IMG/VR virus record: IMGVR_UViG_2561511241_000010
Reading direction: 5' to 3' (one strand)
DNA: 37,472 nucleotides
DNA from: a virus
Lineage: Duplodnaviria; Heunggongvirae; Uroviricota; Caudoviricetes
Shown here: piece by piece, positions 1 to 37,472 of the stretch
How positions within the stretch are numbered: the first letter of the stretch is position 1
Layout: every line of letters starts with the position of its first letter
Made by a program: the position numbers and the translations under genes
The notes under the pieces: model-generated
The model's input: the letters and a program-made list of their open reading frames with translations, nothing else
Databases searched by the model: none
What the model was told of the DNA's origin: nothing

Positions 1-483
1 ATGACGAAGAAAAAAGCACATAAACCTGGTTCAGCGACCATCGCGCTTAACAAGCGCGCCCGTCACGAATACTTTATCGAAGAAGAGTTCGAAGCGGGAC
101 TTGCCCTGCAAGGCTGGGAAGTTAAATCCCTGCGCGCAGGAAAAGCCAATATCAGCGACAGCTACGTCCTTCTGCGTGACGGAGAGGCATTTCTGTTTGG
201 CGCTAACATCACGCCAATGGCCGTGGCCTCCACGCATGTGGTGTGCGATCCTACCCGTACCCGCAAGTTACTTCTCAACCAGCGCGAACTGGACTCATTG
301 TACGGTCGCGTCAATCGAGAAGGCTATACCGTAGTGGCGCTCTCCCTGTACTGGAAAAATGCCTGGTGCAAAGTGAAAATCGGCGTCGCCAAAGGTAAGA
401 AACAGCACGATAAACGTTCAGATATCAAAGAGCGCGAATGGCAGGTGGATAAAGCACGTATCATGAAAAACGCCCACCGTTAA
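1..483 (+). CDS. smpB: SsrA-binding protein SmpB
   Basis: 160-aa translation is recognisably enterobacterial SmpB; sits immediately upstream of the tmRNA gene as in the conserved smpB-ssrA arrangement. Confidence 0.93.
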
Positions 484-697
484 ACCTGCACTCCAATTAT
501 TGACCAGTTCCTCACCGCGCCTCCCTCTCCGGCGGCGCGAATGAACATCTTATTGGCTATCACATCCGACACAAATGTTGCCATCCCATTGCTTAATCGA
601 ATAAAAATCAGGCTACATGGGTGCTAAATCTTTAACGATAACGCCATTGAGGCTGGTCATGGCGCTCATAAATCTGGTATACTTACCTTTACACATT

Positions 698-1060
698 GGG
701 GCTGATTCTGGATTCGACGGGATTTGCGAAACCCAAGGTGCATGCCGAGGGGCGGTTGGCCTCGTAAAAAGCCGCAAAAAATAGTCGCAAACGACGAAAA
801 CTACGCTTTAGCAGCTTAATAACCTGCTTAGAGCCCTCTCTCCCTAGCCTCCGCTCTTAGGACGGGGATCAAGAGAGGTCAAACCCAAAAGAGATCGCGT
901 GGAAGCCCTGCCTGGGGTTGAAGCGTTAAAACTTAATCAGGCTAGTTTGTTAGTGGCGTGTCCGTCCGCAGCTGGCAAGCGAATGTAAAGACTGACTAAG
1001 CATGTAGTACCGAGGATGTAGGAATTTCGGACGCGGGTTCAACTCCCGCCAGCTCCACCA
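698..1060 (+). ncRNA. ssrA: tmRNA (transfer-messenger RNA)
   Basis: Starts GGGGCTGATTCTGGATTCGACGGG and ends with tRNA-like GGTTCAACTCCCGCCAGCTCCACCA; internal tag frame 787..819 reads ANDENYALAA then TAA; 363 nt. Confidence 0.95.
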
Positions 1061-1185
1061 CTTTTGATAGGACTGCAACCGGACAGCGGCAATAAAAACA
1101 GCCACTTACGGACACTGACCAGACAGCAGGCAGACCGAGAAAAGACAAAAATATGCACGTGAAATGCACGTGCACTTTAAAAGAA

Positions 1186-1218
1186 CCCCAGATTTCACGG
1201 TCTGGGGTTTTTCTATTT
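1186..1218 (+). terminator. Rho-independent terminator-like hairpin downstream of ssrA
   Basis: CCCCAGA-TTTCACGG-TCTGGGG stem-loop followed by TTTTT. Confidence 0.5.
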
Positions 1219-1272
1219 GTAACTAAGGGTAACAAAAAACCCTCCCCCTTTCGCGTCTCGCTCGCCTTGACA

Positions 1273-1312
1273 CTGTTTATTTTTACAGTAAAAATACTGT
1301 ATACAAACACAG
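1273..1312 (+). promoter_or_regulatory. Two tandem LexA (SOS) boxes in the dinI-like promoter
   Basis: CTGT-N8-ACAG twice: CTGTttatttttACAG (1273..1288) and CTGTatacaaacACAG (1297..1312); TTGACA at 1267..1272 lies just upstream. Confidence 0.7.
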
Positions 1313-1331
1313 TGGTTTTCCGGAGGCTTTT

Positions 1332-1598
1332 ATGTTCGTTGAACTGGTTTATGACAAACGCAATGTAGAGGGGCTCGAAGGGGCCAGAGAAATTATTCTG
1401 GCCGAGCTGACGAAGCGGGTGCACCAGATTTTCCCTGACGCCGAAGTGAAGGTGAAGCCGATGCAAGCGAACGGCTTGAATAGCGATGCCAGCAAAAGTG
1501 ATCGTGAAAAGCTGAACCGCATGCTGGAGGAAATGTTTGATGAATCCGACATGTGGCTTGTGTCTGAGTTTCCGACAGTTCGCCAGGTGGGTATGTGA
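1332..1598 (+). CDS. dinI: DinI-family DNA-damage-inducible protein
   Basis: 88-aa translation has DinI-like character (acidic C-terminus ending DMWLVSEFP); GGAGG ribosome-binding site at 1322..1326; LexA boxes upstream. Confidence 0.75.
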   Translation: MFVELVYDKRNVEGLEGAREIILAELTKRVHQIFPDAEVKVKPMQANGLNSDASKSDREKLNRMLEEMFDESDMWLVSEFPTVRQVGM

Positions 1599-1640
1599 CA
1601 AAATCTGGCAGCCATCAATTATCTGGCTGCCAACATTTAA

Positions 1641-2909
1641 TTACGAACCAGATTCATTCTCCGCAGCTTCCAAAGCTTCTTCCTGTCGTTGATTCCATAC
1701 ACTGTTTTCAGGCATGTCGAGTCGCACATCGATCCAGCTATTGGCAGGAACATCTATAGGAGCCCCTTTCGTTTTAACAATTTCTCCTTCTTCGCTAAGT
1801 ATGTATTTGCGCTTAAAAAGCCGAATCGTCAGCCCACCGCTTTCTGTTTGCTCAGCTTCAACTACACCCAGTTCTCCCATTCCACCTGGGTCCATTGGCG
1901 GCAGCAGCTGCCAGCCTTCTGATGCCAGGCCTGCCGAACCAGTCAGCAAATAGATACCTACATCTAGCCGGGAAATTTTGATTCCCTCTGCCTCAGCATT
2001 AGCCGTACCGCATCCGCACCAGATAAAATCATTTTCATCAATATCTGTGCGCTGATTCTCGTTCTGAGATTTCACGATTCTGGCCACCGGCGAAGCTGCT
2101 TTCAGCGTGCCATCGGAGGCTTTAGTGGTATTTTCAGAAGTGTAAACAACTGAGCCTGGCTTCACAGACAGCATTGTTGAGAATGCATCGGTGCCATTAT
2201 TTCTTCCTGCAATCTGGTAAGAGACGGTACCACCAATCCCTGCGACACCTGCCCTGAAACGAGGAGTTCCGTTAACCATCACCGTATGAGCCCATACACT
2301 ACCAACAGTTGAAAGTCCTTCAACGGTGAAAGCGTAAGGGTTACCAGCGATACCGGCGATATTCAGGGCATTCGTTAACGTTCCTCCGCCAGTACCAAGA
2401 GCACCAAGTGCTGTTAGCGCTTCATTAGCTGTTTTCGCTCCCGTACCGCCCTGAGCGATGCTGAGAGCAGTTGTTAATCCGCTCAGGCTGGTAATGTCGC
2501 TGTTTGCCCCTTTCTTCGCCAGCGATTTCTGAGCCGGTACCGTGACGGCCACGCCGTTAATCGTGATAGTGACATCTGTAGTACCGTTCATCACATCAGC
2601 GAAGCCACTCATGTAACGCTGGTACATCGTGAACGTTTCAGCAATATCCTGTGCCAGGCCGTCAACGCTCAGGCTGTCGCTCAGAAGAATGGCGTATTTG
2701 GTTCCAGCTGGGATAGCAGGGCTTGCCGCTGGCGTAACGGTGAGACTGGTTGCGCTAACGATGGCGGTAATCTGAAAAACCTGCGCTGGACTGGTCATTG
2801 CAATAACTGTGCAGCCGTTGCGGATCAGAGAACCTGCGGCGGTAAAATTAGTACCTGTGCCGGTGATATTGTTACCACTAATAGCAATGGTGCCTGTTGT
2901 GTAAATCAT
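1641..2909 (-). CDS. Tail fibre protein
   Basis: 422 aa, Gly/Thr/Ala-rich repetitive N-terminal region typical of phage fibre shafts; last gene of the tail module; GAGGTAG ribosome-binding site. Confidence 0.6.
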   Translation of the reverse strand: MIYTTGTIAISGNNITGTGTNFTAAGSLIRNGCTVIAMTSPAQVFQITAIVSATSLTVTPAASPAIPAGTKYAILLSDSLSVDGLAQDIAETFTMYQRYMSGFADVMNGTTDVTITINGVAVTVPAQKSLAKKGANSDITSLSGLTTALSIAQGGTGAKTANEALTALGALGTGGGTLTNALNIAGIAGNPYAFTVEGLSTVGSVWAHTVMVNGTPRFRAGVAGIGGTVSYQIAGRNNGTDAFSTMLSVKPGSVVYTSENTTKASDGTLKAASPVARIVKSQNENQRTDIDENDFIWCGCGTANAEAEGIKISRLDVGIYLLTGSAGLASEGWQLLPPMDPGGMGELGVVEAEQTESGGLTIRLFKRKYILSEEGEIVKTKGAPIDVPANSWIDVRLDMPENSVWNQRQEEALEAAENESGS

Positions 2910-3035
2910 GAACTACCTCACGATAATAACGATCGTTAAAAGCGATCAATCATGTAAAATTGATCGCTCATATCAATCTGACTATTTTTTAAAATTAAAT
3001 AAAATGGAAGTTCCCGCATAAACAGGAATGTTGAA

Positions 3036-3398
3036 ATGAAACTTTTATTCGCTGCAGCGTTTTTGCTTGTGGCTGGATGTACGAACAAACACACAGATAA
3101 CGCATTCCAGATGGATTACCCGGTTGATGCCTCTCGTTTATCGCTCGGTGGTGATATTCACGTAAATATCGACTGTGCCACCAAAGAGGTGGAAGTTATT
3201 TCAGACAGTAGCAACGGAATATTCAGCCGCCATATAAAAAAAAGGTTAAGTAATATTTGCTACAATAAACCGGATAAGCTGGATGTCGTTTATCGCTTTA
3301 ATTCAGCAAAGGGCGTGAAACAAGATATGATTGCAACTCATTACCCACGAGTTCCTCCCGTGTCAAATCCCAACAAACTGAGAGATGGGGATTCTTAG
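3036..3398 (+). CDS. Lipoprotein moron, antisense to the tail operon
   Basis: N-terminus MKLLFAAAFLLVAGC is a signal peptide with lipobox; AGGAA ribosome-binding site; AT-rich upstream region; 3' end overlaps the convergent ORF 3363..4004. Confidence 0.6.
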   Translation: MKLLFAAAFLLVAGCTNKHTDNAFQMDYPVDASRLSLGGDIHVNIDCATKEVEVISDSSNGIFSRHIKKRLSNICYNKPDKLDVVYRFNSAKGVKQDMIATHYPRVPPVSNPNKLRDGDS

Positions 3399-4004
3399 CC
3401 CACGCCCCTGAAACGTCTGGCCCCAGTTGCGCTGATTATTTGAAATATATCTGCCCTGCAACTGTGATCCCGTCCACTTCAGCACTATCCCCGAATAACC
3501 GACCACCTCCCCGTCATCGCTGAGATTTCCGGGGCAGTTGTTGACCAGAATCCACGGATTAAAGCTGAGGCTCACCGATAGTGTGTTGTTTTGGAGGTCA
3601 TAGTTCGCTGGCACATCAAAGAAACCGACAACTCGGGGCATTTTTGATGCAGAAACAGCACTCCAGATGAGATTTCCGGCACTGTCGAAGACATCCAGAT
3701 ACCCGCTTTGAATTCCAATGTTACGCGCAGTGCGGATCATGCTCCCCGCGTTATCTTCAAGCAGGTCCGCACCAGGCATCCCGTATCTGTTTGCGCCAAG
3801 CTGCAGCCACCTTAATCTCCCGTCATTCCAGAATGCCTGCGGAGTGAATCCCAGGGTGCTGCCATTCCCAAATGGGCTGTCTACCTGGTAAAAACCTTTG
3901 TTGTTCACTGCGCCGAGCGTACGTTGGTCATAAAAAAGGGTGGACCTGTTTTGCGAGTCCACCAGTAATTTTCCATCGCTGTTGTAAACTTCGAATCCGC
4001 TCAT
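3363..4004 (-). CDS. Hypothetical tail-region protein
   Basis: 213-aa ORF with normal composition, coupled to the upstream ORF (4-nt overlap at 4001..4004). Confidence 0.5.
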   Translation of the reverse strand: MSGFEVYNSDGKLLVDSQNRSTLFYDQRTLGAVNNKGFYQVDSPFGNGSTLGFTPQAFWNDGRLRWLQLGANRYGMPGADLLEDNAGSMIRTARNIGIQSGYLDVFDSAGNLIWSAVSASKMPRVVGFFDVPANYDLQNNTLSVSLSFNPWILVNNCPGNLSDDGEVVGYSGIVLKWTGSQLQGRYISNNQRNWGQTFQGRGLRIPISQFVGI

Positions 4005-4303
4005 TGAAAGTTATACACCTCCACATTGAGTGTGATCGCAGGACTGCCGGTTGAGGGCAAATAGTAAGCTGTAAAACCGCCATTATAGGCGCGGCAGTGG
4101 TATTCGTTGACAGTGACGCCAGTCGACACAATTGAGATGAATGAGCCATCCTGGGTTATCCCGACGAAGGAAACGTTTTTCGACGTTTCCCCCGCAGCGA
4201 ATGTTACTGAGGTGCTTCCGATATACCGGATGGCATAATCACTCAAATCAACCGCTATGCGCCCTGCACTGTCCCAGCATTGCAACCCCTGTGGCATTAC
4301 CAT
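4001..4303 (-). CDS. Hypothetical protein downstream of J
   Basis: 100-aa ORF overlapping the J stop (4297..4303) and the next ORF. Confidence 0.45.
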   Translation of the reverse strand: MVMPQGLQCWDSAGRIAVDLSDYAIRYIGSTSVTFAAGETSKNVSFVGITQDGSFISIVSTGVTVNEYHCRAYNGGFTAYYLPSTGSPAITLNVEVYNFQ

Positions 4304-7300
4304 AACCCCATTCTGACACGCAGTACGTTATTGCTGTCATAGATACGAATGAGAGTGCTGGTTATCAGCATCCTCCCGCCCCCGGCCACGCCGTTAATTT
4401 CGAACGTTCCACTCTTATCAAGCTTCCAGCCTGCAGAACCAGCCACATAGTTATTCGACTGGATATAGTTGCCGATTTTGGCATTGCTGATGGTCCCGTC
4501 ACCGATGACCGTATCCCTGATAATGGTTTGGCCATTCTGGATAACGAACGGGAGCGTAACATTACCGCCTGCCTGGGTCATGACAGCAAAACGGTCAGCC
4601 AGGAACAGAACCTGTGACTGCATGCCCTCTGGCGTATTCTGAACACCAATGCCCATTCCGGCTGCGTACTGGTTGCCATTAGAATCAACAGCTACCTTGA
4701 TGCTGTACATTGCATTCAGGTTGTTATTGATGTCGGCTGATACCTGGCTGTTCTGGACAATATCTGCAGACTGGCCGTTAACCGTGACCTTAAGCGAGTT
4801 AATTTGCGTCGCAGACGCCTGGGTGAAGTCAGCAAGTGTCTTCGACAAGTCAGTGACATTCGCTATGTTTCCACCGGCACTGGAATCTAGGGTACGCAAC
4901 GACTCAGCGACAGCCTTACTGGCTTCGGCCATGACATTGTCGACTCGCTCAATACCGGCTTTATTATCACCATACTGAACGCTCAGAAGGTTGCGCTGGT
5001 TAACCTGTGCGAGCGTGCTGGTTATCAGCGCGATGGCATTGTTTTGAATACCACCGTTGGCCTTATCCGTTCTTGCTGCCAACTCCTCCAGGCGGGACGC
5101 CACTGACGAAGTCGTGTCTGTGACAACCTGCCGCAGCGTGGTGATATCAGCAGTGTTTTGTGAGCTGGCTTGTTCAGCTGCGTCTGCCTTACCTGATGCA
5201 GCATCAGCTTTACTCGAAGCCGAATCAGCTTTATCAGAAATGACCTGAGTACTCGCAGTGAGCTGATCAACAGCAGTTGCCCTTGCCTGAGCTTCATCTG
5301 ACAGAGCCTGCCTTACCTCGGTAATTCCCGCTTCGTTCTGCGCTGTTTTTGCCTCAAGACGGATAACATCCGTTACGCGTGCCTCCGTCTCAGTAGCGAT
5401 AACCTCCCGGAGCTGTTCGAAAGTCGCAGAGTTAGCGCCCTGTTGGGCTGTCTGGCGCACGACAACATCGGCAATAGCCAGCGCGTTGCCGATGATTGCT
5501 TCTGCTGTCTGCTTATTCGAACCTACGGCGGCAGCCAGCCCATCGGCGTTCTCCTTAATTGCTTCAGAAAACTCGGCCAGTTTCTCGCTACTGTCTACAG
5601 CACTTTCAATCAGATCCTTAAATACCTCGGAATCTTTAATCTCCTCCAGGATCGCATCGGTGATATCGGATACATCGATGCTGGCCTGACCGCGCACAAA
5701 GTCTGTATACCCTGATTCGTTGCCGCTGCGGTCCACCAGCTGCGCGCGATACCAGAAAATCTGCCCAGCCTTAAGGCCCATCTGCTGATATTTGCGCTGC
5801 GGGTAAGGCACATCGGCCAGCAGTATCGCATCGTCTTCGGTACCGGTCAGGCTGTACTGAATTTCCGTCTTCAGCGTGTCGTCGGTATTCGCCGGGAATC
5901 CCCAGTTCAGCTCGATACCAAATACAACGTTTTCAGAAGCGATGAAGCCAACCGGCTTCGGTGGGCTGCCCACTTTACCCGTCAGCGTTTTCTCTTCTGA
6001 AGAGCCCCATCCGGAAGAAATTTCTGCGGCATTGATTGCGCGCACGCGCACCAGGTAGCGCCCTGCATAAATCCCCTGGACGTCGAATGATGTGGTGGAG
6101 CTGCGCGGCACGTTAACCCAGTTCCCGTCGTTGCGGCGCCATTGCGCTTCATAGGCGATAGCGTTCTGCGCCTGGTCCCAGCTCACGCGCATGGTCTCAA
6201 CGCTGATATTTTGCTGCACCACGGAAAACGAGCTGATCACGATGTTCGAAGGCGGCGACTGGTTACCCGGCGGGATTACACTCACCGGCCGCTGGTCGAT
6301 GATGGCTCCGGTATCGATGCGGGCATATTTATCCGGGTCGTGCCATGCGCCAGTAATCGAGAAAGTGCCATCATCCTTTTCGGAAACGCTGACAACACGA
6401 TACTGCTGCGCATAGAGCTCGTCAGATTCAACCACCCAAACAGCTTCGGCCTGTGGCGTCTCACTGTATGCCGTGGTGACTGTGACTGATTCCCCGTTTA
6501 CGGCCTGAATGGTCCTGCTCTGCGACACTCCGGATGGTAAGTTGAGAATAAGGCGATCACCTGCTGCTGCATCTGCCACGCGGTCAAGTTTGATAACGCG
6601 ACCGTTAACGGCGCTGATGCGGCCGCCCATAACCTTTCCGGAAAGCAGCTCGTCTGCCACGGCGATGATGTAGCCCGGCTGCGGAATGTTGCCGTCCAGC
6701 CCGACATCAAACGAAACAACACGATCCTTGTTGTTGGTGAGAATACCCCAGCGTCCCTTTCGGTTAGCTTCTGACTGCCTGGTGCAGCCGATGGCTGTCA
6801 TTTCCAGCTGATTGAAGCCGTACCGCGCCACCAGCGCCTGCTCAAATACCGGCTCCATCGCGTCGGCATAAGCGTTCCCCGGATCTGACCATGAAACCAG
6901 TGCTGTGGTGTAGCGGCTTTTCGTGGTGCTGCTCGAATAGGTGAAGCGACCGCCAACAACGTTAGCGCGCGTGTAGCTGTAATCAACATCGCGCGGCATG
7001 TCAGCCAGGGCCACAATCTGATCCCCGCCCCAGTAGGTCATGCCACGGAAGATAGCGGCAAAATCACGCAGGACTGTGTAGGCGTCGTTCCGGTCCTGAA
7101 TGTACACGTTGCAGGTATAACGTGGTTCGGTACCGTTGCCCCCTTTGCCGTCTGGTACCATCTGATCACAATACTGGGCAACCTGATAAAGCGTCCATTT
7201 ATCAATATTCGCAGCGGTCAAACGGTGCCCGAGGCCGAACCGGTCAGAAACAACCAGATCGTAAAAAATCCACGCAGGGTTATCCGTCCATGCCCACTTA

Positions 7301-8121
7301 AACGCACCGGTCCATGTACCGCTATAAGTGCGGGTTTCAGGGTCGTAGGTATCTGGAACGCGGATAACGCGGCCGCGGGGCTCGCAGGAGATCTGAGGGA
7401 TAGAGCCGTTAAACTGGCTGGAATCGAATTCGATGTAGAGTAACGCTGTGTTTGGATATCGTAACTTGGCGTCAATCACCTCAGTGAAGCTCTGCAGCGT
7501 CATCGTGTCGCCGATCTTCGCGCTGTTGGCATCAGAGGTAATCTTAGGCAGACGTATTGTCCAGGTGCTGCCAGCCTGCGGTAAATCAATGCGGTGGCTG
7601 CGCTCATAACCAGACGTCGTTTTGCCGGTCACGCTGGTATTGAGTACCGTCTGCCATGTGCCGCCGTCCGTCTGCAGGTCAATCGCATAATTGACCGAGT
7701 AACCCACCAGATCACCGTCGTCCTCCTGTTTGAAAAGCGAGGGCCATTTCAGACGCAGGCGAACTGCTGAAAGCTGCGTATTGGTAAAGGTGCGCGTCCA
7801 TGCTGTAGCGCTTGATACCTCAGTTCCTACGCTGATTTCGTTTTCGGTACCGGGAATACCCTGAATATATTTTTGGGCCTGCGTTCCCGCGCGAAACTCC
7901 CACGTTACGCCGCTGAAGTTTTGGGAGCCGTCAGCATTCTCCAGGGCTGTTCCGTCCAAATAGATATCTTTGCCGGTTAGCTGCCCTGCAAACTCCCCTT
8001 CGCCAAGCGCAACGAGGATTTTTGCCTTCGCTACAGATTGCAGATCATCAGGCTGTTCGGTAGGGGTTCGTGAACTGGAGCTGCCGCCCTTGCGGCCCTT
8101 TAACACTTTATCTGTAGCCAT
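4297..8121 (-). CDS. J: Host specificity / central tail fibre protein J
   Basis: 1274 aa; N-terminal region resembles lambda gpJ; follows the I-K-L-M order. Confidence 0.9.
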   Translation of the reverse strand: MATDKVLKGRKGGSSSSRTPTEQPDDLQSVAKAKILVALGEGEFAGQLTGKDIYLDGTALENADGSQNFSGVTWEFRAGTQAQKYIQGIPGTENEISVGTEVSSATAWTRTFTNTQLSAVRLRLKWPSLFKQEDDGDLVGYSVNYAIDLQTDGGTWQTVLNTSVTGKTTSGYERSHRIDLPQAGSTWTIRLPKITSDANSAKIGDTMTLQSFTEVIDAKLRYPNTALLYIEFDSSQFNGSIPQISCEPRGRVIRVPDTYDPETRTYSGTWTGAFKWAWTDNPAWIFYDLVVSDRFGLGHRLTAANIDKWTLYQVAQYCDQMVPDGKGGNGTEPRYTCNVYIQDRNDAYTVLRDFAAIFRGMTYWGGDQIVALADMPRDVDYSYTRANVVGGRFTYSSSTTKSRYTTALVSWSDPGNAYADAMEPVFEQALVARYGFNQLEMTAIGCTRQSEANRKGRWGILTNNKDRVVSFDVGLDGNIPQPGYIIAVADELLSGKVMGGRISAVNGRVIKLDRVADAAAGDRLILNLPSGVSQSRTIQAVNGESVTVTTAYSETPQAEAVWVVESDELYAQQYRVVSVSEKDDGTFSITGAWHDPDKYARIDTGAIIDQRPVSVIPPGNQSPPSNIVISSFSVVQQNISVETMRVSWDQAQNAIAYEAQWRRNDGNWVNVPRSSTTSFDVQGIYAGRYLVRVRAINAAEISSGWGSSEEKTLTGKVGSPPKPVGFIASENVVFGIELNWGFPANTDDTLKTEIQYSLTGTEDDAILLADVPYPQRKYQQMGLKAGQIFWYRAQLVDRSGNESGYTDFVRGQASIDVSDITDAILEEIKDSEVFKDLIESAVDSSEKLAEFSEAIKENADGLAAAVGSNKQTAEAIIGNALAIADVVVRQTAQQGANSATFEQLREVIATETEARVTDVIRLEAKTAQNEAGITEVRQALSDEAQARATAVDQLTASTQVISDKADSASSKADAASGKADAAEQASSQNTADITTLRQVVTDTTSSVASRLEELAARTDKANGGIQNNAIALITSTLAQVNQRNLLSVQYGDNKAGIERVDNVMAEASKAVAESLRTLDSSAGGNIANVTDLSKTLADFTQASATQINSLKVTVNGQSADIVQNSQVSADINNNLNAMYSIKVAVDSNGNQYAAGMGIGVQNTPEGMQSQVLFLADRFAVMTQAGGNVTLPFVIQNGQTIIRDTVIGDGTISNAKIGNYIQSNNYVAGSAGWKLDKSGTFEINGVAGGGRMLITSTLIRIYDSNNVLRVRMGLW

Positions 8122-8128
8122 ATTGCGC

Positions 8129-8155
8129 CCATAAAAAAAGCCACCCGAAGGTGGC
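8129..8155 (-). repeat. 27-nt hairpin plus T7 element, copy 1 (between I and J)
   Basis: Minus strand reads GCCACCTTCGGGTGGC-TTTTTTT-ATGG; identical to 8784..8810. Confidence 0.7.
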
Positions 8156-8174
8156 CAGAAAAAAGGTTAGTTAT

Positions 8175-8774
8175 CTACTGCTGATCTTCGACATAAATTC
8201 CGGCAGAAATAATCGCTCCGCCTATCCGCCGGCGGCCATATAGGAGCGGAACTGGATAGCCTTGCGCCGCGGTGTTTGTTACACCACCGAATGCGTAGGA
8301 TGCGCGGTTATCTGCGCTTTGTTTGCTTGCCAGACCTGCAGGTTGAGGAGATAGCATTTGGACAACGCCTCCCAGCATCATGGCTGCACCGAATTTCGCA
8401 GCCCCGTACCCCACCGCTGATAGAGTGCCGCCTGAGAAATAGCCAATGGCTACCCCAACAACGACGAGCACGGCGCCAAGAATTGTCTGTAATACCCCGG
8501 CTTTTTTACTTCCGATTACCACCGGGACAATTCGAATAACTTCACCGGTTACCGGAAAACCAAAATCATCCTTTCCGATATTTTTTTTATCTTTAAAAAC
8601 GGCGTAAGTCAGGCCCCTTGCTTTGCTGGTGATCAGGAATTTCTCCAGCCCGTTTATAGTTTTTGTAAGAGAGTTGATCGCCTCAGCGGTTGTGCGTATT
8701 AATCGATGGTGAACCTTTCCATAGGTTTTACCCAAAACACCGCCAAGCTCAATTCGGGTCATGACCTCTGACAT
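8175..8774 (-). CDS. I: Tail assembly protein I
   Basis: 199 aa with Gly/Ala-rich hydrophobic C-terminal half like lambda gpI; position between K and J. Confidence 0.85.
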   Translation of the reverse strand: MSEVMTRIELGGVLGKTYGKVHHRLIRTTAEAINSLTKTINGLEKFLITSKARGLTYAVFKDKKNIGKDDFGFPVTGEVIRIVPVVIGSKKAGVLQTILGAVLVVVGVAIGYFSGGTLSAVGYGAAKFGAAMMLGGVVQMLSPQPAGLASKQSADNRASYAFGGVTNTAAQGYPVPLLYGRRRIGGAIISAGIYVEDQQ

Positions 8775-8783
8775 TTTCTTTCT

Positions 8784-8810
8784 CCATAAAAAAAGCCACC
8801 CGAAGGTGGC
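8784..8810 (-). repeat. 27-nt hairpin plus T7 element, copy 2 (upstream of I)
   Basis: Exact copy of the 8129..8155 element; sits between the lipoprotein stop and the I start. Confidence 0.7.
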
Positions 8811-8829
8811 TTAGCTTATTTTTAACTTT

Positions 8830-9162
8830 TCAAAGGCATGATCTGGCAGCCGTAGCCCAGTGATCGTTCCATCCTTTTGCGACGGCGTAAACTTTAACAT
8901 CGCTTCCGCCTGCTTCTGATTTATCGATATTCACCACTGAAAGGGCGCCGAAAATATCGTCTGATGCTGTTATTTTGTAACCTGACTCAGTTGGTATGCT
9001 GGAGCTTGAAGATCGAAGCTCCACCCATTTAGGGGCCAGGCATCTGTTAACCTGATCTGCACTCTTTGAAGTGTGTTCAGAAAGAATAGGCTTTTGGGAT
9101 TCGAGGGAGTTTACAGAGCAGCCAGCCAAACCAATAACTAGCACCAAGAATAGCTTTTTCAT
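8830..9162 (-). CDS. Lipoprotein inserted between tail genes K and I
   Basis: Internal start MKKLFLVLVIGLAGC gives signal peptide plus lipobox; GGAG precedes ATG 9168/9162; the longer table ORF (to 9330) would overlap K and is rejected. Confidence 0.55.
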   Translation of the reverse strand: MKKLFLVLVIGLAGCSVNSLESQKPILSEHTSKSADQVNRCLAPKWVELRSSSSSIPTESGYKITASDDIFGALSVVNIDKSEAGGSDVKVYAVAKGWNDHWATAARSCL

Positions 9163-9191
9163 TTTCATGCTCCTTTGAAATTTCGTAAAGG

Positions 9192-9902
9192 TTAGCATAG
9201 AGATCTGTGACGTAGAATCTTCATCGTCCTTTCCTGCCAGTAGCCACCATACGGCACGCGCTGGCTCAGATGTCCATACAGGTGGTGCAGCAGCATATTT
9301 CCCTCCAGCAGAATTCCCGCGTGATTCCACTTATCGGCCTGGACCTGCATGATCACCATATCGCCGGGTTTCGGTGGTCCGTCGAATTCACGGAATCCGC
9401 ACTCATACCAGCAATCCTGATAGAAGTTGTCCGGATAGTCGTTTTCCCACCAGGGATAATCGACGCGGTAATCATGGAGTTCGATGCCATGCGTTTGCCG
9501 GAAATAGCTCATTACCAGCCCCCAGCAGTCGAAGTGTCCAAGCACAAACGGACGCTCCAGTAGCGGCAGTTCTCCGCGCGGCTGGATGGTGCGTAAATCA
9601 CCCTCCGGCCAGCTCACAATATGCCAGGGTAAAAGCGTTGCGTCGTATTGCGCTTTATCCAGTTCGCTAGGTTGCGTTGTGGCGTCAGGGTGACTGTGAA
9701 CGATGGCGATCACCGTTCCCCAGTCCTCAGCAGCTGCGTAGTCTTCTGGGCAAAGGACAAAATTGTCCTCCGGCGCCGCGGCAAGATTCCGGCACGGGAA
9801 ATAACGTTCAACGCGGCTTTTCTGCGCCACCACGCCGCAACACTCATGAGGAAATTCAGCTGCAGCATGCGCCATAATCGCATCGATGGTTTTCTGACGC
9901 AT
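9192..9902 (-). CDS. K: Tail assembly protein K (MPN/JAB plus NlpC/P60-like)
   Basis: 236 aa with the HSHP metal-binding motif and a cysteine-peptidase-like C-terminal region as in lambda gpK. Confidence 0.88.
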   Translation of the reverse strand: MRQKTIDAIMAHAAAEFPHECCGVVAQKSRVERYFPCRNLAAAPEDNFVLCPEDYAAAEDWGTVIAIVHSHPDATTQPSELDKAQYDATLLPWHIVSWPEGDLRTIQPRGELPLLERPFVLGHFDCWGLVMSYFRQTHGIELHDYRVDYPWWENDYPDNFYQDCWYECGFREFDGPPKPGDMVIMQVQADKWNHAGILLEGNMLLHHLYGHLSQRVPYGGYWQERTMKILRHRSLC

Positions 9903-9903
9903 A

Positions 9904-10662
9904 TCAACTCCTGATCAAAGACGTGCCCGGGAAGCCACCAAATGAGAGTTCGTTATTTTCGCCGAATCGGAGTTTGCAGGCCGTCAGCGTGCCGTTGCAT
10001 TCATCCAGCGACGGATCGCTTACCGGGTTGTTGTTTTTGTCGAAATAGCGGGTGCCGGCATAGTCGCAGCCGTCGCCTGTACGATATTTATTCCGGATGC
10101 ACCAGGTACACAGGGAATGAAGCTGTCGCGTCGGGATCATTTGCCCCTGCAGGTCCATCGGGCTGGACAGAGCAAATTCAACGGTTTCACCGGCAAGCTC
10201 GCCCGTTTTCCCGTCGATATACCACACCTGCAGCTTTTCCTGAGTCGGGTCTGCTGTGGGGTTGCCGTCTGCGAAATTTCTGGCATCGAGATATTTCTCT
10301 TTTGTGTCGTGAATAGTGACTTTCGCCTGCAGCAGATCGTCATACGCAAGACACAGGGCAGAAATGGAGCTTTCGATGTTCGCAACCGTCAGTGATGGCG
10401 TTGCATTGCTCCCACTGGTTGATTTCTCCAGACCTTCCAGTTGATATGGCCAGGCGGCATATTCATTTCCCTGCCACCAGATTGGTTTCGCCGGAAGCTT
10501 GGACTCATCCCCACCAGCGGCGATGATTTCCGCTTCTGTGTGGGGAATGCTGTAATTGTGAAAGCGGAGAACGTCCGTTAGCCCAAAGGAAGAACCGTCC
10601 ACCTCAATCAGGCGAACATCGTTTCCGGATTCCAGCTTCTGATAATCTGCGTTTAAGCTCAT
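9904..10662 (-). CDS. L: Minor tail protein L
   Basis: 252 aa resembling lambda gpL, including the conserved C-terminal cysteine cluster. Confidence 0.88.
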   Translation of the reverse strand: MSLNADYQKLESGNDVRLIEVDGSSFGLTDVLRFHNYSIPHTEAEIIAAGGDESKLPAKPIWWQGNEYAAWPYQLEGLEKSTSGSNATPSLTVANIESSISALCLAYDDLLQAKVTIHDTKEKYLDARNFADGNPTADPTQEKLQVWYIDGKTGELAGETVEFALSSPMDLQGQMIPTRQLHSLCTWCIRNKYRTGDGCDYAGTRYFDKNNNPVSDPSLDECNGTLTACKLRFGENNELSFGGFPGTSLIRS

Positions 10663-10997
10663 GGTTTAAATGCCTGGATGAATGTTGCTTCAAGGTTGAA
10701 TTTCCCCGCGCCCAGCCCGGTGGGTTTATACGTTTCGCAACGATATAAACCCAAAGGCTCGAGCGGCGGCTTCCACTGAAAGGCTTTCGTTCCTTCATGC
10801 CTGTCGAGAAAAGACTTAATGGCAGAAATGTAGGTTTCGTTGCCAGTGAAGTTAAGCGTCCACTGCTGAGTTCTAGTGTTCAATCCATCCCCTGAAACCT
10901 GCTCATATCCATCGCCAAACTGGGCTTTCCTGACGCGGAAACTTGTATCAGCCTCCGCGTTAATCCGTGGGCACCAGGTGAAAGTTTCAATGGCCAT
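10659..10997 (-). CDS. M: Minor tail protein M
   Basis: 112 aa; motif RKAQFGDGYEQ parallels lambda gpM RKVRFGDGYSQ. Confidence 0.85.
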   Translation of the reverse strand: MAIETFTWCPRINAEADTSFRVRKAQFGDGYEQVSGDGLNTRTQQWTLNFTGNETYISAIKSFLDRHEGTKAFQWKPPLEPLGLYRCETYKPTGLGAGKFNLEATFIQAFKP

Positions 10998-10999
10998 AA

Positions 11000-13900
11000 T
11001 TATCGGGTTCCTTTCATTGCGTTCCAGATGTCGCCGCCGGGACGAATGTCACGCATCACATTCTGCTTATAACGTCGATCAACAAATTCCCCGACCTCGG
11101 CACCAAATTGCTCAAGGCCTGGAGAGGCCTGAGTTTGAGTGTTGCCGTTGCCATCGATGGTGATATAAACCTGTGGCGCCGAAGATACAGACTGACCGCC
11201 GCCACCTCCGACCGCACGAACGCCGAGAGAACCATCCGGCGCGCGGGTAAGCGGCATGATCGCCTCAGGCCCAGCCTCGCCCATGATTCCGGCACCGCCT
11301 TTTGCGAAAGCGAACATGGTGGGGTTTCTGACGATCCCATTACTGAAAGCGCTCAGAGAGGGGGAGTCATAAACGCCGCCTTTGGCGTTAAACTGGAAGT
11401 TCGATCCGTAACTGGAAACCGCCGTACCGGTGCTGGCTGATGCTCCCGCACCGCCCCCGAAGAAGCTGCCTACACTGCCGATGAGAGAGCCAAAGATGCC
11501 AGAACCGGAAGAGGCCCCACCCATCGCGCTAACCACCGCCATCTGCAGAGCCACTTTTTCGATAATCTGCAGGACAGAAATACCCCACGATTTCCAGCTA
11601 ACCTTATTGCCTTCTAGCATTGAGGTGACGTTACCAAACGCGCTGTCGAGTGTGGTTTTCACCCCATCAGAAACCGTGCCGGATACGTTACTGATTTCAT
11701 CAAACCAGTTTGCATAGCCGCGTGATACTCCGGACATCCAATCCGCTTCAGCTGCTGCAATAGCCTTGTATTTCTTATCCAGAGCATCGAGGGCTGCGGC
11801 GCGCTGCGCGATGGCCTCGGTCCCGCCGTCCGTTTTAGCAAAAACACGGTCGATCTGTTGCGTCTCGTCGAACCGGCTGCGCTGGCGATCGCTCATGCCT
11901 GCAGTTTCGGTTGTCAGCGTCGCCTCATCCCTGAACTTTCTGGCCGCTTCAGTTAAATCCTTCAGGGCATCAGCTTGTTCGCGCTGCTTGCGCACGTTCT
12001 CGTCGGCTTTTTGCGTCCATTTTGCCAGCTCTGCTGATGATGCCTGGATCGCCCTGCGCTGCTCGTCGGTCCATTTAGTGCCTGCCTGGTGCGATGCAGC
12101 GTAAAGCTCCGAGGCTTTTTCGCCTTCCGTGGCCCGAACGCGTTGCACGTCAATAGCCACGCTCAGATCGGCCATTTTCCGGGAATACTGTTCGGCGGTG
12201 CTGGCCGCTTCGCGCTCGGCTTTACTCTGCGCATTTGAGGCAGCAGTGGAGGTTTTTTTTGCTTCTGCAGCTGCTGCATCCTTTTTGGCTGCCTGATCCT
12301 TGTTGTAGATGTACTGTGTATAAAGCGCCCCCGTCAGCTTCAGGTCTTCTGCTTCGTAGACGTGCTGCTGATGGAGTTTCTCTAATCCGCTTAAGCTGGC
12401 CAGCTCATTATCGCGACGCGAGCGCTCCAGTGCAGTTTGCTGTTGAGGCGTTGCGTTCGCCAGAGAGACAACTGGCCCGGCATACTGCGGCGGCTTCGCG
12501 CCAGCGGTCGCAGACATTGAGCGGTTAAGCAGGTCATACGCACCTTTCAAGATAGAGACTGCGCCAGCCTGTTCGATAGCCTTTTGCGTGGCCAGATCGC
12601 TGGCATTGTTTACCAGTTTCTGCGTTTGCTCGACTTTTGAGGCTGCCTGTTCGCGCTGGTACTCCAGCTGGTTCAGCTTATCGGTCAGCTCGATGTTTTT
12701 GGCCATGATGTCGGCCTGGCCCATGAAAGTGTTAATCAGGGTCAGCGTCGGATGGCGGTTGTAGTCCTGCTGGATTTGGTCAACCGCCTTAAGGCTGTCT
12801 TTCACCTTCGCGATCTGAGAGTCGAGGTCGGCCAGGTCCTGTTTTTGCGCCTGTAAAGATGTACGGGCATCGGCCGCGGTCGAACGCAGGCCAAGCACCG
12901 ACATCTGCTGGAGCTTGGTGTTGATCTCGTCGAGGTTGTTGGCAAAACCTACCGCCTCACGGTGCACCTGCTGGGTATGCTGATACAGGCCATACATCGC
13001 AGCGCCGGCACCGATAATCACTCCAGGCCAGCCCCCGAGAATACCAAGAACGCCACTACCCAGGCGGGACATCACTGAGGCTGTATTGGTGAGGTTATTA
13101 ACGGCCGAAGTCCTGCCAGCAAGCGCCGTATTCAGTGATGCCTGAGCAGCAGCAAGATTACGCTCAGCGACAATCTGAGCCTCAATACTCGTCGCCGCTG
13201 CACGCGCCTGTTGAGCGCGGTAAACAGCCTGGCGACCAGCAGCAACGCTAACCTGAGCTCCACGGACCTGAGCCTGCGCCAGCGCGACCTCGGCGGCCGT
13301 ATTAGCGAGAACTGCCCGGGTTGACTGAGCAACGCTGCCGACCATGTTGCCAAAATAACGAGCGAGGCCAACACCAACCAGAATACCGGCTGTATTTGCC
13401 ACATCATCGATGTTATTCGCCAGGCCATCCAGCACGCCGGAAAGCGTTGATGATGCGCCGACCGCATCGTTCGCCCCGCCAACCCATGCAAGGAAGGCGT
13501 TTTGCACTTTCTGTGCAGATCCGCTGATGGATGCAGGAAGGGTGTCGAATTCTTTACGCAGGATCTCGACATTGGTCAGCAGCGGGACGATCTTGTTTGT
13601 CGTCAGTTCGCCGTTGTTGGCCATATTTCGCAGGCCACCAACAGTGGTACCCAGCCCATCAGCCAGCAGTTTCGCCAGGCGGCCGCCGTTCTCCATGATG
13701 GAGTTAAATTCTTCGCCTCGCAAAACGCCTGAGCCAAGCGCCTGGCTAAGCTGGGTGATAACAGAGCTCGCCTCTTCGGTACTGGCGCCAGACAGCTTCA
13801 GTGAGGTTGCTACGGTTTCCGTAACTTTTGCGACGTCAGCAGAAGCGTAACCGGCATCACGCAGGGACTGTGCAATTCTGCTGTACAGATTGCTGTTTGC

Positions 13901-14281
13901 CTCGAGGGATGTTCCGGTGCGCTGGCTAATTTCCATCAGCACGCGCTGGGATTGCACGTAATCCTCACTGGAAGAGGACGCAAGGCGAAGACGCCCATTC
14001 AACTGGTTCCACGTGTCGGCAAACTGAATCAGCTGATGTGTGGCAAATGCACCAGCCCAAGCACCGGCAAGCCCGGCAGCAGAAGATCGCACGGTTGCAA
14101 GCTGAGAATTCAGGTCAGCCAAAGACCGCTGAGTTTCACGCGTGGCCGCTGCAGCTTTTTTCCCGCCCTGTTCCATAGTGCGGTAGTAATCGGTTCCCAT
14201 ACGGGACGCTCTGGCGATCTCTGACTGGAAAGAAGAAGAGTTCGCCGAAATTTTGATGATTAGCTCGCGCAGCGTTGCCAT
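11000..14281 (-). CDS. Tail tape measure protein
   Basis: 1093 aa, Ala/Gln-rich coiled-coil character with Gly-rich C-terminal part; lies between G/T and M. Confidence 0.9.
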   Translation of the reverse strand: MATLRELIIKISANSSSFQSEIARASRMGTDYYRTMEQGGKKAAAATRETQRSLADLNSQLATVRSSAAGLAGAWAGAFATHQLIQFADTWNQLNGRLRLASSSSEDYVQSQRVLMEISQRTGTSLEANSNLYSRIAQSLRDAGYASADVAKVTETVATSLKLSGASTEEASSVITQLSQALGSGVLRGEEFNSIMENGGRLAKLLADGLGTTVGGLRNMANNGELTTNKIVPLLTNVEILRKEFDTLPASISGSAQKVQNAFLAWVGGANDAVGASSTLSGVLDGLANNIDDVANTAGILVGVGLARYFGNMVGSVAQSTRAVLANTAAEVALAQAQVRGAQVSVAAGRQAVYRAQQARAAATSIEAQIVAERNLAAAQASLNTALAGRTSAVNNLTNTASVMSRLGSGVLGILGGWPGVIIGAGAAMYGLYQHTQQVHREAVGFANNLDEINTKLQQMSVLGLRSTAADARTSLQAQKQDLADLDSQIAKVKDSLKAVDQIQQDYNRHPTLTLINTFMGQADIMAKNIELTDKLNQLEYQREQAASKVEQTQKLVNNASDLATQKAIEQAGAVSILKGAYDLLNRSMSATAGAKPPQYAGPVVSLANATPQQQTALERSRRDNELASLSGLEKLHQQHVYEAEDLKLTGALYTQYIYNKDQAAKKDAAAAEAKKTSTAASNAQSKAEREAASTAEQYSRKMADLSVAIDVQRVRATEGEKASELYAASHQAGTKWTDEQRRAIQASSAELAKWTQKADENVRKQREQADALKDLTEAARKFRDEATLTTETAGMSDRQRSRFDETQQIDRVFAKTDGGTEAIAQRAAALDALDKKYKAIAAAEADWMSGVSRGYANWFDEISNVSGTVSDGVKTTLDSAFGNVTSMLEGNKVSWKSWGISVLQIIEKVALQMAVVSAMGGASSGSGIFGSLIGSVGSFFGGGAGASASTGTAVSSYGSNFQFNAKGGVYDSPSLSAFSNGIVRNPTMFAFAKGGAGIMGEAGPEAIMPLTRAPDGSLGVRAVGGGGGQSVSSAPQVYITIDGNGNTQTQASPGLEQFGAEVGEFVDRRYKQNVMRDIRPGGDIWNAMKGTR

Positions 14282-14298
14282 ATTTCACCCATAAAAAA

Positions 14299-14314
14299 GC
14301 CCGCAGCCGCGGGC
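14299..14314 (-). terminator. Intercistronic hairpin plus T-run between T and tape measure
   Basis: GCCCGC-GGCT-GCGGGC followed by TTTTTTAT on the minus strand. Confidence 0.4.
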
Positions 14315-14315
14315 A

Positions 14316-14579
14316 TCAAAGACTGGACATCCATTCTTCAAGTTCAGAGACTTCAGCGCCTTCTTCCTGCTCACCCCATTTCAGCATCACGTCAGGAATG
14401 GTGAATTTCCCGCCCTGAGAGTTCAGCATTGCAACGGAGATCTGCGCCGCCTGAGCATCGGCGCGCCAGTCACCAATCGGACTGATGCGGTCGAACTCGA
14501 TCCACATTTTGAGCTCGCTGGCGGTCATGGTCTGGCGCAGTTCGTGGAGAGTACGCCCCAACCGGAGCGCCAGCGACAT
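14316..14579 (-). CDS. Tail assembly chaperone T segment, expressed as a G-T fusion by -1 frameshift
   Basis: Frame is open from the slippery site at the end of G through this ORF; the frameshifted read GKAVKQPLTFFLMSLAL joins the MSLALRLG ORF. Confidence 0.7.
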   Translation of the reverse strand: MSLALRLGRTLHELRQTMTASELKMWIEFDRISPIGDWRADAQAAQISVAMLNSQGGKFTIPDVMLKWGEQEEGAEVSELEEWMSSL

Positions 14580-14602
14580 CAGGAAGAAGGTCAGCGGCTG
14601 CT

Positions 14603-15004
14603 TTACGGCTTTCCCGCTTCTTCCTGGCTCATGCCGAGATTGAGGGCCTGAGCCAGCAGGCGGGAGTGCACAGGACCATAAATTTTAGATACCTGCTCCT
14701 GATCCTCATCGCTGAATACTCGCTCGCCGTTTTCATCCAGCAGAACGTCAATAAACAGAACCACATCAGCCTCTTTGTTACGCAGAAACTTTTCCGCCTC
14801 CGTCAGCGTCGGTGCCTCTTCGCCCTCGGCGAGCTGGGGATTAACGATCTCCCGGAATTTCACCCAGGCATCGCCAGAGGGTTCACGCAGCGTTACCTTT
14901 GCGCCATCCCATTCAGGGACCGTGATACCTTCTTTGGTGCGATAGGCTTTCGATGCTGTAAGCGCCACGTTGCGTAATGAATTCTGTGATGTTTTTTGCG
15001 GCAT
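14603..15004 (-). CDS. Tail assembly chaperone G
   Basis: 133 aa, acidic, immediately upstream of the tape measure; ends ...EEAGKP with the slippery heptamer in its last codons. Confidence 0.8.
   Translation of the reverse strand: MPQKTSQNSLRNVALTASKAYRTKEGITVPEWDGAKVTLREPSGDAWVKFREIVNPQLAEGEEAPTLTEAEKFLRNKEADVVLFIDVLLDENGERVFSDEDQEQVSKIYGPVHSRLLAQALNLGMSQEEAGKP
14609..14615 (-). other. Programmed -1 ribosomal frameshift slippery heptamer G_GGA_AAG
   Basis: GGGAAAG, identical to the lambda G/GT slip site, positioned two codons before the G stop. Confidence 0.7.
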
Positions 15005-15034
15005 TTCATTTTTCTCTTGTTACATGATCGAAGG

Positions 15035-15057
15035 GATAAAAAAAGCGGCCGAAGCCG
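15035..15057 (-). terminator. Hairpin plus T-run downstream of the major tail protein gene
   Basis: GCGGC-TTCG-GCCGC followed by TTTTTTTAT on the minus strand. Confidence 0.5.
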
Positions 15058-15058
15058 C

Positions 15059-15529
15059 TCAGGAACCAGACGCGTAGATGCGTTTAGGTTTGCCGCGTAC
15101 ACGCAGAGAATAGGTAGCGCCAACAACGGAAGAGGTTGCAGCAGACCATGAGCTCTGGCGTACCTCCACCAGCACGTAGAAACCGTTACCAGACGGGAAT
15201 ACCACGCGCAGCGCGCGCAGTTCGTCATTTTCGTAAGCGGTCTGCAGTGCCTCCTGTGCTGCTTCATCGCCAACCCAGTTACGGGTAATGCTCATTTCAG
15301 CAGGCGCGGCGAGGCCGTTGGTTTGCTCCTGTTCAGTTGAGCACAGCGTGGTTACGTCGATATCCCCTTTTTGACCGCCTGTGAAGGTGATCTCCTTTGT
15401 TGCACAGGCCGCTTCCAGCCAGGTAACACCAGCCCCCGGGAAACCTGAGGCGTTAAAATCCTCGGCGGTTACGGGTGCGTCGGAGACGGCAAAGGTCATC
15501 CCCTTTGTGACTTCATACTTACTGGTCAT
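15059..15529 (-). CDS. Major tail (tube) protein
   Basis: 156 aa in the position between head-tail joining genes and the G/T chaperones. Confidence 0.65.
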   Translation of the reverse strand: MTSKYEVTKGMTFAVSDAPVTAEDFNASGFPGAGVTWLEAACATKEITFTGGQKGDIDVTTLCSTEQEQTNGLAAPAEMSITRNWVGDEAAQEALQTAYENDELRALRVVFPSGNGFYVLVEVRQSSWSAATSSVVGATYSLRVRGKPKRIYASGS

Positions 15530-15583
15530 GGTTTCTCCAGTTAAAAAAAAGGCCGCCGGAGCGGTCTGTTATGGTGGGTAAAG

Positions 15584-15931
15584 TTAAACGGTTACCTGAA
15601 ATTCGAGCGTTGCCCGGTGATAGCGCAGATCAGGCTCATAGCCCGGCGTTTTCACAATGTTTTCCGGCTTCAGCACCTGCAGTGCATCAAGCGCCATATT
15701 CCTGATCGTGCGCGCTTCAGTGATGGTGCTGGAATAAACATCAACCTGCACAGAAACGGCTGATTCTGCCTGACCGCAGAGAACGTCAGCGGCCACGTCG
15801 GTAATAATCGAGAAAATTACCCAGGGCGGCGAGACTGAAGGCTTTCCGTCACTGCCGAGCGGCGCAACGTAGGGATAAACCTGCCCTCCGGCCAGCGGCG
15901 CCAGCAGAGGATAGAGATCGTCTTCCGTCAT
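15584..15931 (-). CDS. Tail completion / terminator-like protein
   Basis: 115 aa in the head-tail joining block; assignment is by position. Confidence 0.5.
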   Translation of the reverse strand: MTEDDLYPLLAPLAGGQVYPYVAPLGSDGKPSVSPPWVIFSIITDVAADVLCGQAESAVSVQVDVYSSTITEARTIRNMALDALQVLKPENIVKTPGYEPDLRYHRATLEFQVTV

Positions 15932-16377
15932 TTGCTCAATGCCTCGTCAATGGCCTGGTTCATGCGCCTGATCGCAACCTCCGTCGCCTGCTCCTGGCGA
16001 ACATCGAACGCGGGACGAATGAAAGGGTGTGGTGGCATGTTAACGGTTCCCATTTCAACGAATCGCCAGTAAAAGGCGTTTCTCGGGTTATTCGCCTTCA
16101 TCGTGTTATCGCTATTGCCGGTGCGCGGGTTAACGCCACGAATATGGACGCCGGAAGAAATTTCCCCGCGGCGTCGGCTTTTTTGGGTCACCACCACCAC
16201 GTTTTTTTTCAGTTTCCCGGTGCGCACTGGTGCGCGTGCGATCACCTCTTCCTTAAGCACTTCGGCACCGGCGCGCGTAGCATCACGCAGAACCTTGTTG
16301 TTTTCAGCACGGCTAAGCGCCTCCAGATCCTTTGCGATGTCATTCAATCCGGAAAAATCTAGGCTCGTCCCAATCAT
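15928..16377 (-). CDS. HK97 gp10-like head-tail joining protein
   Basis: 149 aa; position and overlap-coupling (15928..15931). Confidence 0.6.
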   Translation of the reverse strand: MIGTSLDFSGLNDIAKDLEALSRAENNKVLRDATRAGAEVLKEEVIARAPVRTGKLKKNVVVVTQKSRRRGEISSGVHIRGVNPRTGNSDNTMKANNPRNAFYWRFVEMGTVNMPPHPFIRPAFDVRQEQATEVAIRRMNQAIDEALSK

Positions 16378-16712
16378 TTTTCAGCTCCCGTTTTGCAAAG
16401 GATTTCCAGGCGAGTGCCGGTCGCATTTGCTACAGGAGGACCGATGATATTTAGCACCTGACCTTTATACGGGCCGCTGAGCACTTCCAGACGAGAAGAG
16501 GCGTTCAGCTCAGCCCTGAAGCGCATCCAGACGCGAATGGTTGCCTGCGCAGTTTCCGCGCCGCCTGACATCTGCTCTCTGCCGCTGATCCCCTTTACCT
16601 CAGCCGGGACCGGGTTGCCACCTGTCCACGATTCAACCGGCTGACCAGATGGATCGCGCGAAGTCGTGAAGGTGAGAATTTTTACCCGGTGCCTGAAACG
16701 TCCAGGTTCCAT
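16374..16712 (-). CDS. Head closure / head-tail adaptor protein
   Basis: 112 aa; position in the HK97-like joining module. Confidence 0.6.
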   Translation of the reverse strand: MEPGRFRHRVKILTFTTSRDPSGQPVESWTGGNPVPAEVKGISGREQMSGGAETAQATIRVWMRFRAELNASSRLEVLSGPYKGQVLNIIGPPVANATGTRLEILCKTGAEK

Positions 16713-17038
16713 CAGGAGCCCTCCTCAGGTTCAGATTTACCGCGCCAGTTGCGATGGATGAACATCATCCGTTCTGCGGCGGCGTTCTCATAAAGCTGTA
16801 CTTCGCTCTGCGCGGTCCTGTGCTCGAACATGTCCGCAAACACCAGCAGTACGGCGCCCTTCACTGCTGCAGGAATGTCAGTTGCCGCTTTCCATGTCGG
16901 TTCATCACACCACCGGTAGCAGTAGTCAAAGGCTGCCTGTGCGTACAGCGTGATCAGCTCGTCCCTGTCATCCTCCTCAAACTCAATCTGCTGTTTGAAA
17001 AGGGGGAGGCTAATTACATCCAAAACATCTATCGCCAT
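16712..17038 (-). CDS. Head-tail connector (gp6-like) protein
   Basis: 108-aa acidic protein directly downstream of the major capsid gene. Confidence 0.6.
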   Translation of the reverse strand: MAIDVLDVISLPLFKQQIEFEEDDRDELITLYAQAAFDYCYRWCDEPTWKAATDIPAAVKGAVLLVFADMFEHRTAQSEVQLYENAAAERMMFIHRNWRGKSEPEEGS

Positions 17039-17040
17039 AC

Positions 17041-17065
17041 GTTAAAAGGGCGGGTTACCCCGCCC
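17041..17065 (-). terminator. Hairpin downstream of the major capsid gene
   Basis: GGGCGGG-GTAAC-CCGCCC followed by TTTT on the minus strand. Confidence 0.45.
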
Positions 17066-17072
17066 TCCTCCA

Positions 17073-18230
17073 TCATGAGCCAGAAGAGAAAGTGCCCTTG
17101 ATGATTGCCGTCGGGCGATAGTGCGCCAGCGCAAGGCGTTCTTCACACAGGATGGTCAGCATGTTTTTCACGAAGTTGTCGCGATCTTCGCGGCTGACTT
17201 CTACGGTGGCATCCATGCGATCCCACACCTGTGAGGCCATATCAAAACCGCCCACCGTAAAGGTGCCGGCGGCTTGCGCCTTAGTCGGAACCACTGGCAG
17301 GCCCCACATGATGTTGCTGGTAAACGCCTGAGGACCACCGAAGATATAGCGGCCTTCGTTGTCTTTCAGCAGCGCAATGTTGTGCCAGTCGCGCGGGTTC
17401 AGGACGATACCGGAAGCGCTAAACTCAGACTCTGTCACCTGGTAAATAGCGTGAGCGATGATGTCAGCACGGGTGTCACCAGTGGCATTCAGCGAGGTGT
17501 CGTAGGCGGTTGCCACTTTGTTCAGACCTTCCAGGTTATCCCCGGTACCGTCGCCGTTCAGCAGTTGGCCCTCTTCCTTCAGCGCCAGGCCATACATCAG
17601 ACGGCCGTTGACGTATGACTGCAGCATTGGCGCATCGTCCATCACCTGACGTGATGCCTGCACCCAGTGCGCGATAGTCTTCACGTTCGCGGTCTGCTTG
17701 CTGAATGTGATATCCGATTCTGGCTTAAGCGCTTTCTCAGCCACCACATCGGCGTTATTGGTAAACACCTCTTCACGCACATATTCCAGAGCGTTACTGG
17801 AAATGCGGCCCTGAGCCAGCAGGTCACGGATGGTCAGACGGCGCAGGCCCGGCATGATAATTCCCGGGATCTGCATAGGCTGGATCAGTGCGCCAGCAGA
17901 GTCAGCGTCACTGCCGAGCGACTTATTGAACGTCTTCGCGTCGAAGGTGCCCTGTTTACCGTCCCATGACTTAATGAGCTCTTCAGCAGCTCGTTCAGAG
18001 AAGGATTTCTTCTCACCCGGATTTTCAGCGCCGGATGCCAGTTTCTGTTCAAGATCGAAGAGGCGGGTACCGGATTTGGTCAGTTCTTCCTGTACCTTCA
18101 CCAGGTCGGCCTGCAGCTGTTTGGATACCTTACCCGTGCTTTCGATTTCTGCTTTCTGTGCATCGAAAAGCTGGGACATTTTCTGCTGGGATTCTTCAAT
18201 AGCTTTTTGAATGAGAGCGAGTTCAGACAT
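17073..18230 (-). CDS. Major capsid protein, HK97 fold
   Basis: 385 aa with N-terminal coiled-coil delta domain followed by a capsid domain; follows the protease gene. Confidence 0.9.
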   Translation of the reverse strand: MSELALIQKAIEESQQKMSQLFDAQKAEIESTGKVSKQLQADLVKVQEELTKSGTRLFDLEQKLASGAENPGEKKSFSERAAEELIKSWDGKQGTFDAKTFNKSLGSDADSAGALIQPMQIPGIIMPGLRRLTIRDLLAQGRISSNALEYVREEVFTNNADVVAEKALKPESDITFSKQTANVKTIAHWVQASRQVMDDAPMLQSYVNGRLMYGLALKEEGQLLNGDGTGDNLEGLNKVATAYDTSLNATGDTRADIIAHAIYQVTESEFSASGIVLNPRDWHNIALLKDNEGRYIFGGPQAFTSNIMWGLPVVPTKAQAAGTFTVGGFDMASQVWDRMDATVEVSREDRDNFVKNMLTILCEERLALAHYRPTAIIKGTFSSGS

Positions 18231-18232
18231 AA

Positions 18233-18922
18233 TTAATTACCTAAATTAGAAGGGAAAGATTTAATGCTCTGAAGCAGAGCGTTGATTTGTGCTTCGTTTC
18301 CGTCGCCCTCGGACTCGCTCCGAATCGCTGACTTAAACCGGGCTATTAGCCCAACTGCCTGTGATTTGGTGAGCCCGACTGAATCCCTCAGCCAGTTCTC
18401 CACATCACGAATTGTTTCAATGCCGTCGACACTCTTCATGGCTGCGATGCCAGCCTGTTCGTTGGCGGGGAAGGTGCAGACGCTGATTTCACGCAGAGCC
18501 TGGATATTCTTAAAAATGCGGCCTGTTGGAATGATGGTGTAATCGTCTTTCGCAACGGAAAAGCCAACCGACATACCTTCAACCGTACCGTGCTGCATTG
18601 CCGCTTTCAGGTCGGCGGCGCCGCTGTGCCCTGGGGTAAGTTGACCGCGCACATACAGGCCTTTTTCGTCTTCGGCCAGGCTGTCCCATTTACCAACCGG
18701 CAGCTCCCACGTCTTGTGGTTGAAAAACATCGCCACTTTGCGGGTCTGGTTCGCCAGTGCGTATTTAAACGCCCCGGGCAGAATGATGTCGCCATCGGAA
18801 TCGGTGTTATTAAAAACAGAGGCGTAGCCTTCAAAAATCCCCTGTTTACCGTCACCGGTGAATTTTATTTCTGTCTCGTCGAAGGACAGCGTTTTTACGA
18901 TCTCAGGCATTACGGCCCCCAT
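18233..18922 (-). CDS. Prohead maturation protease (HK97 family)
   Basis: 229 aa between portal and capsid genes. Confidence 0.85.
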   Translation of the reverse strand: MGAVMPEIVKTLSFDETEIKFTGDGKQGIFEGYASVFNNTDSDGDIILPGAFKYALANQTRKVAMFFNHKTWELPVGKWDSLAEDEKGLYVRGQLTPGHSGAADLKAAMQHGTVEGMSVGFSVAKDDYTIIPTGRIFKNIQALREISVCTFPANEQAGIAAMKSVDGIETIRDVENWLRDSVGLTKSQAVGLIARFKSAIRSESEGDGNEAQINALLQSIKSFPSNLGN

Positions 18923-18927
18923 AAAAA

Positions 18928-20205
18928 TTAAGCCCCGTTATTACGGGGCTCTTTGTTGGTTCCTAAATCGGTGATCGGCACGTATTGCGACTGGCGCATA
19001 GCCACATCGCCACCCGGCAATGGCGGGAGGTTGTCCGTTCGTCGCATCTCGTTGATGGTGCGTAGCCCTGCCTCTCCCATTGCCTTCATAAAGGCTGCGC
19101 GGGATGCCGAATCGCCCCTCAGCAGGCCGTCGAGATTGTGCTCAGCATGAATGCGGCCAACATCCTTAGCGGGAATAAGCCACCGCTGAATGCTGTTTTC
19201 CCACCGGGAGATATAGGGCTGCAGGGTGTACTGCAGGAAGCCGAGATTCTGCTGCTCAATGCCCGATCCCCAGCTCGTTGATTTCTCGACGTCGCCGACA
19301 AGGTGAGGCGGTACGCCAAAGAATCGCGCCAGTTCACTTACCTGAAATTTTCGGGACGCCATCATTTCGGCATCCTGCGGCGTTACGCCAATTGCCGATG
19401 TGGAAAAGCCCGCTTCCAGAATCCAGAGGCGTTTTTTAACCGGACCGCCGGCGATCTCTTTGAAGTTCTCTTCGACCTGCGAGCGCTGCTGTTCAGTCAG
19501 CACTTTTTCGCCGGTTGAGAGGATTTGCGGAGACTTGGCGCCGTTGGCAAAGAAATCTCGCTGCTGGTCCTCCATCGCAACTGCCACACCTGCCGATTTA
19601 CAGGCAAAAGCAATTGGTGACAGGCCGACCAGCCCGGTGAATCCGAAACCTTTAAGGTGAAAAATCTCTCTCTGCGAAAAGTCGGCGTATTCGCTGTCGC
19701 GTTGATAGCGATAAACCACTTTTTTCCCGACGAGTTTCACATCCATATTGGCAGACTGAAGCGGGAGAAGGCTGATCACGTCACCCGCGCTGTTGCGGTC
19801 CACCAGTGCATACGCGTTACCGTAGAAACAGAGCTGCATCGTCATGGCCTCCCTGAACTCCTGGGCGGTCATGTACTGATTCGGTGAGTAGCGCAGCAGT
19901 CGCGCCAGCGGATTGCTCAAACCCACTTTTTTGCGGTTGTCATTCTGGTCGGTTTCGAAGACATCAAGCGGTAAGCATGCCGTGAGCGTTGAAATCAGGC
20001 TCACGCAGCGCCAAACCGTCGAAATTTGCAGTATCCGTTCATCGTTAATGGATGAATCGCCCAGGTGTCCATAGGCCGAAACAGGCCCCGTCTGTGAGCC
20101 CTGATTTGGGGTGACTAAACGCCCGCCGACAAACCAGGACTGCAGCCTTGCCCACCAGCCGTTATTGGTTCGCAGGTCAATCGTGTATTTAGGTTCTTCC
20201 ATCAC
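18928..20205 (-). CDS. Portal protein
   Basis: 425 aa between large terminase and protease; 4-nt overlap with the terminase gene. Confidence 0.9.
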   Translation of the reverse strand: MMEEPKYTIDLRTNNGWWARLQSWFVGGRLVTPNQGSQTGPVSAYGHLGDSSINDERILQISTVWRCVSLISTLTACLPLDVFETDQNDNRKKVGLSNPLARLLRYSPNQYMTAQEFREAMTMQLCFYGNAYALVDRNSAGDVISLLPLQSANMDVKLVGKKVVYRYQRDSEYADFSQREIFHLKGFGFTGLVGLSPIAFACKSAGVAVAMEDQQRDFFANGAKSPQILSTGEKVLTEQQRSQVEENFKEIAGGPVKKRLWILEAGFSTSAIGVTPQDAEMMASRKFQVSELARFFGVPPHLVGDVEKSTSWGSGIEQQNLGFLQYTLQPYISRWENSIQRWLIPAKDVGRIHAEHNLDGLLRGDSASRAAFMKAMGEAGLRTINEMRRTDNLPPLPGGDVAMRQSQYVPITDLGTNKEPRNNGA

Positions 20206-21716
20206 ATGCTCAGCGGTCGGAAAATGAAGTCGTCGAAGTCACCACCCTGTTCGGTAACTTCCCCATTAGCAGCACCAACGGACATTGTCATTGCGACCAT
20301 GCCATCAATACGGCCCGTTGCTTTGGATTTATCCAGCTTACGGTTGCCAGCAGCATCTTTTACGATCACCGCGTTCCAGGCACACATGGTTAACACCGGG
20401 TGCATGCCATGCCTCACCCGCCCGTTAAGCATCAGTGACTCAAGGGTGTCTACAGCCGGGCCCATATCCTTAAAGCCCTGGCCGAACTCGACCAGAGGAA
20501 GGCTCAGGCCGATGTCGTCAGCCTCTTTCCTGAACTGGTCAATGCGCCATCGGTCGAAGGCCATCGAAGTGAGGTCAAAATCACCGATGATTTCGGCGAT
20601 GTCGGCGACCACGAATGAGTAATCGACGGACGCACCGGGCGTGGTACGCAAAAGCCCCTCCCTTGCCCATACGTCATAGGGCGCGCGGTCTGTTTTGGAC
20701 CGTGCTTCCAATGTCTTTTGTGGGGTCCAGAAGAAGGGAAAGATATCCCAGACACCATCATCAGCCTCACCAGCGATAACCAGCGCCGTTAAGTCGTTCC
20801 TGGCCGACAGATCCAGCCCGGCATACCATTTCCTCGGTGTGTTAACCGGTACTCCACCGCACAACTCCCACACGCTGCGGGAGATAAACGGCGATACGGT
20901 CGACACTCTCTGATTAAGGTTGAGATTTCGGAAGGTGTTCTCAAAGCTTGGCATTCGGCCTGCCATTTCAGCCTGGCGCGCCATGTCTTTTTCAGATCTG
21001 AACGTTCCCAGCGCCGGGTTCGCAGCAAGCCAGGATTCTCGCTTACTGATATCAGCGTCTTTTGGCGCTTCGTAAACGTGGCAGACAATGTGCGGGTCTT
21101 TCGATTTGACCGCATCATCAATCCAGATGCTCAACAGGTCGGCATCGTTCGCCGCCTGGGTGCTGATAACGATAAGAAGCGGATTCTCATGCGCACCCTG
21201 GGCTGTAGTAATCGCGTCGATAAAATCATCCTGCGGCCCCCTTACCTGTCCGGTTTCGTCCAGAATCGCCAGAATCGGGGAAAGGCCGTGTGTGGTTTTA
21301 CCCTCAGCAGATAGCGCCTTGTATTCGACATTACACGGCAACCCTATTAGCTTTTTGCCACTGGGAATTATATGCACTAACACCTGCAGGTCCGGGTTCA
21401 GGTTCACCATCTTCACCGCGAGGTTGAAAACGATGGATGCCTGCTCGCGACTAAGCGCGCCGCTTACGATCTGGGTATTCTGTACCGCCTCTGGCCCCAC
21501 CAGATGCGCCAGCAGGATACCGGCTATCAGCCCTGTCTTTCCGTTTTTGCGCGCGATGCTCAGTATCGCTTTATCGGTTCCGACTGGATTGTCGTAAACC
21601 GCCAGGATGAATTCTTTCTGGAAGGGATCAAGCCTCATAGGCTTACCCAGAAGCTTGCCTTCCGGCACGATGCAATAGCGCTCAATGAACGCTATTACAC
21701 GCTCACCTCGCGTCAT
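20202..21716 (-). CDS. Terminase large subunit
   Basis: 504 aa with N-terminal ATPase region and C-terminal nuclease-like region; position. Confidence 0.9.
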   Translation of the reverse strand: MTRGERVIAFIERYCIVPEGKLLGKPMRLDPFQKEFILAVYDNPVGTDKAILSIARKNGKTGLIAGILLAHLVGPEAVQNTQIVSGALSREQASIVFNLAVKMVNLNPDLQVLVHIIPSGKKLIGLPCNVEYKALSAEGKTTHGLSPILAILDETGQVRGPQDDFIDAITTAQGAHENPLLIVISTQAANDADLLSIWIDDAVKSKDPHIVCHVYEAPKDADISKRESWLAANPALGTFRSEKDMARQAEMAGRMPSFENTFRNLNLNQRVSTVSPFISRSVWELCGGVPVNTPRKWYAGLDLSARNDLTALVIAGEADDGVWDIFPFFWTPQKTLEARSKTDRAPYDVWAREGLLRTTPGASVDYSFVVADIAEIIGDFDLTSMAFDRWRIDQFRKEADDIGLSLPLVEFGQGFKDMGPAVDTLESLMLNGRVRHGMHPVLTMCAWNAVIVKDAAGNRKLDKSKATGRIDGMVAMTMSVGAANGEVTEQGGDFDDFIFRPLSM

Positions 21717-21722
21717 AGTCTT

Positions 21723-22208
21723 TTATCCGTGCTTGGGAAAGGCGATCAGGTTGTCGTCCTGGCCCTGATGCTCGTTTTTCGTGTTTCGTGCATCACGATC
21801 ATTCTGATTGCGTTTCTTCTGGTCGCGGCTTTCACCGTTGGTTGCGTGGGAATGGATCTGCAGGTCACGGCGCTGAGCCAGGATAGTTCGCTGCAAATCA
21901 GGAATTTGTTTGCGGAGGTTTTTAATCAGCGCCTCATTTCTCGCTTCACCGCGCGCGCGTTCTTCTTTACGCAAATCTCTGCGTAAAACGGTGAGATAGA
22001 GCTGGTTATTTGCCAGTTCTACAGCGGCCAGAAGGTCGGCTGGCGTCCAGCTGTCCAGAGCTTTCGATCTGATATTGTCATGCCAGAATGGTTCGGCTTT
22101 TTTTTCCAAACCTGCATGGGACGGAGGATCGATGGTGTCCACTGCTGCATTTTTCATGGCCTGAACCGCTGCCGCCGAACTGTCGGAACGGGTTCGTTTA
22201 TCTGCCAT
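21723..22208 (-). CDS. Terminase small subunit
   Basis: 161 aa with basic C-terminus, immediately upstream of the large terminase. Confidence 0.7.
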   Translation of the reverse strand: MADKRTRSDSSAAAVQAMKNAAVDTIDPPSHAGLEKKAEPFWHDNIRSKALDSWTPADLLAAVELANNQLYLTVLRRDLRKEERARGEARNEALIKNLRKQIPDLQRTILAQRRDLQIHSHATNGESRDQKKRNQNDRDARNTKNEHQGQDDNLIAFPKHG

Positions 22209-22392
22209 ATGTCAACACCTTAAAACTAAAAAAATCGGGTTAGCGTTAAAATCAAACTTTGGCGGCGGTCATTTGGGGCAAAGGTTTTGAAGATTTGATC
22301 CCCCCCCCTGCCCTGATGCGATTCATTCTCATTTGATATCATTGCATTTGAAATGATTTCACATGACATGTAATCGACTTGCCACCGCCGCG
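22209..22392. other. Candidate cos / packaging-site region
   Basis: 184-bp non-coding gap between the HNH-side ORFs and the small terminase; contains a C9 run (22300..22308). Confidence 0.35.
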
Positions 22393-22596
22393 CTATGCCG
22401 AATGTTTGTCTACCTGTTCGAGTTTCCGATCGCCTTTCCCGTGCCCGGAGACAACATGCCATGAGACGGTCACTGTCGGCACCTCCTGCCCTACAGCGTG
22501 CGAGAACTGAATGGATGTCACGTCCTTCATCTCCACGCCATCAATCACCAGGCGAACGAATTTTCCATCGCGGTATTCAATGCTGAGGTCTTTCAT
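22393..22596 (-). CDS. Hypothetical small protein
   Basis: 67-aa ORF whose start overlaps the HNH stop by one nucleotide. Confidence 0.35.
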   Translation of the reverse strand: MKDLSIEYRDGKFVRLVIDGVEMKDVTSIQFSHAVGQEVPTVTVSWHVVSGHGKGDRKLEQVDKHSA

Positions 22597-22949
22597 TACG
22601 TGCTCCAGTGAGACGCAGGATCAAGCGGGTAGCCATTGGCATCACAGCCTATTACAGCGCCGCTCTTCTCCATTCTCTGTTTCGTTGAGTCGTGATGTGC
22701 TTTGCACAGTGGCTGCCAGTTCTCTTTACTCCAGAACAGGAGCTGTGCTTTCGATATAGCCAGCGGGTTACCTGACTTAAGCGCATCTTTGAGTTTGTGG
22801 GGTTCGATATGGTCAACCACCGTTGCTGGGGTTATGCGCCCCTGCTGCTCGCACATCACACATAGTGGGTGCTGCTGCAGGAAACGCAGACGGGCCTTAT
22901 CCCATCGGCTGCCATATACGCGGGGCTCTTTGTTCATGCCAGTCTCCAT
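22596..22949 (-). CDS. HNH endonuclease
   Basis: 117 aa with CxxC...H...CxxHH arrangement (CVMCEQQG...VDHIEPH...CKAHH). Confidence 0.85.
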   Translation of the reverse strand: METGMNKEPRVYGSRWDKARLRFLQQHPLCVMCEQQGRITPATVVDHIEPHKLKDALKSGNPLAISKAQLLFWSKENWQPLCKAHHDSTKQRMEKSGAVIGCDANGYPLDPASHWST

Positions 22950-23524
22950 GCGCGCCGGCGTTCCGTCCTCGGCTCGTTGTCAGGGTGACGCTCAACCGTC
23001 GGGAGGTCAGCGTGATCCACCAGCGAGTAACACGGATAAATCACCCGGCCACCGAATGCCTCACCGACGGCGTAATCAGCTGCCAGCGTTTTATTCCATG
23101 CGTTAAGCATGCGCGCCAGCCTGCCCTGAGGAGGGCTGTAACATACGCCGTGAATCAGTTTGCTTAATACGATGTGGTCACCACAGACGCGATCCGCATC
23201 CACCAGCATTCCGGCAATTTCTTTCTGATACTGCGGCGGTCGGCCGGTACCGAGATAAAAGCTCAGCATGTCGTCAGGGAAGCGCACCAGCCATTCAGTT
23301 ACCTTATCGGTGAAGCCCTGTACAGGAAGCGCGTCGTCTTCCAACACCACTACCCGGCATGTTTGCTCTGCTGCCCACTCAAGCGCACGCCGATGATTCC
23401 AGTTCGCGCCGCGGTTACCGTCATCAATAAGCAGATGAGCATCCAGCAGCGCGGTAAGTCGTTGCGCATGACCTATGCGAGAGTGATGGCCAACCACAAC
23501 AAACTTCACTTGTGTTTCCACCAT
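22934..23524 (-). CDS. Putative GT-A-fold glycosyltransferase-like protein
   Basis: 196 aa; pattern NHRRALEWAA...VVVLEDDALPV resembles the acidic-motif core of GT-A (family 25-like) transferases; overlap-coupled to both neighbours. Confidence 0.4.
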   Translation of the reverse strand: MVETQVKFVVVGHHSRIGHAQRLTALLDAHLLIDDGNRGANWNHRRALEWAAEQTCRVVVLEDDALPVQGFTDKVTEWLVRFPDDMLSFYLGTGRPPQYQKEIAGMLVDADRVCGDHIVLSKLIHGVCYSPPQGRLARMLNAWNKTLAADYAVGEAFGGRVIYPCYSLVDHADLPTVERHPDNEPRTERRRAWRLA

Positions 23525-24963
23525 GCGGCCTCCTTACCGATACCATCAGTTTTGAAAACGGTATGTACCAGGGGGCCGGTGACCAGCCTGTCAGCGAATG
23601 ACTGCGCGACAATACCGAACGCCAGCATGTCACCCACCGCGGCGCCAGCCTGTTCTTTCTTCCAGAAACGATAACTCTCTATCCGGTAGTAAAGACGGAT
23701 GATGCCGTGAGCAAACGCCATGACATCAGCGCGGGTACCGCCCAGCAGACCAGCGTTAAGCATCACATCGCCGCGGTGCGCTTCAATGAATTCTTGATAG
23801 ATACGCTCAGGATGATTCTGCTTTGCCCAGGTGTCGGCGTATGTCTTCGGTTCAGAACCGACGTAAACATTCCCGGGCTGCATTTCTTCCCACGGCGCGC
23901 GAAGCATTTCGACATCGGTACCATCTGTACACCACACGAACCGGTATTCAGGGTGATCGCGTAGGTGCTGCCAGATATGCAGCCAGCGCCGGAAGTAGAC
24001 ATTCATCTTCACGTCAGGAACGCGGTAAAGCTCAACGTCTGCCGGTGCCGTCTGTAGTTCATCCACCAGCGCGATGCGGCCACAATGTCGAAGCGAGGCC
24101 GCCCACCCGCTCAACATGTCAGGTGAGGCTACCATTCTCGTACCGCGCTGGGGGTCGGGCTGGCTGGTCAGTAGCGTAGTGATAACCACGTCGCGCTGCT
24201 GGCGGTATTCAACGTAACCAGTAAACCCGGCGTCACGACGTTCGTTGTGGATCTTCACGTTACGTTCCACCAGCGCCTGTCGGTCGGGACGCGGTACCGA
24301 ACGCTCAACGGCTTCATGCTCATCGAGAGAGTGGATCAGCTTTTCTGAACCGAAGACATCAGCGTAAGCCCACGTCGTGAGGCCAGCGTTATGAATCCGC
24401 ATGGCGAGGTCGCTGTGTTCGTACATGCCGCGACCGTAAACCGTATCGAAACCGCCAACCTTCTCGACAGCGCTACGGTGGTAATACAGCATCACGCCGC
24501 GCTGCCCGGTGTAAGCGATGTGCTTATCATCCCGGTACAGGACTGCCATATCCTTCAGCTTATTCGTCCCTGCCAGATCGAGGAACTGGTAAGCCAGGTG
24601 CGGTTCGGGTGATTCGACGTATGGCAGGTGCCAGTTATCAACGATGGGCCAGGCGTCATCGTCCCAAAGGAATAGATGCTCACATCCGGCGTCCATCAGC
24701 GCGGTTAAACTGGCGTTCTTAGAAGCAACAATGCCGAGTGATGTTTCATGGCGAAGCAGCTGCACGCCATCAGGCACTACTGCGGCAGGTTTAGAGCCAT
24801 CGTCGATAACCACCACCAGCGCACCGATGGGAAGATGTTTGGTGTGCTGCTCAATGGCACGCTTTAAAACGTCTGGCCGGTTATGGGTAGTTATGGCAAT
24901 GCCAATCCGTGACGCTGAAGCGCAAGCGGGTACAAACGGGACACCATCAATAGTGACCTGCAT
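23506..24963 (-). CDS. Two-domain protein with N-terminal family 2 glycosyltransferase domain
   Basis: 485 aa; N-terminus IGIAITTHNRPDVLKRAIEQ...VVVIDDGS...LWDDDAWP carries GT2 signature motifs; about 230-aa C-terminal domain of unknown function; no long hydrophobic segments; GTGGAGAA ribosome-binding site. Confidence 0.65.
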   Translation of the reverse strand: MQVTIDGVPFVPACASASRIGIAITTHNRPDVLKRAIEQHTKHLPIGALVVVIDDGSKPAAVVPDGVQLLRHETSLGIVASKNASLTALMDAGCEHLFLWDDDAWPIVDNWHLPYVESPEPHLAYQFLDLAGTNKLKDMAVLYRDDKHIAYTGQRGVMLYYHRSAVEKVGGFDTVYGRGMYEHSDLAMRIHNAGLTTWAYADVFGSEKLIHSLDEHEAVERSVPRPDRQALVERNVKIHNERRDAGFTGYVEYRQQRDVVITTLLTSQPDPQRGTRMVASPDMLSGWAASLRHCGRIALVDELQTAPADVELYRVPDVKMNVYFRRWLHIWQHLRDHPEYRFVWCTDGTDVEMLRAPWEEMQPGNVYVGSEPKTYADTWAKQNHPERIYQEFIEAHRGDVMLNAGLLGGTRADVMAFAHGIIRLYYRIESYRFWKKEQAGAAVGDMLAFGIVAQSFADRLVTGPLVHTVFKTDGIGKEAAWWKHK

Positions 24964-25230
24964 AGATTCTCCACACTAATAAAAAGATCATTACTTACCT
25001 GTGACCCTTTTGAGTCGTCATACAGAATCAGTTTCAATGAAAATAGATATAATCAAATTGGATAAGAAAATTATTTTTATTACATTGATTCATATGTGGA
25101 ATTTTCAATGATTGCTCTTAGTTTGTTACTGATTTTTAGGTTATCGTCTAAAGACATGTCTCAGTGTCGAACTGAATAACGTGTGTCAAAAACAAATTAA
25201 AATCCAAACAGCGCACTCATTGGAGAGCTT

Positions 25231-25581
25231 ATGACTAGTGTAAGAATCCTTGGCGGTTTTATCTCTGACGCAGCAAAAGATGGCATCTACATAGGTGGAA
25301 AAGGGGTAAAAGTTGAGATTGAGAATACGGAGATTCGTAACACCGGTCGCTCTGGTGTCCATGTTTCCGAAAATGATACTGAATTTTTATATCCTAAAGG
25401 TTTGAATCCAGAGACTCCCAAAGAGTTGCTCATCAAAGCTCAAGAGGAGCTAAAGGTAAACGAAGCAACAGGAAGGGCAGACGAAGCTACCATTTTTTCC
25501 AAAATAGGATTGTCCGATTGGATAGAAAAAGGTGCAAACTTAACTGTCATCGCAGATTTTTTAATGAATACTTTTAAGTAG
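25231..25581 (+). CDS. Hypothetical protein on an AT-rich moron
   Basis: 116-aa ORF with GGAGAG ribosome-binding site, opposite to all flanking phage genes, preceded by about 270 bp of AT-rich DNA. Confidence 0.45.
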   Translation: MTSVRILGGFISDAAKDGIYIGGKGVKVEIENTEIRNTGRSGVHVSENDTEFLYPKGLNPETPKELLIKAQEELKVNEATGRADEATIFSKIGLSDWIEKGANLTVIADFLMNTFK

Positions 25582-25620
25582 TCATTAATTAGCTACTACG
25601 CAGTGCCTAAAACTCAACCT

Positions 25621-25659
25621 CTATTTTAAAGTCCCCACAAGTTGATAATTTGTGGGGAC
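25621..25659 (-). terminator. Terminator hairpin between the lysis operon and the moron
   Basis: Perfect 10-bp stem GTCCCCACAA/TTGTGGGGAC with 9-nt loop; T-rich tract follows on the minus strand. Confidence 0.5.
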
Positions 25660-25699
25660 AACCATTATCAAGCCCACTAGCAGGTGAGCTTTGTAATGG

Positions 25700-25984
25700 C
25701 TAACAGTCGGCATCTGGACGCGCTACAGCACGACAGGCCCACATGCAGGCTTCCTGCATTTTGGTGCGCGCAATGGCGAGACAGCGCAGCGCCTCTGAAC
25801 GATCGCTAGCCTCATCAGAGTTGGCCTCCACTACCTGCAAAGATAGATGTGTGCGTTCAAGGTCCAACTGCTCGCAAAAATCACGGCTAATTTCCTTCAG
25901 GCCATTCATTTGAGCAATATCGTCTGCGGAGAGGGTTCGATATCCTTTTACTGTACTTCCGTCCTGTGGTTTAGCTTCACTCAT
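25700..25984 (-). CDS. Hypothetical protein at the end of the lysis cassette
   Basis: Start chosen at internal Met (MSEAKPQ), which overlaps the upstream lipoprotein stop; about 94 aa, soluble. Confidence 0.4.
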   Translation of the reverse strand: MSEAKPQDGSTVKGYRTLSADDIAQMNGLKEISRDFCEQLDLERTHLSLQVVEANSDEASDRSEALRCLAIARTKMQEACMWACRAVARPDADC

Positions 25985-26214
25985 GGAGTTCTCTTCTCGG
26001 TTGGTTTCTGGCAGTTCGCCTGCCACGCTTTGTTATGCGCCAGGATGTCTTTCTTCGTCTGGCGGTCCAGAACATCCCAGTCGTGATCCGTTCCGTATAT
26101 GGGTTTAACCCAGTCGCAAGCCGTGTCCACTACTTCAACCTTTACGGGTCCAGTTGTCCCGCAGCTCGCGATCAACATCGTCGCCAGACATATGGTTAAC
26201 AGTTTGCTGTACAT
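25981..26214 (-). CDS. Outer-membrane lipoprotein, o-spanin-like
   Basis: Signal peptide with lipobox LIASC; start lies inside the 3' end of the upstream membrane-protein gene in another frame. Confidence 0.5.
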   Translation of the reverse strand: MYSKLLTICLATMLIASCGTTGPVKVEVVDTACDWVKPIYGTDHDWDVLDRQTKKDILAHNKAWQANCQKPTEKRTP

Positions 26215-26404
26215 TGCTGGCCTCTTTCGTTGTCTCTACCCGGCGATCTGCTGCTGCGACCGTTGCAACAGCGTTATCTTCGGTGCGCTGCTGATCTGCT
26301 TTTGCTTCTGCTTTGCTTGAGCCGCGAATATGGCCCAGGCCGAAAGCGCCAGCGATGGCGGCAATGACTGCTGCAGCAATACCAATTAAAGTTTCAAACC
26401 CCAT
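26135..26404 (-). CDS. i-spanin-like membrane protein
   Basis: Start at internal Met (MGFETLIGIAAAVIAAIAG), 8 nt after the endolysin stop; N-terminal transmembrane segment then charged region. Confidence 0.4.
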   Translation of the reverse strand: MGFETLIGIAAAVIAAIAGAFGLGHIRGSSKAEAKADQQRTEDNAVATVAAADRRVETTKEASNVQQTVNHMSGDDVDRELRDNWTRKG

Positions 26405-26411
26405 AGTGACC

Positions 26412-27041
26412 TCACACCAGCACAGATTTCGCCAGGTTAAACAGCGCGCGGCGTTTATCCAGACCGTTACGGCCGCCATTGATAAGCAGCGTGACGCGCT
26501 CCACATCACCTGAATGGAGCAGGCATCCGTGAGAGACGTAGAACCATGCGGCGGAGCGCGCAGCGTATTCATCTCGTTCCAGTAGTTCGGGATAAGAAAC
26601 CAGATCCAGTTTGAGCGCCTGGCCGCAGCTGTGATAGTTGCTAAGCCCGGTGATTTGCTTAAGGCCTCGCCCGCGATATTTCCAGCCATCGCCAGCAACC
26701 TGGTTGCCCAGGTTCTTTTTGCCCCACTCACCGCCATAAACCAGATTGGCTATCGCTTTCTGATTTGCTGGTTGCGTTGCCGTTCTGCCGAGCGCGGCGG
26801 CCTGCTGTGCAGTAATGCGATGCTTGCCGAACGTAGGTACCAGGTTTTCTGCCGCATAGTTCAGGTTTTCCACCAGCCGGGTGAAACCGCCGGACTCATG
26901 GCCCATCTGCGCGATAAACATGACCTGATCGAGCGGCGCGGTTATGCCGAATTCCTTCATTGCAGCATCGATATAGTGAAACCAGCGCACGGCTAGACTG
27001 GCGCTTATACCTGCCGCCTTTTGAAATTGTGTTTGGTCCAT
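26412..27041 (-). CDS. Endolysin, GH19 (chitinase class I-like) lysozyme
   Basis: 209 aa; region FIAQMGHESGGF...YGGEWGKK...GRGLKQITG matches the GH19 endolysin pattern. Confidence 0.8.
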   Translation of the reverse strand: MDQTQFQKAAGISASLAVRWFHYIDAAMKEFGITAPLDQVMFIAQMGHESGGFTRLVENLNYAAENLVPTFGKHRITAQQAAALGRTATQPANQKAIANLVYGGEWGKKNLGNQVAGDGWKYRGRGLKQITGLSNYHSCGQALKLDLVSYPELLERDEYAARSAAWFYVSHGCLLHSGDVERVTLLINGGRNGLDKRRALFNLAKSVLV

Positions 27042-27322
27042 TAGTGCCTCAGATGATCAACCAGGCGCGCCACGTTGCCTTTAACGGCCACCAGCACGGA
27101 AAGAAAGATGATATTGGCCCCGATGGAGGACCAGGAAGAATGAGGATAAATCCCGCACAGGTACGCAAGCGGTACCGCGCTGTAAGTGACGGTAATCAGC
27201 CATGCCAACCGGGAAACCCACGGGCGATGGCGGGAGTCACCCCGGCGATAAAACATCAGAGTAACCACCACTCCGGCACAGATCAGAGCGTTTAATGTTG
27301 CAGTTGGGTCATTTAGTACCAC
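27041..27322 (-). CDS. Holin/antiholin-like membrane protein
   Basis: 93 aa with about three hydrophobic segments; overlap-coupled between holin and endolysin. Confidence 0.5.
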   Translation of the reverse strand: MVLNDPTATLNALICAGVVVTLMFYRRGDSRHRPWVSRLAWLITVTYSAVPLAYLCGIYPHSSWSSIGANIIFLSVLVAVKGNVARLVDHLRH

Positions 27323-27695
27323 CTGAACCTCCCCGGCGCGTTATCAGCGCCACCAGCGAGCCAACATCCTGGTTATTCAGGAACGTCAGGATTTTGACGG
27401 CTAATGCAGAAATGATTACGGCACCGATGGCGTCCAGAGGTTTATCACTGTAACCGGTCCAGGCAGATAACTTTGAGCCTACCAACCCGGAGCATAAGAT
27501 CCCGGCGATATACGACACTATGAAATATGCCAGCCGGCGGGTTGCACTCAGATCAGCTGCTGTGGCGATGTAGAATACGGCACCTGCAAATGCGCCAAAT
27601 ACCACACCATAATCGGTGCCTGTAAGCAGGCCATAGATACTGGCACCCGTCAGAGCGCCACCGGCTAAGCCAGTGCCGGAAATCGGATCGGACAT
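27309..27695 (-). CDS. Putative holin
   Basis: 128 aa, Gly/Ala-rich hydrophobic segments; first gene of the lysis block. Confidence 0.55.
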   Translation of the reverse strand: MSDPISGTGLAGGALTGASIYGLLTGTDYGVVFGAFAGAVFYIATAADLSATRRLAYFIVSYIAGILCSGLVGSKLSAWTGYSDKPLDAIGAVIISALAVKILTFLNNQDVGSLVALITRRGGSGGTK

Positions 27696-27803
27696 CGGTC
27701 CCCCTCAATGCTGTGAATCCTCTCAATATGAGGGGAAAGAAGGCCGCTAGGCGGCGTTATTGTCACTCTGTCAAAGGCCATCGTAATGACCTTTTGCACA
27801 GTG

Positions 27804-27959
27804 TTATTTACTGGATTTAATCAGAGGCCAGAGCAGCGCAATCACTCCAGCCACCAGCACACCATCAGCAAGGATGGACATCATTTTGCTGGTGAAGTCG
27901 ATGGCAACCACCAGGAACAACAAAACCCCGGCGGCCGCCCAGCGCAGTTTTCCGATCAC
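27804..27959 (-). CDS. Possible small membrane peptide (GTG start)
   Basis: 51 codons from a GTG overlapping the TerB-like stop (GTGA); two hydrophobic stretches; not in the supplied ORF table. Confidence 0.2.
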   Translation of the reverse strand: MIGKLRWAAAGVLLFLVVAIDFTSKMMSILADGVLVAGVIALLWPLIKSSK

Positions 27960-28381
27960 AGGTACTGATCCAGTGGAAGCTGCAGCGCCTGAGCGATTTT
28001 CTTCAGCTGTTTCTCTTCTTCTTCACCGATCCCGTCGTTGTCAGCAACATCGAGACACAGGCACAGAACGTCAACAGCATCATTTGTACCGGCAACGTCA
28101 GCCAGCTCGCGCAGCGCCTGAGCATTAGCGGAGCGCGGCGAGGCTTCGTAGCGCGCGCGAATGTTGCTGCTCATCTGCGCAATTTCTCCGGCGAATGGTG
28201 CGAAGGCAGGCAGTGCCGAAATGGTTTTTTCCAGCGTGGCGATTTCTTTCGCATCGCAGGTACCATCGGCATACGCAATGGAGTAAGCGCCCCATACAGT
28301 CGCCTCAACCGCATCGCGGTTTTCCATTTTCTTAACTTCAGTAACGGCTTTACGAGCTTTCTTTTTGAAGATACCGAACAT
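27956..28381 (-). CDS. TerB-like (tellurite-resistance TerB family) protein
   Basis: 141 aa; helical pattern with acidic C-terminus (DNDGIGEEEEKQLKKIAQAL) resembling TerB-domain proteins. Confidence 0.45.
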   Translation of the reverse strand: MFGIFKKKARKAVTEVKKMENRDAVEATVWGAYSIAYADGTCDAKEIATLEKTISALPAFAPFAGEIAQMSSNIRARYEASPRSANAQALRELADVAGTNDAVDVLCLCLDVADNDGIGEEEEKQLKKIAQALQLPLDQYL

Positions 28382-28521
28382 AGTGACTTTCCTTTTAGCG
28401 GGTGAGCCAGCGCTCAGGAATGATCAGCCCACAGAGACAGTCACACCGACCGTTCCCTATGGCTCACCCCTGAAAGGCTCTGTGGTTGGATTGCGCCGAG
28501 CGTGGCGCGAAGAATTACAGG

Positions 28522-28550
28522 CATAAAAAAACCCGCGCTGAGGCGGGTTT
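28522..28550 (-). terminator. tR'-like rho-independent terminator downstream of the Q-like gene
   Basis: Minus strand AAACCCGCC-TCAGC-GCGGGTTT followed by TTTTTTAT, about 90 nt after the Q-like stop. Confidence 0.55.
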
Positions 28551-28636
28551 GATGTCGTGTAGGCGTAATATCCCACGATGGAAAGCATACAGGACAGTTT
28601 TATGCAAAGTCAACACTAACGTGCAAAAAAGTGTCG

Positions 28637-29437
28637 CTATTTGCTCCGATCATATAAATAAGTTGTCGCCTTCTCAAATTCCACTGCTGCGTGAAGCTCC
28701 CCCTGGCGCAGAGTGTCCACCAGCATTTCATAGAAGGGTTTCCAGTTGCGTGACCATGAGGACTGATGGAGGTCAGGGAGACGCTTCAGAATGGCGCGGT
28801 GTACCGTAGCCGAGGAGATAGCAGAGAAGCCATTACCAGAGCAACGTTCACACGTTTTGAAAACCGGTGCGCCGCGGTCTTTGGTCGCTTTGCGGTCCAA
28901 CACTTCGCCTTTACCGCCACACCTGCACCGGGCAAGGATCACTTTCTTTCCTCCGCATGTTCCGCAAACCCTATTCACCAGCTCATTTTTAATCTTCGGG
29001 GCCACAACTTCGGCACCGTCGGCGTCGAAAATACCAGGATGTTTAACCACATCCTCATTCCCGGAGATAAACCCGGTACCGCTGCAACTGTGACATGTCA
29101 CGCTGGTAGCCGCCGAACGGGAGTAATCAGCAAAGGCAAATTGTGCCAGCATCTGCATACACCATCCGAACTGCCCACCAGCTGCTTTGCGCACATTCTT
29201 CGGTGCGACATCCATCGCATATCGCGCCAGCGCCTGAACTGCGAGCTGTTCATCCGTTTTGCTGATTCCCGCTTTACCGAAGAACGCCGCCAGGCCGAAG
29301 CGCGCACGGCTGCTAGTGGTGCCAATTGCCGCCATTACATCTGTTCCTGTAAGGCGGTCCGGAGAGGTTCCTTTCACGTCGTCGCTGATGTGCATTCCTT
29401 GTGGACTAAAATGTTTGAGCGATGATTCCAGTTTCAT
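28637..29437 (-). CDS. Q-like late antitermination protein (zinc-finger)
   Basis: 266 aa with several CxxC pairs (CHSCSGTG, CGTCGG, CRCGG, CERCSG); located between replication genes and the lysis cassette, followed by a terminator. Confidence 0.5.
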   Translation of the reverse strand: MKLESSLKHFSPQGMHISDDVKGTSPDRLTGTDVMAAIGTTSSRARFGLAAFFGKAGISKTDEQLAVQALARYAMDVAPKNVRKAAGGQFGWCMQMLAQFAFADYSRSAATSVTCHSCSGTGFISGNEDVVKHPGIFDADGAEVVAPKIKNELVNRVCGTCGGKKVILARCRCGGKGEVLDRKATKDRGAPVFKTCERCSGNGFSAISSATVHRAILKRLPDLHQSSWSRNWKPFYEMLVDTLRQGELHAAVEFEKATTYLYDRSK

Positions 29438-30405
29438 GCGGCCACCTGCTGTTTTTTATAGAAAACCAGCTCACGAACCTGATCGCCGTTCATGAGCATA
29501 TTGTTGAAATCATCGTGATCCGGCCAGTACACGCTCACGCGCTGCAGGTCATTTTTAGCCATCAGATTTGCGTGAGCGCATTCGCAGGCAGCAGCTAAAC
29601 CCGTAGCGCTTGTCTCGTCGCGGTCGGCAAAAATAATCAGATGCTTAACGCCTGCCGGGACCCGGAATTTCTTCATAAAATTGGCGGTCATAGTCGCCCA
29701 GGTATTCACTTTGTAAATCTGATGTGCAGACAGCGCAGTTTCGATACCTTCAGCGATGCCAAGTGTGCTGGCGACCGGGAACATACGGATAGCGACCGAA
29801 CGAGCGTGATCAAGATAGTTATCTTCCTGCAGCGATTTCTGCCGCTTGGCGCTGGCCCCGATGTCAGCTTTCTTTGCACCATCCAATAACGTCTGATGGA
29901 GGTAACACAGCTCCCCTTTATCGTCTGTTGCCAGTGAATAAATAGACTGGTATACCCGTCCGTTATGCCGTTGCTTGGGGTTGAGTCGCACGGCCTCAGC
30001 CGGAAGCTGATAAATACCGCGTGAATTCAGGTATTCAGCGCCGGATGTACCGCGCAGAGGAGACATTTTTGCAAAGTTGTTGAGTACCTTTCTCCGCAGC
30101 TTGGAGGCGTCGCTAGTCTCGGGAACTTTGTCACGTCTGAACGTATTGCCGATCAGTGCATCGATTTCGCGGCAAACCTCGTTGAATGGTTTGCCCTGGG
30201 TTTCGGTAACCAGCTTAAGCCCGTCACCGCTGCCACAGGTGCAGATCCATGTTCCCGCGCCGTCGCGGTTATCGATGCGGAACTTTCCAATCGAATCACA
30301 CAGCGGGCACTTCCCCTTAAAGTGATTTTTACCGGTGATCGGCGGCAGTCCGTAATGCTCAAAAATCATGGCCCAATGGCCTTTTGCTGCTTCTACCGTT
30401 TTCAT
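29434..30405 (-). CDS. DNA primase (zinc-ribbon plus Toprim)
   Basis: N-terminal CPLC...WICTCGSG zinc ribbon; Toprim-like IAEGIETALS...IIFADRDE. Confidence 0.75.
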   Translation of the reverse strand: MKTVEAAKGHWAMIFEHYGLPPITGKNHFKGKCPLCDSIGKFRIDNRDGAGTWICTCGSGDGLKLVTETQGKPFNEVCREIDALIGNTFRRDKVPETSDASKLRRKVLNNFAKMSPLRGTSGAEYLNSRGIYQLPAEAVRLNPKQRHNGRVYQSIYSLATDDKGELCYLHQTLLDGAKKADIGASAKRQKSLQEDNYLDHARSVAIRMFPVASTLGIAEGIETALSAHQIYKVNTWATMTANFMKKFRVPAGVKHLIIFADRDETSATGLAAACECAHANLMAKNDLQRVSVYWPDHDDFNNMLMNGDQVRELVFYKKQQVAA

Positions 30406-32021
30406 GCTCGTTTTCCTAACTGCTGTCTGATATCACTGACGCGATTAAGCGCCTGCTGAATTCTTTCCTGGGTAGGCAGCTCTTCTACCTGTGCCTGCTG
30501 GCGCTGCTCTTTTTCGATTCGTCTAGCGAAGCTGATCCGCTTGTGCGTAATGAAGTTTGAAACTGTTGGCGTGATGTCCATCGGGTAATCGCTCAGTCCG
30601 TTCGGCCATTCGCCAAAACGTTCGCGGAAGGTGTGAGCACACCAGGCATCGCTGACAGGCTTTTTCCCCAGCGATACGCGCTGGCGCTGATAGAATTTGA
30701 TCTGACTCCACCAGGCTTGTTTCTCTGCCTTCGTCGGCTGGCGCTGCTCGCCCCCAAGTTTTTTGAGTTTTCGCCCGGTGTCGGTATCAATGTCCTCACC
30801 GGCAAGCGGCTTGTGGCCACATTTAGGGCAGACATAGACGCCAGCAGGCTTCATGAAGTGGCATTGCGAGCATTCGTGAGGCAGCTTTTCTGCTCGTTCC
30901 TCAGCTGCGCGGCGCGCGCCCTCCTCCATCCCGTCTGATTTACCCGGAAGATCGTCATATTCGATAGAGTCCGGATAACCTAGGCGGTGCACGGTTCCGC
31001 TGTGATCGAAGATGAGGCAGGACTCTTTACCCGGAGCGGTGCGCAAGCCACGCCCGAGCGCCTGCAGCCAGCGAATTTCGCTCTTAGTTGGCCTGGCGTA
31101 GATGATGCAGCGAACATCGCTGTCGAAACCGGCAACCAGCACCCCTACACTGACGATGATTTTTGTGGCGCCAGTTTCGAAGCGGTGAATGATGGTTTGG
31201 CGTTCTTCCGCAGGCGTATCTGCAGTCATAACCTCTGCATTTACGCCAGCTTGGTTAAACTGAATAGTCAGAAAATTAGCGTGGTCTACGTTGACGCAGA
31301 ACGCGATTGTCGGCAGGTCCCGGCCGTTCTCCAGCCAGTTTTGGACGATATCGCCCACCAGCGTTGAACCGCACATGATCTCCGCCAGCTGCGCCTCGTT
31401 GTAGTCGGTACCGTACTGCAGGGACGGAGAGGTTTTAACCCCTTTCAGATCCGGCTTTGTGGGCGCGTAAAATTCGTATTTGCTCAGGTCGCCGCGCTGG
31501 ATCAGCTCGCCGATGGTGGTTGGCTTAATCAGTCGATCATAGTATTTTCCCAGGAACGGGGAAAACGGTGTCCCCGACAGGCCGATCACTTTCACGCCTT
31601 TTTCGCGCAGGCGTTCGATATCCTGCAGGATGCGTTTTTTCCGCAGGTGAGCTTCGTCGATAATCAGCAGATCGATATTGTCAGGAAACACGCGACGAAT
31701 AAGCGTATCGGCGCTGGCAATTTGTATTTTGAGGGAAGGATCATAGTTTGGGTGATCCGCCCATACATAGCCGATTTCATCACCCGGCAACCCATACTCC
31801 ACAAAACGGTTTGCTGTTTGGGTTATGAGGATCTGGTAAGGCGCGCAAAACATTACACGCATGCCACGACTAACGAACCCAGCAACGATGAAGGCGGCCA
31901 GTCCTGTTTTACCGCTGCCCGTCGGCGAGTACACCATGAAGGTTTCTGTATCCTTCCAGTTACGGCGCAGCTGGTTAAGTGCTCGTTCCTGTGCAAAATT
32001 CGGTGTGATCGTCAGCTGCAT
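30402..32021 (-). CDS. Superfamily 2 DEAD/DEAH-box helicase
   Basis: Walker A SPTGSGKT, DEAH box (LIIDEAH), C-terminal CSQCH...CPKCGH zinc-finger-like motif. Confidence 0.85.
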   Translation of the reverse strand: MQLTITPNFAQERALNQLRRNWKDTETFMVYSPTGSGKTGLAAFIVAGFVSRGMRVMFCAPYQILITQTANRFVEYGLPGDEIGYVWADHPNYDPSLKIQIASADTLIRRVFPDNIDLLIIDEAHLRKKRILQDIERLREKGVKVIGLSGTPFSPFLGKYYDRLIKPTTIGELIQRGDLSKYEFYAPTKPDLKGVKTSPSLQYGTDYNEAQLAEIMCGSTLVGDIVQNWLENGRDLPTIAFCVNVDHANFLTIQFNQAGVNAEVMTADTPAEERQTIIHRFETGATKIIVSVGVLVAGFDSDVRCIIYARPTKSEIRWLQALGRGLRTAPGKESCLIFDHSGTVHRLGYPDSIEYDDLPGKSDGMEEGARRAAEERAEKLPHECSQCHFMKPAGVYVCPKCGHKPLAGEDIDTDTGRKLKKLGGEQRQPTKAEKQAWWSQIKFYQRQRVSLGKKPVSDAWCAHTFRERFGEWPNGLSDYPMDITPTVSNFITHKRISFARRIEKEQRQQAQVEELPTQERIQQALNRVSDIRQQLGKRA

Positions 32022-32449
32022 TGTGCGGACCCCGCGGTGATGAGATAATAATTCTGTGATGTGGTTTTCATGGATTCCCCCTCACATGGCTGGTGGCCTC
32101 CCCAAAGGCTGCCAGCCTCCCTTCTGATTCAGCTCCCCTGAAAAAATCACTCTTCCAGAAAGAACCCTTTTTGTTTCTCAGCGCCTGAGCGCCTTGTACT
32201 GGTTTGCTGATACGGGCGTTTTTTTAATTGCGCCCTTAAGACAGTGATCTACTTAACCAATGGATCTCTCCTGTTGGAAAAGACCCTGTTCCTACCCCTA
32301 CACCCAATCCCCCCTTACCCCCCTTTCCCTCTTCCCCATAAAAACGTACTACTTACCTAGTACGAACGGAGAATTGAGTCAGTGGGTTGCCAACCTGAAC
32401 AGGCACCTTTAAGCCTGTTTTTGTCCGGGTACCTTTAAACCCACAACAA

Positions 32450-32752
32450 TCAGGAACGCGGTGACGTTCCGGCCAGGGGAGGTTCGGCGGTATACCCCTG
32501 TAAAGCCCTGCCGTGATTTCTCACAAACAGGCGAAGCCGCATATTTGCTTCATGCCTTGCCCGGTTCTCCTTGCGGTATGAAACGGGCTCGGCTTCGAAC
32601 GATTCCTGATACACAGCTGCATAACGCTGAATGGCTTTTTGTCGTGCTGCTGGCGTCAGGCTCAGTAACTGCTGCTTGATCCATTCTTCATCTGCAGATG
32701 CGTAAACAGATGGGAGCAGACCGTGATCAGGCCTCATCCCGTGCAACGTCAT
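32450..32752 (-). CDS. Hypothetical protein in the cII-equivalent position
   Basis: Start chosen at Met 32752 (GAGG ribosome-binding site) rather than the table start, which would overlap cro; about 100 aa with a basic C-terminal part. Confidence 0.4.
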   Translation of the reverse strand: MTLHGMRPDHGLLPSVYASADEEWIKQQLLSLTPAARQKAIQRYAAVYQESFEAEPVSYRKENRARHEANMRLRLFVRNHGRALQGYTAEPPLAGTSPRS

Positions 32753-32948
32753 CTGAAAATACCTCGTCCAAACTTGTATCCAGGCCAAGCTGTTTAAACG
32801 CGCTGACGATCCGCTTTCCTACTGCAACATCAGGAATCCTTCTTCCTGTTTCGTAGTGGCTAACGGCCCCCTGAGAGCTATCAATCAGCGCGGCCAGCTC
32901 TCCCTGAGTTACCTTTGCTTTGCGTCTAAGGCTCTTGATTCCACTCAT
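32727..32948 (-). CDS. cro: Cro-like HTH (XRE-family) regulator
   Basis: Helix-turn-helix segment VTQGELAALIDSSQGAVSHYETG; divergent from cI across an operator region. Confidence 0.7.
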   Translation of the reverse strand: MSGIKSLRRKAKVTQGELAALIDSSQGAVSHYETGRRIPDVAVGKRIVSAFKQLGLDTSLDEVFSDDVARDEA

Positions 32949-33045
32949 TCGTTTAGTCCCGCATAAATAATACATAACGTACTATACACACTTACAAGAA
33001 TAATACAAAATGGAAGTTGCTCACTAAATACGGAATGTAATAATC
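32949..33045. promoter_or_regulatory. OR-like divergent promoter/operator region between cro and cI
   Basis: AT-rich 97 bp with motifs AATACATAACGTA (32969..32981) and AATACAAAATGGA (33002..33014), both recurring inverted near 33813..33850. Confidence 0.55.
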
Positions 33046-33714
33046 ATGGCTATGAAACAGAGATGGCAGGACCTGGCCAAAACCAGGATGAAAGAAGTCG
33101 GCATGACTCAAGAACAGCTGGCAGAAGCGCTCGGCATAACGCAGGGCGGGCTAGGCCATTGGTTAAATGCCAGACGTGAACCGAACCTAGAGGTTATAGC
33201 GAAGATTTTTAACATATTGAAAATGCCCGGCTTCGTAGTAAACGCTGACGGCACGGTCAGCGACTCAAGAGCCGATCACAATGTAAGTTTTAATAGCATT
33301 AACGAATCCAAAGGAAGTTACCCTGTTATAAGCTGGGTTAGCGCTGGAGACTGGATGGAAGCAGTAGAACCTTATCACCGTAGAGCGATAGATCGCTGGT
33401 ATGACACCACCGTTGAATGTTCAGAGGATTCGTTCTGGTTAGACGTCAGAGGCGATTCCATGACATCACCAGCAGGGCTGAGCATACCGGAAGGGATGGT
33501 GATACTTGTCGATCCCCAAGTGGAAGCAATCAACGGAAAATTGGTTGTAGCGAAACTTGACGGTGACAATGAAGCTACATTCAAAAAGCTTGTTATCGAT
33601 GCCGGTCAAAGATTTCTAAAACCCCTCAACCCCCAATACCCAATAATCCCAATCAATGGCAACTGCCGTATTATAGGGGTTGTGGTCGACGCAAAAATCA
33701 CCAACCTTCCGTAA
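33046..33714 (+). CDS. cI: CI-like repressor (HTH plus S24 LexA-like peptidase domain)
   Basis: N-terminal helix-turn-helix (MTQEQLAEALGITQGGLGHW); C-terminal GDSM serine motif and downstream lysine, as in LexA/CI autocleavage domains. Confidence 0.9.
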   Translation: MAMKQRWQDLAKTRMKEVGMTQEQLAEALGITQGGLGHWLNARREPNLEVIAKIFNILKMPGFVVNADGTVSDSRADHNVSFNSINESKGSYPVISWVSAGDWMEAVEPYHRRAIDRWYDTTVECSEDSFWLDVRGDSMTSPAGLSIPEGMVILVDPQVEAINGKLVVAKLDGDNEATFKKLVIDAGQRFLKPLNPQYPIIPINGNCRIIGVVVDAKITNLP

Positions 33715-33718
33715 ATTG

Positions 33719-33741
33719 GCCGCGAAAGCGGCTTTTTTTTT
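33719..33741 (+). terminator. Rho-independent terminator after cI
   Basis: GCCGC-GAAA-GCGGC followed by TTTTTTTTT. Confidence 0.65.
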
Positions 33742-33799
33742 GCCTTCAACACCCTCCATGCAACTAAAAAAACTTGAAAAACAAAACGATGTAAAATAA

Positions 33800-33850
33800 T
33801 ACACTCAAATACTCCATTTTGTATTGATCTTATTTAATACGTTATGTATT
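33800..33850. promoter_or_regulatory. OL-like operator/promoter region
   Basis: Contains inverted copies of the two OR motifs: TCCATTTTGTATT (33813..33825) and AATACGTTATGTATT (33836..33850). Confidence 0.45.
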
Positions 33851-33884
33851 GTTTATGCATTGGCGGATTAATGGAGTGCAAAAG

Positions 33885-34199
33885 ATGAGTACAGAGAAAT
33901 TTTTTCAACTTGTAGATATTCCCGATTACCGTTTCTCTTCTGATAAAGAGAAATGTCAAAACATTGATTTCGATAAAATTGCTACTGACTGCGATACGAA
34001 AACAACCTCTATTTTAGAAGCCATCAATCATATAGGGATTAGCATAATGAGTGAGGTTGAAGAAAAGAACTTAGATAAAAACAAAATAATGATGCTTTCT
34101 GGTGTGATTGCAGACCTCGCAGAATTAGCAATGGCTACCAATAAAATAGCTAACTCAGCAACATATTCCTCCGGTTATAAGGACGCAAAAAATGTCTGA
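33885..34199 (+). CDS. Hypothetical protein, AT-rich early-left gene
   Basis: Start at ATG 33885 (GGAG 8 nt upstream) preferred over 33849; about 104 aa; low GC. Confidence 0.4.
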   Translation: MSTEKFFQLVDIPDYRFSSDKEKCQNIDFDKIATDCDTKTTSILEAINHIGISIMSEVEEKNLDKNKIMMLSGVIADLAELAMATNKIANSATYSSGYKDAKNV

Positions 34200-34380
34200 T
34201 ATCACTTTGCAAAAAGCGGCATCAAAGGCTTACCAGGCTGAGATTGTTGCGAGGATGCTTGAGAACTACCCTCATAAACTGACCGACTCAGATGTGGAAT
34301 CCGTCGCATCACTTTTGGCGGATCTCATTGGCCCGGTTGCGGCTTACCTTATTGAGCAAGAGTCTAAAAACCCGGCTTAA
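34192..34380 (+). CDS. Hypothetical small protein
   Basis: 62-aa ORF overlapping the previous stop (ATGTCTGA coupling). Confidence 0.4.
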   Translation: MSDITLQKAASKAYQAEIVARMLENYPHKLTDSDVESVASLLADLIGPVAAYLIEQESKNPA

Positions 34381-34548
34381 AAATTAATTAGTCATTTTAA
34401 TTACAGGAATAATCCTGGGGATTCCTGCAATCAAATTAAGGGTAACCATGATTAATCGACAAGCGTTTAAAACAGCTCAGTTATTTGTCTCATTCGGTTA
34501 TTGGTCTATAGCCATGCTTTATTTAAAAAAGGCTTACGGTAAATAAAA

Positions 34549-34914
34549 ATGAATAATTTAACTAATACCTATCGACGCAGAATTTTAAAGGCTGCGTTAT
34601 TACGCCACCAGCGTAAAACGGGCAGTAACTGCCTTGTTATTAAGCTCAATAAAGGCGGTATTAACACGGTCGAGTTAACAGAGATTCTTCTCGATGGATT
34701 ATTACGAAAATTCGAAAGGCTCGCGATCAGTGAGTACGGGAATGTCGAAGGCGTAAAAGCTATCAAGGGAATTTACAGCAGCGCTGTTGATGTTAATGGC
34801 AGCGGTGAATTCCTCACAGATAGCGGAAAGGAATTAATCGACGAACTCATTTCAGAGCTGGTGGAGTTCGTAAAAAAGCAGAAACCAGTTAATTCGGAGA
34901 TCGGCAATGGCTAA
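34549..34914 (+). CDS. Hypothetical protein with arginine-rich N-terminus
   Basis: 121 aa; N-terminus YRRRILKAALLRHQRKTG is strongly basic. Confidence 0.4.
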   Translation: MNNLTNTYRRRILKAALLRHQRKTGSNCLVIKLNKGGINTVELTEILLDGLLRKFERLAISEYGNVEGVKAIKGIYSSAVDVNGSGEFLTDSGKELIDELISELVEFVKKQKPVNSEIGNG

Positions 34915-35161
34915 CCAACAAACAATTCCCTATCAGGGTGTTCTGATCCCCCGGCCCGTGCTGAACGTGGATCTGCATGTCCTCCCGGATTTTACCGGGC
35001 GGGTAGTCCTGCACATCGAGAACGGGAGGGTGATATGCGACCGCCGGCTGTTCGACGACGAGCACATTTGCTCACTAGCCACGTTTATCGAAATGGCGCG
35101 CGAAATGGAGCTGAGATTTGAGGAGGTAGCTGGTGGCACTGACAGCGATACGAATTCCTGA
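34907..35161 (+). CDS. Hypothetical protein
   Basis: 84-aa ORF overlap-coupled on both sides. Confidence 0.4.
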   Translation: MANQQTIPYQGVLIPRPVLNVDLHVLPDFTGRVVLHIENGRVICDRRLFDDEHICSLATFIEMAREMELRFEEVAGGTDSDTNS

Positions 35162-35354
35162 GTGGGTTCACCTCAAAGCAGCACACGTTTTAAGCCAGTT
35201 CAGAGCAAGGCGCATTCATCCATGCCGTATGCACGGCTCCGGTAATTTGAGCCTCAAGGTTAATCACCGCTGGCGGCTGCTATCACGAGATGGCGGCAAG
35301 AACTGGGAAGTAATGAGTCACGAACGATACAGCAAAGTTAAGGACCGGAAATGA
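35133..35354 (+). CDS. Hypothetical basic protein
   Basis: 73-aa ORF, His/Arg-rich, overlap-coupled. Confidence 0.35.
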   Translation: MALTAIRIPEWVHLKAAHVLSQFRARRIHPCRMHGSGNLSLKVNHRWRLLSRDGGKNWEVMSHERYSKVKDRK

Positions 35355-35758
35355 ACGATAAACGCATCAGCACCACCTCAATTGACAGCGCCTTTTCCAA
35401 AGAGCTACAGCCTGTTTACGTCGTATCAAGGCACGGCTACTCGCGCCGTTTCCTCAGCAGGAGCGCGGCGATCAGCAACCTTGCTCACTACATGGTAACC
35501 AAAACTTTTCACCGTGCCGGTTTGAACACCAACGAACCAGACGAGCCTTTTTTCAGCAATGGTGTGCTCGTCAATCGCATGGGCCAGCACACACAGCAAT
35601 ATCTCTTTGCACATAACCGATGCATGCGGCGCATTCGCCGAATTCTGGAACGCAAGCGCGAAGCACTTAAGTGGCTCGGTAAGTGGGACGCGATGCATGA
35701 CCGATTCGTTAAAGAGGTTGATGCACTGCAGGCCATCAAACCAGCAGGGGTGAAATGA
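35351..35758 (+). CDS. Hypothetical protein
   Basis: 135-aa ORF overlap-coupled to neighbours. Confidence 0.45.
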   Translation: MNDKRISTTSIDSAFSKELQPVYVVSRHGYSRRFLSRSAAISNLAHYMVTKTFHRAGLNTNEPDEPFFSNGVLVNRMGQHTQQYLFAHNRCMRRIRRILERKREALKWLGKWDAMHDRFVKEVDALQAIKPAGVK

Positions 35759-35850
35759 TGAAGCCCTTCATTTTCAGCATCATTGTTTCCATGCTGCTGG
35801 CGGCCACCGTTATCGGCGCGCTGATTGAATATAAATTTTTGGTGAAGTAG
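35755..35850 (+). CDS. Possible 31-aa single-pass membrane peptide
   Basis: ATG overlapping the upstream stop (ATGA); MMKPFIFSIIVSMLLAATVIGALIEYKFLVK is one hydrophobic helix; not in the ORF table. Confidence 0.3.
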   Translation: MMKPFIFSIIVSMLLAATVIGALIEYKFLVK

Positions 35851-35861
35851 CGAGGCACTCC

Positions 35862-36146
35862 ATGAAAAAGCCAGTTTTAGAAGTTATTAAGCGTTGGAGA
35901 CGTTTAGCAACGGAGGCCAAGCAGCTGAAGCTCGCCACCATCCCTATCGACCCGGAAAATATGCTGATGGTGCTGGGGGAACTTCCAACCAGTGAAGACT
36001 ATCAGGCTGCAATCGATTTTTTACGCAAGAGAGCGGCCAGCGAACTTGATGGCGGTTTTAGAGCGCACCACAACGCACTTATCTATGCGGCAAATGAACT
36101 GGAAAATGCCCAGGCATTTGGGCGGGAGGTCGGTCATGAGTCTTGA
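35862..36146 (+). CDS. Hypothetical protein
   Basis: 94-aa ORF with plausible spacing; overlaps the xis start by 11 nt. Confidence 0.45.
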   Translation: MKKPVLEVIKRWRRLATEAKQLKLATIPIDPENMLMVLGELPTSEDYQAAIDFLRKRAASELDGGFRAHHNALIYAANELENAQAFGREVGHES

Positions 36147-36345
36147 TTGCGTACCTCTTTCAACCTACTGCCGGGACGCCGGAGAAACGGTTGAAGCCGT
36201 TAACAAACGGATACAAAGGGGGTTATGGAAAGAGGGTGTCCATGTATTAAAAGTCGATGGCGTTAAAGAACGCTGGATAGACTTAACGGAGGTTTCAAAG
36301 TGGGCAAGAAAGAACAAGGATCATTATCTCTCCCAAGAGGAGTGA
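36136..36345 (+). CDS. xis: Excisionase
   Basis: Start at internal Met 36136 (GGGAGG ribosome-binding site); 69 aa; resembles lambda Xis in its winged-helix segment; overlaps the int start. Confidence 0.6.
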   Translation: MSLDCVPLSTYCRDAGETVEAVNKRIQRGLWKEGVHVLKVDGVKERWIDLTEVSKWARKNKDHYLSQEE

Positions 36346-37472
36346 CCATTCGCCAGCATAAAACTGGCGATACCCTGGTGATCACATTCACCTACAAGGG
36401 GGTTCTCTGCCGGGAGCCCCTTTCCAGAATGGAAGCAAACGCGCGCGGCGTGAAGTATGCCGAGCGCCTGCTGGGGGAGATACAGAACCAGATCGCCGGC
36501 GGCACATTCGATTATGCGAAATACTTCCCCACCTCCAAAAAACTGGAGCTGTTCGGGGTAGTGAAGAAAACCAAAAATATTAAGTCCTACCTGGACGAGT
36601 ATCTGAAAATCTGCCAGAACCGCAACCTTTCGCCGTCCACTATTGGCGGTTATGAAAAGTGCCTGTCTGCGCTATCTGCGCTGCACAAAATGCATGTCTC
36701 GGAACTGACCCCTGCGGTCCTCAAAAACTGGATCGCCAGCAGAAAAACAAAGCTGAAAACGATCAGGAATAACCTCTCGTTTCTGCGCAGCGCCATAGAT
36801 GAAGCGGTGACAGACGGCCTGCTGACTATCAACCCGGTAACCCTTGTCAGCGCGAGTCGGTACCACGTGATCGACAGCAGCCCGAATAGTGACGATTACG
36901 AAGTTGATCCGTTCACACCAGCGGAAATCAGCGCTATTTACCAGAGCTGCAGATACCAAGAGTGGGAAAACCTGTTCCGTTTCGCATTCAATACTGGTTT
37001 ACGCAGCTCTGAGCTGTGTGCGTTGCGCTGGCCTGATCTCGACAATATCGCTAAAACAGCTCACGTTCAGGCGGCAAGTGTTGTTGGCGTTCTGAAAGGT
37101 ACCAAAACAAAAGCCGGTACCCGTAAAGTAGAATTAAACAGCGAGGCGCTGGCCGCGCTGCAGACGCAGAAACAATTCACTTTCATGAAAAGCGAGTTTA
37201 TTTTCAGCGATCCCAAAACGGGTGAGCCCTGGGCGAACGCCGACGCGATACGAAAAAAAGCATGGGTGCCAACCCTCAAAAAAGCTGGCGTTCGATACCG
37301 TAACCCGTACCAGACCCGCCACACATTCGCCACCAGACACATTAGCCAGGGCGTAAACCTTTTCTGGCTTGCCGGGCAGATGGGGCATAAAGGGCCGGAA
37401 ATGCTGTTCCGCAATTACGGTAAATACCTGGCTGAATACGACGGGAAAACCGCCATTTCTGCAGCTCTGTAG
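36300..37472 (+). CDS. int: Tyrosine integrase
   Basis: 390 aa; C-terminal catalytic region with RHTFATRHISQG and LAGQMGH...Y motifs; stop codon is the last three bases of the window. Confidence 0.9.
   Translation: MGKKEQGSLSLPRGVTIRQHKTGDTLVITFTYKGVLCREPLSRMEANARGVKYAERLLGEIQNQIAGGTFDYAKYFPTSKKLELFGVVKKTKNIKSYLDEYLKICQNRNLSPSTIGGYEKCLSALSALHKMHVSELTPAVLKNWIASRKTKLKTIRNNLSFLRSAIDEAVTDGLLTINPVTLVSASRYHVIDSSPNSDDYEVDPFTPAEISAIYQSCRYQEWENLFRFAFNTGLRSSELCALRWPDLDNIAKTAHVQAASVVGVLKGTKTKAGTRKVELNSEALAALQTQKQFTFMKSEFIFSDPKTGEPWANADAIRKKAWVPTLKKAGVRYRNPYQTRHTFATRHISQGVNLFWLAGQMGHKGPEMLFRNYGKYLAEYDGKTAISAAL

What the first reader, a model, noticed from the sequence alone, without database searches (positions are those of the whole stretch)
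1061..1331. Tandem ATGCACGTG repeat near ssrA: candidate integrase arm sites and prophage boundary
Seen in sequence: ATGCACGTG occurs twice in tandem (1153..1161 and 1164..1172) about 100 nt beyond the tmRNA 3' end, followed by a terminator hairpin. Established knowledge: ssrA is a frequent phage integration site, and in a lambda-type layout the tail-end junction carries the arm with direct-repeat Int sites. The integrase lies at the other end and its junction is outside the window, so the attachment core cannot be confirmed here.
Basis: partly seen in the sequence, partly recalled or inferred. Interest (0 to 1): 0.4.

Follow-up and report, generated by a model that had tools for sequence, protein, structure and literature searches.

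The report
Integrase arm sites beside ssrA
The doubled ATGCACGTG next to the tmRNA gene is very probably a pair of docking sites for the prophage's own integrase, marking one exact end of an ordinary lambda-like prophage inserted into ssrA.

Summary
ATGCACGTG occurs at 1153-1161 and 1164-1172, 11 bp apart and 93 nt past the tmRNA 3' end, and a terminator follows at 1181-1212.

- The window's last 2.5 kb is identical to E. coli ETEC1749. There, 133 nt beyond the integrase stop codon, lies a 27-nt direct repeat of the ssrA 3' end.
- The empty site, ssrA joined directly to that flank, exists in about 1,400 E. coli genomes.
- The free phage LMessi carries the contiguous attP.
- The integrase-side arm carries the same tandem motif (ATGCACGTAaaATGCACTTG) with the same spacing and orientation.
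- The integrase has an N-terminal arm-binding domain (Pfam PF12167).
- The motif sits at fixed distances from the core (-81 and +115) in every relative examined, while the flanks diverge.
- A sister integrase clade (~68% identical, same core, collinear arms) has a different 3-bp half-site at exactly these positions.

Two further features: both arms are 11-bp phased arrays (RGAC units followed by the two sites), and both carry IHF-like sites.

This is a lambda-type intasome arm. The sites seem undescribed for this integrase subgroup, but the kind is well known. Binding by Int, rather than by Xis, is inferred and not shown.

The parts
698..1060 (+). ssrA (tmRNA) gene. Its 3' end is the attachment target.
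   Evidence: ARAGORN and Rfam RF00023.
1034..1060 (.). attL copy of the 27-nt core identity block (CGGGTTCAACTCCCGCCAGCTCCACCA). The strand-exchange point must lie within it.
   Evidence: An identical 27-mer lies 133-159 nt beyond the window end in ETEC1749. Position 1033 is G in attL and attB but A in attR and attP.
1061..1180 (+). Integrase-distal arm of attP (phage DNA), now the 3' trailer of ssrA.
   Evidence: Contiguous with the integrase-side arm in free phage LMessi. Absent from empty-site E. coli genomes.
1070..1084 (+). Core-proximal GGAC pair spaced 11 bp apart (GGACtgcaaccGGAC).
   Evidence: Sequence. Invariant across both integrase clades in alignment A1.
1096..1108 (+). IHF-like site AAACAGCCACTTA, one mismatch to WATCARNNNNTTR.
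   Evidence: AAA-ACAG--A-TTA is invariant in alignment A1. Function is inferred.
1110..1152 (+). Four RGAC units in 11-bp phase (GGAC 1110, AGAC 1121, 1132, 1143), in register with the two sites.
   Evidence: 23 of 28 GAC trinucleotides in diverged right arms fall in a single phase.
1153..1163 (+). Arm-type site 1 (ATGCACGTGaa).
1164..1174 (+). Arm-type site 2 (ATGCACGTGca). An inverted near-copy, GTGCAC, overlaps its 3' end.
1181..1212 (+). Phage-supplied intrinsic terminator that now ends the ssrA transcription unit. It probably also stops leftward late transcription.
   Evidence: (14 pairs plus T-run). Present in all right arms.
36136..36345 (+). xis (excisionase, 69 aa), overlapping the start of int.
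   Evidence: PHROG 2917 excisionase, E 2.1e-40. CDS annotated in ETEC1749.
36300..37472 (+). int, a 390-aa tyrosine integrase with an N-terminal arm-binding domain. Its stop codon is the last codon of the window.
   Evidence: Pfam PF12167 residues 12-80, E 6.6e-20, and PF00589. PHROG 1. Closest PDB sequences are the Tn1549 and lambda Int.

Best explanation
Window 1061-1180 is the integrase-distal arm of the attP site of a lambda-like prophage that recombined into the last 27 nt of ssrA. The two ATGCACGTG units are arm-type binding sites for the N-terminal domain of the prophage's own integrase (window 36300-37472). A second pair of the same units lies 56-75 nt beyond the window end on the integrase-proximal arm, which gives four sites for the four subunits of an integrase tetramer.

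Inferred mechanism, by analogy with lambda: each Int molecule holds an arm site with its N-domain and a core site with its C-terminal domains. The likely core sites are the CGGG/CCCG T-stem repeat around TTCAACT. IHF-like sites on each arm bend the DNA so that arm and core can be bridged. The phased RGAC units next to the sites most plausibly take Xis or further weak Int contacts.

After integration the arm also has a housekeeping role: it supplies the 3' trailer and terminator of ssrA.

Shown: the boundary, the core repeat, the motif on both arms, its conservation and fixed geometry, its covariation with integrase clade, and the integrase domain architecture. Inferred: which protein binds which repeat.
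For: (a) Boundary and core. A 27-nt direct repeat lies beyond int, the empty site is found in 1,389 E. coli genomes, and LMessi has the contiguous attP.

(b) Same motif on both arms. In LMessi attP, ATGCACGT with at most one mismatch occurs five times in 360 nt against 0.2 expected. Tandem pairs lie at -81/-70 and +115/+126 relative to TTCAAC, all on the same strand, plus one overlapping inverted copy.

(c) The integrase has an arm-binding domain, PF12167. This places it in the IntBPP-1 subgroup described in PMC8138268.

(d) Conservation tested without selecting on the motif:
- Every left arm recovered through the integrase protein, 45 unique sequences, has the pair at a fixed distance, while the stretch between the sites and the core is variable.
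- 42 of 42 genuine right arms recovered through an anchor 84 nt upstream have the pair at the same offset.
- Strongly diverged arms (L149, L181, left-arm classes C-E) keep the motif and its position.

(e) Covariation. Integrases about 68% identical (LLS, phiNP, Kp4866-6 and 27 unique IMG/VR left arms) use the same ssrA core and collinear, homologous arms. At these two units they read RG(A/C)(T/G)(A/C)CGYAAA instead of ATGCACGTAAA: the ACGYAAA half is shared and the 5' half is clade-specific. Their N-domain is the most diverged part of the protein (57-61% identity against 70-73% for the catalytic domain).

(f) xis-int pair at the prophage end and IHF-like sites on both arms.
Against: - No binding data exist, so the assignment of the ATGCAC units to Int rather than to Xis or another factor rests on analogy.
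- Xis also differs between the two clades (about 70% identity), so the covariation does not discriminate between Int and Xis.
- The N-domain is only modestly more diverged than the rest of Int.
- Two clade-B loci carry mixed units (L286, L298), so the clade/motif correspondence is not absolute.
- Right arms of the window's clade are about 85-90% identical overall, so conservation there is weak evidence on its own.
- The right-arm pair can also fold as a hairpin.
- Both pairs have the same orientation, unlike the inverted P and P' sites of lambda (from memory).
Confidence: 0.8

Rival explanations
1. The ATGCAC units are binding sites for the excisionase (Xis/RDF) or another accessory protein. 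The integrase N-domain instead recognises the phased RGAC units or something else.
For: Tandem direct repeats one helical turn apart are typical of RDF filaments (established knowledge for lambda, P22 and L5 Xis, from memory). An excisionase gene is present and also differs between the two clades. RGAC units are phase-locked on both arms.
Against: RDF sites are normally confined to one arm, whereas here identical pairs lie on both arms. Two plus two sites match an integrase tetramer. RGAC is unchanged between clades although the Int N-domain changes, whereas the ATGCAC half-site changes.
Confidence: 0.12
2. The right-arm repeat acts mainly as a hairpin. It would serve as a second terminator or insulator against leftward late (tail-gene) transcription entering ssrA, or as a structure in the ssrA 3' trailer. 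The direct-repeat character would then be incidental.
For: An 8-bp stem (1154-1161 with 1167-1174) appears in the minimum-free-energy fold. The scan calls it terminator-like on the minus strand, followed by ATTTTTGTCTTTT.
Against: The left-arm pair (ATGCACGTAaaATGCACTTG) cannot form the stem. Diverged right arms L181, L192, L246 and L149 read ATGCACGCG in copy 2, which puts an A-C mismatch in the stem with no compensating change. Clade B arms have no such palindrome at this place. It could still be a secondary role.
Confidence: 0.05
3. Chance repeat, or an operator for a regulator of the adjacent dinI-like gene.
For: About 0.5 such exact tandem 9-mers are expected per random 37-kb window. The repeat lies about 100 nt upstream of the dinI promoter.
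Against: Position and sequence are conserved in all relatives, and the motif recurs on the other arm about 36 kb away, far from any dinI gene. phiES15 keeps the repeat but has no dinI gene after it. dinI already has its own LexA boxes.
Confidence: 0.02

Closest known systems
Bacteriophage lambda attP / Int / Xis / IHF intasome
   Same: Heterobivalent tyrosine integrase with a separate N-terminal arm-binding domain. Arm-type repeats on both arms and unrelated to the core. Adjacent arm sites about one helical turn apart (as for P'1-P'3). IHF-like sites between arm sites and core. xis-int at the prophage end with int pointing outward. Arm sites about 60-80 bp (int side) and about 115-135 bp (far side) from the core, similar to P' and P1 (lambda coordinates from memory).
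   Different: A different arm-binding domain family (PF12167, not lambda's PF09003; only residues 93-247 align with lambda Int). A different site sequence. A 2+2 arrangement with all sites in one orientation. The target is the 3' end of a tmRNA gene rather than an intergenic site. RGAC units in 11-bp phase flank the sites on both arms.
IntBPP-1 subgroup of tyrosine recombinases (DUF3596/PF12167 arm-binding domain; BPP-1, Stx2a phage and Gifsy-2 integrases; PMC8138268)
   Same: Domain architecture: PF12167 + SAM-like + catalytic. 933W/Min27, BIP-1 and phiCTX integrases are 28-33% identical.
   Different: That paper calls the members putative integrases, and no arm-site description for the subgroup was found in the searched library. 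The present sites are a prediction for one branch of it.
Phage LLS and relatives (phiNP, Kp4866-6): the sister integrase clade at ssrA
   Same: Same 27-29 nt ssrA core, collinear homologous arms, same site positions and 11-bp spacing, homologous Xis. The LLS paper deduced attP only as the 29-bp ssrA identity (PMC12315714).
   Different: Integrase about 68% identical. The 5' half of each unit differs (GAT/GAG/GCT/GCG instead of TGC).
CP4-57 IntA and other P4-type elements at ssrA
   Same: Same target gene in E. coli.
   Different: An unrelated integrase lineage: the LLS paper reports 17% identity between IntA and LLS Int. In CP4-57, int lies next to ssrA rather than at the far end (established knowledge of the K-12 map).
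Mycobacteriophage L5 attP (pairs of arm-type sites P1/P2 and P4/P5)
   Same: Arm sites used as adjacent pairs on both arms, and phased Xis sites next to an arm pair (from memory, not tested here).
   Different: Unrelated integrase branch, host and core. tRNA target.

Membership tests
Prophage integrated by site-specific recombination into the 3' end of ssrA | Direct repeat of the ssrA 3' end at both junctions | tested here: met
   27-nt identity between window 1034-1060 and the sequence 133-159 nt past the window end in the identical ETEC1749 sequence.
Prophage integrated by site-specific recombination into the 3' end of ssrA | Empty site in other strains that equals attL-left joined to attR-right | tested here: met
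   A 460-nt reconstructed attB is contiguous at 100% identity. 1,389 genomes have at least 80% coverage in one place.
Prophage integrated by site-specific recombination into the 3' end of ssrA | Free phage carrying the contiguous attP (int arm, core, far arm) | tested here: met
   Phage LMessi PP925823, Int 98.7% identical. Also IMG/VR loci L028, L042 and L110.
Lambda-type (heterobivalent) integrase attP with arm-type sites | Integrase has a distinct N-terminal arm-binding domain | tested here: met
   PF12167, 71.3 bits against a cut-off of 22, residues 12-80.
Lambda-type (heterobivalent) integrase attP with arm-type sites | A repeated motif, different from the core, on both arms | tested here: met
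   Pairs at -81/-70 and +115/+126, five hits against 0.2 expected. Left arm in ETEC1749.
Lambda-type (heterobivalent) integrase attP with arm-type sites | Motif and position conserved among relatives and changing with integrase specificity | tested here: met
   conservation; clade-specific half-site. Caveats: Xis changes as well, and two loci carry mixed units.
Lambda-type (heterobivalent) integrase attP with arm-type sites | Integrase N-domain physically binds the motif | not testable with these tools
   Needs EMSA or footprinting.
Lambda-type (heterobivalent) integrase attP with arm-type sites | Inverted core-type sites flanking a 6-8 bp overlap | tested here: inconclusive
   CGGG-TTCAACT-CCCG (the tmRNA T-arm) lies inside the identity block. 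The cleavage positions are not known.
Lambda-type (heterobivalent) integrase attP with arm-type sites | Accessory bending-protein (IHF) sites and an RDF gene | tested here: met
   IHF consensus matches at window 1096-1108 (1 mismatch) and on the left arm at -32..-20 (1 mismatch) and -107..-95 (0 mismatches). Excisionase PHROG 2917. These are consensus matches only.
Rho-independent terminator (1181-1212) | G+C-rich hairpin followed by a T-run | tested here: met
   14 pairs, 5 of them G-C, then TTTTTCTATTT. Present in the minimum-free-energy fold, z = -6.05 for the trailer.

The most novel reading that the evidence does not exclude
Both arms of this attP may be iteron-like arrays of 11-bp units: two to four RGAC units followed, in phase, by two high-specificity units. 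In this reading they nucleate the same Int/Xis filament on either side of the core, a more symmetrical intasome than lambda's. Two natural integrase clades share one attB core but read different 3-bp half-sites (TGC versus GMK). They would then form a ready-made pair of arm-orthogonal integrases at a single chromosomal site. The E. coli 'native' ssrA flank, a fossil clade-B arm, could bias which clade can integrate or excise there.
Probability: 0.2. Interest if true: 0.5.

Novelty: new member of a known kind. Interest (0 to 1): 0.3.

Why it matters
It fixes the exact left boundary of this 36.5-kb prophage. It also explains the sequence between ssrA and the first phage gene as functional recombination DNA that doubles as the tmRNA gene's trailer and terminator.

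It gives a concrete, testable arm-site prediction (ATGCACGTRAA, 2+2, positions -81/-70 and +115/+126) for a widespread enterobacterial integrase family. That family includes prophages of ETEC and EHEC strains and the Stx1 prophage CP-1639. I found no description of arm sites for this family or its arm-binding domain subgroup.

The two clades, with one core and different arm half-sites, could be useful for engineering orthogonal integration systems. None of this changes the general picture of lambda-type site-specific recombination.

Tried and rejected
- **Chance.** The repeat alone is not significant window-wide (0.48 expected). Chance was rejected only after the comparative evidence.
- **Rfam.** Nothing but tmRNA in the window at gathering thresholds.
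- **Hairpin or terminator reading of the repeat**. Rejected as the primary role because the stem is not kept in L181 or L149 and is absent from the left arm and from clade B.
- **ORF 1153-1368 (71 aa)**, which starts at the ATG of copy 1. It runs through the terminator and the LexA boxes, and relatives have indels here (8-nt insertion in L181, alignment A1). Not a gene.
- **Minus-strand ORF 996-1601** (annotated as hypothetical in LMessi). It overlaps ssrA, attP and dinI, so it is spurious.
- **Pattern scan ATGCACNNRAAATGCAC in viral contigs**. 86 of 120 hits lacked an ssrA core nearby and are probably chance. Only the 34 with a core were used, and these are biased by construction, so anchor-based and integrase-based sets were used for the conservation claims.
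- **Pfam search of the Xis candidate** gave nothing at E < 0.01 when the longer 117-aa frame was used. PHROGs identified the 69-aa CDS.
- **Literature searches** for arm sites of ssrA-integrating lambdoid phages or of DUF3596 integrases found no description. The library is limited to open-access papers.
- **Int versus Xis by clade comparison.** Tried, but both proteins differ between clades, so it is uninformative.

Full report
**What is in the window**

- smpB occupies 1-483.
- The tmRNA gene ssrA occupies 698-1060 on the + strand (ARAGORN, tag peptide ANDENYALAA; Rfam RF00023, 295.8 bits).
- From 1061 onward the DNA is a lambda-like prophage. It starts with a DinI-family gene (1332-1598, Pfam PF06183), followed by leftward tail, head, terminase and lysis genes (ORF sizes).
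- It ends with a 69-aa excisionase (36136-36345, PHROG 2917, E 2.1e-40) and a 390-aa tyrosine integrase (36300-37472) whose stop codon is the last codon of the window.

**The observation**

ATGCACGTG is at 1153-1161 and 1164-1172, a period of 11 bp, starting 93 nt after the tmRNA 3' end. A strong hairpin plus T-run follows at 1181-1212.

ATGCACKT occurs nowhere else in the window. An exact 9-mer repeated at an offset of 9-12 nt is expected 0.48 times per random window, and 0.0034 times in the named 271 nt. The sequence alone is therefore suggestive and no more.

**Prophage boundary**

- Window 600-1640 matches E. coli ETEC1749 (NZ_CP122712) at 100%, and the last 2,500 nt of the window are identical to it as well. 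That genome can therefore stand in for the missing continuation.
- Beyond the integrase stop the sequence reads ...GGACACGGGTTCAACTCCCGCCAGCTCCACCA, followed by a flank that runs into ypjA. The 27-mer CGGGTTCAACTCCCGCCAGCTCCACCA repeats window 1034-1060 exactly.
- One position upstream, attL and attB have G whereas attR and the free-phage attP have A. The exchange point therefore lies inside 1034-1060.
- Joining ssrA directly to the attR flank gives a 460-nt sequence that is contiguous at 100% identity in many E. coli genomes. It reaches at least 80% coverage in one place in 1,389 genomes.
- Phage LLS aside, the free phage LMessi (Int 98.7% identical) carries int, left arm, core and right arm contiguously.

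**The repeat is on both arms**

On the integrase-proximal arm, 56-75 nt past the window end, the sequence is ATGCACGTAaaATGCACTTG, with the same period and the same strand. In the complete LMessi attP, ATGCACGT with at most one mismatch occurs five times in 360 nt against 0.2 expected. The hits are two tandem pairs at -81/-70 and +115/+126 relative to the TTCAAC of the core, plus an inverted near-copy overlapping the last unit.

**The integrase can read arm sites**

- Residues 12-80 match Pfam Arm-DNA-bind_2 (PF12167, formerly DUF3596) at 71.3 bits against a cut-off of 22. SAM-like and catalytic domains follow.
- This architecture defines the IntBPP-1 subgroup of Smyshlyaev et al. (PMC8138268).
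- The closest solved sequences are the Tn1549 and lambda integrases, aligned only over the core-binding and catalytic parts.

**Conservation, tested without selecting on the motif**

- *Left arms, found through the integrase protein.* 80 IMG/VR loci with Int at least 90% identical were recovered. Every one that reaches the arm has the pair, and 45 unique arms align with ATGCAC...ATGCAC essentially invariant. The about 35 nt between the sites and an IHF-like TTCAATnnGTTA are highly variable.
- *Loci with an insertion.* Where about 1.4 kb has been inserted between int and attP, the pair travels with attP.
- *Right arms, found through the anchor AGGACTRCAACCGGACA, 84 nt upstream of the repeat.* 42 of 42 genuine arms, representing 57 loci, have the pair at the same offset. 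Variants are ATACACGTG, ATGCACGTA and ATACACGCA in copy 1, and ATGCACGCG and GTGCACGTG in copy 2.
- *Strongly diverged arms.* These keep both the motif and its position (L149, L181, left-arm classes C-E). They were found with a pattern that contains the motif, so only their geometry and flanks count as evidence.

**Covariation with the integrase**

Three phages have integrases about 68% identical to this one: LLS, phiNP and Kp4866-6.

- They use the same ssrA core, and their arms are collinear and homologous with those here (alignment A1).
- At the two unit positions they read, for example, GATACGCAAAG GAGCCGCGGCT (LLS right arm) and GAGCCGTAAAG GATCCGCAGAA (Kp4866-6 left arm).
- An integrase-selected set of this clade gave 27 unique left-arm unit pairs with consensus RG(A/C)(T/G)(A/C)CGYAAA, against ATGCACGTAAA in the window's clade.
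- The 3' half (ACGYAAA) is shared and the 5' three bases are clade-specific.
- The Int N-domain is the most diverged region between the clades (57-61% identity, against 64-67% for the core-binding part and 70-73% for the catalytic part).

Two caveats apply. Xis also differs between the clades (about 70% identity). Two clade-B loci have one unit of each kind (L286, L298).

**Further anatomy of the arms**

- *Phased RGAC units.* Written in rows of 11 nt registered on the sites, both arms show RGAC at the start of the two to four rows before the sites. In the window these are GGAC 1110, then AGAC 1121, 1132 and 1143, then TGCAC 1154 and 1165. On the left arm there are three GGAC units followed by two TGCAC.
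- *Strength of the phasing.* Across diverged arms, 23 of 28 GAC trinucleotides (right arms) and 15 of 22 (left arms) fall in a single phase. RGAC is common to both integrase clades.
- *Core-proximal pair.* A second GGAC pair 11 bp apart lies next to the core (1070-1084).
- *IHF-like sites.* Matches to WATCARNNNNTTR lie at 1096-1108 (1 mismatch, invariant core in alignment A1) and on the left arm at -32..-20 (1 mismatch) and -107..-95 (0 mismatches).

**Most likely mechanism**

This is a lambda-type intasome. Four Int protomers each hold one ATGCAC unit through the N-domain and a core half-site through the C-terminal domains. The core half-sites are probably the CGGG/CCCG T-stem repeat around TTCAACT. 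IHF bends each arm. Xis, or extra weak Int contacts, occupy the phased RGAC units and set the direction of the reaction.

The steps that are shown are the boundary, the core repeat, the site distribution, the conservation, the clade-specific half-site and the protein domains. The assignment of proteins to repeats and the position of strand exchange are inferred. I put the Int arm-site reading at about 0.8.

**Rival explanations**

- Xis, not Int, binds the ATGCAC units (about 0.12). This cannot be excluded without binding data. It is disfavoured because the pairs are on both arms and number four.
- The right-arm pair works as a hairpin or terminator (8-bp stem). The stem is absent from the left arm and from clade B, and it is broken without compensation in L181 and L149, so it is at most a secondary role (about 0.05).
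- Chance, or a dinI operator. The comparative data effectively exclude both.

**Side role of the arm**

Integration replaces the native downstream region of ssrA. The phage arm therefore now provides the 3' trailer and the terminator (1181-1212). The trailer folds well below shuffled controls (z = -6.05).

**Comparison with what is known**

The closest paradigm is lambda attP/Int/Xis/IHF, and the closest relatives are the IntBPP-1/DUF3596 integrases. The LLS paper deduced its attP only as the 29-bp ssrA identity (PMC12315714). Five full-text searches found no description of arm sites for these phages or for this domain family.

The finding is therefore a new, well-supported member of a well-known kind. 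It is useful for annotation and for engineering, and it is not surprising to a specialist.

Noticed in passing
window 1267-1312 and 1332-1598: Two perfect LexA-box cores (CTGT-N8-ACAG at 1273-1288 and 1297-1312; 0.3 expected per window) overlap a TTGACA/-10 promoter-like site at 1267-1295, just upstream of a DinI-family gene. This looks like an SOS-controlled moron at the prophage end. phi80 has an annotated equivalent (dinL with a LexA feature).
   Followed up: partly
L001 minus strand 4959-4800 (ETEC1749, just beyond attR); compare L252 3293-3450: The 'native' E. coli sequence between ssrA and ypjA is collinear with, and close to, the right arm of phage LLS (the sister integrase clade), including phased RGAC units and GATACGCAAAG GAGCCGCGGCT at the site positions. 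It looks like a fossil phage arm, perhaps kept because it supplies the ssrA terminator. About 1,400 E. coli genomes have it directly after ssrA.
   Followed up: partly
L149 8069-9500: A P2-like 338-aa integrase is followed by about 45 nt of ssrA 3' end and then a very diverged right arm that still has AAATGCACGTGAAATGCACGCGCAC at the usual distance. Its own left arm has a different tandem repeat (ATTAGCAGCT twice). This is either tandem elements at ssrA or another fossil arm. The organism was not identified.
   Followed up: no
L054, L056, L061, L071 and others (downstream of int, about 2670-4100): In some relatives about 1.4 kb, including a minus-strand ORF and a terminator, is inserted between the int stop codon and the left arm of attP. 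The arm sites stay with attP, not with int.
   Followed up: no
L286 and L298, left arm: Two sister-clade loci carry one window-type unit (ATGCACGTG or GTGCACGTT) next to one clade-B unit (GGGTACGTA or TGATACGCA). They may be recombinant or transitional arms.
   Followed up: no
window 8129-8155 and 8784-8810: An identical 27-nt sequence, CCATAAAAAAAGCCACCCGAAGGTGGC (hairpin plus A-run, terminator-like on the minus strand), occurs twice, bracketing the 199-aa minus-strand ORF 8175-8774. A third, 70% copy lies at 28521-28547.
   Followed up: no
L002 3984-4574 (phage LMessi PP925823 annotation): The public record annotates a minus-strand 'hypothetical protein' across attP, the terminator and the dinI region, and does not annotate dinI. 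This is probably a mis-call.
   Followed up: no
L005, L007, L014, L020, L031, L036, L048 (attR core copies): Several prophage attR junctions in other hosts read ...CGCCAGCCCACCA or ...CGCCAGCCCAAAA instead of ...CGCCAGCTCCACCA. These are small deletions or changes in the displaced, non-functional 3' ssrA fragment.
   Followed up: no

Follow-up and report, generated by a model that had tools for sequence, protein, structure and literature searches.

A predicted SOS-inducible dinI-like moron, with LexA boxes on both sides of its -10 element, at the attL end of an Escherichia coli ETEC1749 lambdoid prophage

The DNA analyzed here, called the window throughout, is a stretch of 37,472 bases that matches the chromosome of E. 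coli ETEC1749 (NZ_CP122712.1), a porcine ETEC strain from pig faeces, at 100% identity. The window starts with smpB (1-483), followed by the tmRNA gene ssrA (698-1060), which was located with ARAGORN. When the window was aligned with the free phage LMessi, the two sequences were collinear from position 1026 onward, through the promoter of a dinI-like gene, with 88.5% identity over 1061-1697. Since collinearity begins at 1026, the attL core corresponds to the last 35 nt of ssrA (1026-1060, plus strand), which are duplicated in the phage attP, and phage DNA starts at 1061. The dinI-like gene, which a first-pass annotation had assigned to a prophage end, thus lies about 270 bp inside the phage DNA. 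It is followed by a convergent tail fibre gene (1641-2909, minus strand) and by further tail genes on the minus strand, including that of a J-like tip protein at 4297-8121. Beyond these we found genes for an HK97-type capsid protein (17073-18230), the large terminase (20202-21716), a holin (27309-27695), antiterminator Q (28637-29437), primase and helicase, a CI-type repressor with HTH and Peptidase S24 domains (33046-33714, plus strand; Pfam HTH_3 and Peptidase_S24) and an integrase that begins at 36300 and runs past the window end. The prophage is a lambdoid siphovirus, HK97/phi80-like, integrated in the 3' end of ssrA of E. coli ETEC1749.

The dinI-like gene occupies positions 1332 to 1598 on the plus strand, from an ATG at 1332 to a TGA stop that ends at 1598, and encodes 88 amino acids. 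The same ORF is carried in RefSeq as WP_000497435.1, labeled 'DinI family protein' by PGAP on the ETEC1749 chromosome. The product scored 78 bits on Pfam DinI (PF06183), for which the gathering score is 24.2 (E = 6.7e-22, positions 2 to 63 of the 63-position profile), and matched PHROG 189, 'RecA filament binding protein DinI' (E = 3e-21). A phmmer search of the PDB returned DinI only (1ghh and 7ywa, E = 7e-07), in an alignment that reaches the C-terminus. The 88-aa product belongs to the DinI family, and the DinI-like ORF proposed at this position from the letters alone is upheld by the Pfam, PHROG and PDB matches. The Pfam domain covers residues 16 to 76, and the alignment to E. coli DinI, at 35% identity, spans the whole length of the protein up to residue 79. 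A single-sequence AlphaFold2 model, of low confidence (pLDDT 65.5), gave the element order beta-alpha-beta-alpha, and Foldseek with this low-confidence model returned 7ywa_A and 1ghh as the top two PDB matches, both weak (E = 0.04-0.2, TM 0.45-0.52).

Next, we compared the residues through which DinI meets RecA. By cryo-EM of RecA with DinI, eight DinI residues contact the RecA filament, namely L13, L21, W71, W77 and F78 together with E24, E69 and D76 (PMC9926225). In the alignment to E. coli DinI, E24, E69 and W77 are identical in the phage protein, L21, W71 and F78 are changed conservatively (to I, F and L, respectively), Met stands in place of D76, and either G14 or L15 could correspond to L13. 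Given the change at D76 and the ambiguity at L13, the phage protein may bind RecA with another affinity, or in another mode, than host DinI does. The phage protein also ends in FPTVRQVGM, nine residues beyond the C-terminus of DinI. A C-terminal tail is found in most close relatives, the variant FPTVRQVGL being present in 57 of 89 sequences, and in the alignment the nine-residue tail is missing from the phi80, HK225 and phiKO2 proteins. As a side observation, the phage DinI lineage is marked by its 35% identity to the host protein, by Met at D76 and, in most copies, by the tail FPTVRQVG[LM].

On the opposite strand, an ORF of 201 aa runs antisense across the locus (996-1601); the LMessi record lists it as a CDS in place of the dinI-like gene, and an analogue is annotated in phi80. 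Among the 89 sequences, the variable columns were distributed over the three codon positions of the plus frame as 27/15/73, indicating that the plus frame is the coding one and that the antisense ORF is spurious. We ruled out the antisense ORF as a coding gene, since the excess of variability would fall on its first codon position.

The promoter region of the dinI-like gene reads, in order, TTGACA, CTGTTTATTTTTACAG, TAAAAAT (1289-1295), A, CTGTATACAAACACAG, GGAGG and ATG. The -35 hexamer TTGACA, recognized by eye and by promoter scan, lies at 1267-1272 on the plus strand. It is followed directly by LexA box 1 (CTGTTTATTTTTACAG, 1273-1288), contained in the 20-mer CACTGTTTATTTTTACAGTA at 1271-1290. 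The -10 region lies at 1289-1295, either as TAAAAA (1289-1294) with a 16-nt spacer or as AAAAAT (1290-1295) with a 17-nt spacer. LexA box 2 (CTGTATACAAACACAG, 1297-1312) is contained in the 20-mer TACTGTATACAAACACAGTG at 1295-1314, and a Shine-Dalgarno GGAGG, read from the sequence at 1322-1326, is found 5 nt 5' of the ATG. Both boxes, like the -35 element, are on the plus strand and have the form CTGT-N8-ACAG, so the pair that had been noticed between TTGACA and GGAGG was recovered at exactly the same positions. The promoter scan preferred TTGACA/17/AAAAAT, with 10 of 12 matches; relatives carry TATAAA or TATATA at the -10 place, and this comparison favors TAAAAA and the 16-nt spacer. Box 1 constitutes the entire spacer between the -35 and -10 elements, and box 2 begins 2 nt after AAAAAT, or 3 nt after TAAAAA, and spans the expected transcription start. 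Judged from this placement, LexA bound to either box should exclude RNA polymerase.

To what extent such a pair could occur by chance was estimated by shuffling. CTGT-N8-ACAG occurs exactly twice in the window, both times at the dinI-like promoter; 0.30 occurrences are expected in the shuffled window, and 3 of 100 shuffles reached two anywhere. For the pair to lie 24 bp apart in a single intergenic region of 271 bp is much more improbable than the shuffle figure. Each 20-mer matches 16 of the 20 positions of the consensus TACTGTATATATATACAGTA, with a perfect CTGT-N8-ACAG. By heterology index, computed with an approximate matrix that was rebuilt from 21 E. coli operators, the box 2 20-mer scored about 3.8, the best value in the window, and that of box 1 about 5.1-5.2. 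Both lie among the scores of the real operators used for the matrix, and the next-best site in the window scored 12.4 on the same approximate scale. A search of the window for a further LexA-type site in the prophage, for example for cI or an antirepressor, found none, and the looser pattern CTG-N10-CAG gave 19 sites, 17 of them G+C-rich and lacking CTGT/ACAG. Two good operators point to a promoter that is tightly repressed and fires late. Center to center, the boxes are 24 bp apart, a distance that does not correspond to whole turns of the helix, and in one relative (L078) it is 27 bp; cooperative LexA binding is thus not implied.

To place this promoter in its family, homologous loci were gathered from 80 IMG/VR loci and eight phage records, which together with the window make 89 sequences, 79 of them with at least 100 nt upstream. 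At least one LexA-like box was present within 100 nt of the ATG at 72 of the 79 loci, which are mostly 93 to 98% identical Enterobacteriaceae prophage copies and are not independent samples. Within that distance, 57 loci have one strict box, 11 have two strict boxes, three have one relaxed box, one has two relaxed boxes and seven have none. As for the seven loci without a box, a rearrangement breakpoint falls inside the box in five, and an unrelated gene lies upstream in two. A tRNA or att site was considered as the cause of the five breakpoints within the box and was discarded, as a search of the vicinity turned up no tRNA. By sequence, the promoters sort into several families that cannot be aligned to each other, and each family keeps a box on the core promoter. 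This conservation of the operators across homologous loci with unrelated promoters makes LexA control of the dinI-like gene very likely.

When the promoters were set side by side, many proved to share a design that runs TTGACA, box 1 as the 16-nt spacer, TAnAnA, TA and box 2. TTGACA stands in the same register in phiKO2, phi80, Fraca and the relatives L095, L099, L108 and L078. The window, LMessi and IMG/VR loci with DinI-like proteins only 56-84% identical to that of the window carry the full pair of boxes; phi80, mEp237 and CharmingMan have box 1 only, and Fraca and AsXd-1 have box 2 only. Among the 11 two-box relatives, the CTGT and ACAG ends of the boxes do not change, and the interior and flanking positions vary. 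Within the sample, the promoter sequence of the window itself occurs only in loci that share its upstream flank, terminator included, and eight of the 11 two-box loci have an exact match to the ssrA 3' end 271-272 nt 5' of the ATG. We also scanned 2.9 million IMG/VR viral contigs for pairs of boxes in the 24-bp register and found 64 sites on 61 contigs, 40 of them with a DinI-like gene within 150 bp. The share of tandem sites beside such a gene indicates that the tandem arrangement is recurrent in the gene family; the design is not peculiar to the ETEC1749 prophage and is possibly ancestral.

The unit is bounded by hairpins. Upstream, the terminator scan detected an intrinsic terminator supplied by the phage (1181-1212, plus strand), whose 14-bp stem closes a 4-nt loop and is followed by a U-run. 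Its RNA folds at -19 kcal/mol (z = -5.4; none of 200 shuffles was as stable), it is kept in all 11 two-box loci, and it is predicted to end ssrA transcription and so insulate the dinI-like promoter. Downstream, only 42 nt, hairpin included, separate the stop codon from the convergent tail fibre gene. The hairpin between the two genes (1606-1632) has a 9-bp stem and folds at -16.2 kcal/mol on the plus strand (z = -5.4) and at -18.5 kcal/mol on the minus strand (z = -4.05); it is probably a bidirectional terminator. At the equivalent place, the phiKO2 record carries an annotated 'putative bidirectional' terminator. With a promoter of its own (1267-1295), a hairpin on each side and an orientation opposed to that of the tail genes, the dinI-like unit looks like a self-contained moron, an anatomy that follows from the terminator hairpins flanking the gene.

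As proposed in the first-pass annotation, lambdoid phages commonly carry dinI homologues, and homologues were indeed found in phi80, phiKO2 and other phages. DinI-like genes are common in temperate phages, including phiKO2, 186, Gifsy-1, Gifsy-2 as well as Fels-2, and a passage in the same source reports the phiKO2 gene to be LexA-regulated (PMC7556043). The GenBank record marks promoters around phiKO2 gp22, as well as a lexA binding site and a bidirectional terminator. As in the window, the gp22 promoter consists of TTGACA, a 16-nt spacer, TATAAA, TA and CTGT-N8-ACAG followed by the ribosome-binding site, all in the same register, and the gene is convergent with tail genes, with the bidirectional terminator downstream. 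However, the gp22 protein shares only 56% identity with that of the window and has no 9-residue C-terminal tail, box 1 has a degenerate left half (TCAC for CTGT), and the control region is shared with gp23, a divergent umuD-like gene, in what is a linear-plasmid prophage.

The proteins of phi80 dinL (PHI80_27) and its mEp237 counterpart are 95% identical to the window's over 79 aa. Like the window gene, dinL is placed between the att/int region and the tail fibre gene, and the LexA site predicted 5' of it in the GenBank annotation fills the -35/-10 spacer, that is, the position of box 1. Unlike the window, phi80 has a single box, with unrelated sequence at the position of box 2; its protein ends in VSE, without FPTVRQVGM, and its att lies near yciI/kch rather than in ssrA.

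E. coli DinI itself (1GHH; 7YWA with the RecA filament) shares with the phage protein the Pfam family, an acidic C-terminal helix and residues E24, E69 and W77, and its gene is likewise LexA-repressed. It differs in sequence (35% identity), in having D76 where the phage protein has Met, and in lacking the nine extra C-terminal residues. The chromosomal dinI of E. coli has one LexA operator. For Salmonella dinI, two operators are listed, of which one is weak (PMC8072944).

The dinI homologues carried by Gifsy-1, by Gifsy-2 and by Gifsy-3, all Salmonella prophages, have a terminator-like palindrome and a LexA box upstream; the Gifsy-2 protein accumulates after mitomycin C, and nalidixic acid raises the Gifsy-1, -2 and -3 transcripts 23-, 14- and 4.6-fold, respectively (PMC3121763, PMC8072944). 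They resemble the window in being prophage-borne DinI-family genes behind a LexA box and a terminator-like palindrome. In contrast, each has one box, lies near replication genes and is first in an operon with an antirepressor gene (gfoA/gftA) and irsA, whereas the window gene is monocistronic and its prophage has a repressor of the CI/S24 type. Overall, SOS-controlled phage dinI homologues are already documented, and the ETEC1749 locus is a real but ordinary example. What is new here, modestly, is that a promoter with its -10 element sandwiched between two LexA boxes recurs across phage dinI-like genes.

Taken together, the sequence features make it highly probable that we are dealing with an SOS-inducible moron, self-contained and situated at the attL end of the prophage. 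In an undamaged ETEC1749 lysogen, we infer that host LexA dimers would sit on the two operators flanking the -10 element, where box 1, in the spacer, and box 2, at the start site, would jointly occlude RNA polymerase and keep the gene silent, and the upstream terminator would stop read-through from the heavily transcribed ssrA. After DNA damage, RecA filaments would form, LexA would cleave itself and the dinI-like promoter would fire, probably relatively late or in deep SOS only, given that there are two good operators. By homology, the 88-aa product would then occupy the groove of RecA-ssDNA filaments, and from there it would stabilize the filament and compete with UmuD, LexA and the prophage CI, with possible consequences for induction and mutagenesis.

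For whose benefit the moron would act is a separate question. One tentative answer, which we hold possible but do not favor outright, is lysogenic conversion that serves the host: an extra DinI-type protein during SOS would improve survival of the lysogen under DNA damage, by stabilizing RecA filaments or by limiting UmuD processing and mutagenesis. Salmonella MsgA, named as a macrophage survival gene, would serve for comparison. Several phage records call close homologues of the window's protein 'virulence protein MsgA', which points in this direction, but the name is a label transferred by similarity. The moron anatomy, with its own promoter and terminators in the att-proximal arm, also fits a host-directed role. 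In HK140, mEp390 and phiKO2, the LexA site faces a divergent umuD/humD-like gene as well, which suggests that the locus is an SOS-mutagenesis module in those phages; the window, however, lacks the umuD-like partner. The Gifsy prophages, in which no induction phenotype was seen (PMC3121763), are consistent with this answer too.

A second answer, which we regard as somewhat doubtful, is that the phage DinI-like protein mainly sets the induction threshold of its own prophage. Deep SOS would clear the operators, and the protein would compete with CI for the RecA groove; alternatively, DinI would be driven into an inhibitory range of concentration, and CI cleavage would be damped or delayed. The resident repressor suits such a role. 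It matches lambda repressor (3bdn) with E = 1.7e-38, its VSAGDW aligns with lambda VQAGMF so that Ala-Gly corresponds to the A111-G112 cleavage site, and its GDSM and FKKL motifs align with S149 and K192, the Ser/Lys dyad. By these motifs the prophage repressor is a cleavable protein of the lambda-CI type, presumed to be a RecA*-dependent induction switch, and since the window holds no other LexA-type site, cleavage of CI should be the route to induction. In the RecA filament groove, DinI and lambda CI engage common determinants, the L2 loop and a basic patch (PMC9926225). The two operators of low heterology index would fit late expression, which by its predicted timing would coincide with CI cleavage. 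Against this answer, deletion of the dinI homologues in Gifsy-1 and in Gifsy-3 left induction unaffected (PMC3121763). This null result transfers poorly to the ETEC1749 prophage, because the Gifsy prophages rely on antirepressors and their repressors are not cleaved (PMC3121763). Moreover, host DinI at moderate levels stabilizes RecA filaments rather than inhibiting them (PMC9926225), so the direction and size of any effect are unpredictable. The induction-threshold idea is mechanistically plausible and not novel, and a host-benefit role is at least as likely.

A Tum/Gifsy-type module, in which a LexA-controlled antirepressor (the DinI-like protein itself or a partner of it) inactivates a phage repressor by binding, is very improbable. 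The precedent is coliphage 186 Tum, a LexA-controlled, phage-borne protein whose C-terminal half is DinI-like (PMC3121763). Tum, however, is a fusion protein of 146 aa in which the DinI-like half is joined to an antirepressor half, whereas the window encodes a bare DinI domain in a phage with a cleavable repressor; in the 88-aa product, DinI aligns up to residue 79 and leaves no room for an N-terminal half. The gene is also monocistronic, with just the 42-nt gap and its hairpin before the convergent tail fibre gene, and a resident S24-type, self-cleaving repressor needs no antirepressor. We rejected this module for want of an extra domain or a downstream ORF and in view of the cleavable CI. 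Least of all do we credit the idea that the boxes are chance or decayed sequence without a regulatory role, or that they serve the antisense ORF annotated in LMessi and phi80: although that ORF does cross the locus, the shuffle expectation against two motifs on one promoter, the retention of the boxes across unrelated promoter sequences and the codon-position pattern of the plus frame are comparative and statistical grounds on which this idea appears effectively refuted.

Beyond the reading as a self-contained, SOS-inducible moron, the phage DinI-like lineage may be functionally specialized, for example in selectively shielding its own or competitors' CI-type repressors from RecA*, with the two-operator promoter as a timing device for deep SOS; we consider this improbable at present. 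If it were true, prophage dinI-like genes would be a general, tunable brake on, or arbiter of, induction in polylysogens. Likewise, if promoter and protein together tune RecA-dependent cleavage of CI, this would help to account for differences in induction, spontaneous or antibiotic-triggered, between related prophages, and these bear on the release of toxin and phage in pathogenic E. coli.

The dinI-like gene (window 1332-1598, + strand) is overlapped by an antisense ORF of 201 aa (996-1601, - strand), which covers the ssrA 3' end and the dinI-like gene in its entirety. In the record of the free phage relative LMessi (L003 2963-3553), the annotated CDS is the antisense ORF and the dinI-like gene is left out, and the phi80 record (L001 2541-2855) contains an ORF labelled "antisense to PHI80_27". 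Across the 89 homologous sequences, we counted 27, 15 and 73 variable columns at codon positions 1, 2 and 3 of the + frame, which shows that the genuine coding frame is that of the dinI-like gene and not the antisense ORF. At its C-terminus, the encoded protein is extended by nine residues (FPTVRQVGM, 1569-1595), a tail common to most close relatives (FPTVRQVGL in 57 of the 89 sequences), whereas the phi80, HK225, phiKO2 and host DinI proteins are without it.

Paired CTGT-N8-ACAG boxes in the 24-bp register were found in just 61 of 2.9 million viral contigs (IMG/VR loci L091-L151), and a DinI-like gene adjoins 40 of the 64 tandem-box sites in these contigs. Those sites belong to at least two promoter families of differing sequence; the others include a four-fold tandem array (locus L113) and pairs without a DinI-like gene. 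In phages mEp390, HK140 and phiKO2 (L006 855-1500, L007 789-1502 and L090 740-1200, respectively), the dinI-like gene and a umuD/humD-like gene are transcribed divergently from either side of the LexA box, and these phages therefore possess a two-armed SOS module. Unlike them, the window has no umuD-like gene.

In five IMG/VR loci, homology is interrupted exactly within the LexA box, so that both the left half-site and the -35 element are missing. The breakpoint lies approximately 75 to 90 nt upstream of the dinI-like ATG in L010, L040, L063 and L076, the fifth locus being L044, and four of the five share a junction in which …GGGAAGACCCAT is followed directly by ATATACAGTAG…. No tRNA gene was found near these breakpoints; an IS end, an att junction and a recombination scar are candidate origins.

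Several other ORFs were also observed in the window. One at 3036-3398 (+ strand; 120 aa; PHROG 25729, unknown function; no Pfam match) has an N-terminus resembling that of a lipoprotein (MKLLFAAAFLLVAGC); it sits within the tail-fibre cluster on the opposite strand, and may be another moron, e.g., a surface or exclusion lipoprotein. Two neighbouring ORFs of 196 and 485 aa (22934-24963, - strand) match PHROG families labelled glucosyltransferase and glycosyltransferase (moron category), with no Pfam match for either; just downstream of them come the terminase genes and a gene for an HNH endonuclease (22596-22949). Between the antiterminator Q and holin genes lies a 141-aa ORF (27956-28381, - strand) matching PHROG 632 ("tellurite resistance"), with a weak Pfam TerB match.

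Finally, the phage attP (region 1026-1212) includes the final 35 nt of ssrA, which differ from LMessi by one mismatch, at position 1033. Alongside this attP copy of the ssrA end, the phage bears a strong terminator (1181-1212); therefore, in the lysogen, both the 3' end of the tmRNA gene and its terminator are supplied by the phage.

Follow-up and report, generated by a model that had tools for sequence, protein, structure and literature searches.

A lipid-anchored TonB-like protein encoded with predicted PqqU-binding proteins in a lambdoid prophage of Escherichia coli

Two phage-encoded outer-membrane lipoproteins are known from experiment to act on a receptor from the periplasmic side. Llp, a small outer-membrane lipoprotein, binds FhuA at its periplasmic face, blocking binding of the receptor-binding protein (RBP) allosterically, and Rtp45 acts from the periplasm on LptDE (bioRxiv 10.1101/2025.07.07.663478). 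Both lipoproteins are encoded beside an RBP gene, carry one disulfide each and remodel the extracellular loops of the receptor. In small siphoviruses, a variable locus beside gpJ tracks receptor specificity, and phages IME347 and Bas10 have been shown experimentally to depend on YncD, a TonB-dependent transporter now called PqqU (PMC8594841). A 2026 preprint based on genome-wide screens found that the type of this locus tracks YncD specificity, and for two temperate phages took the structure of the locus as sufficient to assign YncD (bioRxiv 10.64898/2026.04.02.716166). The Bas10 proteins were named RBP-2, RBP-1 and SIP-1 in 2025 (Sci Adv; PMC12124388). In that work RBP-1 (QXV80560) and RBP-2 (QXV80561) were placed on the extracellular face of PqqU by AlphaFold-multimer only, and SIP-1 (QXV80559) was described, likewise from AlphaFold prediction only, as a TonB-like superinfection blocker at the periplasmic face of PqqU (PMC12124388).

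The DNA analyzed here (37,472 nucleotides, referred to as the window) begins with smpB and ssrA and continues into a lambdoid prophage of ~ 36 kb, integrated at ssrA, from E. coli ETEC1749 (NZ_CP122712). A lipoprotein ORF is located at the tail end of this prophage, and the order of genes is J-like tail tip, 100-aa ORF, 213-aa ORF, lipoprotein ORF and side tail-fibre gene (Table 1). A first-pass annotation of the window had described a 120-aa ORF with a signal peptide and lipobox that reads antisense to the tail genes, follows an AT-rich upstream region and overlaps a convergent tail-region ORF at its 3′ end, and all of this was borne out. The J-like gene, the two small ORFs and the tail-fibre gene are all on the minus strand; the GC content is 31% in the spacer upstream of the lipoprotein gene, 42% in the gene itself and 50–54% in the neighbouring genes; and the 3′ overlap with the 213-aa ORF is 36 nucleotides (3363..3398), leaving the last 11 lipoprotein codons dual-coding with the RBP-1 gene. 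The side tail-fibre gene is treated here as a mere neighbour downstream of the module, and we do not claim it as part of the system.

Table 1. Coordinates of the lipoprotein gene, its parts and its neighbours in the window.
Feature	Position	Strand	Remarks
Side tail-fibre gene	1641..2909	-	PHROG 1591 tail fibre; Pfam Phage_tail_C_2
AT-rich conserved control region	2910..3035	.	126 nt, 31% GC
120-aa lipoprotein gene	3036..3398	+	Lipid-anchored homologue of IsaakIselin SIP-1; PHROG 25729
Signal peptide (aa 1-14) and lipobox Cys15 (LVAG-C)	3036..3080	+	Read from sequence; pattern match
TonB C-terminal-domain-like core (aa 26-90) with YP motif (Y28, P29) and two conserved cysteines, Cys47 and Cys75	3111..3305	+	
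C-terminal tail (aa 93-120) with conserved motif DMIATHYPRVPP	3312..3395	+	AF2: disordered, pLDDT <50
RBP-1 homologue, 213 aa, predicted PqqU-binding protein	3363..4004	-	Bas10 RBP-1 (bas10_0025, QXV80560): 47% identity, E 1e-66; DUF8377 family, a label taken from precomputed matches on homologues and not on the window protein
RBP-2 homologue, 100 aa	4001..4303	-	Bas10 RBP-2 (bas10_0026, QXV80561): 36% identity, E 2e-17
J-like tail-tip protein, T1/Drexlerviridae type	4297..8121	-	40% identity to Bas10 J over the full length; NCBIfam lambda_TipJ match

The lipoprotein ORF was found to be a real gene. It is annotated by RefSeq as WP_000770541.1, and the 120-codon reading frame is intact in seven phages or prophages, namely the window, HK639, LMessi, CharmingMan, Eeyore, Flotzy and LLS. 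Substitutions between the window and Flotzy number 20, 7 and 67 at the first, second and third codon positions, respectively, and this concentration at third positions is indicative of a gene under purifying selection. In the records of the reference phage HK639 the 120-aa gene is unannotated and an opposite-strand ORF of 52 aa (HK639_26; NC_016158 23839..23997, corresponding to 2936..3094 on the minus strand of the window) is listed instead. Since the 52-aa frame is interrupted by in-frame stops in Eeyore and lacks a start codon in both Flotzy and LLS, it does not represent a gene and is an apparent mis-annotation, and the annotation of HK639 is corrected here.

The lipoprotein matched PHROG 25729, a family to which no function is assigned (E 1e-69), and a search of 5.8 billion proteins recovered 51 relatives, all of them unnamed and mainly from Enterobacter, Kosakonia, Klebsiella, Franconibacter and E. 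coli. No Pfam family was found for the lipoprotein (E <= 0.1) or for the RBP-1 and RBP-2 homologues, and none of the three proteins was matched by the PADLOC models for anti-phage defence.

The N terminus of the protein, MKLLFAAAFLLVAG followed directly by Cys15, constitutes a signal peptide with a lipobox, in which G14 and C15 are at least 90% conserved among 42 homologues. The lipobox cysteine is at the same position in the prophage form and in most of its close relatives, and none of these carries Asp at position +2. The residue at +2 in the window protein is Thr, meaning that the Asp inner-membrane retention signal is absent, and the sequence predicts that the lipoprotein is sorted to the outer membrane. 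Only 12 residues separate the lipoprotein signal from the folded domain, and the prophage form should be tethered to the outer membrane by this linker of ~ 12 residues, an anchorage of the kind seen in Llp and Rtp45.

The mature protein comprises 106 aa with an α/β fold. An AlphaFold2 model built from 42 sequences contained a confident core (aa 31-90, pLDDT 83-94), in which a helix, two strands, a second helix and a third strand are followed by a disordered tail. Fold searches with this protein returned TonB C-terminal domains only, and the top matches included TonB in complex with FhuA and with BtuB (reference structures for the domain are PDB 2GRX chain C, 2GSK chain B, 1XX3 and 7ZC8). At the sequence level, the family profile reached TonB/FusB C-terminal domains in the PDB (7ZC8) at E 0.004 and the NCBIfam TonB model at E 0.003, the profile alignment spanning the YP motif and the helix, strand and helix that follow it. 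An HMMER scan of 1.84 billion representative sequences recovered 21 proteins only, and among these was a protein with four TonB_C domains (P0066; Pfam E 2e-73), matched at E 5e-8. The hhalign comparison with E. coli TonB was weak (probability 12%), the lipoprotein itself fell below threshold against Pfam TonB_C (PF03544), and its relatives P0060 and P0061 reached only E 0.13-0.17 against that model. The sequence links to TonB are therefore weak one by one, and from the evidence of fold and profiles together we conclude that the lipoprotein core is a diverged TonB C-terminal domain, a result reached independently of the published prediction for SIP-1.

The protein differs from TonB in lacking the N-terminal transmembrane helix and the proline-rich spacer, in being tethered, by prediction, to the outer and not to the inner membrane, and in having two conserved cysteines. 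With the membrane anchor and spacer of TonB missing, coupling to ExbB/ExbD is not available and energy transduction would be impossible. The two cysteines, Cys47 and Cys75, are at least 90% conserved and are also present in the secreted relatives of the protein.

The C-terminal tail, predicted to be disordered, is itself highly conserved, with M98, A100, T101, P104, R105, V106, P107 and P108 near-invariant, and a motif D-M-I-A-T-H/Q-Y-P-R (3324..3350, aa 97-105) is retained from the lipoprotein through to the secreted forms of Drexlerviridae. It may be that this C-terminal motif folds only on its target. A resemblance between KQDMIAT in the tail and the TonB box of PqqU, EQTMIVS, was considered as possible mimicry and set aside, as 463 of 2000 shuffles of the window protein scored as well and the Bas10 protein has no such match.

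The lipoprotein is homologous to SIP-1 of Bas10, also called phage IsaakIselin (bas10_0024; 33% identity over 80 aa, E 5e-16, BLASTP), which belongs to the same PHROG 25729 (E 6e-29), and the two proteins share the TonB C-terminal-domain-like fold, the conserved cysteine pair and a motif D-M-I-x-x-Q-x-x-R-x-P. They also share their partners, RBP-1 and RBP-2, beside a J-like tail-tip gene (Table 1). The C-terminal end of J is strongly conserved between the two phages, and presumably this end carries the separate receptor-binding proteins. There are, however, differences between the two systems. The window protein has a lipobox and is predicted to be an outer-membrane lipoprotein, whereas SIP-1 has a cleavable SPase I signal (..PLNAMA-LNV) with no lipobox and is predicted to be a soluble periplasmic protein. 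In the window the gene runs opposite to the RBP genes, shares its 3′ end with the RBP-1 gene and has its own conserved upstream region, and it is carried by a temperate lambdoid prophage of the HK639 type, while SIP-1 belongs to a lytic Drexlerviridae phage. The kind of system present in the window has thus been described before, by prediction only, and the window holds a lipid-anchored, separately controlled, temperate-phage variant of it.

The first-pass annotation had placed the lipoprotein alongside Cor, Llp and Lom. It is not related to them: there was no Pfam or PHROG link to these proteins and no match to Llp or Rtp45 in the fold searches. The resemblance to Llp of T5 and to Cor of phi80, HK022, N15 and T1 is one of type and position, since each is a small lipoprotein of the outer membrane whose gene adjoins receptor-recognition genes; the window protein is unrelated to them in fold and in sequence (no match in PDB or BFVD searches), and Llp and Cor are directed at FhuA while the predicted target here is PqqU. 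Rtp45 of phage Rtp also comes from the variable RBP locus, where its gene has the same place downstream of J, but is an unrelated protein of ~ 6 kDa, and its target LptDE is not a TonB-dependent transporter. The Ail_Lom domain, a β-barrel of ~ 200 aa, was not found in the mature 106-aa protein by the Pfam search.

The conservation of the locus was explored across phage and prophage genomes. The 213-aa protein of the window is 42-44% identical to proteins of other phages that carry the DUF8377 label, and the 100-aa protein is 31% identical to its counterpart. A tblastn search of phage genomes located the 213-aa protein in 59 records and relatives of the lipoprotein in 44. Most of the records are Drexlerviridae that infect Escherichia and Klebsiella, and they include IME347, IsaakIselin (Bas10) and JohannLBurckhardt, the last two being BASEL phages, and both Bas10 and IME347 carry all three genes of the module. 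Linkage of the lipoprotein gene or its relative to RBP-1 and RBP-2 beside a J-like gene was observed in the window and at 12 other loci.

Three arrangements of the genes were distinguished. In the first, found in Drexlerviridae-like phages, the genes form a same-strand operon convergent with J, and on several phage contigs this operon was seen to consist of a gene of ~ 100 aa, a DUF8377 gene of ~ 215 aa and a gene for a secreted relative of the lipoprotein of ~ 110 aa. In the second, found in lambdoid prophages of Escherichia, Franconibacter and others, the lipoprotein gene is antisense, as in the window, and this layout recurs in divergent prophages (47-50% identity) of Franconibacter and on metagenomic contigs. 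In the third, found in KLB22-like phages, the domain forms the C terminus of bitopic proteins of 196-271 aa encoded in the early region, 16 kb from the RBP genes. That the domain and the RBP genes occur together in three layouts, including an unlinked one, points to a functional tie to this RBP type and not to mere hitch-hiking. The lipoprotein gene had initially been read as a stray insertion in the tail-fibre region, and it is instead one third of a conserved RBP-2/RBP-1/SIP module that is also present in strictly lytic Drexlerviridae. The module is rare in E. coli (three of 5426 complete genomes), and pqqU is present in 5413 of the same 5426.

Several individual loci are worth recording. 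The bitopic forms (P0058, P0060, P0061 and P0063) consist of a cytoplasmic N-terminal part and one membrane helix ahead of the domain, with loci at L015 2482..3252, from Klebsiella phage KLB22 MVRL022, and at L008 1819..2529. The genome of Franconibacter pulveris CP188026 contains two prophages (L018 at 3.02 Mb and L019 at 3.68 Mb) with an identical 111-aa lipoprotein and the same J/RBP-2/RBP-1 layout. In phage LLS (L006 2959..6029), the tail-fibre gene adjoining the module lies in an invertible segment with a Fin-type invertase, and RBP-2, RBP-1 and the lipoprotein are unchanged. In a prophage remnant (L021 7001..8672), the J gene, truncated to 137 aa, adjoins head genes at a junction, and the RBP-2, RBP-1, lipoprotein and tail-fibre genes are intact; the exact lipoprotein sequence of this remnant (P0053) was present on 19 contigs.

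Taken with the homology to SIP-1, these data suggest that the lipoprotein is probably an exclusion factor specific for PqqU and matched to the RBPs of the phage that encodes it, with PqqU as the receptor of the prophage itself. Placing the lipoprotein within a conserved receptor module narrows the expected target to one, PqqU/YncD, and away from FhuA, BtuB, LamB or OmpC. We infer PqqU as the receptor, binding of the lipoprotein to it, exclusion and expression in the lysogen from the gene's own promoter; for binding and for the exclusion of PqqU-dependent phages, the published AlphaFold-multimer model for the Bas10 protein is the basis of the proposal. A literature search found no report of a receptor for HK639, LMessi or related phages.

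In the mechanism proposed, Sec-dependent export, lipidation of Cys15 and Lol sorting would leave the protein anchored in the outer membrane's inner leaflet and suspended by its short tether. The TonB-C-terminal-like domain would then dock at the periplasmic face of PqqU/YncD, on the side of the plug and TonB box, and PqqU would be locked or remodelled in such a way that the RBP-1/RBP-2 complex could no longer bind or trigger infection from outside. The lysogen would be protected in this way and, during lytic growth, progeny phage would be kept from adsorbing to debris. Several points speak against the proposal. The individual sequence links to TonB are weak, and the promoter match described below is at chance level. 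A lysogen in which PqqU was blocked constitutively would forfeit PQQ uptake, and the replication helicase gene of the prophage is annotated as frameshifted, meaning that the element may be defective.

The fold of the protein also invites a broader reading, in which it would act not on PqqU alone but as a general decoy, capturing TonB boxes across many transporters or those carried by incoming group B colicins. Such a decoy would give broad protection against phages and colicins that depend on TonB, together with reshaped iron and cofactor uptake. The TonB C-terminal domain binds TonB boxes by strand addition, the TonB-FhuA and TonB-BtuB complexes are among the top structural matches, and overproduced periplasmic TonB fragments inhibit TonB-dependent functions. 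However, the domain is strictly paired with a single RBP type, DUF8377/RBP-1, in every context examined, which makes a broader decoy less likely; in addition, phages use unrelated exclusion proteins for different receptor types, and shutting down TonB-dependent uptake as a whole would burden the lysogen. A general decoy is accordingly judged unlikely.

The first-pass annotation had regarded the gene as a cell-envelope moron expressed in the lysogen, by comparison with lipoproteins that act in superinfection exclusion or are associated with virulence. The general idea holds, in that a small tail-region lipoprotein with a probable exclusion role is present and its low GC content, own orientation and promoter-like site fit a moron-like unit; the relatives named for it and the stray insertion do not. 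A moron with no connection to phage receptors is a separate matter. Such a protein could be associated with peptidoglycan or the outer membrane and could contribute to serum resistance or envelope stability, as has been discussed for Bor and Lom. The low GC content, orientation and lipoprotein signal of the gene would agree with this, as would its location near the attachment site beside a DinI-family gene and its retention in a remnant prophage from which most tail genes are gone. Nevertheless, strictly lytic phages carry anchor-free homologues in their RBP operon, a setting in which a role in host fitness makes little sense, and there is no similarity to the Bor or Lom families, so that a pure fitness role appears very unlikely.

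It could also be that the protein helps the phage's own infection or assembly, as a periplasmic factor for RBP function, DNA entry or, in the manner of a spanin, lysis. Its relatives are co-transcribed with the RBP genes in Drexlerviridae, and o-spanins are outer-membrane lipoproteins too. An exported protein, though, cannot join virions that are assembled in the cytoplasm, and a newly made periplasmic protein is no aid to the infection that delivers its own gene. As regards lysis, the cassette of the prophage (holins, a GH19 endolysin and small downstream ORFs) lies ~ 20 kb from the lipoprotein gene; unlike an Rz1-like o-spanin gene, the lipoprotein gene has no i-spanin or lysis-cassette neighbour and is flanked by tail genes, and KLB22 has separate annotated spanins. 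A helper role is thus considered highly improbable, and exclusion at PqqU is the reading retained here.

The region upstream of the lipoprotein gene was analyzed for signs of separate control. Among the seven phages, no part of the module is better conserved than this spacer, which has a mean pairwise identity of 92-97% against roughly 75-85% for the flanking coding sequence. It contains a promoter-like element, CTGACT-16-TAAAAT, at 2978..3005 on the plus strand and an invariant AGGA Shine-Dalgarno sequence at 3024..3027, 8 nucleotides before the ATG. A promoter scan returned 2 sites against the 1.9 expected from shuffled sequences, which is chance level, and it is only the conservation of the site that is informative; on that basis, expression in the lysogen from the gene's own promoter is plausible. 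Further upstream are a perfect 9-bp inverted repeat, GCGATCAAT-N8-ATTGATCGC, at 2942..2967 and a palindrome, AACGATCGTT, at 2928..2937. Three GATC sites lie just upstream of the promoter-like element, and hairpin and T-run sites are present on the minus (late) strand of the spacer. The inverted repeat was sought elsewhere in the window as a repressor operator and found to be unique, and no link to the immunity region therefore emerged. These elements may be read as an operator, as an element sensitive to Dam or as a terminator on the late strand.

A further scenario combines the anchor with this control region. In it, the lipid-anchored form, under highly conserved, GATC-rich palindromic control, would be a switchable decoy and a competitor of host TonB at PqqU, with other TonB-dependent transporters as possible further sites. 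Lysogens would give up uptake of PQQ or of nutrients and become immune in return to phages and colicins that depend on TonB, perhaps in only part of the population. We regard this scenario as distinctly unlikely.

The reading of the lipoprotein as a PqqU-specific exclusion factor allows a concrete and testable prediction, namely that PqqU/YncD is the receptor of lambdoid phages of the HK639 type and of their prophages in Escherichia, Enterobacter and related genera. It also describes one three-gene receptor module that moves between lytic T1-like and temperate lambdoid phages. Among receptor-directed exclusion lipoproteins that act from the periplasmic side, a TonB mimic would be the third structural solution, after Llp/Cor and Rtp45. 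If the reading is true, lysogens would be resistant to phages that depend on PqqU and might no longer take up PQQ with high affinity, which bears on the choice of receptors in phage therapy and on the cost of carrying a prophage.

Other genes of the prophage were noted in passing. The tail operon contains a second lipoprotein gene (8830..9162, minus strand, 110 aa), with an N terminus of MKKLFLVLVIGLAG followed directly by the lipobox cysteine, between the K-like C40 peptidase and I-like genes. It was considered as a possible Cor, an assignment that was dropped as its sole family match is PHROG 914, which has no assigned function; relatives are found in LMessi, Fraca, phiKO2 (gp19) and a Serratia phage. 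Two other genes, both from the RefSeq annotation, are likely accessory genes: the DinI-family gene at 1332..1598 on the plus strand, which adjoins the ssrA attachment site, and a family-2 glycosyltransferase gene at about 23505..24962 on the minus strand, which lies between the lysis and terminase genes.

Follow-up and report, generated by a model that had tools for sequence, protein, structure and literature searches.

A conserved GATC-bearing inverted repeat upstream of a prophage lipoprotein gene as a candidate OxyR/Dam operator

The short intergenic region between a tail-fibre gene and a divergent lipoprotein gene in a lambdoid prophage carries an inverted repeat and three GATC sites. It is somewhat probable, in our judgement, that these elements make up a symmetric operator for a tetramer of OxyR and serve as a Dam/OxyR epigenetic switch on the lipoprotein moron. 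Heritable epigenetic bistability in enterobacteria has its textbook case in Dam/OxyR switches, yet to our knowledge the known OxyR/Dam loci amount to a handful: agn43, gtr and opvAB, with the mom operator of phage Mu as a regulated case. No description of the present locus was found in the searchable literature. The proposal draws on the anatomy of the site, its similarity to proven OxyR/Dam operators, its pattern of conservation and its recurrence in other phages, all of which are read directly from the sequence.

The window, by which we mean the whole stretch of DNA analysed, is 37,472 nt long and belongs to a Q-type lambdoid prophage related to coliphage HK639. The integration site is ssrA, and smpB, ssrA and dinI stand before the tail-fibre gene; E. 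coli ETEC1749 (NZ_CP122712.1) is 100% identical to the window over the 521 bases compared, and the three GATCs discussed below correspond there to about 1280654-1280657, 1280641-1280644 and 1280623-1280626. The genes that matter here are as follows.

1641..2909, minus strand: side tail-fibre gene (phrog_1591, Pfam PF25670), divergent neighbour of the lipoprotein gene
2909 and 2919-2916, minus strand: tail-fibre start signals, respectively the ATG and the Shine-Dalgarno sequence GAGG
2910..3035, 126 bp: intergenic region separating the divergent tail-fibre (minus strand) and lipoprotein (plus strand) genes
3036..3398, plus strand: lipoprotein moron gene, 120 aa, lipobox LVAGC, phrog_25729 (function unknown)
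28637-29437: Q-like gene, within the window

Transcription of the tail-fibre gene is probably read-through from the Q-dependent (antiterminated) late operon. The lipoprotein and the two genes downstream of J fall only into PHROGs families of unknown function, and no Pfam family was found for any of these three. A dam gene was likewise absent from the window proteins scanned.

Within the intergenic region, the repeat and the elements around it are arranged in this way:

2931-2950 and 2959-2978: larger dyad with 20-nt arms of 80% complementarity, enclosing the perfect repeat
2941..2968: whole extended repeat, 10-bp arms AGCGATCAAT (2941-2950) and ATTGATCGCT (2959-2968) around an N8 spacer
2942..2967: perfect 9-bp inverted repeat GCGATCAAT-N8-ATTGATCGC
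2931..2934: GATC1, in the outer quarter of half-site 1, 22 nt upstream of the tail-fibre ATG
2944..2947: GATC2, in the inner quarter of half-site 1 and in the left repeat arm, 13 bp from GATC1
2962..2965: GATC3, in the inner quarter of half-site 2 and in the right repeat arm, 18 bp from GATC2
2932-2946: OxyR-type half-site 1, ATCGTTAAAAGCGAT, matching 8 of 10 consensus positions, centred at about -73 from the predicted lipoprotein transcription start
2963-2977: OxyR-type half-site 2, ATCGCTCATATCAAT, matching 8 of 10 consensus positions, centred at about -42 and abutting the predicted -35 hexamer
2978..3005, plus strand: predicted sigma-70 promoter CTGACT (2978-2983)-N16-TAAAAT (3000-3005), the best plus-strand candidate of a consensus scan
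3011..3028, minus strand: terminator-like hairpin with a T-rich tail, overlapping the lipoprotein ribosome-binding site

The 9-bp repeat thus coordinated lies 33-58 nt upstream of the tail-fibre ATG. An earlier note on this DNA had put it at 2932..2957, 23-48 nt from that start, with the third GATC at 2921; the features exist and their placement in the region common to both divergent genes is right, but every coordinate was 10 too low, and the third GATC begins at 2931. The three GATCs span 35 bp, which makes them the tightest triple in the window (the next tightest spans 75 bp), and the GATCs on either side, at 2823 and 3466, fall within coding regions. The same note had counted three Dam sites in 36 bp as an argument. 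They are indeed present, but a window of 37,472 bp with 164 GATCs holds some triple within 35 bp in 71% of random placements. In six places, the window has perfect inverted repeats of at least 9 bp with a spacer of 0-12 bp, where about 2 such places would be expected. By count alone, neither the triple nor the repeat is unusual. What does exceed chance is the pattern of conservation in relatives together with the match to a bipartite OxyR-type site.

The consensus of the OxyR dimer site is ATAGnTnnnAnCTAT (PMC2909390, PMC4856963). The two half-sites of the window are its sole such pair there, and any pair at all turns up in only 1% of Markov-1 shuffles. They share the shape ATTGATCG-N7-CGATCAAT, and their centres are 31 bp apart, a spacing also found in the P2-like version of the site, versus the 32 bp called canonical for reduced OxyR (gtr, opvAB, agn43). 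The three GATCs are built into the half-sites as quarter-sites, with ATCG/CGAT replacing ATAG/CTAT in three of the four. The palindrome first noticed consists of the two inner quarter-sites with their CAAT/ATTG flanks. The whole looks like the core of an OxyR binding site furnished with three Dam methylation sites. Reading the sequence on either side, we saw no third half-site 31-32 bp further out.

Conservation follows this anatomy closely. We collected 93 related loci, comprising six annotated phages and 87 contigs reached through the lipoprotein; diversity was computed on a MAFFT alignment of 78 distinct sequences of the main group, and single columns were surveyed in 70 distinct sequences. 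In the main group, the intergenic region is conserved far above the flanking genes, as invariant blocks separated by short variable stretches. Nucleotide diversity (pi) among the 78 distinct relatives takes these values:

third codon positions of the lipoprotein gene (synonymous-like): 0.363
ten 'n' positions of the OxyR consensus: 0.263
twenty specified consensus positions: 0.024
twelve GATC bases: 0.002

GATC2 and GATC3 are invariant (70 of 70 distinct relatives), and GATC1 has been lost once (kept in 69 of 70). The variable columns of half-site 1, namely 2936, 2938-2940 and 2942, coincide exactly with the consensus 'n' positions, and the clearly variable columns of half-site 2 (2967, 2969, 2970 and 2973) are all 'n' positions too; column 2968, a T at position 6 of half-site 2, varies moderately. 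None of the 70 distinct sequences changes ATCG/CGAT to the better OxyR match ATAG/CTAT, and since no relative makes this reversion, the alignment argues for selection on GATC as such, that is, on the Dam targets themselves. The spacer bases TAAAATTG, as well as CAAT and the block 2918-2930, are also near-invariant, which the simple consensus does not explain. A subgroup of the relatives keeps the pair of lipoprotein and tail-fibre genes around an unrelated intergenic region that has neither the GATC cluster nor the site, and holds a canonical minus-strand terminator at the corresponding place. As this subgroup retains both genes without the site, the element is a modular regulatory cassette and dispensable.

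Operators of agn43, Mu mom and P22 gtr were taken from public records and scored by the same consensus count, with the following outcome.

agn43 operator: ATAGAATAAAACGATCAATATCTATTTTATCGATCGTTTATATCGATCGAT; GATC spacing 19 and 13 bp; 8+8 of 20, centres 32 bp apart
Mu mom operator: ATAGAAAACGACGATCGAATCAATTAAATCGATCGGTAATACAGATCGAT; GATC spacing 18 and 13 bp; 7+7 of 20, centres 31 bp apart
Window, minus strand: GAGCGATCAATTTTACATGATTGATCGCTTTTAACGATCGTT; GATC spacing 18 and 13 bp; 8+8 of 20, centres 31 bp apart
P22 gtr half-sites: 8, 10 and 8 of 10 each, centres 32 bp apart
P22 gtr half-site A: ATTG-ATCGGTAACAACGAT-CAAT
P22 gtr half-site B: ATAGATAAAAACTAT
P22 gtr half-site C: ATTG-ATCGCTTGTATCGAT-CAAA

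Half-sites A and C of gtr can be read as ATTG-ATCG-N7-CGAT-CAAT, an extended shape common to the half-sites of the window, and half-site 2 is nearly identical to gtr OxyR(C), ATTGATCGCTTGTATCGATC. The gtr GATCs stand at -110/-97 and -46/-33, as 13-bp pairs inside OxyR half-sites (PMC2909390), and the window likewise has a 13-bp GATC pair within one half-site. The setting is similar as well, that of a prophage moron which alters the cell envelope and adjoins a tail-spike or tail-fibre gene. Unlike the window, with its two half-sites 31 bp apart and its three GATCs, gtr possesses three half-sites and four GATCs at a spacing of 32 bp, and offers OxyR two alternative positions, AB being on and BC off. 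The gtr pair nearest the promoter represses; by our own reading, its centres lie at about -70 and -38.

In agn43 (flu), a single OxyR tetramer site contains three GATCs, spaced 19 and 13 bp compared with 18 and 13 bp in the window. The agn43 site starts with ACGATCAAT, a 9-mer that is also the arm variant found in many relatives, and the gene encodes an envelope protein on prophage DNA, in this case the E. coli cryptic prophage CP4-44. The two differ in that agn43 lacks a perfect inner palindrome and has its half-site centres 32 rather than 31 bp apart. They also differ in position: in agn43, where OxyR is a repressor, the site overlaps the -10 box as well as the start of transcription and runs on into the leader (PMC2909390), whereas the window site lies upstream of a predicted -35 box and abuts it.

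Mu mom shares with the window both the GATC spacing (18 and 13 bp) and the 31-bp spacing of the half-sites, and it too is a phage element just past tail-fibre genes. Work that Bolker and Kahmann reportedly published in 1989, and Hattman and Sun in 1997, is said to place the Mu site further upstream of a C-activated late promoter, with OxyR repressing. The neighbour in the window is different, being a sigma-70-type moron promoter on the strand opposite the late genes. Mu mom is under Dam and OxyR control, and phase variation is not known for it (PMC2909390). With a single tetramer site, then, control by Dam and OxyR need not mean phase variation in the window either, if Mu mom is a guide.

The position relative to the promoter finds its counterpart in opvAB of Salmonella, whose OxyR half-sites C and D have their centres at -75 and -43, directly before the -35 box, and where OxyR activates (PMC4856963). 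These centres match the -73 and -42 predicted in the window, a likeness of position; opvAB differs in having four half-sites and four GATCs, of which only two lie inside half-sites. Taken by its sequence, the element would be a single tetramer site with three GATCs as in agn43 and Mu mom, nearest to gtr in its letters and similar to opvAB in its promoter position.

The earlier note had proposed a Dam-dependent and possibly OxyR-mediated switch, with pap among the analogies. The half-sites, the GATC spacing and the conservation back a switch of this kind, while the pap/Lrp analogy misfits: a pap-type Lrp/Dam switch needs two CGATCTTTT-type GATC boxes, separated by about 102 bp and each set among Lrp sites of which there are two sets, and the locus, whose GATC spacings are 13 and 18 bp, has no such box.

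The predicted lipoprotein promoter, whose transcription start we would place at about 3012 by the promoter model, is supported by its pattern of conservation: its hexamers are near-invariant (pi 0.010) and its spacer is variable (pi 0.092). The sole -10 variant among the relatives, TAGAAT, keeps the key bases. Alternative promoters on the plus strand (TTGATC-N17-TATTTT) and on the minus strand (TTGATA-N16-CATGAT) may also act here. Further downstream, the hairpin at 3011..3028 has a conserved stem and a loop that varies in the relatives.

On these grounds a mechanism can be proposed. The inverted repeat would be the centre of a two-fold symmetric site for the tetramer (dimer of dimers) of the host LysR-type protein OxyR, with the half-sites at 2932-2946 and 2963-2977 directly upstream of the -35 box of the lipoprotein's own promoter, and with the ATCG/CGAT quarter-sites providing GATC targets for Dam. 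If the locus behaves as agn43, Mu mom, gtr and opvAB do, OxyR would be unable to bind once these GATCs are methylated, and OxyR already in place would shield them from methylation. After each round of replication Dam and OxyR would compete, so that lysogens would split into two heritable states, methylated or OxyR-bound, and would express the lipoprotein moron in only one of them. We infer OxyR as the binder, sensitivity to Dam, the promoter with its start, the sign of regulation and bistability. The sign of the regulation cannot be read from the sequence, since the opvAB pair activates while the promoter-proximal gtr pair represses. We lean very slightly towards the OxyR-bound, unmethylated state being ON, because the half-site centres match those of opvAB C and D.

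An exact scan of viral contigs for the inner repeat CGATCAAT-N8-ATTGATCG turned up 18 sequence contexts besides this one. Ten consensus positions are not forced by the search itself, and 7 contexts match at 7-10 of them; the remaining 11 score 1-4 of 10, the level of chance. Contexts with the full site (a score of at least 7) usually come after tail-fibre genes, just upstream of genes for small envelope proteins or Dam-like methylases. In P2-like phages, the site stands between the tail-fibre assembly and sheath genes, 53 nt upstream of the gene for a 40-aa membrane protein. In another family (family 1), a tail-spike gene and a 101-aa gene come before it and a gene for a 39-44-aa membrane or lipobox peptide after it, all on the same strand. 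In both of these and in a further locus (L209), the surroundings are tail-fibre genes, and a small envelope-protein gene next to them has its start codon about 40-90 nt downstream of the site. A Dam-like methylase family and one more locus (L187) carry it directly upstream of a DNA methylase gene and after tail-fibre genes, which is the position of Mu mom; the methylases that follow are D12-class Dam-like enzymes (Pfam PF02086) or another DNA methylase.

Wherever a gene follows closely, it stands on the side that corresponds to the lipoprotein, and its start codon is within about 40-90 nt. The other side varies, holding the start of a tail-fibre gene, the late promoter region of P2 or a gene end. 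Since the constant neighbour in three of these contexts is the downstream one on the lipoprotein side, the lipoprotein moron is the likelier target. Of the two targets that had been suggested earlier, the recurring neighbour thus favours the lipoprotein and argues that the tail fibre is the less likely one.

Among the other explanations, the one that fares best is an operator for some other symmetric DNA-binding protein, either another LysR-type regulator or a host or phage factor, with the GATCs incidental or modulating. The T-N11-A core is generic to LysR-type sites, the half-sites are 31 rather than 32 bp apart, and conserved spacer bases fall outside the OxyR consensus. We nonetheless consider this unlikely. 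OxyR binding has been demonstrated for the nearest sequence matches (gtr A and C, agn43 and Mu mom; PMC2909390), recurrence in lambdoid, P2-like and Mu-like phages points to a conserved host factor, and no phage-encoded LysR-type regulator was found among the window proteins scanned.

There is a slim chance that the element works as RNA, as a minus-strand hairpin that the late transcript would form shortly before the ribosome-binding site of the tail fibre. Such a hairpin might weakly terminate or attenuate transcription, affect RNA processing or stability, or control translation together with a second hairpin in which the Shine-Dalgarno sequence and the AUG are paired. The minus strand from 3035 to 2900 does fold at -37.5 kcal/mol (z = -5.3), UUUUAA comes directly after the hairpin, and the relatives without the site hold their canonical terminator at the equivalent place. 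A few changes are compensatory (3 G-C at 2941/2968 and 3 A-T at 2942/2967), but they are outnumbered by uncompensated ones, including 25 A-C cases at 2942/2967 (G-U on the minus strand). The 8-bp core of the stem is invariant instead of covarying, and pair-breaking changes concern one strand or the other, in both directions. The repeat is not called by a terminator scan and has no U-run on the plus strand; copies of the palindrome in P2-like phages lack a U-tract on either strand, and Rfam gives no match at E <= 1 in 2700-3200. Moreover, the blocks outside the hairpin are equally conserved, and a hairpin does not account for variable columns that fall on the 'n' positions of the OxyR consensus. 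In its simplest form, as an intrinsic (Rho-independent) terminator, the idea was rejected, the scan being negative and only UUUUAA following the repeat on the minus strand.

Dam methylation can also tune promoter strength directly, as in IS10 and dnaA. The arms might accordingly be nothing but promoter elements, back-to-back TTGATC -35 boxes of divergent promoters, an idea to which we give equally little weight. Each arm does hold TTGATC (4 of 6 matches to TTGACA), and alternative candidates can be drawn on both strands, TTGATC-N17-TATTTT on the plus strand and TTGATA-N16-CATGAT on the minus strand, the latter as a tail-fibre promoter. However, the leftward -10 box lies in the most variable columns, or else the start falls inside the Shine-Dalgarno sequence. 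The conserved and variable columns also fit ATAGnTnnnAnCTAT over 47 bp, well beyond two hexamers, and in 7 independent contexts the repeat comes with complete OxyR-type flanks.

It is barely credible that the palindrome and the GATC cluster arose by chance in an AT-rich intergenic region and have no function. GATC triples within 35 bp and perfect 9-bp repeats are each expected about 1-2 times per window, but the conservation data contradict this reading: the site hardly varies among 78 relatives that differ by 36% at synonymous sites. It also recurs in unrelated phages.

Several more specific candidates were also considered and set aside. An operator of the phage's own repressor was rejected, as the full repeat has no second copy in the window even when up to 3 mismatches are allowed, and the 8-mer half-site shows no enrichment either (31 matches at up to 1 mismatch, where 34.5 are expected). 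FNR (TTGAT-N4-ATCAA), IHF, Fis, Fur, LexA, CpxR, PhoP and ModE misfit in spacing, compared by eye with their consensus sequences. A crossover site of the Gin/Cin/Fin type, bounding an invertible segment, was rejected because the scanned window proteins include no invertase and the repeat occurs only once in the window. In phage LLS, annotated Fin sites lie elsewhere, inside the tail-fibre genes, and the GATC site is still present.

The lipoprotein itself was modelled with AlphaFold, at a mean pLDDT of 72 and with a core at 83-92. Every one of the nine best PDB matches to this model is a TonB C-terminal domain, and the complexes of TonB with FhuA and with BtuB are among them; the lowest E-value is 3e-3, and the TM-scores, normalised to the target, are about 0.46-0.61. 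As a hypothesis from this model, a periplasm-facing lipoprotein could mimic the TonB C-terminal domain and so block a TonB-dependent receptor. In outcome, such an action would be comparable to the superinfection exclusion described for T5 Llp (PMC9586334). Since blocking a TonB-dependent receptor would be costly, phase-variable expression of the lipoprotein would be sensible under this hypothesis.

More tentatively, and with greater doubt than for the switch itself, the site may belong to a portable OxyR/Dam cassette that unrelated temperate phages have repeatedly recruited (HK639-like lambdoids, P2-like phages, and phages with tail-fibre genes followed by a methylase at the mom position) into the slot just past the tail-fibre genes, and that here would switch a TonB-mimicking, receptor-blocking outer-membrane lipoprotein. 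If this were true, envelope-acting morons would become phase-variable under the cassette, as would the Dam-like methylase that some of the phages encode, and the cost of superinfection exclusion would fall on only a fraction of the lysogens. Should the site work as predicted, it would add a family of prophage-borne switches, mainly in Enterobacter prophages, with one operator reused in several lineages before small envelope proteins and phage Dam-like methylases. It would also provide a case of bet-hedging in surface or receptor modification conferred by prophages, and pairs of ATTGATCG-N7-CGATCAAT at 31-32 bp would then be a simple signature for finding more switches. The related candidate sites come mainly from Enterobacter prophages, and 2 of 5,426 complete E. 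coli genomes carry one.

The OxyR-like GATC site, a candidate OxyR/Dam switch, recurs among the related loci and viral contigs compared, with copies in the following places:

L200, 7513-7570
L102, 2806-2860
L158, 5496
L098, 1265
L187, 13800

There the tail-fibre genes are followed by the site and then, directly downstream, by a gene for a DNA methylase, either Dam-like (D12 class) or of another type. In phage Mu, the same position is occupied by mom, the DNA-modification gene under OxyR and Dam control. With a putative Dam-sensitive operator preceding a Dam-like gene, the arrangement suggests a feedback loop. The divergent neighbour of the site in L102 is an Acyl_transf_3 (O-antigen acetylase-like) gene. 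In P2-like phages (L108:7012-7222 and about 40 similar contigs), the site occupies the Z/fun moron slot, with the tail-fibre assembly gene (G) on one side and the sheath gene (FI) on the other, and a gene for a 40-aa membrane protein (MTILLWIVGGLAAWW...) starts 53 nt downstream of the site.

Nucleotide homology to HK639-type phages (L001-L006) stops about 30 nt into the tail-fibre gene (window about 2879-2909), and an identical intergenic region is common to relatives whose tail-fibre N-termini differ. It follows that tail-fibre modules are swapped at the start codon itself. Upstream of the lipoprotein match, the intergenic region is wholly different in a subgroup of relatives (L074, L077, L079, L082-L084, L087, L088, and L090) with 67-72% lipoprotein identity. 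Both GATC and the OxyR-like site are absent from the intergenic region of these relatives, and a canonical minus-strand terminator (CCTCGCTCCGGCGGGGTTTTTT) is found directly upstream of the tail-fibre ribosome-binding site.

Around the intergenic region of the window, two features concern the lipoprotein:

3011-3028, minus strand, terminator-like hairpin (TTCCTGTTTATGCGGGAA, then a T-rich tail)
3036-3398, plus strand, lipoprotein gene (120-aa product)

The hairpin overlaps the lipoprotein ribosome-binding site, and among relatives its stem is kept while its loop is variable; its plus-strand form would be less able to sequester the lipoprotein Shine-Dalgarno sequence. In the predicted minus-strand RNA (window 2900-2931), the tail-fibre Shine-Dalgarno sequence pairs with the AUG (AUCGUGAGGUAGUUCAUGAU). 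The block at 2918-2930 is almost invariant among relatives, for which the OxyR-like site gives no reason.

The AlphaFold model of the lipoprotein has a core like the TonB C-terminal domain, and each of its top nine PDB matches in Foldseek is the C-terminal domain of a TonB or FusB protein, FhuA and BtuB complexes among them. The protein may be a TonB-box-binding mimic, blocking a TonB-dependent phage receptor. This conserved gene is not annotated in the GenBank record of HK639 (L001, HM208537.1), which instead has a 52-aa antisense ORF spanning the intergenic region (HK639_26, 4058-4216); other records do annotate the lipoprotein gene.

The window starts with host DNA (1-1640 region):

1-483, smpB
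roughly 700-1060, ssrA, placed between smpB and dinI by mapping from the identical region of E. coli ETEC1749
1332-1598, plus strand, dinI

A mechanical ORF at 996..1601 (minus strand) is no tail-fibre assembly gene. dinI and the tail-fibre gene converge, and the interval between them holds a perfect 9-bp inverted repeat at 1606 (TGGCAGCCA-N9) that may act as a bidirectional terminator. Other perfect 9-10-bp inverted repeats, from the background computation, lie at 25631-25660 (GTCCCCACAA-N9) and 1184-1210 (AACCCCAGA-N8).

Follow-up and report, generated by a model that had tools for sequence, protein, structure and literature searches.

The two identical 27-nt copies that flank the tail assembly gene I in the stretch of viral DNA analysed here (the window, 37 472 nt in full) are probably Rho-independent terminators situated at junctions of a Q-antiterminated late operon, which would be read through after Q. 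The anatomy of these elements, their conservation, the covariation of their stems, the linkage of one of them to an insert and the presence of a Q gene are all directly visible, and from these features we infer termination, read-through and insulation.

In E. coli ETEC1749 (NZ_CP122712.1), a prophage adjoining ssrA matches the window at 100% identity. The window begins in smpB, and ssrA, encoding the tmRNA, lies at 698-1060 within the + strand region 1-1061; this tmRNA was the sole match when the whole window was searched with Rfam covariance models at the gathering score, with no match at the hairpins. The head and tail genes are of the HK97/HK022 type and share 82-95% DNA identity with those of LMessi, mEp234, HK97, HK022 and others, and the K-insert-I-J arrangement was found in one of 5426 complete E. 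coli genomes at a coverage of at least 80%. The late genes are all carried on the - strand. Around the repeat they follow the order minor tail gene K (9192-9902, a C40 peptidase), an accessory moron-like ORF of 110 aa (8830-9162), the pre-I hairpin, gene I (8175-8774), whose 199-aa product is annotated by PGAP as 'tail assembly protein' and is homologous to the I proteins of HK97 and lambda, the pre-J hairpin and, finally, the tail tip or host-specificity gene J (4297-8121). Elsewhere on this strand, three ORFs lie between the lysis and terminase genes (22596-24963), those of a family-2 glycosyltransferase, a hypothetical protein of 196 aa and an HNH endonuclease; in the late region of a lambdoid phage, this is an atypical position for the first of them. 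The window also contains an unusual tract rich in G, GGGGAAGAGGGAAAGGGGGGTAAGGGGGGATTGGGTGTAGGGGTAGG, at 32285-32345 (- strand) after a hairpin at 32345-32364, within a non-coding stretch of about 430 nt upstream of a 539-aa ORF (30402-32021).

A Q-type late antiterminator gene is present at 28637-29437 on the - strand, its 266-aa product matching PF03589 (E = 1.4e-52) and phrog_127 and being annotated by PGAP as 'antitermination protein'. About 90 nt downstream of this gene lies a hairpin followed by U7 (28522-28550, - strand), with promoter-like sites at 28677-28649 and 28613-28584 upstream of it. Because of its position downstream of Q and after these promoter-like sites, this hairpin is probably tR', which would end a short late-promoter transcript, and most likely not an intercistronic hairpin, as had been supposed. 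Between this probable tR' and the holin genes, the segment 27804-28381 (- strand) carries a TerB-family ORF (PF05099; phrog_632, 'tellurite resistance') and a DUF3927 ORF, in what is a classic accessory-gene slot downstream of PR'.

The 27-mer CCATAAAAAAAGCCACCCGAAGGTGGC was located by exact search at 8129-8155 and 8784-8810, with no third copy in the window when up to three mismatches were allowed and no match in 100 shuffles. The first-pass annotation, which had described both identical copies and their coding-strand form of GCCACC-TTCG-GGTGGC plus T7, is upheld on these two points. Read on the - strand, each copy gives GCCACC-UUCG-GGUGGC, then U7, then AUGG. In the pre-J element (8129-8155) the hairpin spans 8155-8140, the U7 8139-8133 and the AUGG 8132-8129; the stem comprises 7 bp when the G8156/U8139 pair is counted, and a 7-nt gap leads from the 27-mer to the J ATG at 8121. 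The pre-I element (8784-8810) consists of the same 27 nt, with a stem that reaches 8 bp (8812-8793) and a 9-nt gap, containing a GGAG Shine-Dalgarno sequence, before the I ATG at 8774; these two distances correct the 8 to 10 nt given earlier. The computed hairpin energies are -12.3 kcal/mol for pre-J and -13.2 kcal/mol for pre-I, and both sites display the stem and tract of an intrinsic terminator, with 6-8 bp including five G-C pairs, a 4-nt loop and U7 directly 3' of the stem. The AUG contained in UUUAUGG is in a different frame from the downstream gene and is without a Shine-Dalgarno sequence, and some lambda-type loci have CUG or ACG in its place. A T7-type RNase III site, with its stem of roughly 20 bp and often an internal loop, was ruled out, as the stems are only 6-8 bp long.

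At pre-I, pre-J and the post-V hairpin described below, the UUCG loop is closed by a C-G pair, and in this these sites resemble the C(UUCG)G tetraloop hairpins that Tuerk et al. reportedly described in 1988 in phage intercistronic regions. Unlike in those hairpins, the loop here varies among relatives, in which TCCG, TCAG, TAAG, TGCG and TTTG are found, indicating that the identity of the tetraloop is not essential.

The comparison of the pre-J element covered the window and 80 IMG/VR loci that encode a relative of I at 74-100% identity. Of 78 loci, 77 keep the hairpin and its U-run, which invariably lie directly against the J start whatever the spacing between I and J, be it a gap of 46-58 nt (68 loci) or an insert of 317-879 nt (10 loci). 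The U-tract does not change over 29 variants of the element. In 33 distinct sequences, pairing is seen in 95.1% of the alignment cells, and double, compensatory changes occur at three pairs, exchanging GC with AU and AU with GC or UA. The covariation score was reached by none of 500 shuffles and controls slid along the alignment paired at only 28-60%, statistics that are optimistic, given an alignment anchored on the hairpin and the relatedness of its sequences.

A hairpin is found at the same place in the I-J intergenic region of lambda, with the form AAACCGCC-UGCG-GGCGGUUU in RNA and AAACCGCC-TGCG-GGCGGTTT in DNA (L085:1460-1510, corresponding to lambda 15459-15509). Its stem differs by compensatory changes, its U-run is interrupted and its loop takes the variants TGCG, TCCG and TCAG among 80 lambda-type loci; no description of it was found in the accessible literature. 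That the stem has been kept despite an interrupted U-run suggests that it may be selected for something besides termination. Taken across both groups, the pre-J element is best described as the resident hairpin of the I/J junction, common to HK97-like and lambda tail modules.

The pre-I hairpin is tied to the DNA inserted between K and I. The K-I gap measures 417 nt in the window, compared with 8-11 nt in 14 loci; the hairpin is found in none of these 14 loci without an insert and in 53 of the 65 loci with one (at least 321 nt). The inserted ORF, whose product bears a lipoprotein-type signal (MKKLFLVLVIGLAGC), corresponds to WP_223861874.1 and phrog_914 (unknown function), and a Pfam search of it gave no match. 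With 46.2% GC, it contrasts with K (54.7%) and J (54.2%). In the 33 loci where a relative of this ORF occurs (52-100% identity), it always lies directly upstream of I, and the hairpin changes with the identity of the protein, from GCCAC-UUUAU-GUGGC at 52% and GGCCACU-UGCG-AGUGGCC at 75% to GCCACC-UCUA-GGUGGC at 85% and GCCACC-UUCG-GGUGGC from 89% upward. Different K-I inserts carry different stems, and a U-tract is present after many unrelated ones. On this pattern of linkage, the pre-I hairpin is the putative 3' terminator of the inserted accessory ORF, diverging along with it. An origin of pre-I as a recent copy of the terminator of an I-J insert was rejected, the lipoprotein-like ORF never being found on the I-J side. 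As for function, the ORF may serve the prophage as an accessory or exclusion gene. A standard scan for a sigma-70 promoter before the ORF found none, the best match being 9/12 with a 19-nt spacer, inside K; with no convincing promoter found, any independent transcription in the prophage state, for which a terminator would be needed, is hypothetical.

That the two copies are identical, a point stressed in the earlier description, turned out to carry no particular meaning. Among 81 loci, the exact 27-mer is present at both positions in 7, before J only in 19 and before I only in 7, and the two sites have drifted independently, with loops and U-run lengths that differ within single genomes (loop pairs TTCG and TCCG in L005, TAAG and TTCG in L018, TTCG and TCAG in L028). 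Concerted evolution or gene conversion of the copies was ruled out by these independent differences. Judged from the sequences at hand, the 27-nt identity is incidental and without a function of its own, both copies carrying the commonest state of a recombining family of putative junction terminators, and the two are apparently identical through shared ancestry rather than through any special function.

Comparable hairpins accompany other junctions of the operon, all on the - strand. At the T/H junction, the pre-H hairpin GCCCGC-GGCU-GCGGGC with U6, followed by AUGGGUGAAAUAUG at the H start (14293-14314; HK97 8398-8422), was found in all 82 loci examined, of which 80 have no T-H insert; the two loci with such an insert (HK97 gp15 and L236) have another stem with the same tail of U-run and AUGGGUGAAAUAUG. 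The major tail gene V is flanked by a hairpin on each side. The pre-V hairpin, GACCGC-UCCG-GCGGCC with U8 (15543-15566; HK97 6692-6719), is conserved in 72 of 76 loci, and the post-V hairpin, GAGCGGC-UUCG-GCCGCUU with a U-run (15036-15060; HK97 7443-7462), which overlaps the stop of the major tail tube gene, in 75 of 76. In the window, GCGGCC replaces the GCGGTC of the relatives (72/76) at pre-V, breaking one pair and weakening the stem to -7.5 kcal/mol. The post-capsid hairpin (17041-17068; HK97 5192-5213), which ends immediately ahead of the head-tail connector gene, combines the strongest stem, at -19.5 kcal/mol, with a run of only four U. A further hairpin with the tail AAUUUUUAUGG lies in the last portal codons, before the protease gene (18924-18951; HK97 3309-3335). 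By strict criteria, four terminator-like sites are found on the coding strand of the structural operon (4297-22208), compared with 0.24 +/- 0.47 expected from 200 dinucleotide shuffles, and all four lie at gene junctions.

Hairpins at these late-operon junctions are already known, having been annotated since publication of the HK97 and HK022 genomes. The HK97 record (AF069529) lists a 'putative terminator' at seven late-operon junctions, namely portal/protease, after the major capsid gene, before and after the major tail gene, pre-H, pre-I and pre-J, while the mEp234 record (JQ182732) lists a 'rho-independent terminator' at both sites flanking I. The present operon shares the same seven junctions with these phages, and the sequences there are homologous or nearly identical; in mEp234, for instance, the pre-J site reads GCCACCTTCGGGTGGC, T6 and ATGGGCGCAATATG. 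It differs from them in that their pre-I hairpin, ACCACC-TACG-GGTGGT, follows another small accessory gene, so that their two sites are similar but not identical, and in that gp22/gp23 separate I from the pre-J hairpin in HK97. Every structural-operon hairpin in the first-pass annotation maps to a junction annotated as a terminator in HK97, and all the sites it had compared with the 27-mer do exist, but its view of them as one uniform intercistronic family does not hold, because pre-I travels with its insert, pre-J and pre-H are resident and the hairpin at 28522 is likely tR'. Missing from its list were the sites at 18930-18951 (portal/protease) and at 15551-15566 plus T8 (before the major tail gene).

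The earlier proposal that the two copies look like intrinsic terminators inside an operon is borne out by their full anatomy, by the Q gene (PF03589) upstream and by the compensatory changes in the stem. In the mechanism that we favour, polymerase that has not started at the late promoter or that lacks Q, for example in a lysogen, would stop at the hairpin and U7, and this termination would insulate the tail genes, keeping out transcripts that are spurious or come from accessory genes. Once the prophage is induced, polymerase modified by Q would pass all of the junction hairpins. As a secondary effect, the hairpins may shield the RNA upstream of them from 3' exonucleases. In the accessible literature, neither an experimental test of these or related prophage sites nor transcript 3'-end data for them were found; Hfq-bound prophage sRNAs (PMC4104026) and lambda sRNAs (bioRxiv 2024.10.31.621285) all map near PR', none of them at the tail junctions. 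The phage L genome paper names partial termination, or the blocking of spurious non-antiterminated transcription, as possible roles of such sites, and the two roles offered in the earlier note, Q-dependent read-through or attenuation and RNA stability, have already been published there. The pairing of internal terminators with processive antitermination is in itself an established concept. A comparable arrangement is provided by conAn of pLS20, an operon system with more than 20 intra-operon terminators in which the concept of insulation has been demonstrated (PMC8955417). Like lambda Q/N and pLS20 conAn, the present system consists of a long operon with several intrinsic terminators, here predicted ones, downstream of an antiterminator loaded at one promoter, and the proposed role is likewise to stop spurious or sub-operon transcripts, although conAn is unrelated to the Q protein of this prophage. 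The relation of the pre-I element to accessory genes can also be set against known cases.

Juhala et al. are said to have described morons, in 2000, as accessory genes inserted between phage genes. They have been characterized as insertions between phage genes with a promoter and a terminator of their own (PMC3594210). The K-I insert is like them in being extra DNA, in its deviant base composition of lower GC content and in ending in its own putative terminator, the pre-I hairpin, but differs in that no convincing promoter was found before it. Because the pre-J and pre-H hairpins occur without any insert, they do not belong to a moron in this phage.

Among the other explanations, a role in RNA stability or processing is possible, if unlikely. 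The hairpins would block 3'-to-5' exonucleases after endonucleolytic cleavage of the late mRNA, thereby giving segments of the operon different half-lives and so setting protein stoichiometry. They do bracket the most highly expressed genes, with the major tail gene flanked on both sides; the post-capsid hairpin pairs the strongest stem with only U4, and the lambda I/J stem is conserved though its U-run is broken. Such a role, however, needs no U6-8 directly after the stem, a feature that is invariant at pre-J, at pre-H and at most insert-borne pre-I sites, and the low-copy proteins I and J do not obviously require a stabilised message. A U-run that never varies at pre-J and that also follows numerous unrelated stems at pre-I speaks for termination and against a hairpin serving stability alone. 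Within the terminator reading itself, Q-modified polymerase of lambda is highly resistant to terminators over more than 20 kb, which weighs against partial attenuation during lytic growth, in which a fraction of the Q-modified polymerase would end at each hairpin and so lower the amount of distal tail mRNA. We consider this very unlikely: seven serial sites along the operon would permit a stepwise reduction, and the phage L genome paper raised attenuation as a possibility for terminators within the late operon, but the essential gene J lies downstream of every hairpin and the positions of the sites fit no simple gradient of protein need. It is next to impossible that the repeat arose by chance or through faulty assembly. 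The sole weak point is the low complexity of the U-run and AUGG within the 27-mer, but the shuffles gave no match, and one complete RefSeq genome, as well as several independent IMG/VR contigs, shows the same arrangement.

A distinctly unlikely reading takes the unit hairpin-U7-AUGG-N7-AUG as a portable combination of a terminator and a translation-initiation region, a junction cassette that would spread from one late-gene junction to another among lambdoid phages and would be a preferred joint for module exchange and the capture of accessory genes. It draws on the wide distribution of the exact 27-mer, which is present in at least 120 viral contigs (IMG/VR L247-L366; for example L250:12209-12235, L352:3725-3751 and, on the - strand, L358), among which the hairpin-T7-ATGG-N7-ATG geometry recurs. 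In different phages, GCCACCTTCGGGTGGCTTTTTTTATGG precedes J (of several N-terminal types, some of them divergent), I or the gene of minor tail protein M, and in others a tape-measure gene, a tail-fibre gene or a capsid-like ORF. The I-J and T-H inserts, moreover, abut the hairpin directly, with a constant tail downstream. Mosaic breakpoints fall at I|J in 3.2% and at K|I in 2.8% of locus pairs, compared with 0.34% at the hairpin-less L|K boundary, an excess that only hints at recombination joints because adjacent intragenic bins are also raised (K3|K4 2.4%, I3|I4 1.6%) and the locus pairs are phylogenetically non-independent. Gene boundaries are, in any case, expected to keep more surviving recombinants with or without a hairpin, and a 27-bp direct repeat around an essential gene is a deletion hazard rather than an obvious benefit.

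Termination at the junctions of a Q-antiterminated operon probably remains the better account of both copies, and to the terminators already annotated in related phages the analysis adds two elements. Resident hairpins, at I/J, at T/H and on both sides of V, are separated from the insert-borne hairpin at K/I, and one exact 27-mer is found to recur before many different late genes. If junctions of this kind did act as preferred joints for module exchange, 'moron terminators' would often be resident landing pads, not cargo.

Follow-up and report, generated by a model that had tools for sequence, protein, structure and literature searches.

The window, which is the whole stretch of 37,472 nucleotides analysed here, carries a lambda-type row of tail-tip genes on its minus strand (H, M, L, K, I and J; Table 1), and the additional gene located between K and I is very likely a lipoprotein cargo gene. 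The best explanation for this arrangement is a two-part accessory cassette, consisting of the lipoprotein gene and its terminator, in a variable cargo slot between K and I. Our best guess for the function of the lipoprotein, to which we assign a probability of about 0.4, is that it may exclude superinfecting phages at the level of the envelope. The family is already catalogued as PHROG 914 and is uncharacterised, and the window encodes an ordinary member of it, at a type of location that is already known.

Table 1. Positions of the tail-tip genes, the lipoprotein gene and the associated signals in the window.
Feature	Position	Strand	Evidence or remark
H	11000-14281	minus	
M	10659-10997	minus	
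L	9904-10662	minus	
Tail tip protein K, upstream neighbour	9192-9902	minus	JAB/MPN and NlpC/P60 domains; Pfam and PHROG matches
Shine-Dalgarno sequence AAGGAG	9170-9175	minus	7 nt before ATG 9162, 1 nt before ATG 9168
Lipoprotein gene	8830-9162	minus	110-aa precursor; ORF list, PHROG 914, RefSeq, dN/dS
Predicted signal peptide MKKLFLVLVIGLAG and acylated Cys15	9118-9162	minus	Sequence, alignments
Lipobox LAGC	9118-9129	minus	Sequence
Mature domain	8833-9117	minus	Predicted beta-alpha-beta4-alpha (TBP-like)
Intrinsic terminator	8786-8812	minus	Stem-loop 8812-8793, then T-run
Ribosome-binding site of gene I, GGAG	8785-8782	minus	Directly after the terminator
Tail assembly protein I, downstream neighbour	8175-8774	minus	PHROG 32, E 5e-72
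Terminator in the I-J interval, almost the same as that at 8786-8812	8139-8156	minus	Shared core GCCACCTTCGGGTGGCTTTTTTTATGG
J	4297-8121	minus	

An ORF of 110 amino acids between K and I, co-oriented with the tail operon, had been predicted from the letters of the window, and the gene model agrees with this. The K-I interval holds this one ORF (TGA stop codon at 8832-8830), and a gap of 29 bp separates it from K, which ends with TAA (9194-9192). Two in-frame ATGs could serve as start codon, one at 9168 (112 amino acids) and one at 9162 (110 amino acids). The latter is the likelier start, because the sequence AAGGAG is located 7 nt upstream, most homologues also start with MKK, and RefSeq calls the 110-amino-acid form with the same coordinates (WP_223861874.1, "hypothetical protein", from E. 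coli ETEC1749). Alignment of the upstream regions showed that the layout AAAGGAG-N-ATGAAA is kept among close relatives. The opposite strand inside the gene contains no ORF of at least 40 amino acids, and the best match in an Rfam scan of the region (E 0.67) was a sub-threshold sRNA over the terminator, which we take as a chance match.

The window stretches 8400-9600 and 8780-9200 are 100% identical to the ssrA prophage of E. coli ETEC1749, and the element hosting the lipoprotein gene is an HK97-like prophage integrated at ssrA. The base composition of the gene (GC 0.46, GC3 0.42) deviates from that of K, L, J and H, which have a GC3 of 0.60, and the low GC3 is partly shared by gene I (0.47). 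A median pairwise dN/dS of 0.10 across 62 distinct lipoprotein alleles, compared to 0.04 for K and I, shows that the gene is genuine and subject to purifying selection.

The search for export signals confirmed the signal peptide and lipobox described in the original prediction. In the N-terminus MKKLFLVLVIGLAGC, a basic n-region precedes a hydrophobic core, the lipobox reads L-A-G-C, and MKKLFLVLVIG-LAGC fits the canonical pattern [LVI][ASTVI][GAS]C. All of the 22 close homologues keep the lipobox cysteine, as do at least 90% of the 50 distant homologues, and the Pfam motif LPAM_1 is matched by 9 of 50 family members. Bacterial lipoproteins are processed by Lgt, LspA and Lnt, and Lol sorting goes with a Ser rather than an Asp after the cysteine. 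In the window protein the residue following the cysteine is Ser and not Asp; the product would be exported and acylated on Cys15 and, with no Asp retention signal, be anchored in the outer membrane, probably facing the periplasm.

The mature lipoprotein has 96 amino acids and a mass of 10.3 kDa. An AlphaFold2 prediction from the 22-sequence alignment gave a confident model of the mature domain, with pLDDT values of 85-96 over most of residues 21-112 and of 77 in two blocks of 10 residues. The family alignments show a conserved C-x2-PKW motif and two further invariant cysteines, Cys43 and Cys111 (numbering of the 112-amino-acid form), which presumably form a disulfide bond; the conserved pair implies an oxidising compartment. 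Taken together, the model suggests a compact 10-kDa alpha/beta domain with one disulfide. The nearest solved structure to the predicted domain is Flpp3 of Francisella, with a sequence identity of 6-10%. Homology to Flpp3 is not established, because the fold also occurs in many unrelated proteins of the TBP-like, KA1 and Bet v1-like types; a sequence search for a relative with a solved structure found none, and the protein did not fall into the DUF3568/Flpp3 sequence profile. The fold, as modelled, is generic and gives no clue to the function. A structural role in the virion is judged unlikely in view of the conserved export signal and the disulfide cysteines.

The window protein matches PHROG 914 (function unknown) with an E value of 2.8e-25, residues 4-112 being aligned to positions 3-118 of the 118 profile positions. 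In a set of 5.8 billion proteins we found 48 homologues, mainly from Escherichia, Enterobacter, Citrobacter, Atlantibacter, Pantoea and Xenorhabdus, and searching 1.84 billion cluster representatives with the family profile yielded 72 clusters at 50% identity, nearly all with a length of about 110 amino acids. Pfam contains no family for the window protein at E values of up to 1, a Pfam scan of 50 diverse relatives returned only the lipid-attachment motif and scattered chance matches, and none of the PADLOC-DB v2 defence models matched at E values of up to 0.01. Among phages with a named homologue, Fraca and LMessi encode proteins that are 82% identical to the window lipoprotein over the full length; identity is 46% for phiKO2 gp19 and 40% for p54 of Serratia phage OS31, again over the full length, and about 33% for gp33 of Pseudomonas phage phiAH14a, which was detected in the fold search. 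All five share the lipobox, the two cysteines, the K-I slot and the terminator with the window gene, and gp19 of phiKO2 is annotated in its record as "putative moron gene product". The gene is missing from lambda and from most relatives.

To compare the genomic address of the gene, 87 loci were retrieved from IMG/VR and GTDB using patterns of the close family, and in all of them the lipoprotein gene is located between K and I. The statement that lambda has no gene at this position proved correct: in lambda, I (14773-15444) starts before K (14276-14875) ends, and nothing lies between them. The original prediction had named the K-I spacing in related prophages as a point for comparison, and here the two sides behave differently. 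Nearly all of the loci keep the gene 48-59 bp upstream of I; on the K side the distance varies, from 29 bp up to 6.3 kb, and unrelated genes can lie in this interval. In total, homologues were seen in this slot in about 100 prophage or virome loci of Enterobacterales and Pseudomonas. The same K-I position is found in phiKO2, OS31, Fraca and LMessi. The address is also kept by a branch of the family from Pseudomonas, which is about 30% identical: in phage D14P an unannotated ORF is located between K and I, and of 13 Pseudomonas-type virome loci, 12 have the lipoprotein gene directly upstream of I.

More distant homologues are found at other sites. One belongs to another lambda-like tail (locus L170), in which K and I overlap and the homologue lies between M and L; another is located directly before a J-like gene in a tail of the DUF1833 type. 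Both have their own terminator. Some distant homologues are chromosomal without phage linkage, one of them 55 bp downstream of a gene for an OprD-family porin (8 contigs). In phiAH14a a second, intact copy of the lipoprotein-I pair follows the repressor gene on its strand. Locus searches with the diverse alignment A2, P0064 and P0089 as queries gave nothing usable. We reject a recent one-off insertion, because lambda-like tail modules carry the family in this slot across a range of hosts that extends from Enterobacterales to Pseudomonas. From the locations across all loci it follows, therefore, that the recurring unit is the lipoprotein gene plus terminator and that its habitat is the tail-tip gene cluster; PHROG 914 occurs almost only inside lambda-like clusters of this type.

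The window gene lies directly downstream of K, the product of which has JAB and NlpC/P60 domains. The lipoprotein might be a periplasmic inhibitor ("immunity protein") of the NlpC/P60 peptidase domain in incoming K-type tail proteins. Some effector-immunity partners are periplasmic and disulfide-bonded, as is predicted for the window product. This reading is very improbable, however: the stable neighbour of the gene is I and not K, given the variable and gene-containing gap on the K side, one homologue is located between M and L, and the fold searches gave no known immunity protein.

A hairpin followed by a T-run downstream of the lipoprotein ORF had already been noticed, and its properties are those of an intrinsic terminator. 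The 8-bp stem contains five G-C pairs and is closed by a UUCG loop, followed by seven T, and the folding energy is -15.9 kcal/mol (z = -2.9 compared to shuffled sequences). It is contained in the spacer of 55 nt between the stop codon of the lipoprotein gene and the start of I. The lipoprotein-I spacer has a hairpin and a T-run in 85 of the 87 loci, and the distant homologues at other sites likewise have a terminator 3´ of the gene.

A convincing promoter of its own was not found for the gene. Scanning for a consensus sigma-70 promoter upstream of the lipoprotein gene yielded none, and the top-scoring site in a PWM scan overlaps the start codon of the gene. The best usable site of that scan, TGGACA-19-TATGGT (9276-9246), has a score that is expected about once per 500 bp. 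Ten aligned upstream regions showed no conserved promoter, only the coding constraint of K. A conserved terminator is hard to explain if antiterminated polymerase alone reads the gene, and for this reason we infer that some transcription is not antiterminated. During lytic growth, the antiterminated late transcript would read through the lipoprotein gene; in addition, some transcription that is not antiterminated might enter the gene, for instance in lysogens, and would be stopped by the terminator before I and J. The lipoprotein might thereby be expressed from the repressed prophage, which is the defining property of a moron.

It might also be that the gene acts solely as a helper in the lytic cycle, for example conditioning the outer membrane or the periplasm before lysis or preventing re-adsorption of newly released virions, with no role in the lysogen. 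The lack of a detectable promoter, the short distance to K in the window, the distance of 6 bp to a preceding ORF in LMessi-type loci and the long evolutionary retention inside late operons are all consistent with such a function. But the near-universal terminator would have no obvious use if only terminator-resistant polymerase read the gene, all recorded carrier phages appear to be temperate or prophage-derived (judged from their descriptions and taxonomy), and the extra copy in phiAH14a is located in the immunity/early-left region and not in the late operon. We regard a purely lytic function as rather unlikely.

If the lipoprotein acted on the receptor used by its own phage, its alleles would be expected to be inherited together with the part of J that binds the receptor. 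For 59 loci with a complete J, the pairwise identities of K, the lipoprotein, I and J were correlated (Spearman). Lipoprotein identity follows that of I most closely (rho 0.83), then that of K (0.77) and of the J N-terminus (0.74); the correlation drops to 0.48 for the middle of J and to 0.18 for its last 250 amino acids. Of 261 pairs with lipoproteins at least 97% identical, half have J ends that are less than 40% identical, and loci that share an identical lipoprotein encode J proteins of 1056-1316 amino acids with unrelated ends. Co-inheritance with the receptor-binding end of J was thus not found, which weakens a strict analogy to Cor and Llp. Should the lipoprotein be an exclusion factor, this uncoupling from the J end makes a conserved component of the envelope, or a conserved tail-tip or ejection component, the likelier target.

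The analogy concerns a group of phage-encoded proteins. Llp and Rtp45 are small, disulfide-bonded exclusion lipoproteins, anchored in the outer membrane on the periplasmic side (PMC12685063). Like the window lipoprotein, as far as its features can be predicted, Llp of T5, Cor of phi80, N15, HK022 and T1, and Rtp45 are encoded by phages near host-specificity genes and have a lipobox, an outer-membrane anchor and a disulfide (PMC12685063, PMC9586334). They have a mass of only about 6-8 kDa, whereas the window lipoprotein has 10 kDa and a predicted TBP-like fold, and the proteins are not homologous. A profile search for Cor- and Llp-like families, suggested by the idea that the gene might encode an exclusion lipoprotein of this kind, did not connect them: only the signal peptide aligns, with residues 3-31 against positions 1-28 of the 78 positions of the Cor profile (PHROG 1119, E 0.16), and beyond the signal peptide T5 Llp (PDB 8a60_B, E 0.46) resembles the lipoprotein neither in sequence nor in fold. 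An o-spanin profile (Rz1-like) also aligned with the signal peptide only (E 0.14), and the window gene is located in the tail operon and not in a lysis cassette. Cor, Llp, Bor, Rz1, VirB7 and TraH were rejected as homologues, their matches being at the level of the signal peptide.

A mask of the Cor/Llp/Rtp45 type would bind the periplasmic face of the outer-membrane protein recognised by the J tip and put this receptor out of use, thereby protecting lysogens and also keeping progeny from being lost to debris. The build of the lipoprotein, small, with an outer-membrane anchor and one disulfide and encoded beside host-specificity genes, is reminiscent of Llp and Rtp45, its place in the late operon would mean abundance at lysis, and one chromosomal homologue is located close to an OprD-family porin gene. 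We consider such a mask quite unlikely, since the lipoprotein alleles do not follow the J C-terminus, the relation to Cor and Llp ends with the signal peptide, and the folded domain of about 95 amino acids is larger than these proteins.

Within the exclusion reading, the PHROG 914 lipoproteins might form an old class of exclusion factors linked to the tail module, which would act after adsorption. Anchored on the periplasmic side of the outer membrane, they would intercept a conserved component released by lambda-like tail tips on penetration, be it the hydrophobic I protein, the C-terminus of the tape measure or the N-terminal hub of J. This would explain the stable adjacency to I in hosts as distant as E. 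coli and Pseudomonas, the indifference to swaps of the J end and the lipoprotein-I pair beside the repressor gene in phiAH14a; we see it as a possibility of low probability. A tight pairing of lipoprotein and I alleles was rejected at short range: where I is at least 98% identical, 42% of the locus pairs have mature lipoproteins that are less than 90% identical. The lipoprotein segment thus swaps on nearly identical backbones of K, I and the J N-terminus.

The K-I junction takes up other genes as well. In LMessi-type loci an unrelated lipoprotein (PHROG 2320) is encoded 6 bp upstream of the PHROG 914 homologue, an extra gene that the window allele does not have. Further occupants of the slot are a YecR-like lipoprotein, a KilA-N protein and unknown ORFs of 139-168 amino acids, and in phiAH14a an HNH endonuclease and a PHROG 890 lipoprotein. 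The slot of mEp234 contains a gene for a YebO-like membrane protein of 74 amino acids (mEp234_018) with a related terminator, HK022 gp20 is a YebO-like occupant of the same slot according to its annotation, and in one locus a YebO-like gene directly adjoins the PHROG 914 lipoprotein gene. In practical terms, the K-I junction of lambda-like prophages is a predictable place to search for accessory genes that act on the envelope.

The original prediction had called the gene an envelope-targeted moron, and this reading is partly supported by the data. In line with the definition by Juhala et al. (2000), it is an extra gene between neighbours that are adjacent elsewhere (in lambda and in L170; sister HK-type phages have a different gene in the slot), it has its own terminator and its base composition, seen in the GC3, is deviant; the independent exchange of its alleles and the annotation of phiKO2 gp19 point in the same direction. 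In the strict sense the gene is a putative moron, because no dedicated promoter was found.

Exclusion is our best guess for the function because sister phages hold YebO-like proteins, i.e. members of the HK97 gp15 family, or other lipoproteins in the slot. HK97 gp15, a YebO family protein encoded in the tail operon and the archetypal moron, has been shown experimentally to cause superinfection exclusion (PMC3594210). The YebO-like cargo and the window gene have in common that they are small, targeted to the envelope, followed by a terminator and located between tail genes. They differ in that YebO-like proteins are single-pass proteins of the inner membrane with about 74 amino acids and the window protein is an unrelated, predicted outer-membrane lipoprotein of 96 amino acids; in addition, HK97 gene 15 is located at the junction of the chaperone and tape-measure genes and not at K-I. 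Among the indirect arguments for a role in exclusion, the YebO-like company in the slot is the strongest. Predicted to be exported and acylated, the lipoprotein would work against incoming phages from its anchor on the periplasmic side of the outer membrane, and its target might be a conserved component of the envelope, the tail tip or the ejection machinery rather than the receptor of the phage's own J tip. One metagenome-assembled genome contains two prophage loci with a PHROG 914 gene and similar tail tips, which is weak evidence against strong mutual exclusion.

A function for the host instead of the phage has a precedent in lambda Bor, a prophage-encoded outer-membrane lipoprotein (PMC3594210). 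Like Bor, the window lipoprotein might contribute to the fitness of the host through serum resistance, adhesion or the response to envelope stress. Flpp3, the nearest solved fold, has been described as a virulence determinant of Francisella, and some homologues are chromosomal and not linked to phages. The linkage to tail-tip genes is found in Enterobacterales, Pseudomonas and soil phages, whatever the niche of the host, and a phage-related role fits this better. Although both are prophage accessory genes for lipoproteins, the sequence of the window protein does not match Pfam Lambda_Bor (Bor/Iss), and its gene is present in only 1 of 5426 complete E. coli genomes. We hold a host-fitness role to be not very probable. 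The lambda Bor gene is located near the lysis genes, in a different region of the genome.

Morons in tail operons have more than once proved to be weapons of phages against phages, with HK97 gp15 and Pseudomonas Tab as examples, and periplasmic lipoproteins of the Llp/Rtp45 type are the best-understood route to disabling an outer-membrane receptor from the inside. If the PHROG 914 lipoprotein is an exclusion factor, its target probably differs from the known ones, and the stable linkage to I combined with the independence from the J tip offers a lead, easy to test, to what may be a new target of exclusion. If it only helps host fitness or lysis, the gene is an ordinary accessory gene.

Elsewhere in the window, a separate ORF of 77 amino acids with a lipobox is located at 25981-26214 and partly overlaps an ORF of 200 amino acids (26135-26737).

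The lipoprotein gene and its downstream neighbour I differ in composition from the surrounding tail genes of the window, with a low GC3 in both (0.42 and 0.47, respectively; window 8175-9162) as opposed to 0.60 in K, L, J and H. The window has the 3' end of K in common with 19 other E. coli genomes (matches H42-H60 in the ecoli_genomes collection), in which homology to the window ends at approximately the K stop codon; for the 5' part of I no match was found in these 19 genomes either. Compared with these prophages, the lipoprotein gene and I, or at least a part of I, behave like a single mosaic block.

The two terminators bracketing gene I on the minus strand of the window are almost identical, GCCACCTTCGGGTGGCTTTTTTTATGG being present in both, and thus a 27-nt direct repeat flanks I. 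A related terminator, AACCACCTACGGGTGGTTTTTTTATGG, is located 3' of the different cargo gene of mEp234. Such terminator repeats may mark conserved boundaries of mosaic segments, or they may serve as recombination sites for cargo exchange.

Features of the lipoprotein gene region, of related loci and of further lipobox ORFs
Feature	Sequence	Coordinates	Strand	Remark
Terminator between lipoprotein gene and I	window	8793-8812	-	shares GCCACCTTCGGGTGGCTTTTTTTATGG with the I-J copy
Terminator between I and J	window	8139-8156	-	shares GCCACCTTCGGGTGGCTTTTTTTATGG with the copy upstream of I
120-aa lipobox ORF (MKLLFAAAFLLVAGC)	window	3036-3398	+	PHROG 25729, family of unknown function
77-aa lipobox ORF (MYSKLLTICLATMLIASC)	window	25981-26214	-	partial overlap with 200-aa ORF 26135-26737
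phiAH14a pair one	phiAH14a			gp83 (PHROG 890 lipoprotein) and gp84; tail operon
phiAH14a pair two	phiAH14a			gp33 (PHROG 914 homologue) and gp32 (full-length I paralogue); distant from tail genes
phiAH14a loci	L093; L169	3957-4948 (record 13998-14989); 26548-28310
D14P lipoprotein ORF	L094	3956-4297		terminator after it at 4396-4415
K end; lipoprotein gene start	L152	3653; 10007
P0068 loci	L173; L174	2642-4339; 1650-3347

In many relatives, a second, unrelated lipoprotein gene (PHROG 2320, 115-128 aa) lies between K and the PHROG 914 gene and ends 6 bp upstream of the latter. This neighbour was seen in locus L001 (2647-2994), in about 20 IMG/VR loci (e.g. L125, L128, L131) and in the GTDB loci L087 and L092. 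Since only 48- and 56-aa fragments remain at its position in L132, L133, L138, L139 and L146-L148, the PHROG 2320 gene seems to have decayed there while the PHROG 914 gene stayed intact. In some loci, K is separated from the lipoprotein gene by a large insertion (L152, 6.3 kb; L153, 2.8 kb). Between I and J, 0.5-0.9 kb are inserted in L088, L100, L104, L118 and L124, and the I-J junction is therefore a second cargo slot.

Pairs of a lipoprotein gene followed by I occur twice in the genome of Pseudomonas phage phiAH14a, and the C-terminal ends of both I copies are identical. The gp33/gp32 pair lies 3' of the repressor gene, in the same orientation; the annotated start of gp33 is too far downstream, the true ORF starting with MRIAALGLAVALLSGC. 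Pseudomonas phage vB_PaeS-D14P (BK061589.1) contains an unannotated ORF for a 113-aa PHROG 914-type lipoprotein between K and I.

A chromosomal homologue, P0068, matches the family profile with an E value of 9e-9. Its gene has an OprD-family porin gene 55 bp upstream and a ToxA_N/LRR protein gene downstream. P0068 was found in 8 contigs, 7 of which show the arrangement of locus L173, as does L174. The position beside a porin gene could hint at an association of the lipoprotein family with outer-membrane barrels.

The Pseudescherichia sp. MAG SMAGNO111 contains two prophage loci (L086 and L087) with similar tail-tip genes and different lipoprotein alleles, which are 98% and 84% identical to that of the window. 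Unless this results from a binning artefact, double lysogeny by related phages is not prevented by the lipoprotein. Only one of 5426 complete E. coli genomes carries the lipoprotein gene (blastn, even at word size 11), namely ETEC1749, which is of pig source. Prophages of Enterobacter, Klebsiella, Citrobacter, Kluyvera and Buttiauxella are a more typical home of the family; this preference and the rarity in E. coli are consistent with the Enterobacter origin suggested for phage Fraca (PMC6969025).

Two further lipobox ORFs are present in the window. The 120-aa ORF is presumably the first lipoprotein implied by the original prediction, which had counted the gene between K and I as the second. 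The 77-aa ORF lies where an Rz1-type o-spanin is expected, making it a candidate by position.

Follow-up and report, generated by a model that had tools for sequence, protein, structure and literature searches.

The window considered here is the whole stretch of 37,472 nucleotides, and judged by its homologies it is an HK97-like (Hendrixvirinae) prophage of Escherichia coli. From position 2195 to 37472 it is 99.98% identical to a prophage adjoining ypjA in E. coli ETEC1749. The latter displays a full lambdoid layout, with integrase, repressor, replication, antiterminator, lysis, glycosyltransferase, HNH, terminase, and portal genes, and continues after the portal with an HK97-family protease and capsid and then with the tail genes. 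The order HNH, cos, terS, terL, portal, HK97-family protease, and capsid is the same in the window and in the ETEC1749 prophage. Across the terminase region, the DNA is 88-93% identical to that of the Hendrixvirinae phages Fostie, LMessi, ECP1, the mEp phages, HK97, HK022, and HK75. In the ECP1 record (KY979108.1), the large terminase region carries the label 'portal protein'.

The terS, HNH, terL, and portal genes, together with a 67-aa open reading frame (ORF), all lie on the minus strand. The small terminase TerS (21723-22208) is a homolog of HK97 gp1 with 93.2% identity. It matches PDB entries 8POP and 6Z6E with E about 1e-95, and these matches, together with its assignment to phrog_5601, place it with the HK97 gp1 type and not with the Nu1 type. 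The large terminase TerL (20202-21716) is a homolog of HK97 gp2 with 95.4% identity, carries the Pfam domains TerL_ATPase and TerL_nuclease, and matches PDB 6Z6D. The portal gene, which encodes the docking point of the packaging motor, occupies 18928-20205 (Pfam Phage_portal, E = 2.8e-93). Upstream in gene direction, the HNH endonuclease gene (22596-22949; Pfam PF01844, phrog_2323) encodes a homolog of HK97 gp74. The two HNH proteins are 81% identical in a global alignment and near-identical save at both termini; at the sequence level, a search of the window protein against the PDB gave no match. The TerS, TerL, and HNH proteins are all intact in the window.

Two further observations concern the HNH gene and its surroundings. 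Its last ~12 residues differ from those of gp74 (GYPLDPASHWST in the window against ATRSILRLTGARNERPHH), and the window ORF begins 4 codons earlier. A frameshift-type divergence would explain the C-terminal difference. Directly upstream, positions 22934-24963 encode a glucosyltransferase (phrog_854) and a 485-aa protein that matches a GT2 domain weakly. HK97, unlike the window, is without glycosyltransferase-like genes at this position, and the pair may represent a moron, that is, an extra non-essential cassette, possibly for O-antigen or DNA modification.

Between terS and the 67-aa ORF lies a gap of 184 bp (22209-22392), which a sequence-only reading had put forward as a candidate cos site between the HNH and small-terminase genes. 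Its extent and its terS neighbor stand as described. The other neighbor is instead the 67-aa ORF (22393-22596, minus strand; phrog_10282, "unknown function"), with the HNH gene one gene further. This ORF is probably outside the packaging signal, and a different ORF takes its place in the group of Fostie, LAU1, and LMessi. The gap had also been called free of ORFs, which does not hold mechanically, since a 78-aa ORF (22226-22462, minus strand) spans it. As a gene, this ORF was ruled out because its frame crosses a G tract of length 5-13 among relatives, and no frame survives such variation. Short CDSs called in the gap by some database records are likewise not credible as genes. The described GC richness is true locally (57% GC at 22258-22315), whereas the whole gap has 43% GC against 52% for the window. 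At the terS edge, the translation start region (22209-22221, minus strand) comprises AAGGTG (22216-22221) as its Shine-Dalgarno sequence, separated from the ATG by 7 nt, and it is invariant in relatives within a 15-phage alignment.

The placement of the virion ends in this gap is supported by homology. By megablast, both termini of the linear GenBank records for HK97, HK022, and HK75 fall within it. The window minus strand is identical to the final 60 nt of the HK97 record (NC_002167) at 60 of 60 positions, and to the first 49 nt of HK97, from the left end up to the terS ATG, at 48 of 49. In this alignment, HK97 +1 corresponds to window position 22257 and the last base of the HK97 record to 22258. 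The HK75 record ends with the 10 nt CGCCGCCAAA, which correspond to window positions 22258-22267 and are annotated there as 'cos site'. The HK633 record (NC_019719.1) stops at ...AAATGAC and resumes with GTTTGAATTT, thereby omitting exactly the 10 nt of the cohesive end. In our view, loss of the 3' overhang during end repair would explain the missing bases. An assignment of the overhang to the other end was rejected as a source of this 10-nt offset, because the record is simply without those 10 nt. Three unexplained bases (ACT) precede GTTTGAATTT at the HK633 left end.

HK97 virion DNA carries 10-nt 3' overhangs (PMC11331095; Figure 1 legend of PMC9410871). The discussion section of PMC9410871 gives 12-nt 3' overhangs for HK97 and 10-nt 5' overhangs for lambda, which conflicts with its own Figure 1 legend, with PMC11331095, and with the GenBank records. 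The record ends and the 10-nt 3' overhangs of HK97 together define a cosN equivalent at 22258-22267 on the minus strand, with the overhang CGCCGCCAAA, at which the HK97 and HK022 records also end. From the same evidence, we infer nicks at 22258/22257 on the minus strand and at 22267/22268 on the plus strand. A 23-mer across the cos junction occurs once in the window, against 0 occurrences expected by chance. The one left-end substitution lies at +7, where the window has T and HK97 has A. This position is outside the minimal TerS site, and T is the commoner base among the relatives listed. A headful pattern is disfavoured, as the record ends of close relatives are unique and fall at one site, and HK97 has been shown by experiment to be a cos phage (PMC9410871).

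Not all database records preserve the physical termini. HK542, HK106, HK544, mEp390, and other records from the submission group of HK633 begin at the terS ATG and not at the physical end. In addition, the cohesive end of the LMessi assembly (PP925823.1) coincides precisely with an inverted duplication (...CCCCAAATG C GCGTTAAAATCAAACTTTGGCGGCG ATTTTAACGC...), which looks like an assembly artefact arising at physical termini.

Inside the left end, the window carries the TerS recognition site CTAACCCGATTTTTT, the equivalent of cosB, at 22229-22243 on the minus strand (HK97 +15 to +29). This assignment was made by homology, with 15 of 15 positions identical to HK97. Among the matches listed in the scan described below, the site is invariant in all cos sites with an HK97-type left end (class A). 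In HK97, the region from +15 to +29 was established as the minimal TerS-binding site by gel-shift assays (EMSA) and by a cryoEM structure of the complex (Chechik et al., PMC11331095). In this complex, the DNA runs through the TerS nonamer, with T16 contacted by Arg7 and the G of base pair 21, beside an A-tract, by Arg128 (PMC11331095). Both DNA-reading residues, Arg7 and Arg128, are conserved in the TerS of the window.

The expectation that an HK97-type cos lies between the HNH and terS genes, with the HNH protein aiding cleavage, is borne out by published work (PMC11331095, PMC9410871). Reconstitution of the HK97 system in vitro showed that gp74 enhances cleavage of cos (PMC9410871); TerS sitting on cos also brings the motor to a stall (PMC9410871, PMC10359639). 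A published in vitro packaging system for HK97 combines TerS, TerL, gp74, and proheads with a pUC18 plasmid into which cos from -312 to +472 was placed. The HK97 ends, the identical TerS site, and the TerS, TerL, and HNH homologs together support the cos reading. On this evidence, the gap is very probably the cos site of an HK97-like temperate phage residing as a prophage in E. coli.

It is conceivable that the prophage is defective and that its cos is a relic, still recognizable as that of HK97 but no longer cut, without induction or packaging. The window is indeed a chromosomal prophage, and many prophages are defective. Against this stand the full-length TerS, TerL, portal, and HNH proteins, which are 81-95% identical to their HK97 counterparts. 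Moreover, the whole 35-kb element displays the complete lambdoid order from integrase to tail fibres, and its cos core and TerS site are without any disabling change. A relic is accordingly improbable, and a cos site of the HK97 type in a temperate phage remains the favored reading.

The right half of this cos site contains the homopolymer highlighted by the sequence-only reading. As claimed, nine C residues occupy 22300-22308 on the plus strand, and the next base is T. Read in gene orientation, this is a G9 tract on the minus strand; counting upstream from the bottom-strand nick, the nearer of the two, its 3' edge is reached after 32 bp. Between tract and nick lies a 32-bp right-end spacer, ATCAAATCTTCAAAACCTTTGCCCCAAATGAC (22268-22299, minus strand), which is the last duplex segment and is identical to that of HK97. 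The C9 run is the sole run of C or G of at least 7 in the window. Nonetheless, a C or G run of at least 9 appears somewhere in 26% of mononucleotide shuffles of the window, and C9 alone is therefore statistically unremarkable. The G tract stands out as a real element because its position relative to the cut is conserved near-constantly, and not because of its length.

This conservation emerged from a scan of IMG/VR with the 18-mer pattern CCYAAATGACCGCCGCCA, which returned at least 120 loci. Among those listed, 61 belong to class A, 52 to a second class (class B, HNH-terminase phages of Klebsiella, Serratia, and Pantoea), 3 are record ends, and 4 are unrelated loci, presumably chance matches. 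Of the 113 listed sites in classes A and B, 112 carry a G-rich tract, as against 0 of the 4 listed chance matches. Within the same set, the 3' edge of the tract most often lies 22 nt before the pattern in class A (53/61) and 21 nt before it in class B (47/52). The remaining offsets differ by 1-2 nt, save for two class B outliers among these matches, one with an offset of 30 nt and one with no tract. Tract length ranges from 5 to 13 among the listed sites, and in class B the tract is interrupted (GGGGGAGGGGCGGG). The spacer at 22268-22299 is invariant or near-invariant in class A and largely common to class B. The tract is G9 in the window and in HK97; in the ETEC1749 prophage, 99.98% identical over 35 kb, it is G8. 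This G9/G8 change (20093-20100 in the ETEC1749 segment) is the sole difference within a 206-bp comparison of the gap, and may be due either to homopolymer slippage or to sequencing error.

The tract is the most eye-catching element of the gap and its position is conserved, which could suggest that C9/G9 itself is the cleavage point and that the virion ends map to 22300-22308. The ends do fall in the gap, as had been proposed, yet not at the highlighted run: the record ends of HK97, HK022, HK75, and HK633 all lie 32-42 bp downstream of it in gene direction. In addition, tract length varies between 5 and 13 while the cohesive-end sequence is invariant. Cleavage at the tract is thus extremely unlikely, and the favored reading keeps the cut at the cohesive end.

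Upstream of the G tract lies a conserved non-coding block, GTGAAATCATTTCAAATGCAATGATATCAAATGAGAATGAATCGCATC (22315-22362, minus strand), which was recognized from conservation across 15 phages. In this alignment, conservation extends from 22362 to terS even in phages with a different ORF upstream. The block contains TCAAATG repeats 15 nt apart (D1) and an imperfect dyad (I3) formed by TCATTTCAAAT and ATATCAAATGA with 6 nt between them. It is partly kept in class B phages and is missing from a satellite that carries the cos core (see below). A longer imperfect hairpin (I1, 22319-22376) was rejected. Its outer arm falls in a stretch that is unconserved in the Fostie group, so that only the inner dyad I3 is conserved. 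The inverted repeats I4 and I6, GCGGCGG-type sequences at 22171-22179 and 22384-22391 pairing with the cohesive end, were also rejected. They are probable chance matches, because the window contains 7 copies each of CGCCGCC and GGCGGCG and because the upstream copy is unconserved in the Fostie group.

Searches for control signals yielded little in this region. The integration host factor (IHF) consensus WATCAANNNNTTR has two one-mismatch matches in the gap, one over the terS start and one across the nick site, neither of them compelling. HK106 (142-168, approximately window 22350-22376, plus strand) and several other records from the Hendrix laboratory annotate a TTGACA/TATAAT-like 'promoter'. 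This element points away from the terminase genes and is antisense to the 67-aa ORF and HNH; the scan of the window returned no such site. A gap serving mainly as a control region of the terminase operon (promoter, terminator, or RNA element), with cos elsewhere, can be practically dismissed: the HK106-type promoter-like match, on the strand opposite to the terminase genes, and the terS ribosome-binding site within the gap would speak for it, whereas scans of 22000-22700 found neither a sigma-70-like promoter nor an intrinsic terminator, Rfam at a permissive E-value gave no match over the same interval, and the HK97 cos core occurs in the window here only.

Comparison with class B separates the cos site into two halves. 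The phages of this class, for example ST13-OXA48phi12.2, OS31, and AH07, have the right half in common with the window, including a G-rich tract at the same distance, the motif AAAxxTTCAxAACCT, and CCCAAATGAC. The cohesive end likewise agrees with HK97 over its first 8 nt, apart from OS31 and AH07, in which this region is different. In contrast, the class B left half (CCTTTTTGTGCACAACCGCGAAATGAAAAG) is unrelated to the HK97 type, and the left end of the listed loci reads GTCCTTTTTGTGCACAACCGCGAAATGAAAAG. For Pantoea phage AH07, the record starts at the class B position homologous to HK97 +1. Overall, identity between the two classes is ~75-80% across the right half and into the cohesive end as far as its eighth nucleotide, beyond which the sequences are fully divergent, so that the homology break lies inside the overhang. 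A corresponding pattern is found in the proteins. In the class B loci listed, the HNH protein is ~74% identical, TerL and portal are only ~30% and ~32% identical, respectively, and a TerS homolog is lacking. The 67-aa ORF is missing from class B cos phages as well (51 of 52 loci among the matches listed).

By this pattern of identity between classes A and B, the left cos half is inherited with TerS and TerL, and the right half with the HNH gene. Co-inheritance of the left half with TerS and TerL is as expected of a cosB-like site. The pattern as a whole may nonetheless reflect mere linkage around a recombination joint at cos.

A second line of comparison comes from three E. coli chromosomes, ZF34 (NZ_CP047461.1), ZF31, and CUWW06, in which only ~85 bp of the cos region are present. 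Running from a G7 tract through the spacer and CGCCGCCAAA, this core continues into the left end as far as about +35 and thereby takes in the TerS site. In ZF34, the sole one of the three to be examined, the core (9001-9085 of the segment examined) lies between an SSB gene and a gene of the pRiA4b ORF-3 family. It belongs to a ~10-kb island at a tRNA-Thr gene that also encodes an integrase, a small HTH regulator, an Icd-like protein, a P4-family primase, and the SSB. Judged by this gene content, the ZF34 island is probably a phage satellite parasitizing HK97-like helper phages. The boundaries of its homology suggest that the core packaging signal starts at the G tract and reaches about +35, and that the block at 22315-22362 would be dispensable for satellite packaging. 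Reuse of the ~85-bp core by a satellite is as expected for a self-sufficient packaging signal.

The two comparisons raise the question of what the right half contributes. The G tract and its flanks could form a separate module, either an element akin to lambda cosQ or a docking site for HNH-TerL, which would be read by the HNH protein or co-adapted with it, and not with TerS or TerL. Two observations point in this direction. The right half is shared along with HNH kinship between phages whose TerS is unrelated, whose TerL is ~30% identical, and whose intervening ORF is unshared. The satellite also retains the G tract and drops everything upstream of it. We regard such a module as a tentative proposal, less probable than its absence. 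The HK97 papers cited here report no role for the G-rich tract or for the conserved right half.

The site closely follows the organization of HK97. In both, cos follows the HNH gene and precedes terS by 49 bp, and the 60 bp of the right end, the cohesive end CGCCGCCAAA, the TerS site, and the G9 length are all identical. The window differs from HK97 in the T for A at +7, in a few substitutions within the ~30 bp that border the gap upstream, in the C-terminus of the HNH protein, and in its neighboring genes, with glycosyltransferases preceding HNH.

The resemblance to lambda is one of layout. As in the cosQ-cosN-cosB arrangement of lambda, a staggered nick is combined with a small-terminase site located inside the left end, beside the gene for the small terminase. 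Conserved sequence also lies upstream of the nick, as in lambda, and a cosQ-like termination element could reside there. Lambda produces 12-nt 5' overhangs (GGGCGGCGACCT) and relies on R sites for gpNu1 together with IHF. Lambda packaging is not known to involve an HNH partner. A search of the whole window for the lambda cosN sequence GGGCGGCGACCT, allowing up to 2 mismatches, gave 3 matches against 3.8 expected, none of them in the gap. HK97 differs from lambda in its 10-nt 3' overhangs and in its ring-shaped TerS, which threads the DNA (PMC11331095).

Taken together, these features allow a packaging cycle to be outlined on the HK97 model, in which the prophage DNA is inferred to be cut at positions homologous to those of HK97. 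After induction, late transcription would proceed through HNH, cos, and terS-terL on the minus strand. Concatemeric DNA would then be threaded by the nonameric TerS ring, which would read CTAACCCGATTTTTT 15-29 bp inside the left end. TerL, assisted by the HNH protein, would then introduce two nicks 10 nt apart and so generate 3' overhangs consisting of CGCCGCCAAA and its complement. Packaging would start at the left end and move in the order terS, terL, portal, that is, toward lower window coordinates. The next cos would act as the stop, where site-bound TerS would stall the motor and TerL would be switched to its nuclease mode. At the packaged right end, the final stretch of duplex would be made up of the G9 tract and the 32-bp spacer. 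Read in gene orientation, this duplex would terminate in ...CCCCAAATGAC, followed by the 3' tail CGCCGCCAAA, and the left end would begin with GTTTGATTTT.

The site itself corresponds to the already known cos of HK97 in a close relative and adds nothing new as such. Its identification gives single-base coordinates for the origin of packaging and for the virion ends predicted for this prophage, which is useful for annotation, and assigns the element to the best-characterised cos system after that of lambda. The near-fixed distance of the G tract from the cut, its co-inheritance with the HNH gene, and its retention in the satellite make a role of the right half testable in the in vitro packaging system of HK97.

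What the first reader, a model, noticed from the sequence alone, without database searches (positions are those of the whole stretch)
24964..25700. AT-rich moron with an opposite-strand ORF between the lysis and glycosyltransferase genes
Seen in sequence: about 270 bp of AT-rich DNA (24964..25230) precedes a 116-aa ORF (25231..25581, GGAGAG ribosome-binding site) reading against every neighbouring phage gene, and a perfect 10-bp-stem hairpin lies at 25631..25659. The N-terminal half has a repeat-like pattern (GIYIGGKGVKVEIENTEIRNTGRSGVHVSEN) reminiscent of beta-helix repeats. Own promoter, opposite orientation and atypical composition are the hallmarks of a lysogen-expressed moron. Such loci commonly carry exclusion, defence or virulence cargo.
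Basis: partly seen in the sequence, partly recalled or inferred. Interest (0 to 1): 0.55.

Follow-up and report, generated by a model that had tools for sequence, protein, structure and literature searches.

The report
Swappable prophage moron, new small-protein family
A ~700-bp AT-rich cassette in an E. coli prophage carries one backward-facing gene for a small, previously unnamed protein family that always sits between the lysis and DNA-packaging genes of lambda-like prophages, in the slot where relatives carry the classic accessory gene bor; its function is still unknown.

Summary
Window 24964..~25660 is the lowest-GC stretch of the window. It contains one 116-aa ORF (25231..25581, +) with an RBS, the only + strand gene in ~28 kb of late genes, followed by a strong hairpin.

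It is a discrete cassette. Homology to related prophages breaks at the glycosyltransferase ATG (24963) and resumes at a conserved ~46-nt junction element (25659..25704). A relative with the same flanks carries lambda bor there instead, also on the opposite strand. Other relatives carry unrelated cargo upstream of the glycosyltransferase.

The ORF is a real gene. It founds an unannotated ~112-117-aa family of about 10 allele classes (24-43% identity). Every member with enough flanking sequence lies alone on the opposite strand between lysis and packaging genes, across four terminase types. AlphaFold2 gives two beta-helix rungs plus a helical C-terminal half (pLDDT 84-86 for two alleles), with no convincing structural neighbour. 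Alleles only ~30% identical sit next to glycosyltransferases 88-93% identical.

"Moron" is well supported. "Own promoter" and "lysogen-expressed" remain inferred: there is no consensus promoter, and the hairpin is not a canonical terminator. Function is unknown. My best guess is a non-enzymatic binding protein involved in phage conflict.

The parts
24964..25230 (+). AT-rich non-coding leader of the cassette (267 bp, GC 0.31), the presumed promoter/regulatory region. Its left edge is the cassette boundary, abutting the ATG of the glycosyltransferase gene on the other strand.
   Evidence: Homology with L044 and L046 breaks exactly here. Identity to the Enterobacter cassette is 68% in the distal part and 91-92% in two conserved blocks. 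No consensus promoter.
25048..25053 (+). TATAAT hexamer conserved between the E. coli and Enterobacter cassettes amid diverged sequence. It is a candidate -10 without a good -35. A second candidate is TAAAAT at 25198..25203.
   Evidence: Read from the sequence and the invariant columns of alignment A1. Relaxed scan. Unverified.
25121..25166 (+). Conserved 46-nt upstream block (91% identical to Enterobacter, against 68% and 38% around it). It contains the perfect 10-bp palindrome AGACATGTCT (25152..25161) and may be an operator or promoter element.
   Evidence: Palindrome read. Function not tested.
25222..25227 (+). Shine-Dalgarno-like GGAGAG, 3 nt before the ATG.
   Evidence: I read SD-like purine runs by eye in 8 of the 9 family lineages examined.
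25231..25581 (+). ORF116 (RefSeq WP_000204999.1, 'hypothetical protein'). It is the founding member seen here of an unannotated ~115-aa family: two PbH1-type beta-helix rungs (residues ~3-46), a conserved AGLxPETPxE linker, a helical C-terminal half, and a terminal amphipathic helix (GANLxTIASLxxQIF motif).
   Evidence: dN/dS about 0.4.
25631..25659 (.). Strong stem-loop 49 nt after the stop codon. It may be a 3'-end or stabilising hairpin. It is not a canonical intrinsic terminator because no U-tract follows on either strand.
   Evidence: -20.3 kcal/mol, z -5.6 on +; -17.1, z -4.0 on -. (not flagged). The stem is kept with a changed loop in Enterobacter.
25659..25704 (.). Conserved ~46-nt junction element that forms the right boundary of the cassette and contains the stop codon of the Acb2-like gene. 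It recurs in many lambdoid prophages at the lysis/packaging module border.
   Evidence: It folds better on the - strand (-21.8 kcal/mol, z -3.65). No Rfam match.
23506..24963 (-). Left flank (not part of the cassette): 485-aa glycosyltransferase (phrog_1579), 88-93% identical among prophages whose ORF116-family alleles are only ~30% identical.
25700..26026 (-). Right flank (not part of the cassette): Acb2/Tad1-hairpin-domain gene, a homologue of an anti-CBASS sponge.
   Evidence: PF24729, 7.5e-18. (PDB 7uq2 Vs.4 and 8h2j p26, E about 3e-7).

Best explanation
Window 24964..~25660 is a self-contained moron cassette sitting at the module border between the lysis block and the packaging-side genes of a Hendrixvirinae-like lambdoid prophage. 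This is the same slot and orientation that lambda uses for bor.

Shown:
- The cassette is exchangeable against other cargos at fixed break-points: the GT start codon on one side and a conserved 46-nt junction element on the other.
- Its ORF is a real, selected gene of a new ~115-aa family.
- That family is always found singly, on the strand opposite the late operon, in this slot, across prophages with four kinds of terminase.

Inferred:
- The gene is transcribed from its own promoter in the AT-rich leader, independently of and head-on to the Q-dependent late transcript. It would therefore be expressed chiefly when late transcription is off, that is, in the lysogen.
- The product is a small, mostly acidic, cytoplasmic, non-enzymatic protein: a two-rung beta-helix stub joined to a small helical domain that ends in an amphipathic helix.
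- It acts by binding a partner through the exposed beta-helix face or edge, possibly after self-association.
- Alleles only ~30% identical sit beside ~90% identical flanks. The partner is therefore probably a fast-evolving one, most likely a component of competing phages, giving prophage-encoded exclusion or defence.
For: - Cassette and swap. Homology among window, L002, L044 and L046 runs through the GT gene to its ATG and resumes at the junction element. L044 carries Bor (PF06291, 6.7e-30) on the opposite strand with a terminator-like hairpin in the same slot. L046 carries an unrelated 98-aa ORF there. Upstream of the GT, L029 and L042 carry opposite-strand YfbU-domain and GNAT genes. None of the 52 species-level GT loci has the family.
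- Composition. It is the lowest-GC segment of the window. Low GC is shared by all family members examined (0.36-0.43, against 0.50-0.56 in flanks).
- Real gene. There are 16 hits at E <= 1e-3 in 1.84 billion representatives, 13 of them small proteins (112-140 aa) and 12 of those matching over most of their length. Length, motifs and fold are conserved (pLDDT 85.6 and 84.2 for alleles ~30% identical). dN/dS is 0.39-0.40 (p = 0.06 and 0.011). The exact protein is intact on 294 contigs.
- Slot and orientation rule. Loci L059, L060-62, L063-65, L066-67, L068/69/71, L070, L078-79, L080-81 and L082 all show the gene alone on the + strand, with - strand neighbours wherever flanking sequence is available. 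Where both sides are present it lies between Rz/endolysin/holin and HNH/terS/terL, with TerL_ATPase, GpA, Terminase_6C and Terminase_3 packaging modules.
- Hyperdivergence in conserved flanks. ORF identity is 30-33% against GT identity of 88-93%.
- Non-enzymatic soluble binder. The protein has only two PbH1 rungs, and the C-terminal domain is never found fused to other domains. There is no signal peptide or transmembrane segment, and pI is mostly 4.8-6.8. No solved or viral structure matches the whole fold.
Against: - No sigma-70 consensus promoter is found in the leader. Only 8-9 of 12 matches appear with a relaxed scorer.
- No canonical terminator follows the ORF in the window.
- I had no transcript data, so timing of expression is pure inference from orientation.
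- There are no hits to PADLOC defence models or to any named family, so the 'phage conflict' role rests only on allele hyperdivergence and the kind of locus.
- Known exclusion proteins are usually membrane or lipoproteins, and this one has no such signals.
- dN/dS of ~0.4 shows only moderate constraint, from few substitutions.
- Divergent alleles beside conserved flanks could reflect old cassette exchange rather than an arms race.
Confidence: 0.45

Rival explanations
1. It is a lytic-cycle accessory or anti-defence gene. The protein is made on infection or induction from a constitutive or early promoter and neutralises a host defence or other host factor, in the same way as the Acb2 sponge gene next to it.
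For: The immediate neighbour is an Acb2/Tad1-family gene. The protein is small, acidic, soluble, has a novel fold and has hyperdivergent alleles, as many anti-defence proteins do. It has no membrane signals of the kind typical of exclusion proteins.
Against: The strictly opposite orientation to the late operon in every lineage would put it in head-on conflict with late transcription. The Acb2 neighbour is present only in the window's lineage. The same slot holds bor, a classic lysogen-expressed gene.
Confidence: 0.2
2. It is a lysogenic-conversion factor acting on host physiology or virulence rather than on phages, functionally analogous to Bor, which can replace it in the slot.
For: It occupies the same slot and orientation as bor. 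The hosts are animal-associated Enterobacterales, including a porcine ETEC.
Against: There is no signal peptide, lipobox or transmembrane segment, so it is not surface-exposed like Bor. There is no similarity to any virulence or metabolic family. Hyperdivergent alleles are not expected for a housekeeping-type host target.
Confidence: 0.15
3. The main function is at the RNA/DNA level. A head-on promoter, hairpins and the junction element insulate or modulate late transcription across the lysis/packaging border, for example through antisense RNA to lysis genes in the lysogen. On this view the ORF is secondary.
For: In L060 and L070 the ORF ends 1-4 nt from the convergent Rz gene with no room for a terminator. 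The window hairpin is not a canonical terminator, so read-through into Acb2 and the lysis genes is plausible. The junction element and second hairpin are conserved.
Against: Protein-level conservation of length, motifs and fold at 24-43% identity across about 10 lineages, with an SD-like sequence read by eye in 8 of the 9 examined, shows that the protein is what is selected. The upstream DNA is poorly conserved between lineages.
Confidence: 0.05
4. It is a non-functional remnant: a fragment of a larger beta-helix protein (tailspike or polysaccharide enzyme), or a chance ORF in AT-rich junk.
For: There are only two beta-helix rungs. The Pfam Beta_helix score is below cut-off. The N-terminal repeats hit giant beta-helix proteins.
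Against: Full-length homologues have conserved size, a family-specific C-terminal domain that is never part of larger proteins, and a confident fold. dN/dS is below 1. The slot is conserved. The identical intact protein is present on 294 contigs.
Confidence: 0.03

Closest known systems
Lambda bor moron (Bor lipoprotein, Pfam PF06291), between Rz and cos/Nu1 in phage lambda
   Same: It uses the same genomic slot (after the lysis cassette, before the packaging genes), is on the strand opposite the late operon, and is a single small gene. In relative L044, a bor cassette occupies the same break-points as the ORF116 cassette. The position and orientation of bor in lambda are from my own knowledge.
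   Different: ORF116 has no Bor domain, lipobox or signal peptide and is predicted to be cytoplasmic. The bor cassette in L044 ends in a canonical hairpin plus T-run, which the ORF116 cassette lacks.
Morons as defined for HK97/HK022 and other lambdoid phages (extra gene with its own promoter and terminator, atypical composition, present in one phage and absent from its relative)
   Same: Presence or absence at identical flanks, atypical low GC, a single gene, a downstream hairpin, and insertion between two genes that are adjacent or differently filled in relatives. The definition is recalled from the literature (Juhala et al. 2000, from memory).
   Different: Promoter and terminator are not recognisable by consensus. 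The cargo is itself an old family that keeps to this one slot, rather than a one-off acquisition.
Right-handed parallel beta-helix (PbH1/CASH) repeat proteins, e.g. AlgE mannuronan C5-epimerases (PDB 2pyg), NosD, pectate lyases, phage tailspikes
   Different: There are only 2 (rarely 3) rungs instead of 7 or more, no catalytic motifs, a score below the Pfam gathering threshold, and fusion to a family-specific helical domain with no detectable relatives.

Membership tests
Phage moron (lambdoid sense) | Present in some phages and absent or replaced at the same position in close relatives | tested here: met
   The same flanks carry ORF116 (window, L002), bor (L044) or another ORF (L046). 52 GT-containing relatives lack it.
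Phage moron (lambdoid sense) | Nucleotide composition different from the surrounding phage genes | tested here: met
   GC 0.36 against 0.52, the lowest 700-bp stretch in the window. The same holds in all family lineages examined.
Phage moron (lambdoid sense) | Own promoter upstream and terminator downstream | tested here: inconclusive
   No consensus sigma-70 promoter and only weak candidates. There is a strong hairpin but no U-tract. One family member (L063) does have a hairpin plus T-run right after its stop codon, read by eye. A promoter is required by the gene's orientation but has not been located.
Phage moron (lambdoid sense) | Expressed from the repressed prophage, independently of lytic genes | not testable with these tools
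   No transcript data available. This needs RNA-seq or 5'-RACE of a lysogen.
Right-handed parallel beta-helix repeat proteins (Pfam PF13229 Beta_helix; TIGR03804) | Scores above the curated family threshold | tested here: not met
   PF13229 scores 17.6 bits against a cut-off of 25.9. TIGR03804 gives only a weak match, in 3 of 14 members.
Right-handed parallel beta-helix repeat proteins (Pfam PF13229 Beta_helix; TIGR03804) | Tandem PbH1 repeats that fold as stacked three-strand rungs | tested here: met
   The profile matches AlgE repeats at E = 2e-7. AF2 gives two rungs in two diverged alleles. Two members have a one-repeat insertion.
Right-handed parallel beta-helix repeat proteins (Pfam PF13229 Beta_helix; TIGR03804) | Extended solenoid domain (many rungs) forming a carbohydrate-binding or catalytic groove | tested here: not met
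   Only 2-3 rungs in a 116-aa protein, and the rest is helical.
Lambda Bor (PF06291) | Bor domain and lipoprotein signal peptide with lipobox | tested here: not met
   No PF06291 hit for ORF116. There is no hydrophobic N-terminus or lipobox cysteine. The L044 occupant of the slot does meet both.
Known anti-phage defence proteins (PADLOC-DB v2.0) | Significant match to a defence-system protein model | tested here: not met
   Only chance-level hits (E about 0.02), in 1 of 14 members each.
Named phage protein families (PHROGs v4) and NCBIfam | Match to an existing family | tested here: not met
   0 PHROG families and 0 NCBIfam families for ORF116. RefSeq calls it 'hypothetical protein'.

The most novel reading that the evidence does not exclude
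The family is a new single-gene prophage defence that works by beta-solenoid templating. The two-rung beta-helix stub would be an open-ended stacking unit, comparable in principle to the two-rung HET-s prion domain. On this reading it polymerises, or co-assembles with beta-helical tail proteins of an invading phage. This would release the conserved C-terminal amphipathic helix (GANLxTIASLxxQIF) to attack the membrane or poison virion assembly, and allele hyperdivergence would track the phage target. Nothing here tests this. It is merely not excluded by the fold, the absence of partners or fusions, and the allele pattern.
Probability: 0.04. Interest if true: 0.8.

Novelty: new member of a known kind. 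Interest (0 to 1): 0.4.

Why it matters
The kind of element, a moron at the lysis/packaging border, is textbook. The cargo is a previously unnamed small-protein family with three unusual properties:
- It keeps to one slot and one orientation across lambdoid prophages with unrelated packaging and lysis modules.
- Its alleles are hyperdivergent (24-43% identity) yet keep one fold, and they can sit next to ~90% identical flanking genes.
- The fold, a two-rung beta-helix stub plus a private helical domain, has no convincing solved or predicted viral neighbour.

This profile makes it a cheap, well-defined candidate for defence, exclusion or anti-defence screens: a single 350-bp gene with several natural alleles. 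The conserved 46-nt junction element that bounds the cassette may help explain how cargo is swapped at this hot-spot.

Tried and rejected
- Named-family searches gave nothing for ORF116: PHROGs, NCBIfam and PADLOC. Pfam gave only a sub-threshold Beta_helix hit.
- Structure searches found no whole-fold match.
  - Foldseek against the PDB gave nothing at E below 3.
  - BFVD gave nothing at E below 0.5.
  - afdb50 was unavailable.
- The C-terminal-domain-only profile search found no fusions to other domains.
- tblastn found nothing in INPHARED phages or PLSDB plasmids. Single-protein scans of IMG/VR found nothing. The full alignment was too divergent for pattern scanning, but a sub-alignment found 5 further loci.
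- Rfam gave only noise over the region.
- The strict promoter/terminator scan found nothing relevant.
- A Gifsy prophage defence paper (PMC12724215) was checked and is unrelated, because its gene lies in the immunity/regulation region. Two further literature searches found nothing on this family.
- Covariation in the junction element was inconclusive. Inner-stem changes are G.U-compatible on the - strand, but outer-stem changes break pairs.
- Most apparent opposite-strand ORFs upstream of the GT in relatives were judged antisense shadow ORFs by eye and discarded. Only the L029, L042 and L044 cargos were kept.

Full report
**Observation.**
- 24964..25230 is 267 bp at GC 0.31.
- The 700-bp stretch 24951..25650 is the lowest-GC segment of the 37.5-kb window (0.361, against a mean of 0.523; z about -3.75). 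It is essentially tied with one other patch downstream of the repressor gene.
- The ORF at 25231..25581 (+) encodes 116 aa and is preceded by GGAGAG.
- The window is identical over this region to a prophage of E. coli ETEC1749. There the ORF (WP_000204999.1, 'hypothetical protein') is the only + strand CDS among about 28 kb of tail, head, packaging, lysis, antitermination and replication genes.
- The hairpin at 25631..25659 is strong: -20.3 kcal/mol as + strand RNA, z = -5.6. No U-run follows it on either strand, so the terminator scan does not flag it.

**It is a discrete, exchangeable cassette.**
- The same island (87% identical) occurs in Enterobacter prophages (L002-L004) next to the same 485-aa glycosyltransferase (GT). 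Homology stops at about window 25705.
- I aligned the window with two relatives that share both flanks, the GT on one side and an Acb2-like gene on the other. Similarity runs through the GT coding sequence up to its ATG (24963), is lost, and resumes at a ~46-nt element (25659..25704).
- In L044 the interval holds a 110-aa opposite-strand gene that is lambda Bor (PF06291, 6.7e-30, with lipobox), followed by a hairpin plus T-run. In L046 it holds an unrelated 98-aa ORF on the phage strand.
- Across 49 further GT-containing prophages from different species, the region immediately upstream of the GT is hypervariable in size, strand and GC. Other low-GC opposite-strand cargos there include a YfbU-domain protein and a GNAT acetyltransferase.
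- None of these loci carries the ORF116 family, whether tested by tblastn or by a family HMM.

**The ORF is a real gene of an undescribed family.**
- An exhaustive HMMER search of 1.84 billion representative proteins found 16 hits at E <= 1e-3. Thirteen are small proteins (112-140 aa, mostly 112-117), and 12 of these match over most of their length at 27-37% identity (93% for the Enterobacter copy). Three are giant PbH1/NosD beta-helix proteins hit only by the N-terminal repeats.
- The alignment shows two PbH1-type repeats (GxDGIxI ... NNGRxGxH), with a third inserted repeat in two members. A conserved AGLxPETPxE linker and a C-terminal IGFxxW...GANLxTIASLxxQIF motif follow.
- dN/dS is about 0.4 in two independent close pairs (p = 0.06 and p = 0.011).
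- The exact protein is intact on 294 contigs, all read copies being in the same prophage backbone.
- AlphaFold2 gives the same confident architecture for the window protein and for an allele ~30% identical (pLDDT 85.6 and 84.2): two stacked beta-helix rungs followed by four or five helices.
- No family in Pfam, PHROGs, NCBIfam or PADLOC covers it.
- No solved or predicted viral structure matches the whole fold.
- The N-terminal half matches AlgE epimerase repeats by profile (E = 2e-7). The C-terminal half matches nothing and is never found fused to other domains.
- Family members lack signal peptides and transmembrane segments. Most are acidic to neutral, with two basic exceptions. Their most hydrophobic stretch is the extreme C-terminal amphipathic helix in all but the window-type copies and one truncated member.

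**Strict conservation of slot and orientation.**
- Every family member whose context I could retrieve is a single gene on the strand opposite its neighbours. The sources are Sodalis, several Enterobacter species, Cronobacter, Atlantibacter, gut and other metagenomes, and IMG/VR contigs.
- Where both flanks are available, it lies between the lysis genes (holin, endolysin, Rz, sometimes a small extra gene) and the packaging side (HNH/terS/terL or other genes).
- These prophages have four different terminase types.
- Pairwise identity between about ten allele classes is 24-43%. Alleles only 30-33% identical sit beside GT proteins 88-93% identical.
- No partner gene co-occurs.

**Mechanism: what is shown and what is inferred.**
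- Shown: the cassette nature, cargo exchange at fixed break-points, a selected protein family with a conserved fold, and invariant position and orientation.
- Inferred from orientation and the lambda paradigm (my own knowledge): the gene needs its own promoter in the AT-rich leader, and Q-dependent late transcription must traverse it antisense. Expression is therefore most plausible in the lysogen.
- Promoter evidence is weak. There is no consensus site. By eye there is a conserved TATAAT at 25048..25053, a TAAAAT at 25198..25203, and a 46-nt block 91% conserved with Enterobacter that contains the palindrome AGACATGTCT.
- Because the protein is too small and repeat-poor to be a beta-helix enzyme, I take it to be a binding protein.
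- Hyperdivergent alleles point to a fast-evolving partner. Hence my preferred but weakly supported reading is prophage-encoded exclusion or defence (0.45).
- Rivals are a lytic-cycle or anti-defence accessory gene (0.2; note the Acb2 neighbour), a host-directed conversion factor (0.15), a mainly RNA-level role (0.05) and a remnant (0.03).

**Comparison with known systems.**
- It works like, and sits where, lambda bor sits, and bor replaces it in L044. It is not a Bor protein.
- It meets the comparative and compositional criteria of a moron. The promoter/terminator criterion is inconclusive, and the expression criterion was untestable here.
- Its N-terminal half is PbH1-like, but it fails the Pfam threshold and the many-rung criterion of beta-helix domains.
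- I therefore file it as a new member (new cargo family) of a known kind of element.

**Side finding.** The ~46-nt junction element is present in 23 other complete E. coli genomes and in several related phages.
- In the contexts examined it is intergenic at the lysis/packaging border. In most copies, including all three annotated E. coli loci, it overlaps the stop codon of the last lysis-side gene, and that gene differs from locus to locus. A second hairpin often follows it.
- In Sodalis (L059), two diverged copies bracket the family's cassette.
- It folds better on the late-transcript strand, but covariation is inconclusive and Rfam has nothing.
- It may be a recombination linker that explains cargo swapping, or an RNA processing or 3'-end signal. 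This is unexplained.

Noticed in passing
window 25659..25704 (also L005 5283-5328, L006 4821-4867, L032, L044, L046, L058, L073-L075): A ~46-nt imperfect-palindrome element (- strand TAGCCATTACAAAGCTCACCTGCTRGTGGGCTTGATAATGGTT) is conserved at about 88-95% in 23 other E. coli genomes and in related phages. In the contexts examined it is intergenic at the lysis/packaging module border, usually overlapping the stop codon of whatever gene precedes it, and often followed by a second hairpin starting TTATCC. It forms the right break-point of the cassette. There is no Rfam match, and whether it acts as RNA or as DNA is unresolved.
   Followed up: partly
L059 6831-6888 and 7431-7486 (Sodalis prophage): Two direct copies (82% identical, 600 bp apart) of a diverged version of the junction hairpin element bracket the ORF116-family gene and its leader. 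This suggests insertion or exchange by recombination at this element.
   Followed up: partly
window 25700..26026 (-): The gene next to the cassette has an Acb2/Tad1 hairpin domain (PF24729, 7.5e-18) and matches solved Acb2 sponges (PDB 7uq2 Vs.4, 8h2j p26; E about 3e-7). RefSeq calls it only DUF7681. It is a probable anti-CBASS cyclic-nucleotide sponge in a temperate E. coli phage. RefSeq uses a shorter start (94 aa).
   Followed up: partly
window 22934..24963 (-): Two overlapping glycosyltransferase-like genes (485 aa, phrog_1579, weak GT2 hit; 196 aa, phrog_854 'glucosyltransferase') lie between the lysis genes and the HNH/terminase genes. The 485-aa gene is conserved in prophages of about 50 species, including loci labelled Pseudomonas and Rhizobiaceae. 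Its substrate and role are unknown.
   Followed up: no
window 33761..34460 (ORFs 33885..34199 + and 34192..34380 +): This is the second AT-rich patch of the window (GC 0.364). It lies just downstream of, and on the same strand as, the LexA-family repressor gene (33046..33714) and holds two small overlapping ORFs with no Pfam hit. It occupies a rexAB-like position, so it may be another lysogen-expressed cargo.
   Followed up: partly
window 27804..28381 (-): A TerB-family protein (141 aa; PF05099, 1.4e-6) and a DUF3927 mini-protein (51 aa) lie between the antiterminator gene and the holins. The pair recurs in Enterobacter relatives (L078, L079).
   Followed up: no
window 25152..25161: A perfect 10-bp palindrome, AGACATGTCT, lies inside a 46-nt upstream block that is 91% conserved with the Enterobacter cassette, while surrounding DNA is 38-68% identical. 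It is a possible regulator binding site.
   Followed up: no
window about 30400..32020 (L001 25439..27057): RefSeq annotates the prophage's DEAD/DEAH helicase as frameshifted, so this copy of the prophage may be replication-defective. L077 carries the same late region with a different (DnaB-type) replication module.
   Followed up: no
L060 7339/7344 and L070 640/641: In two lineages the family gene ends 1-4 nt from the stop codon of the convergent Rz/spanin gene, leaving no room for a terminator. Transcription from the moron would therefore run antisense into the lysis genes.
   Followed up: no
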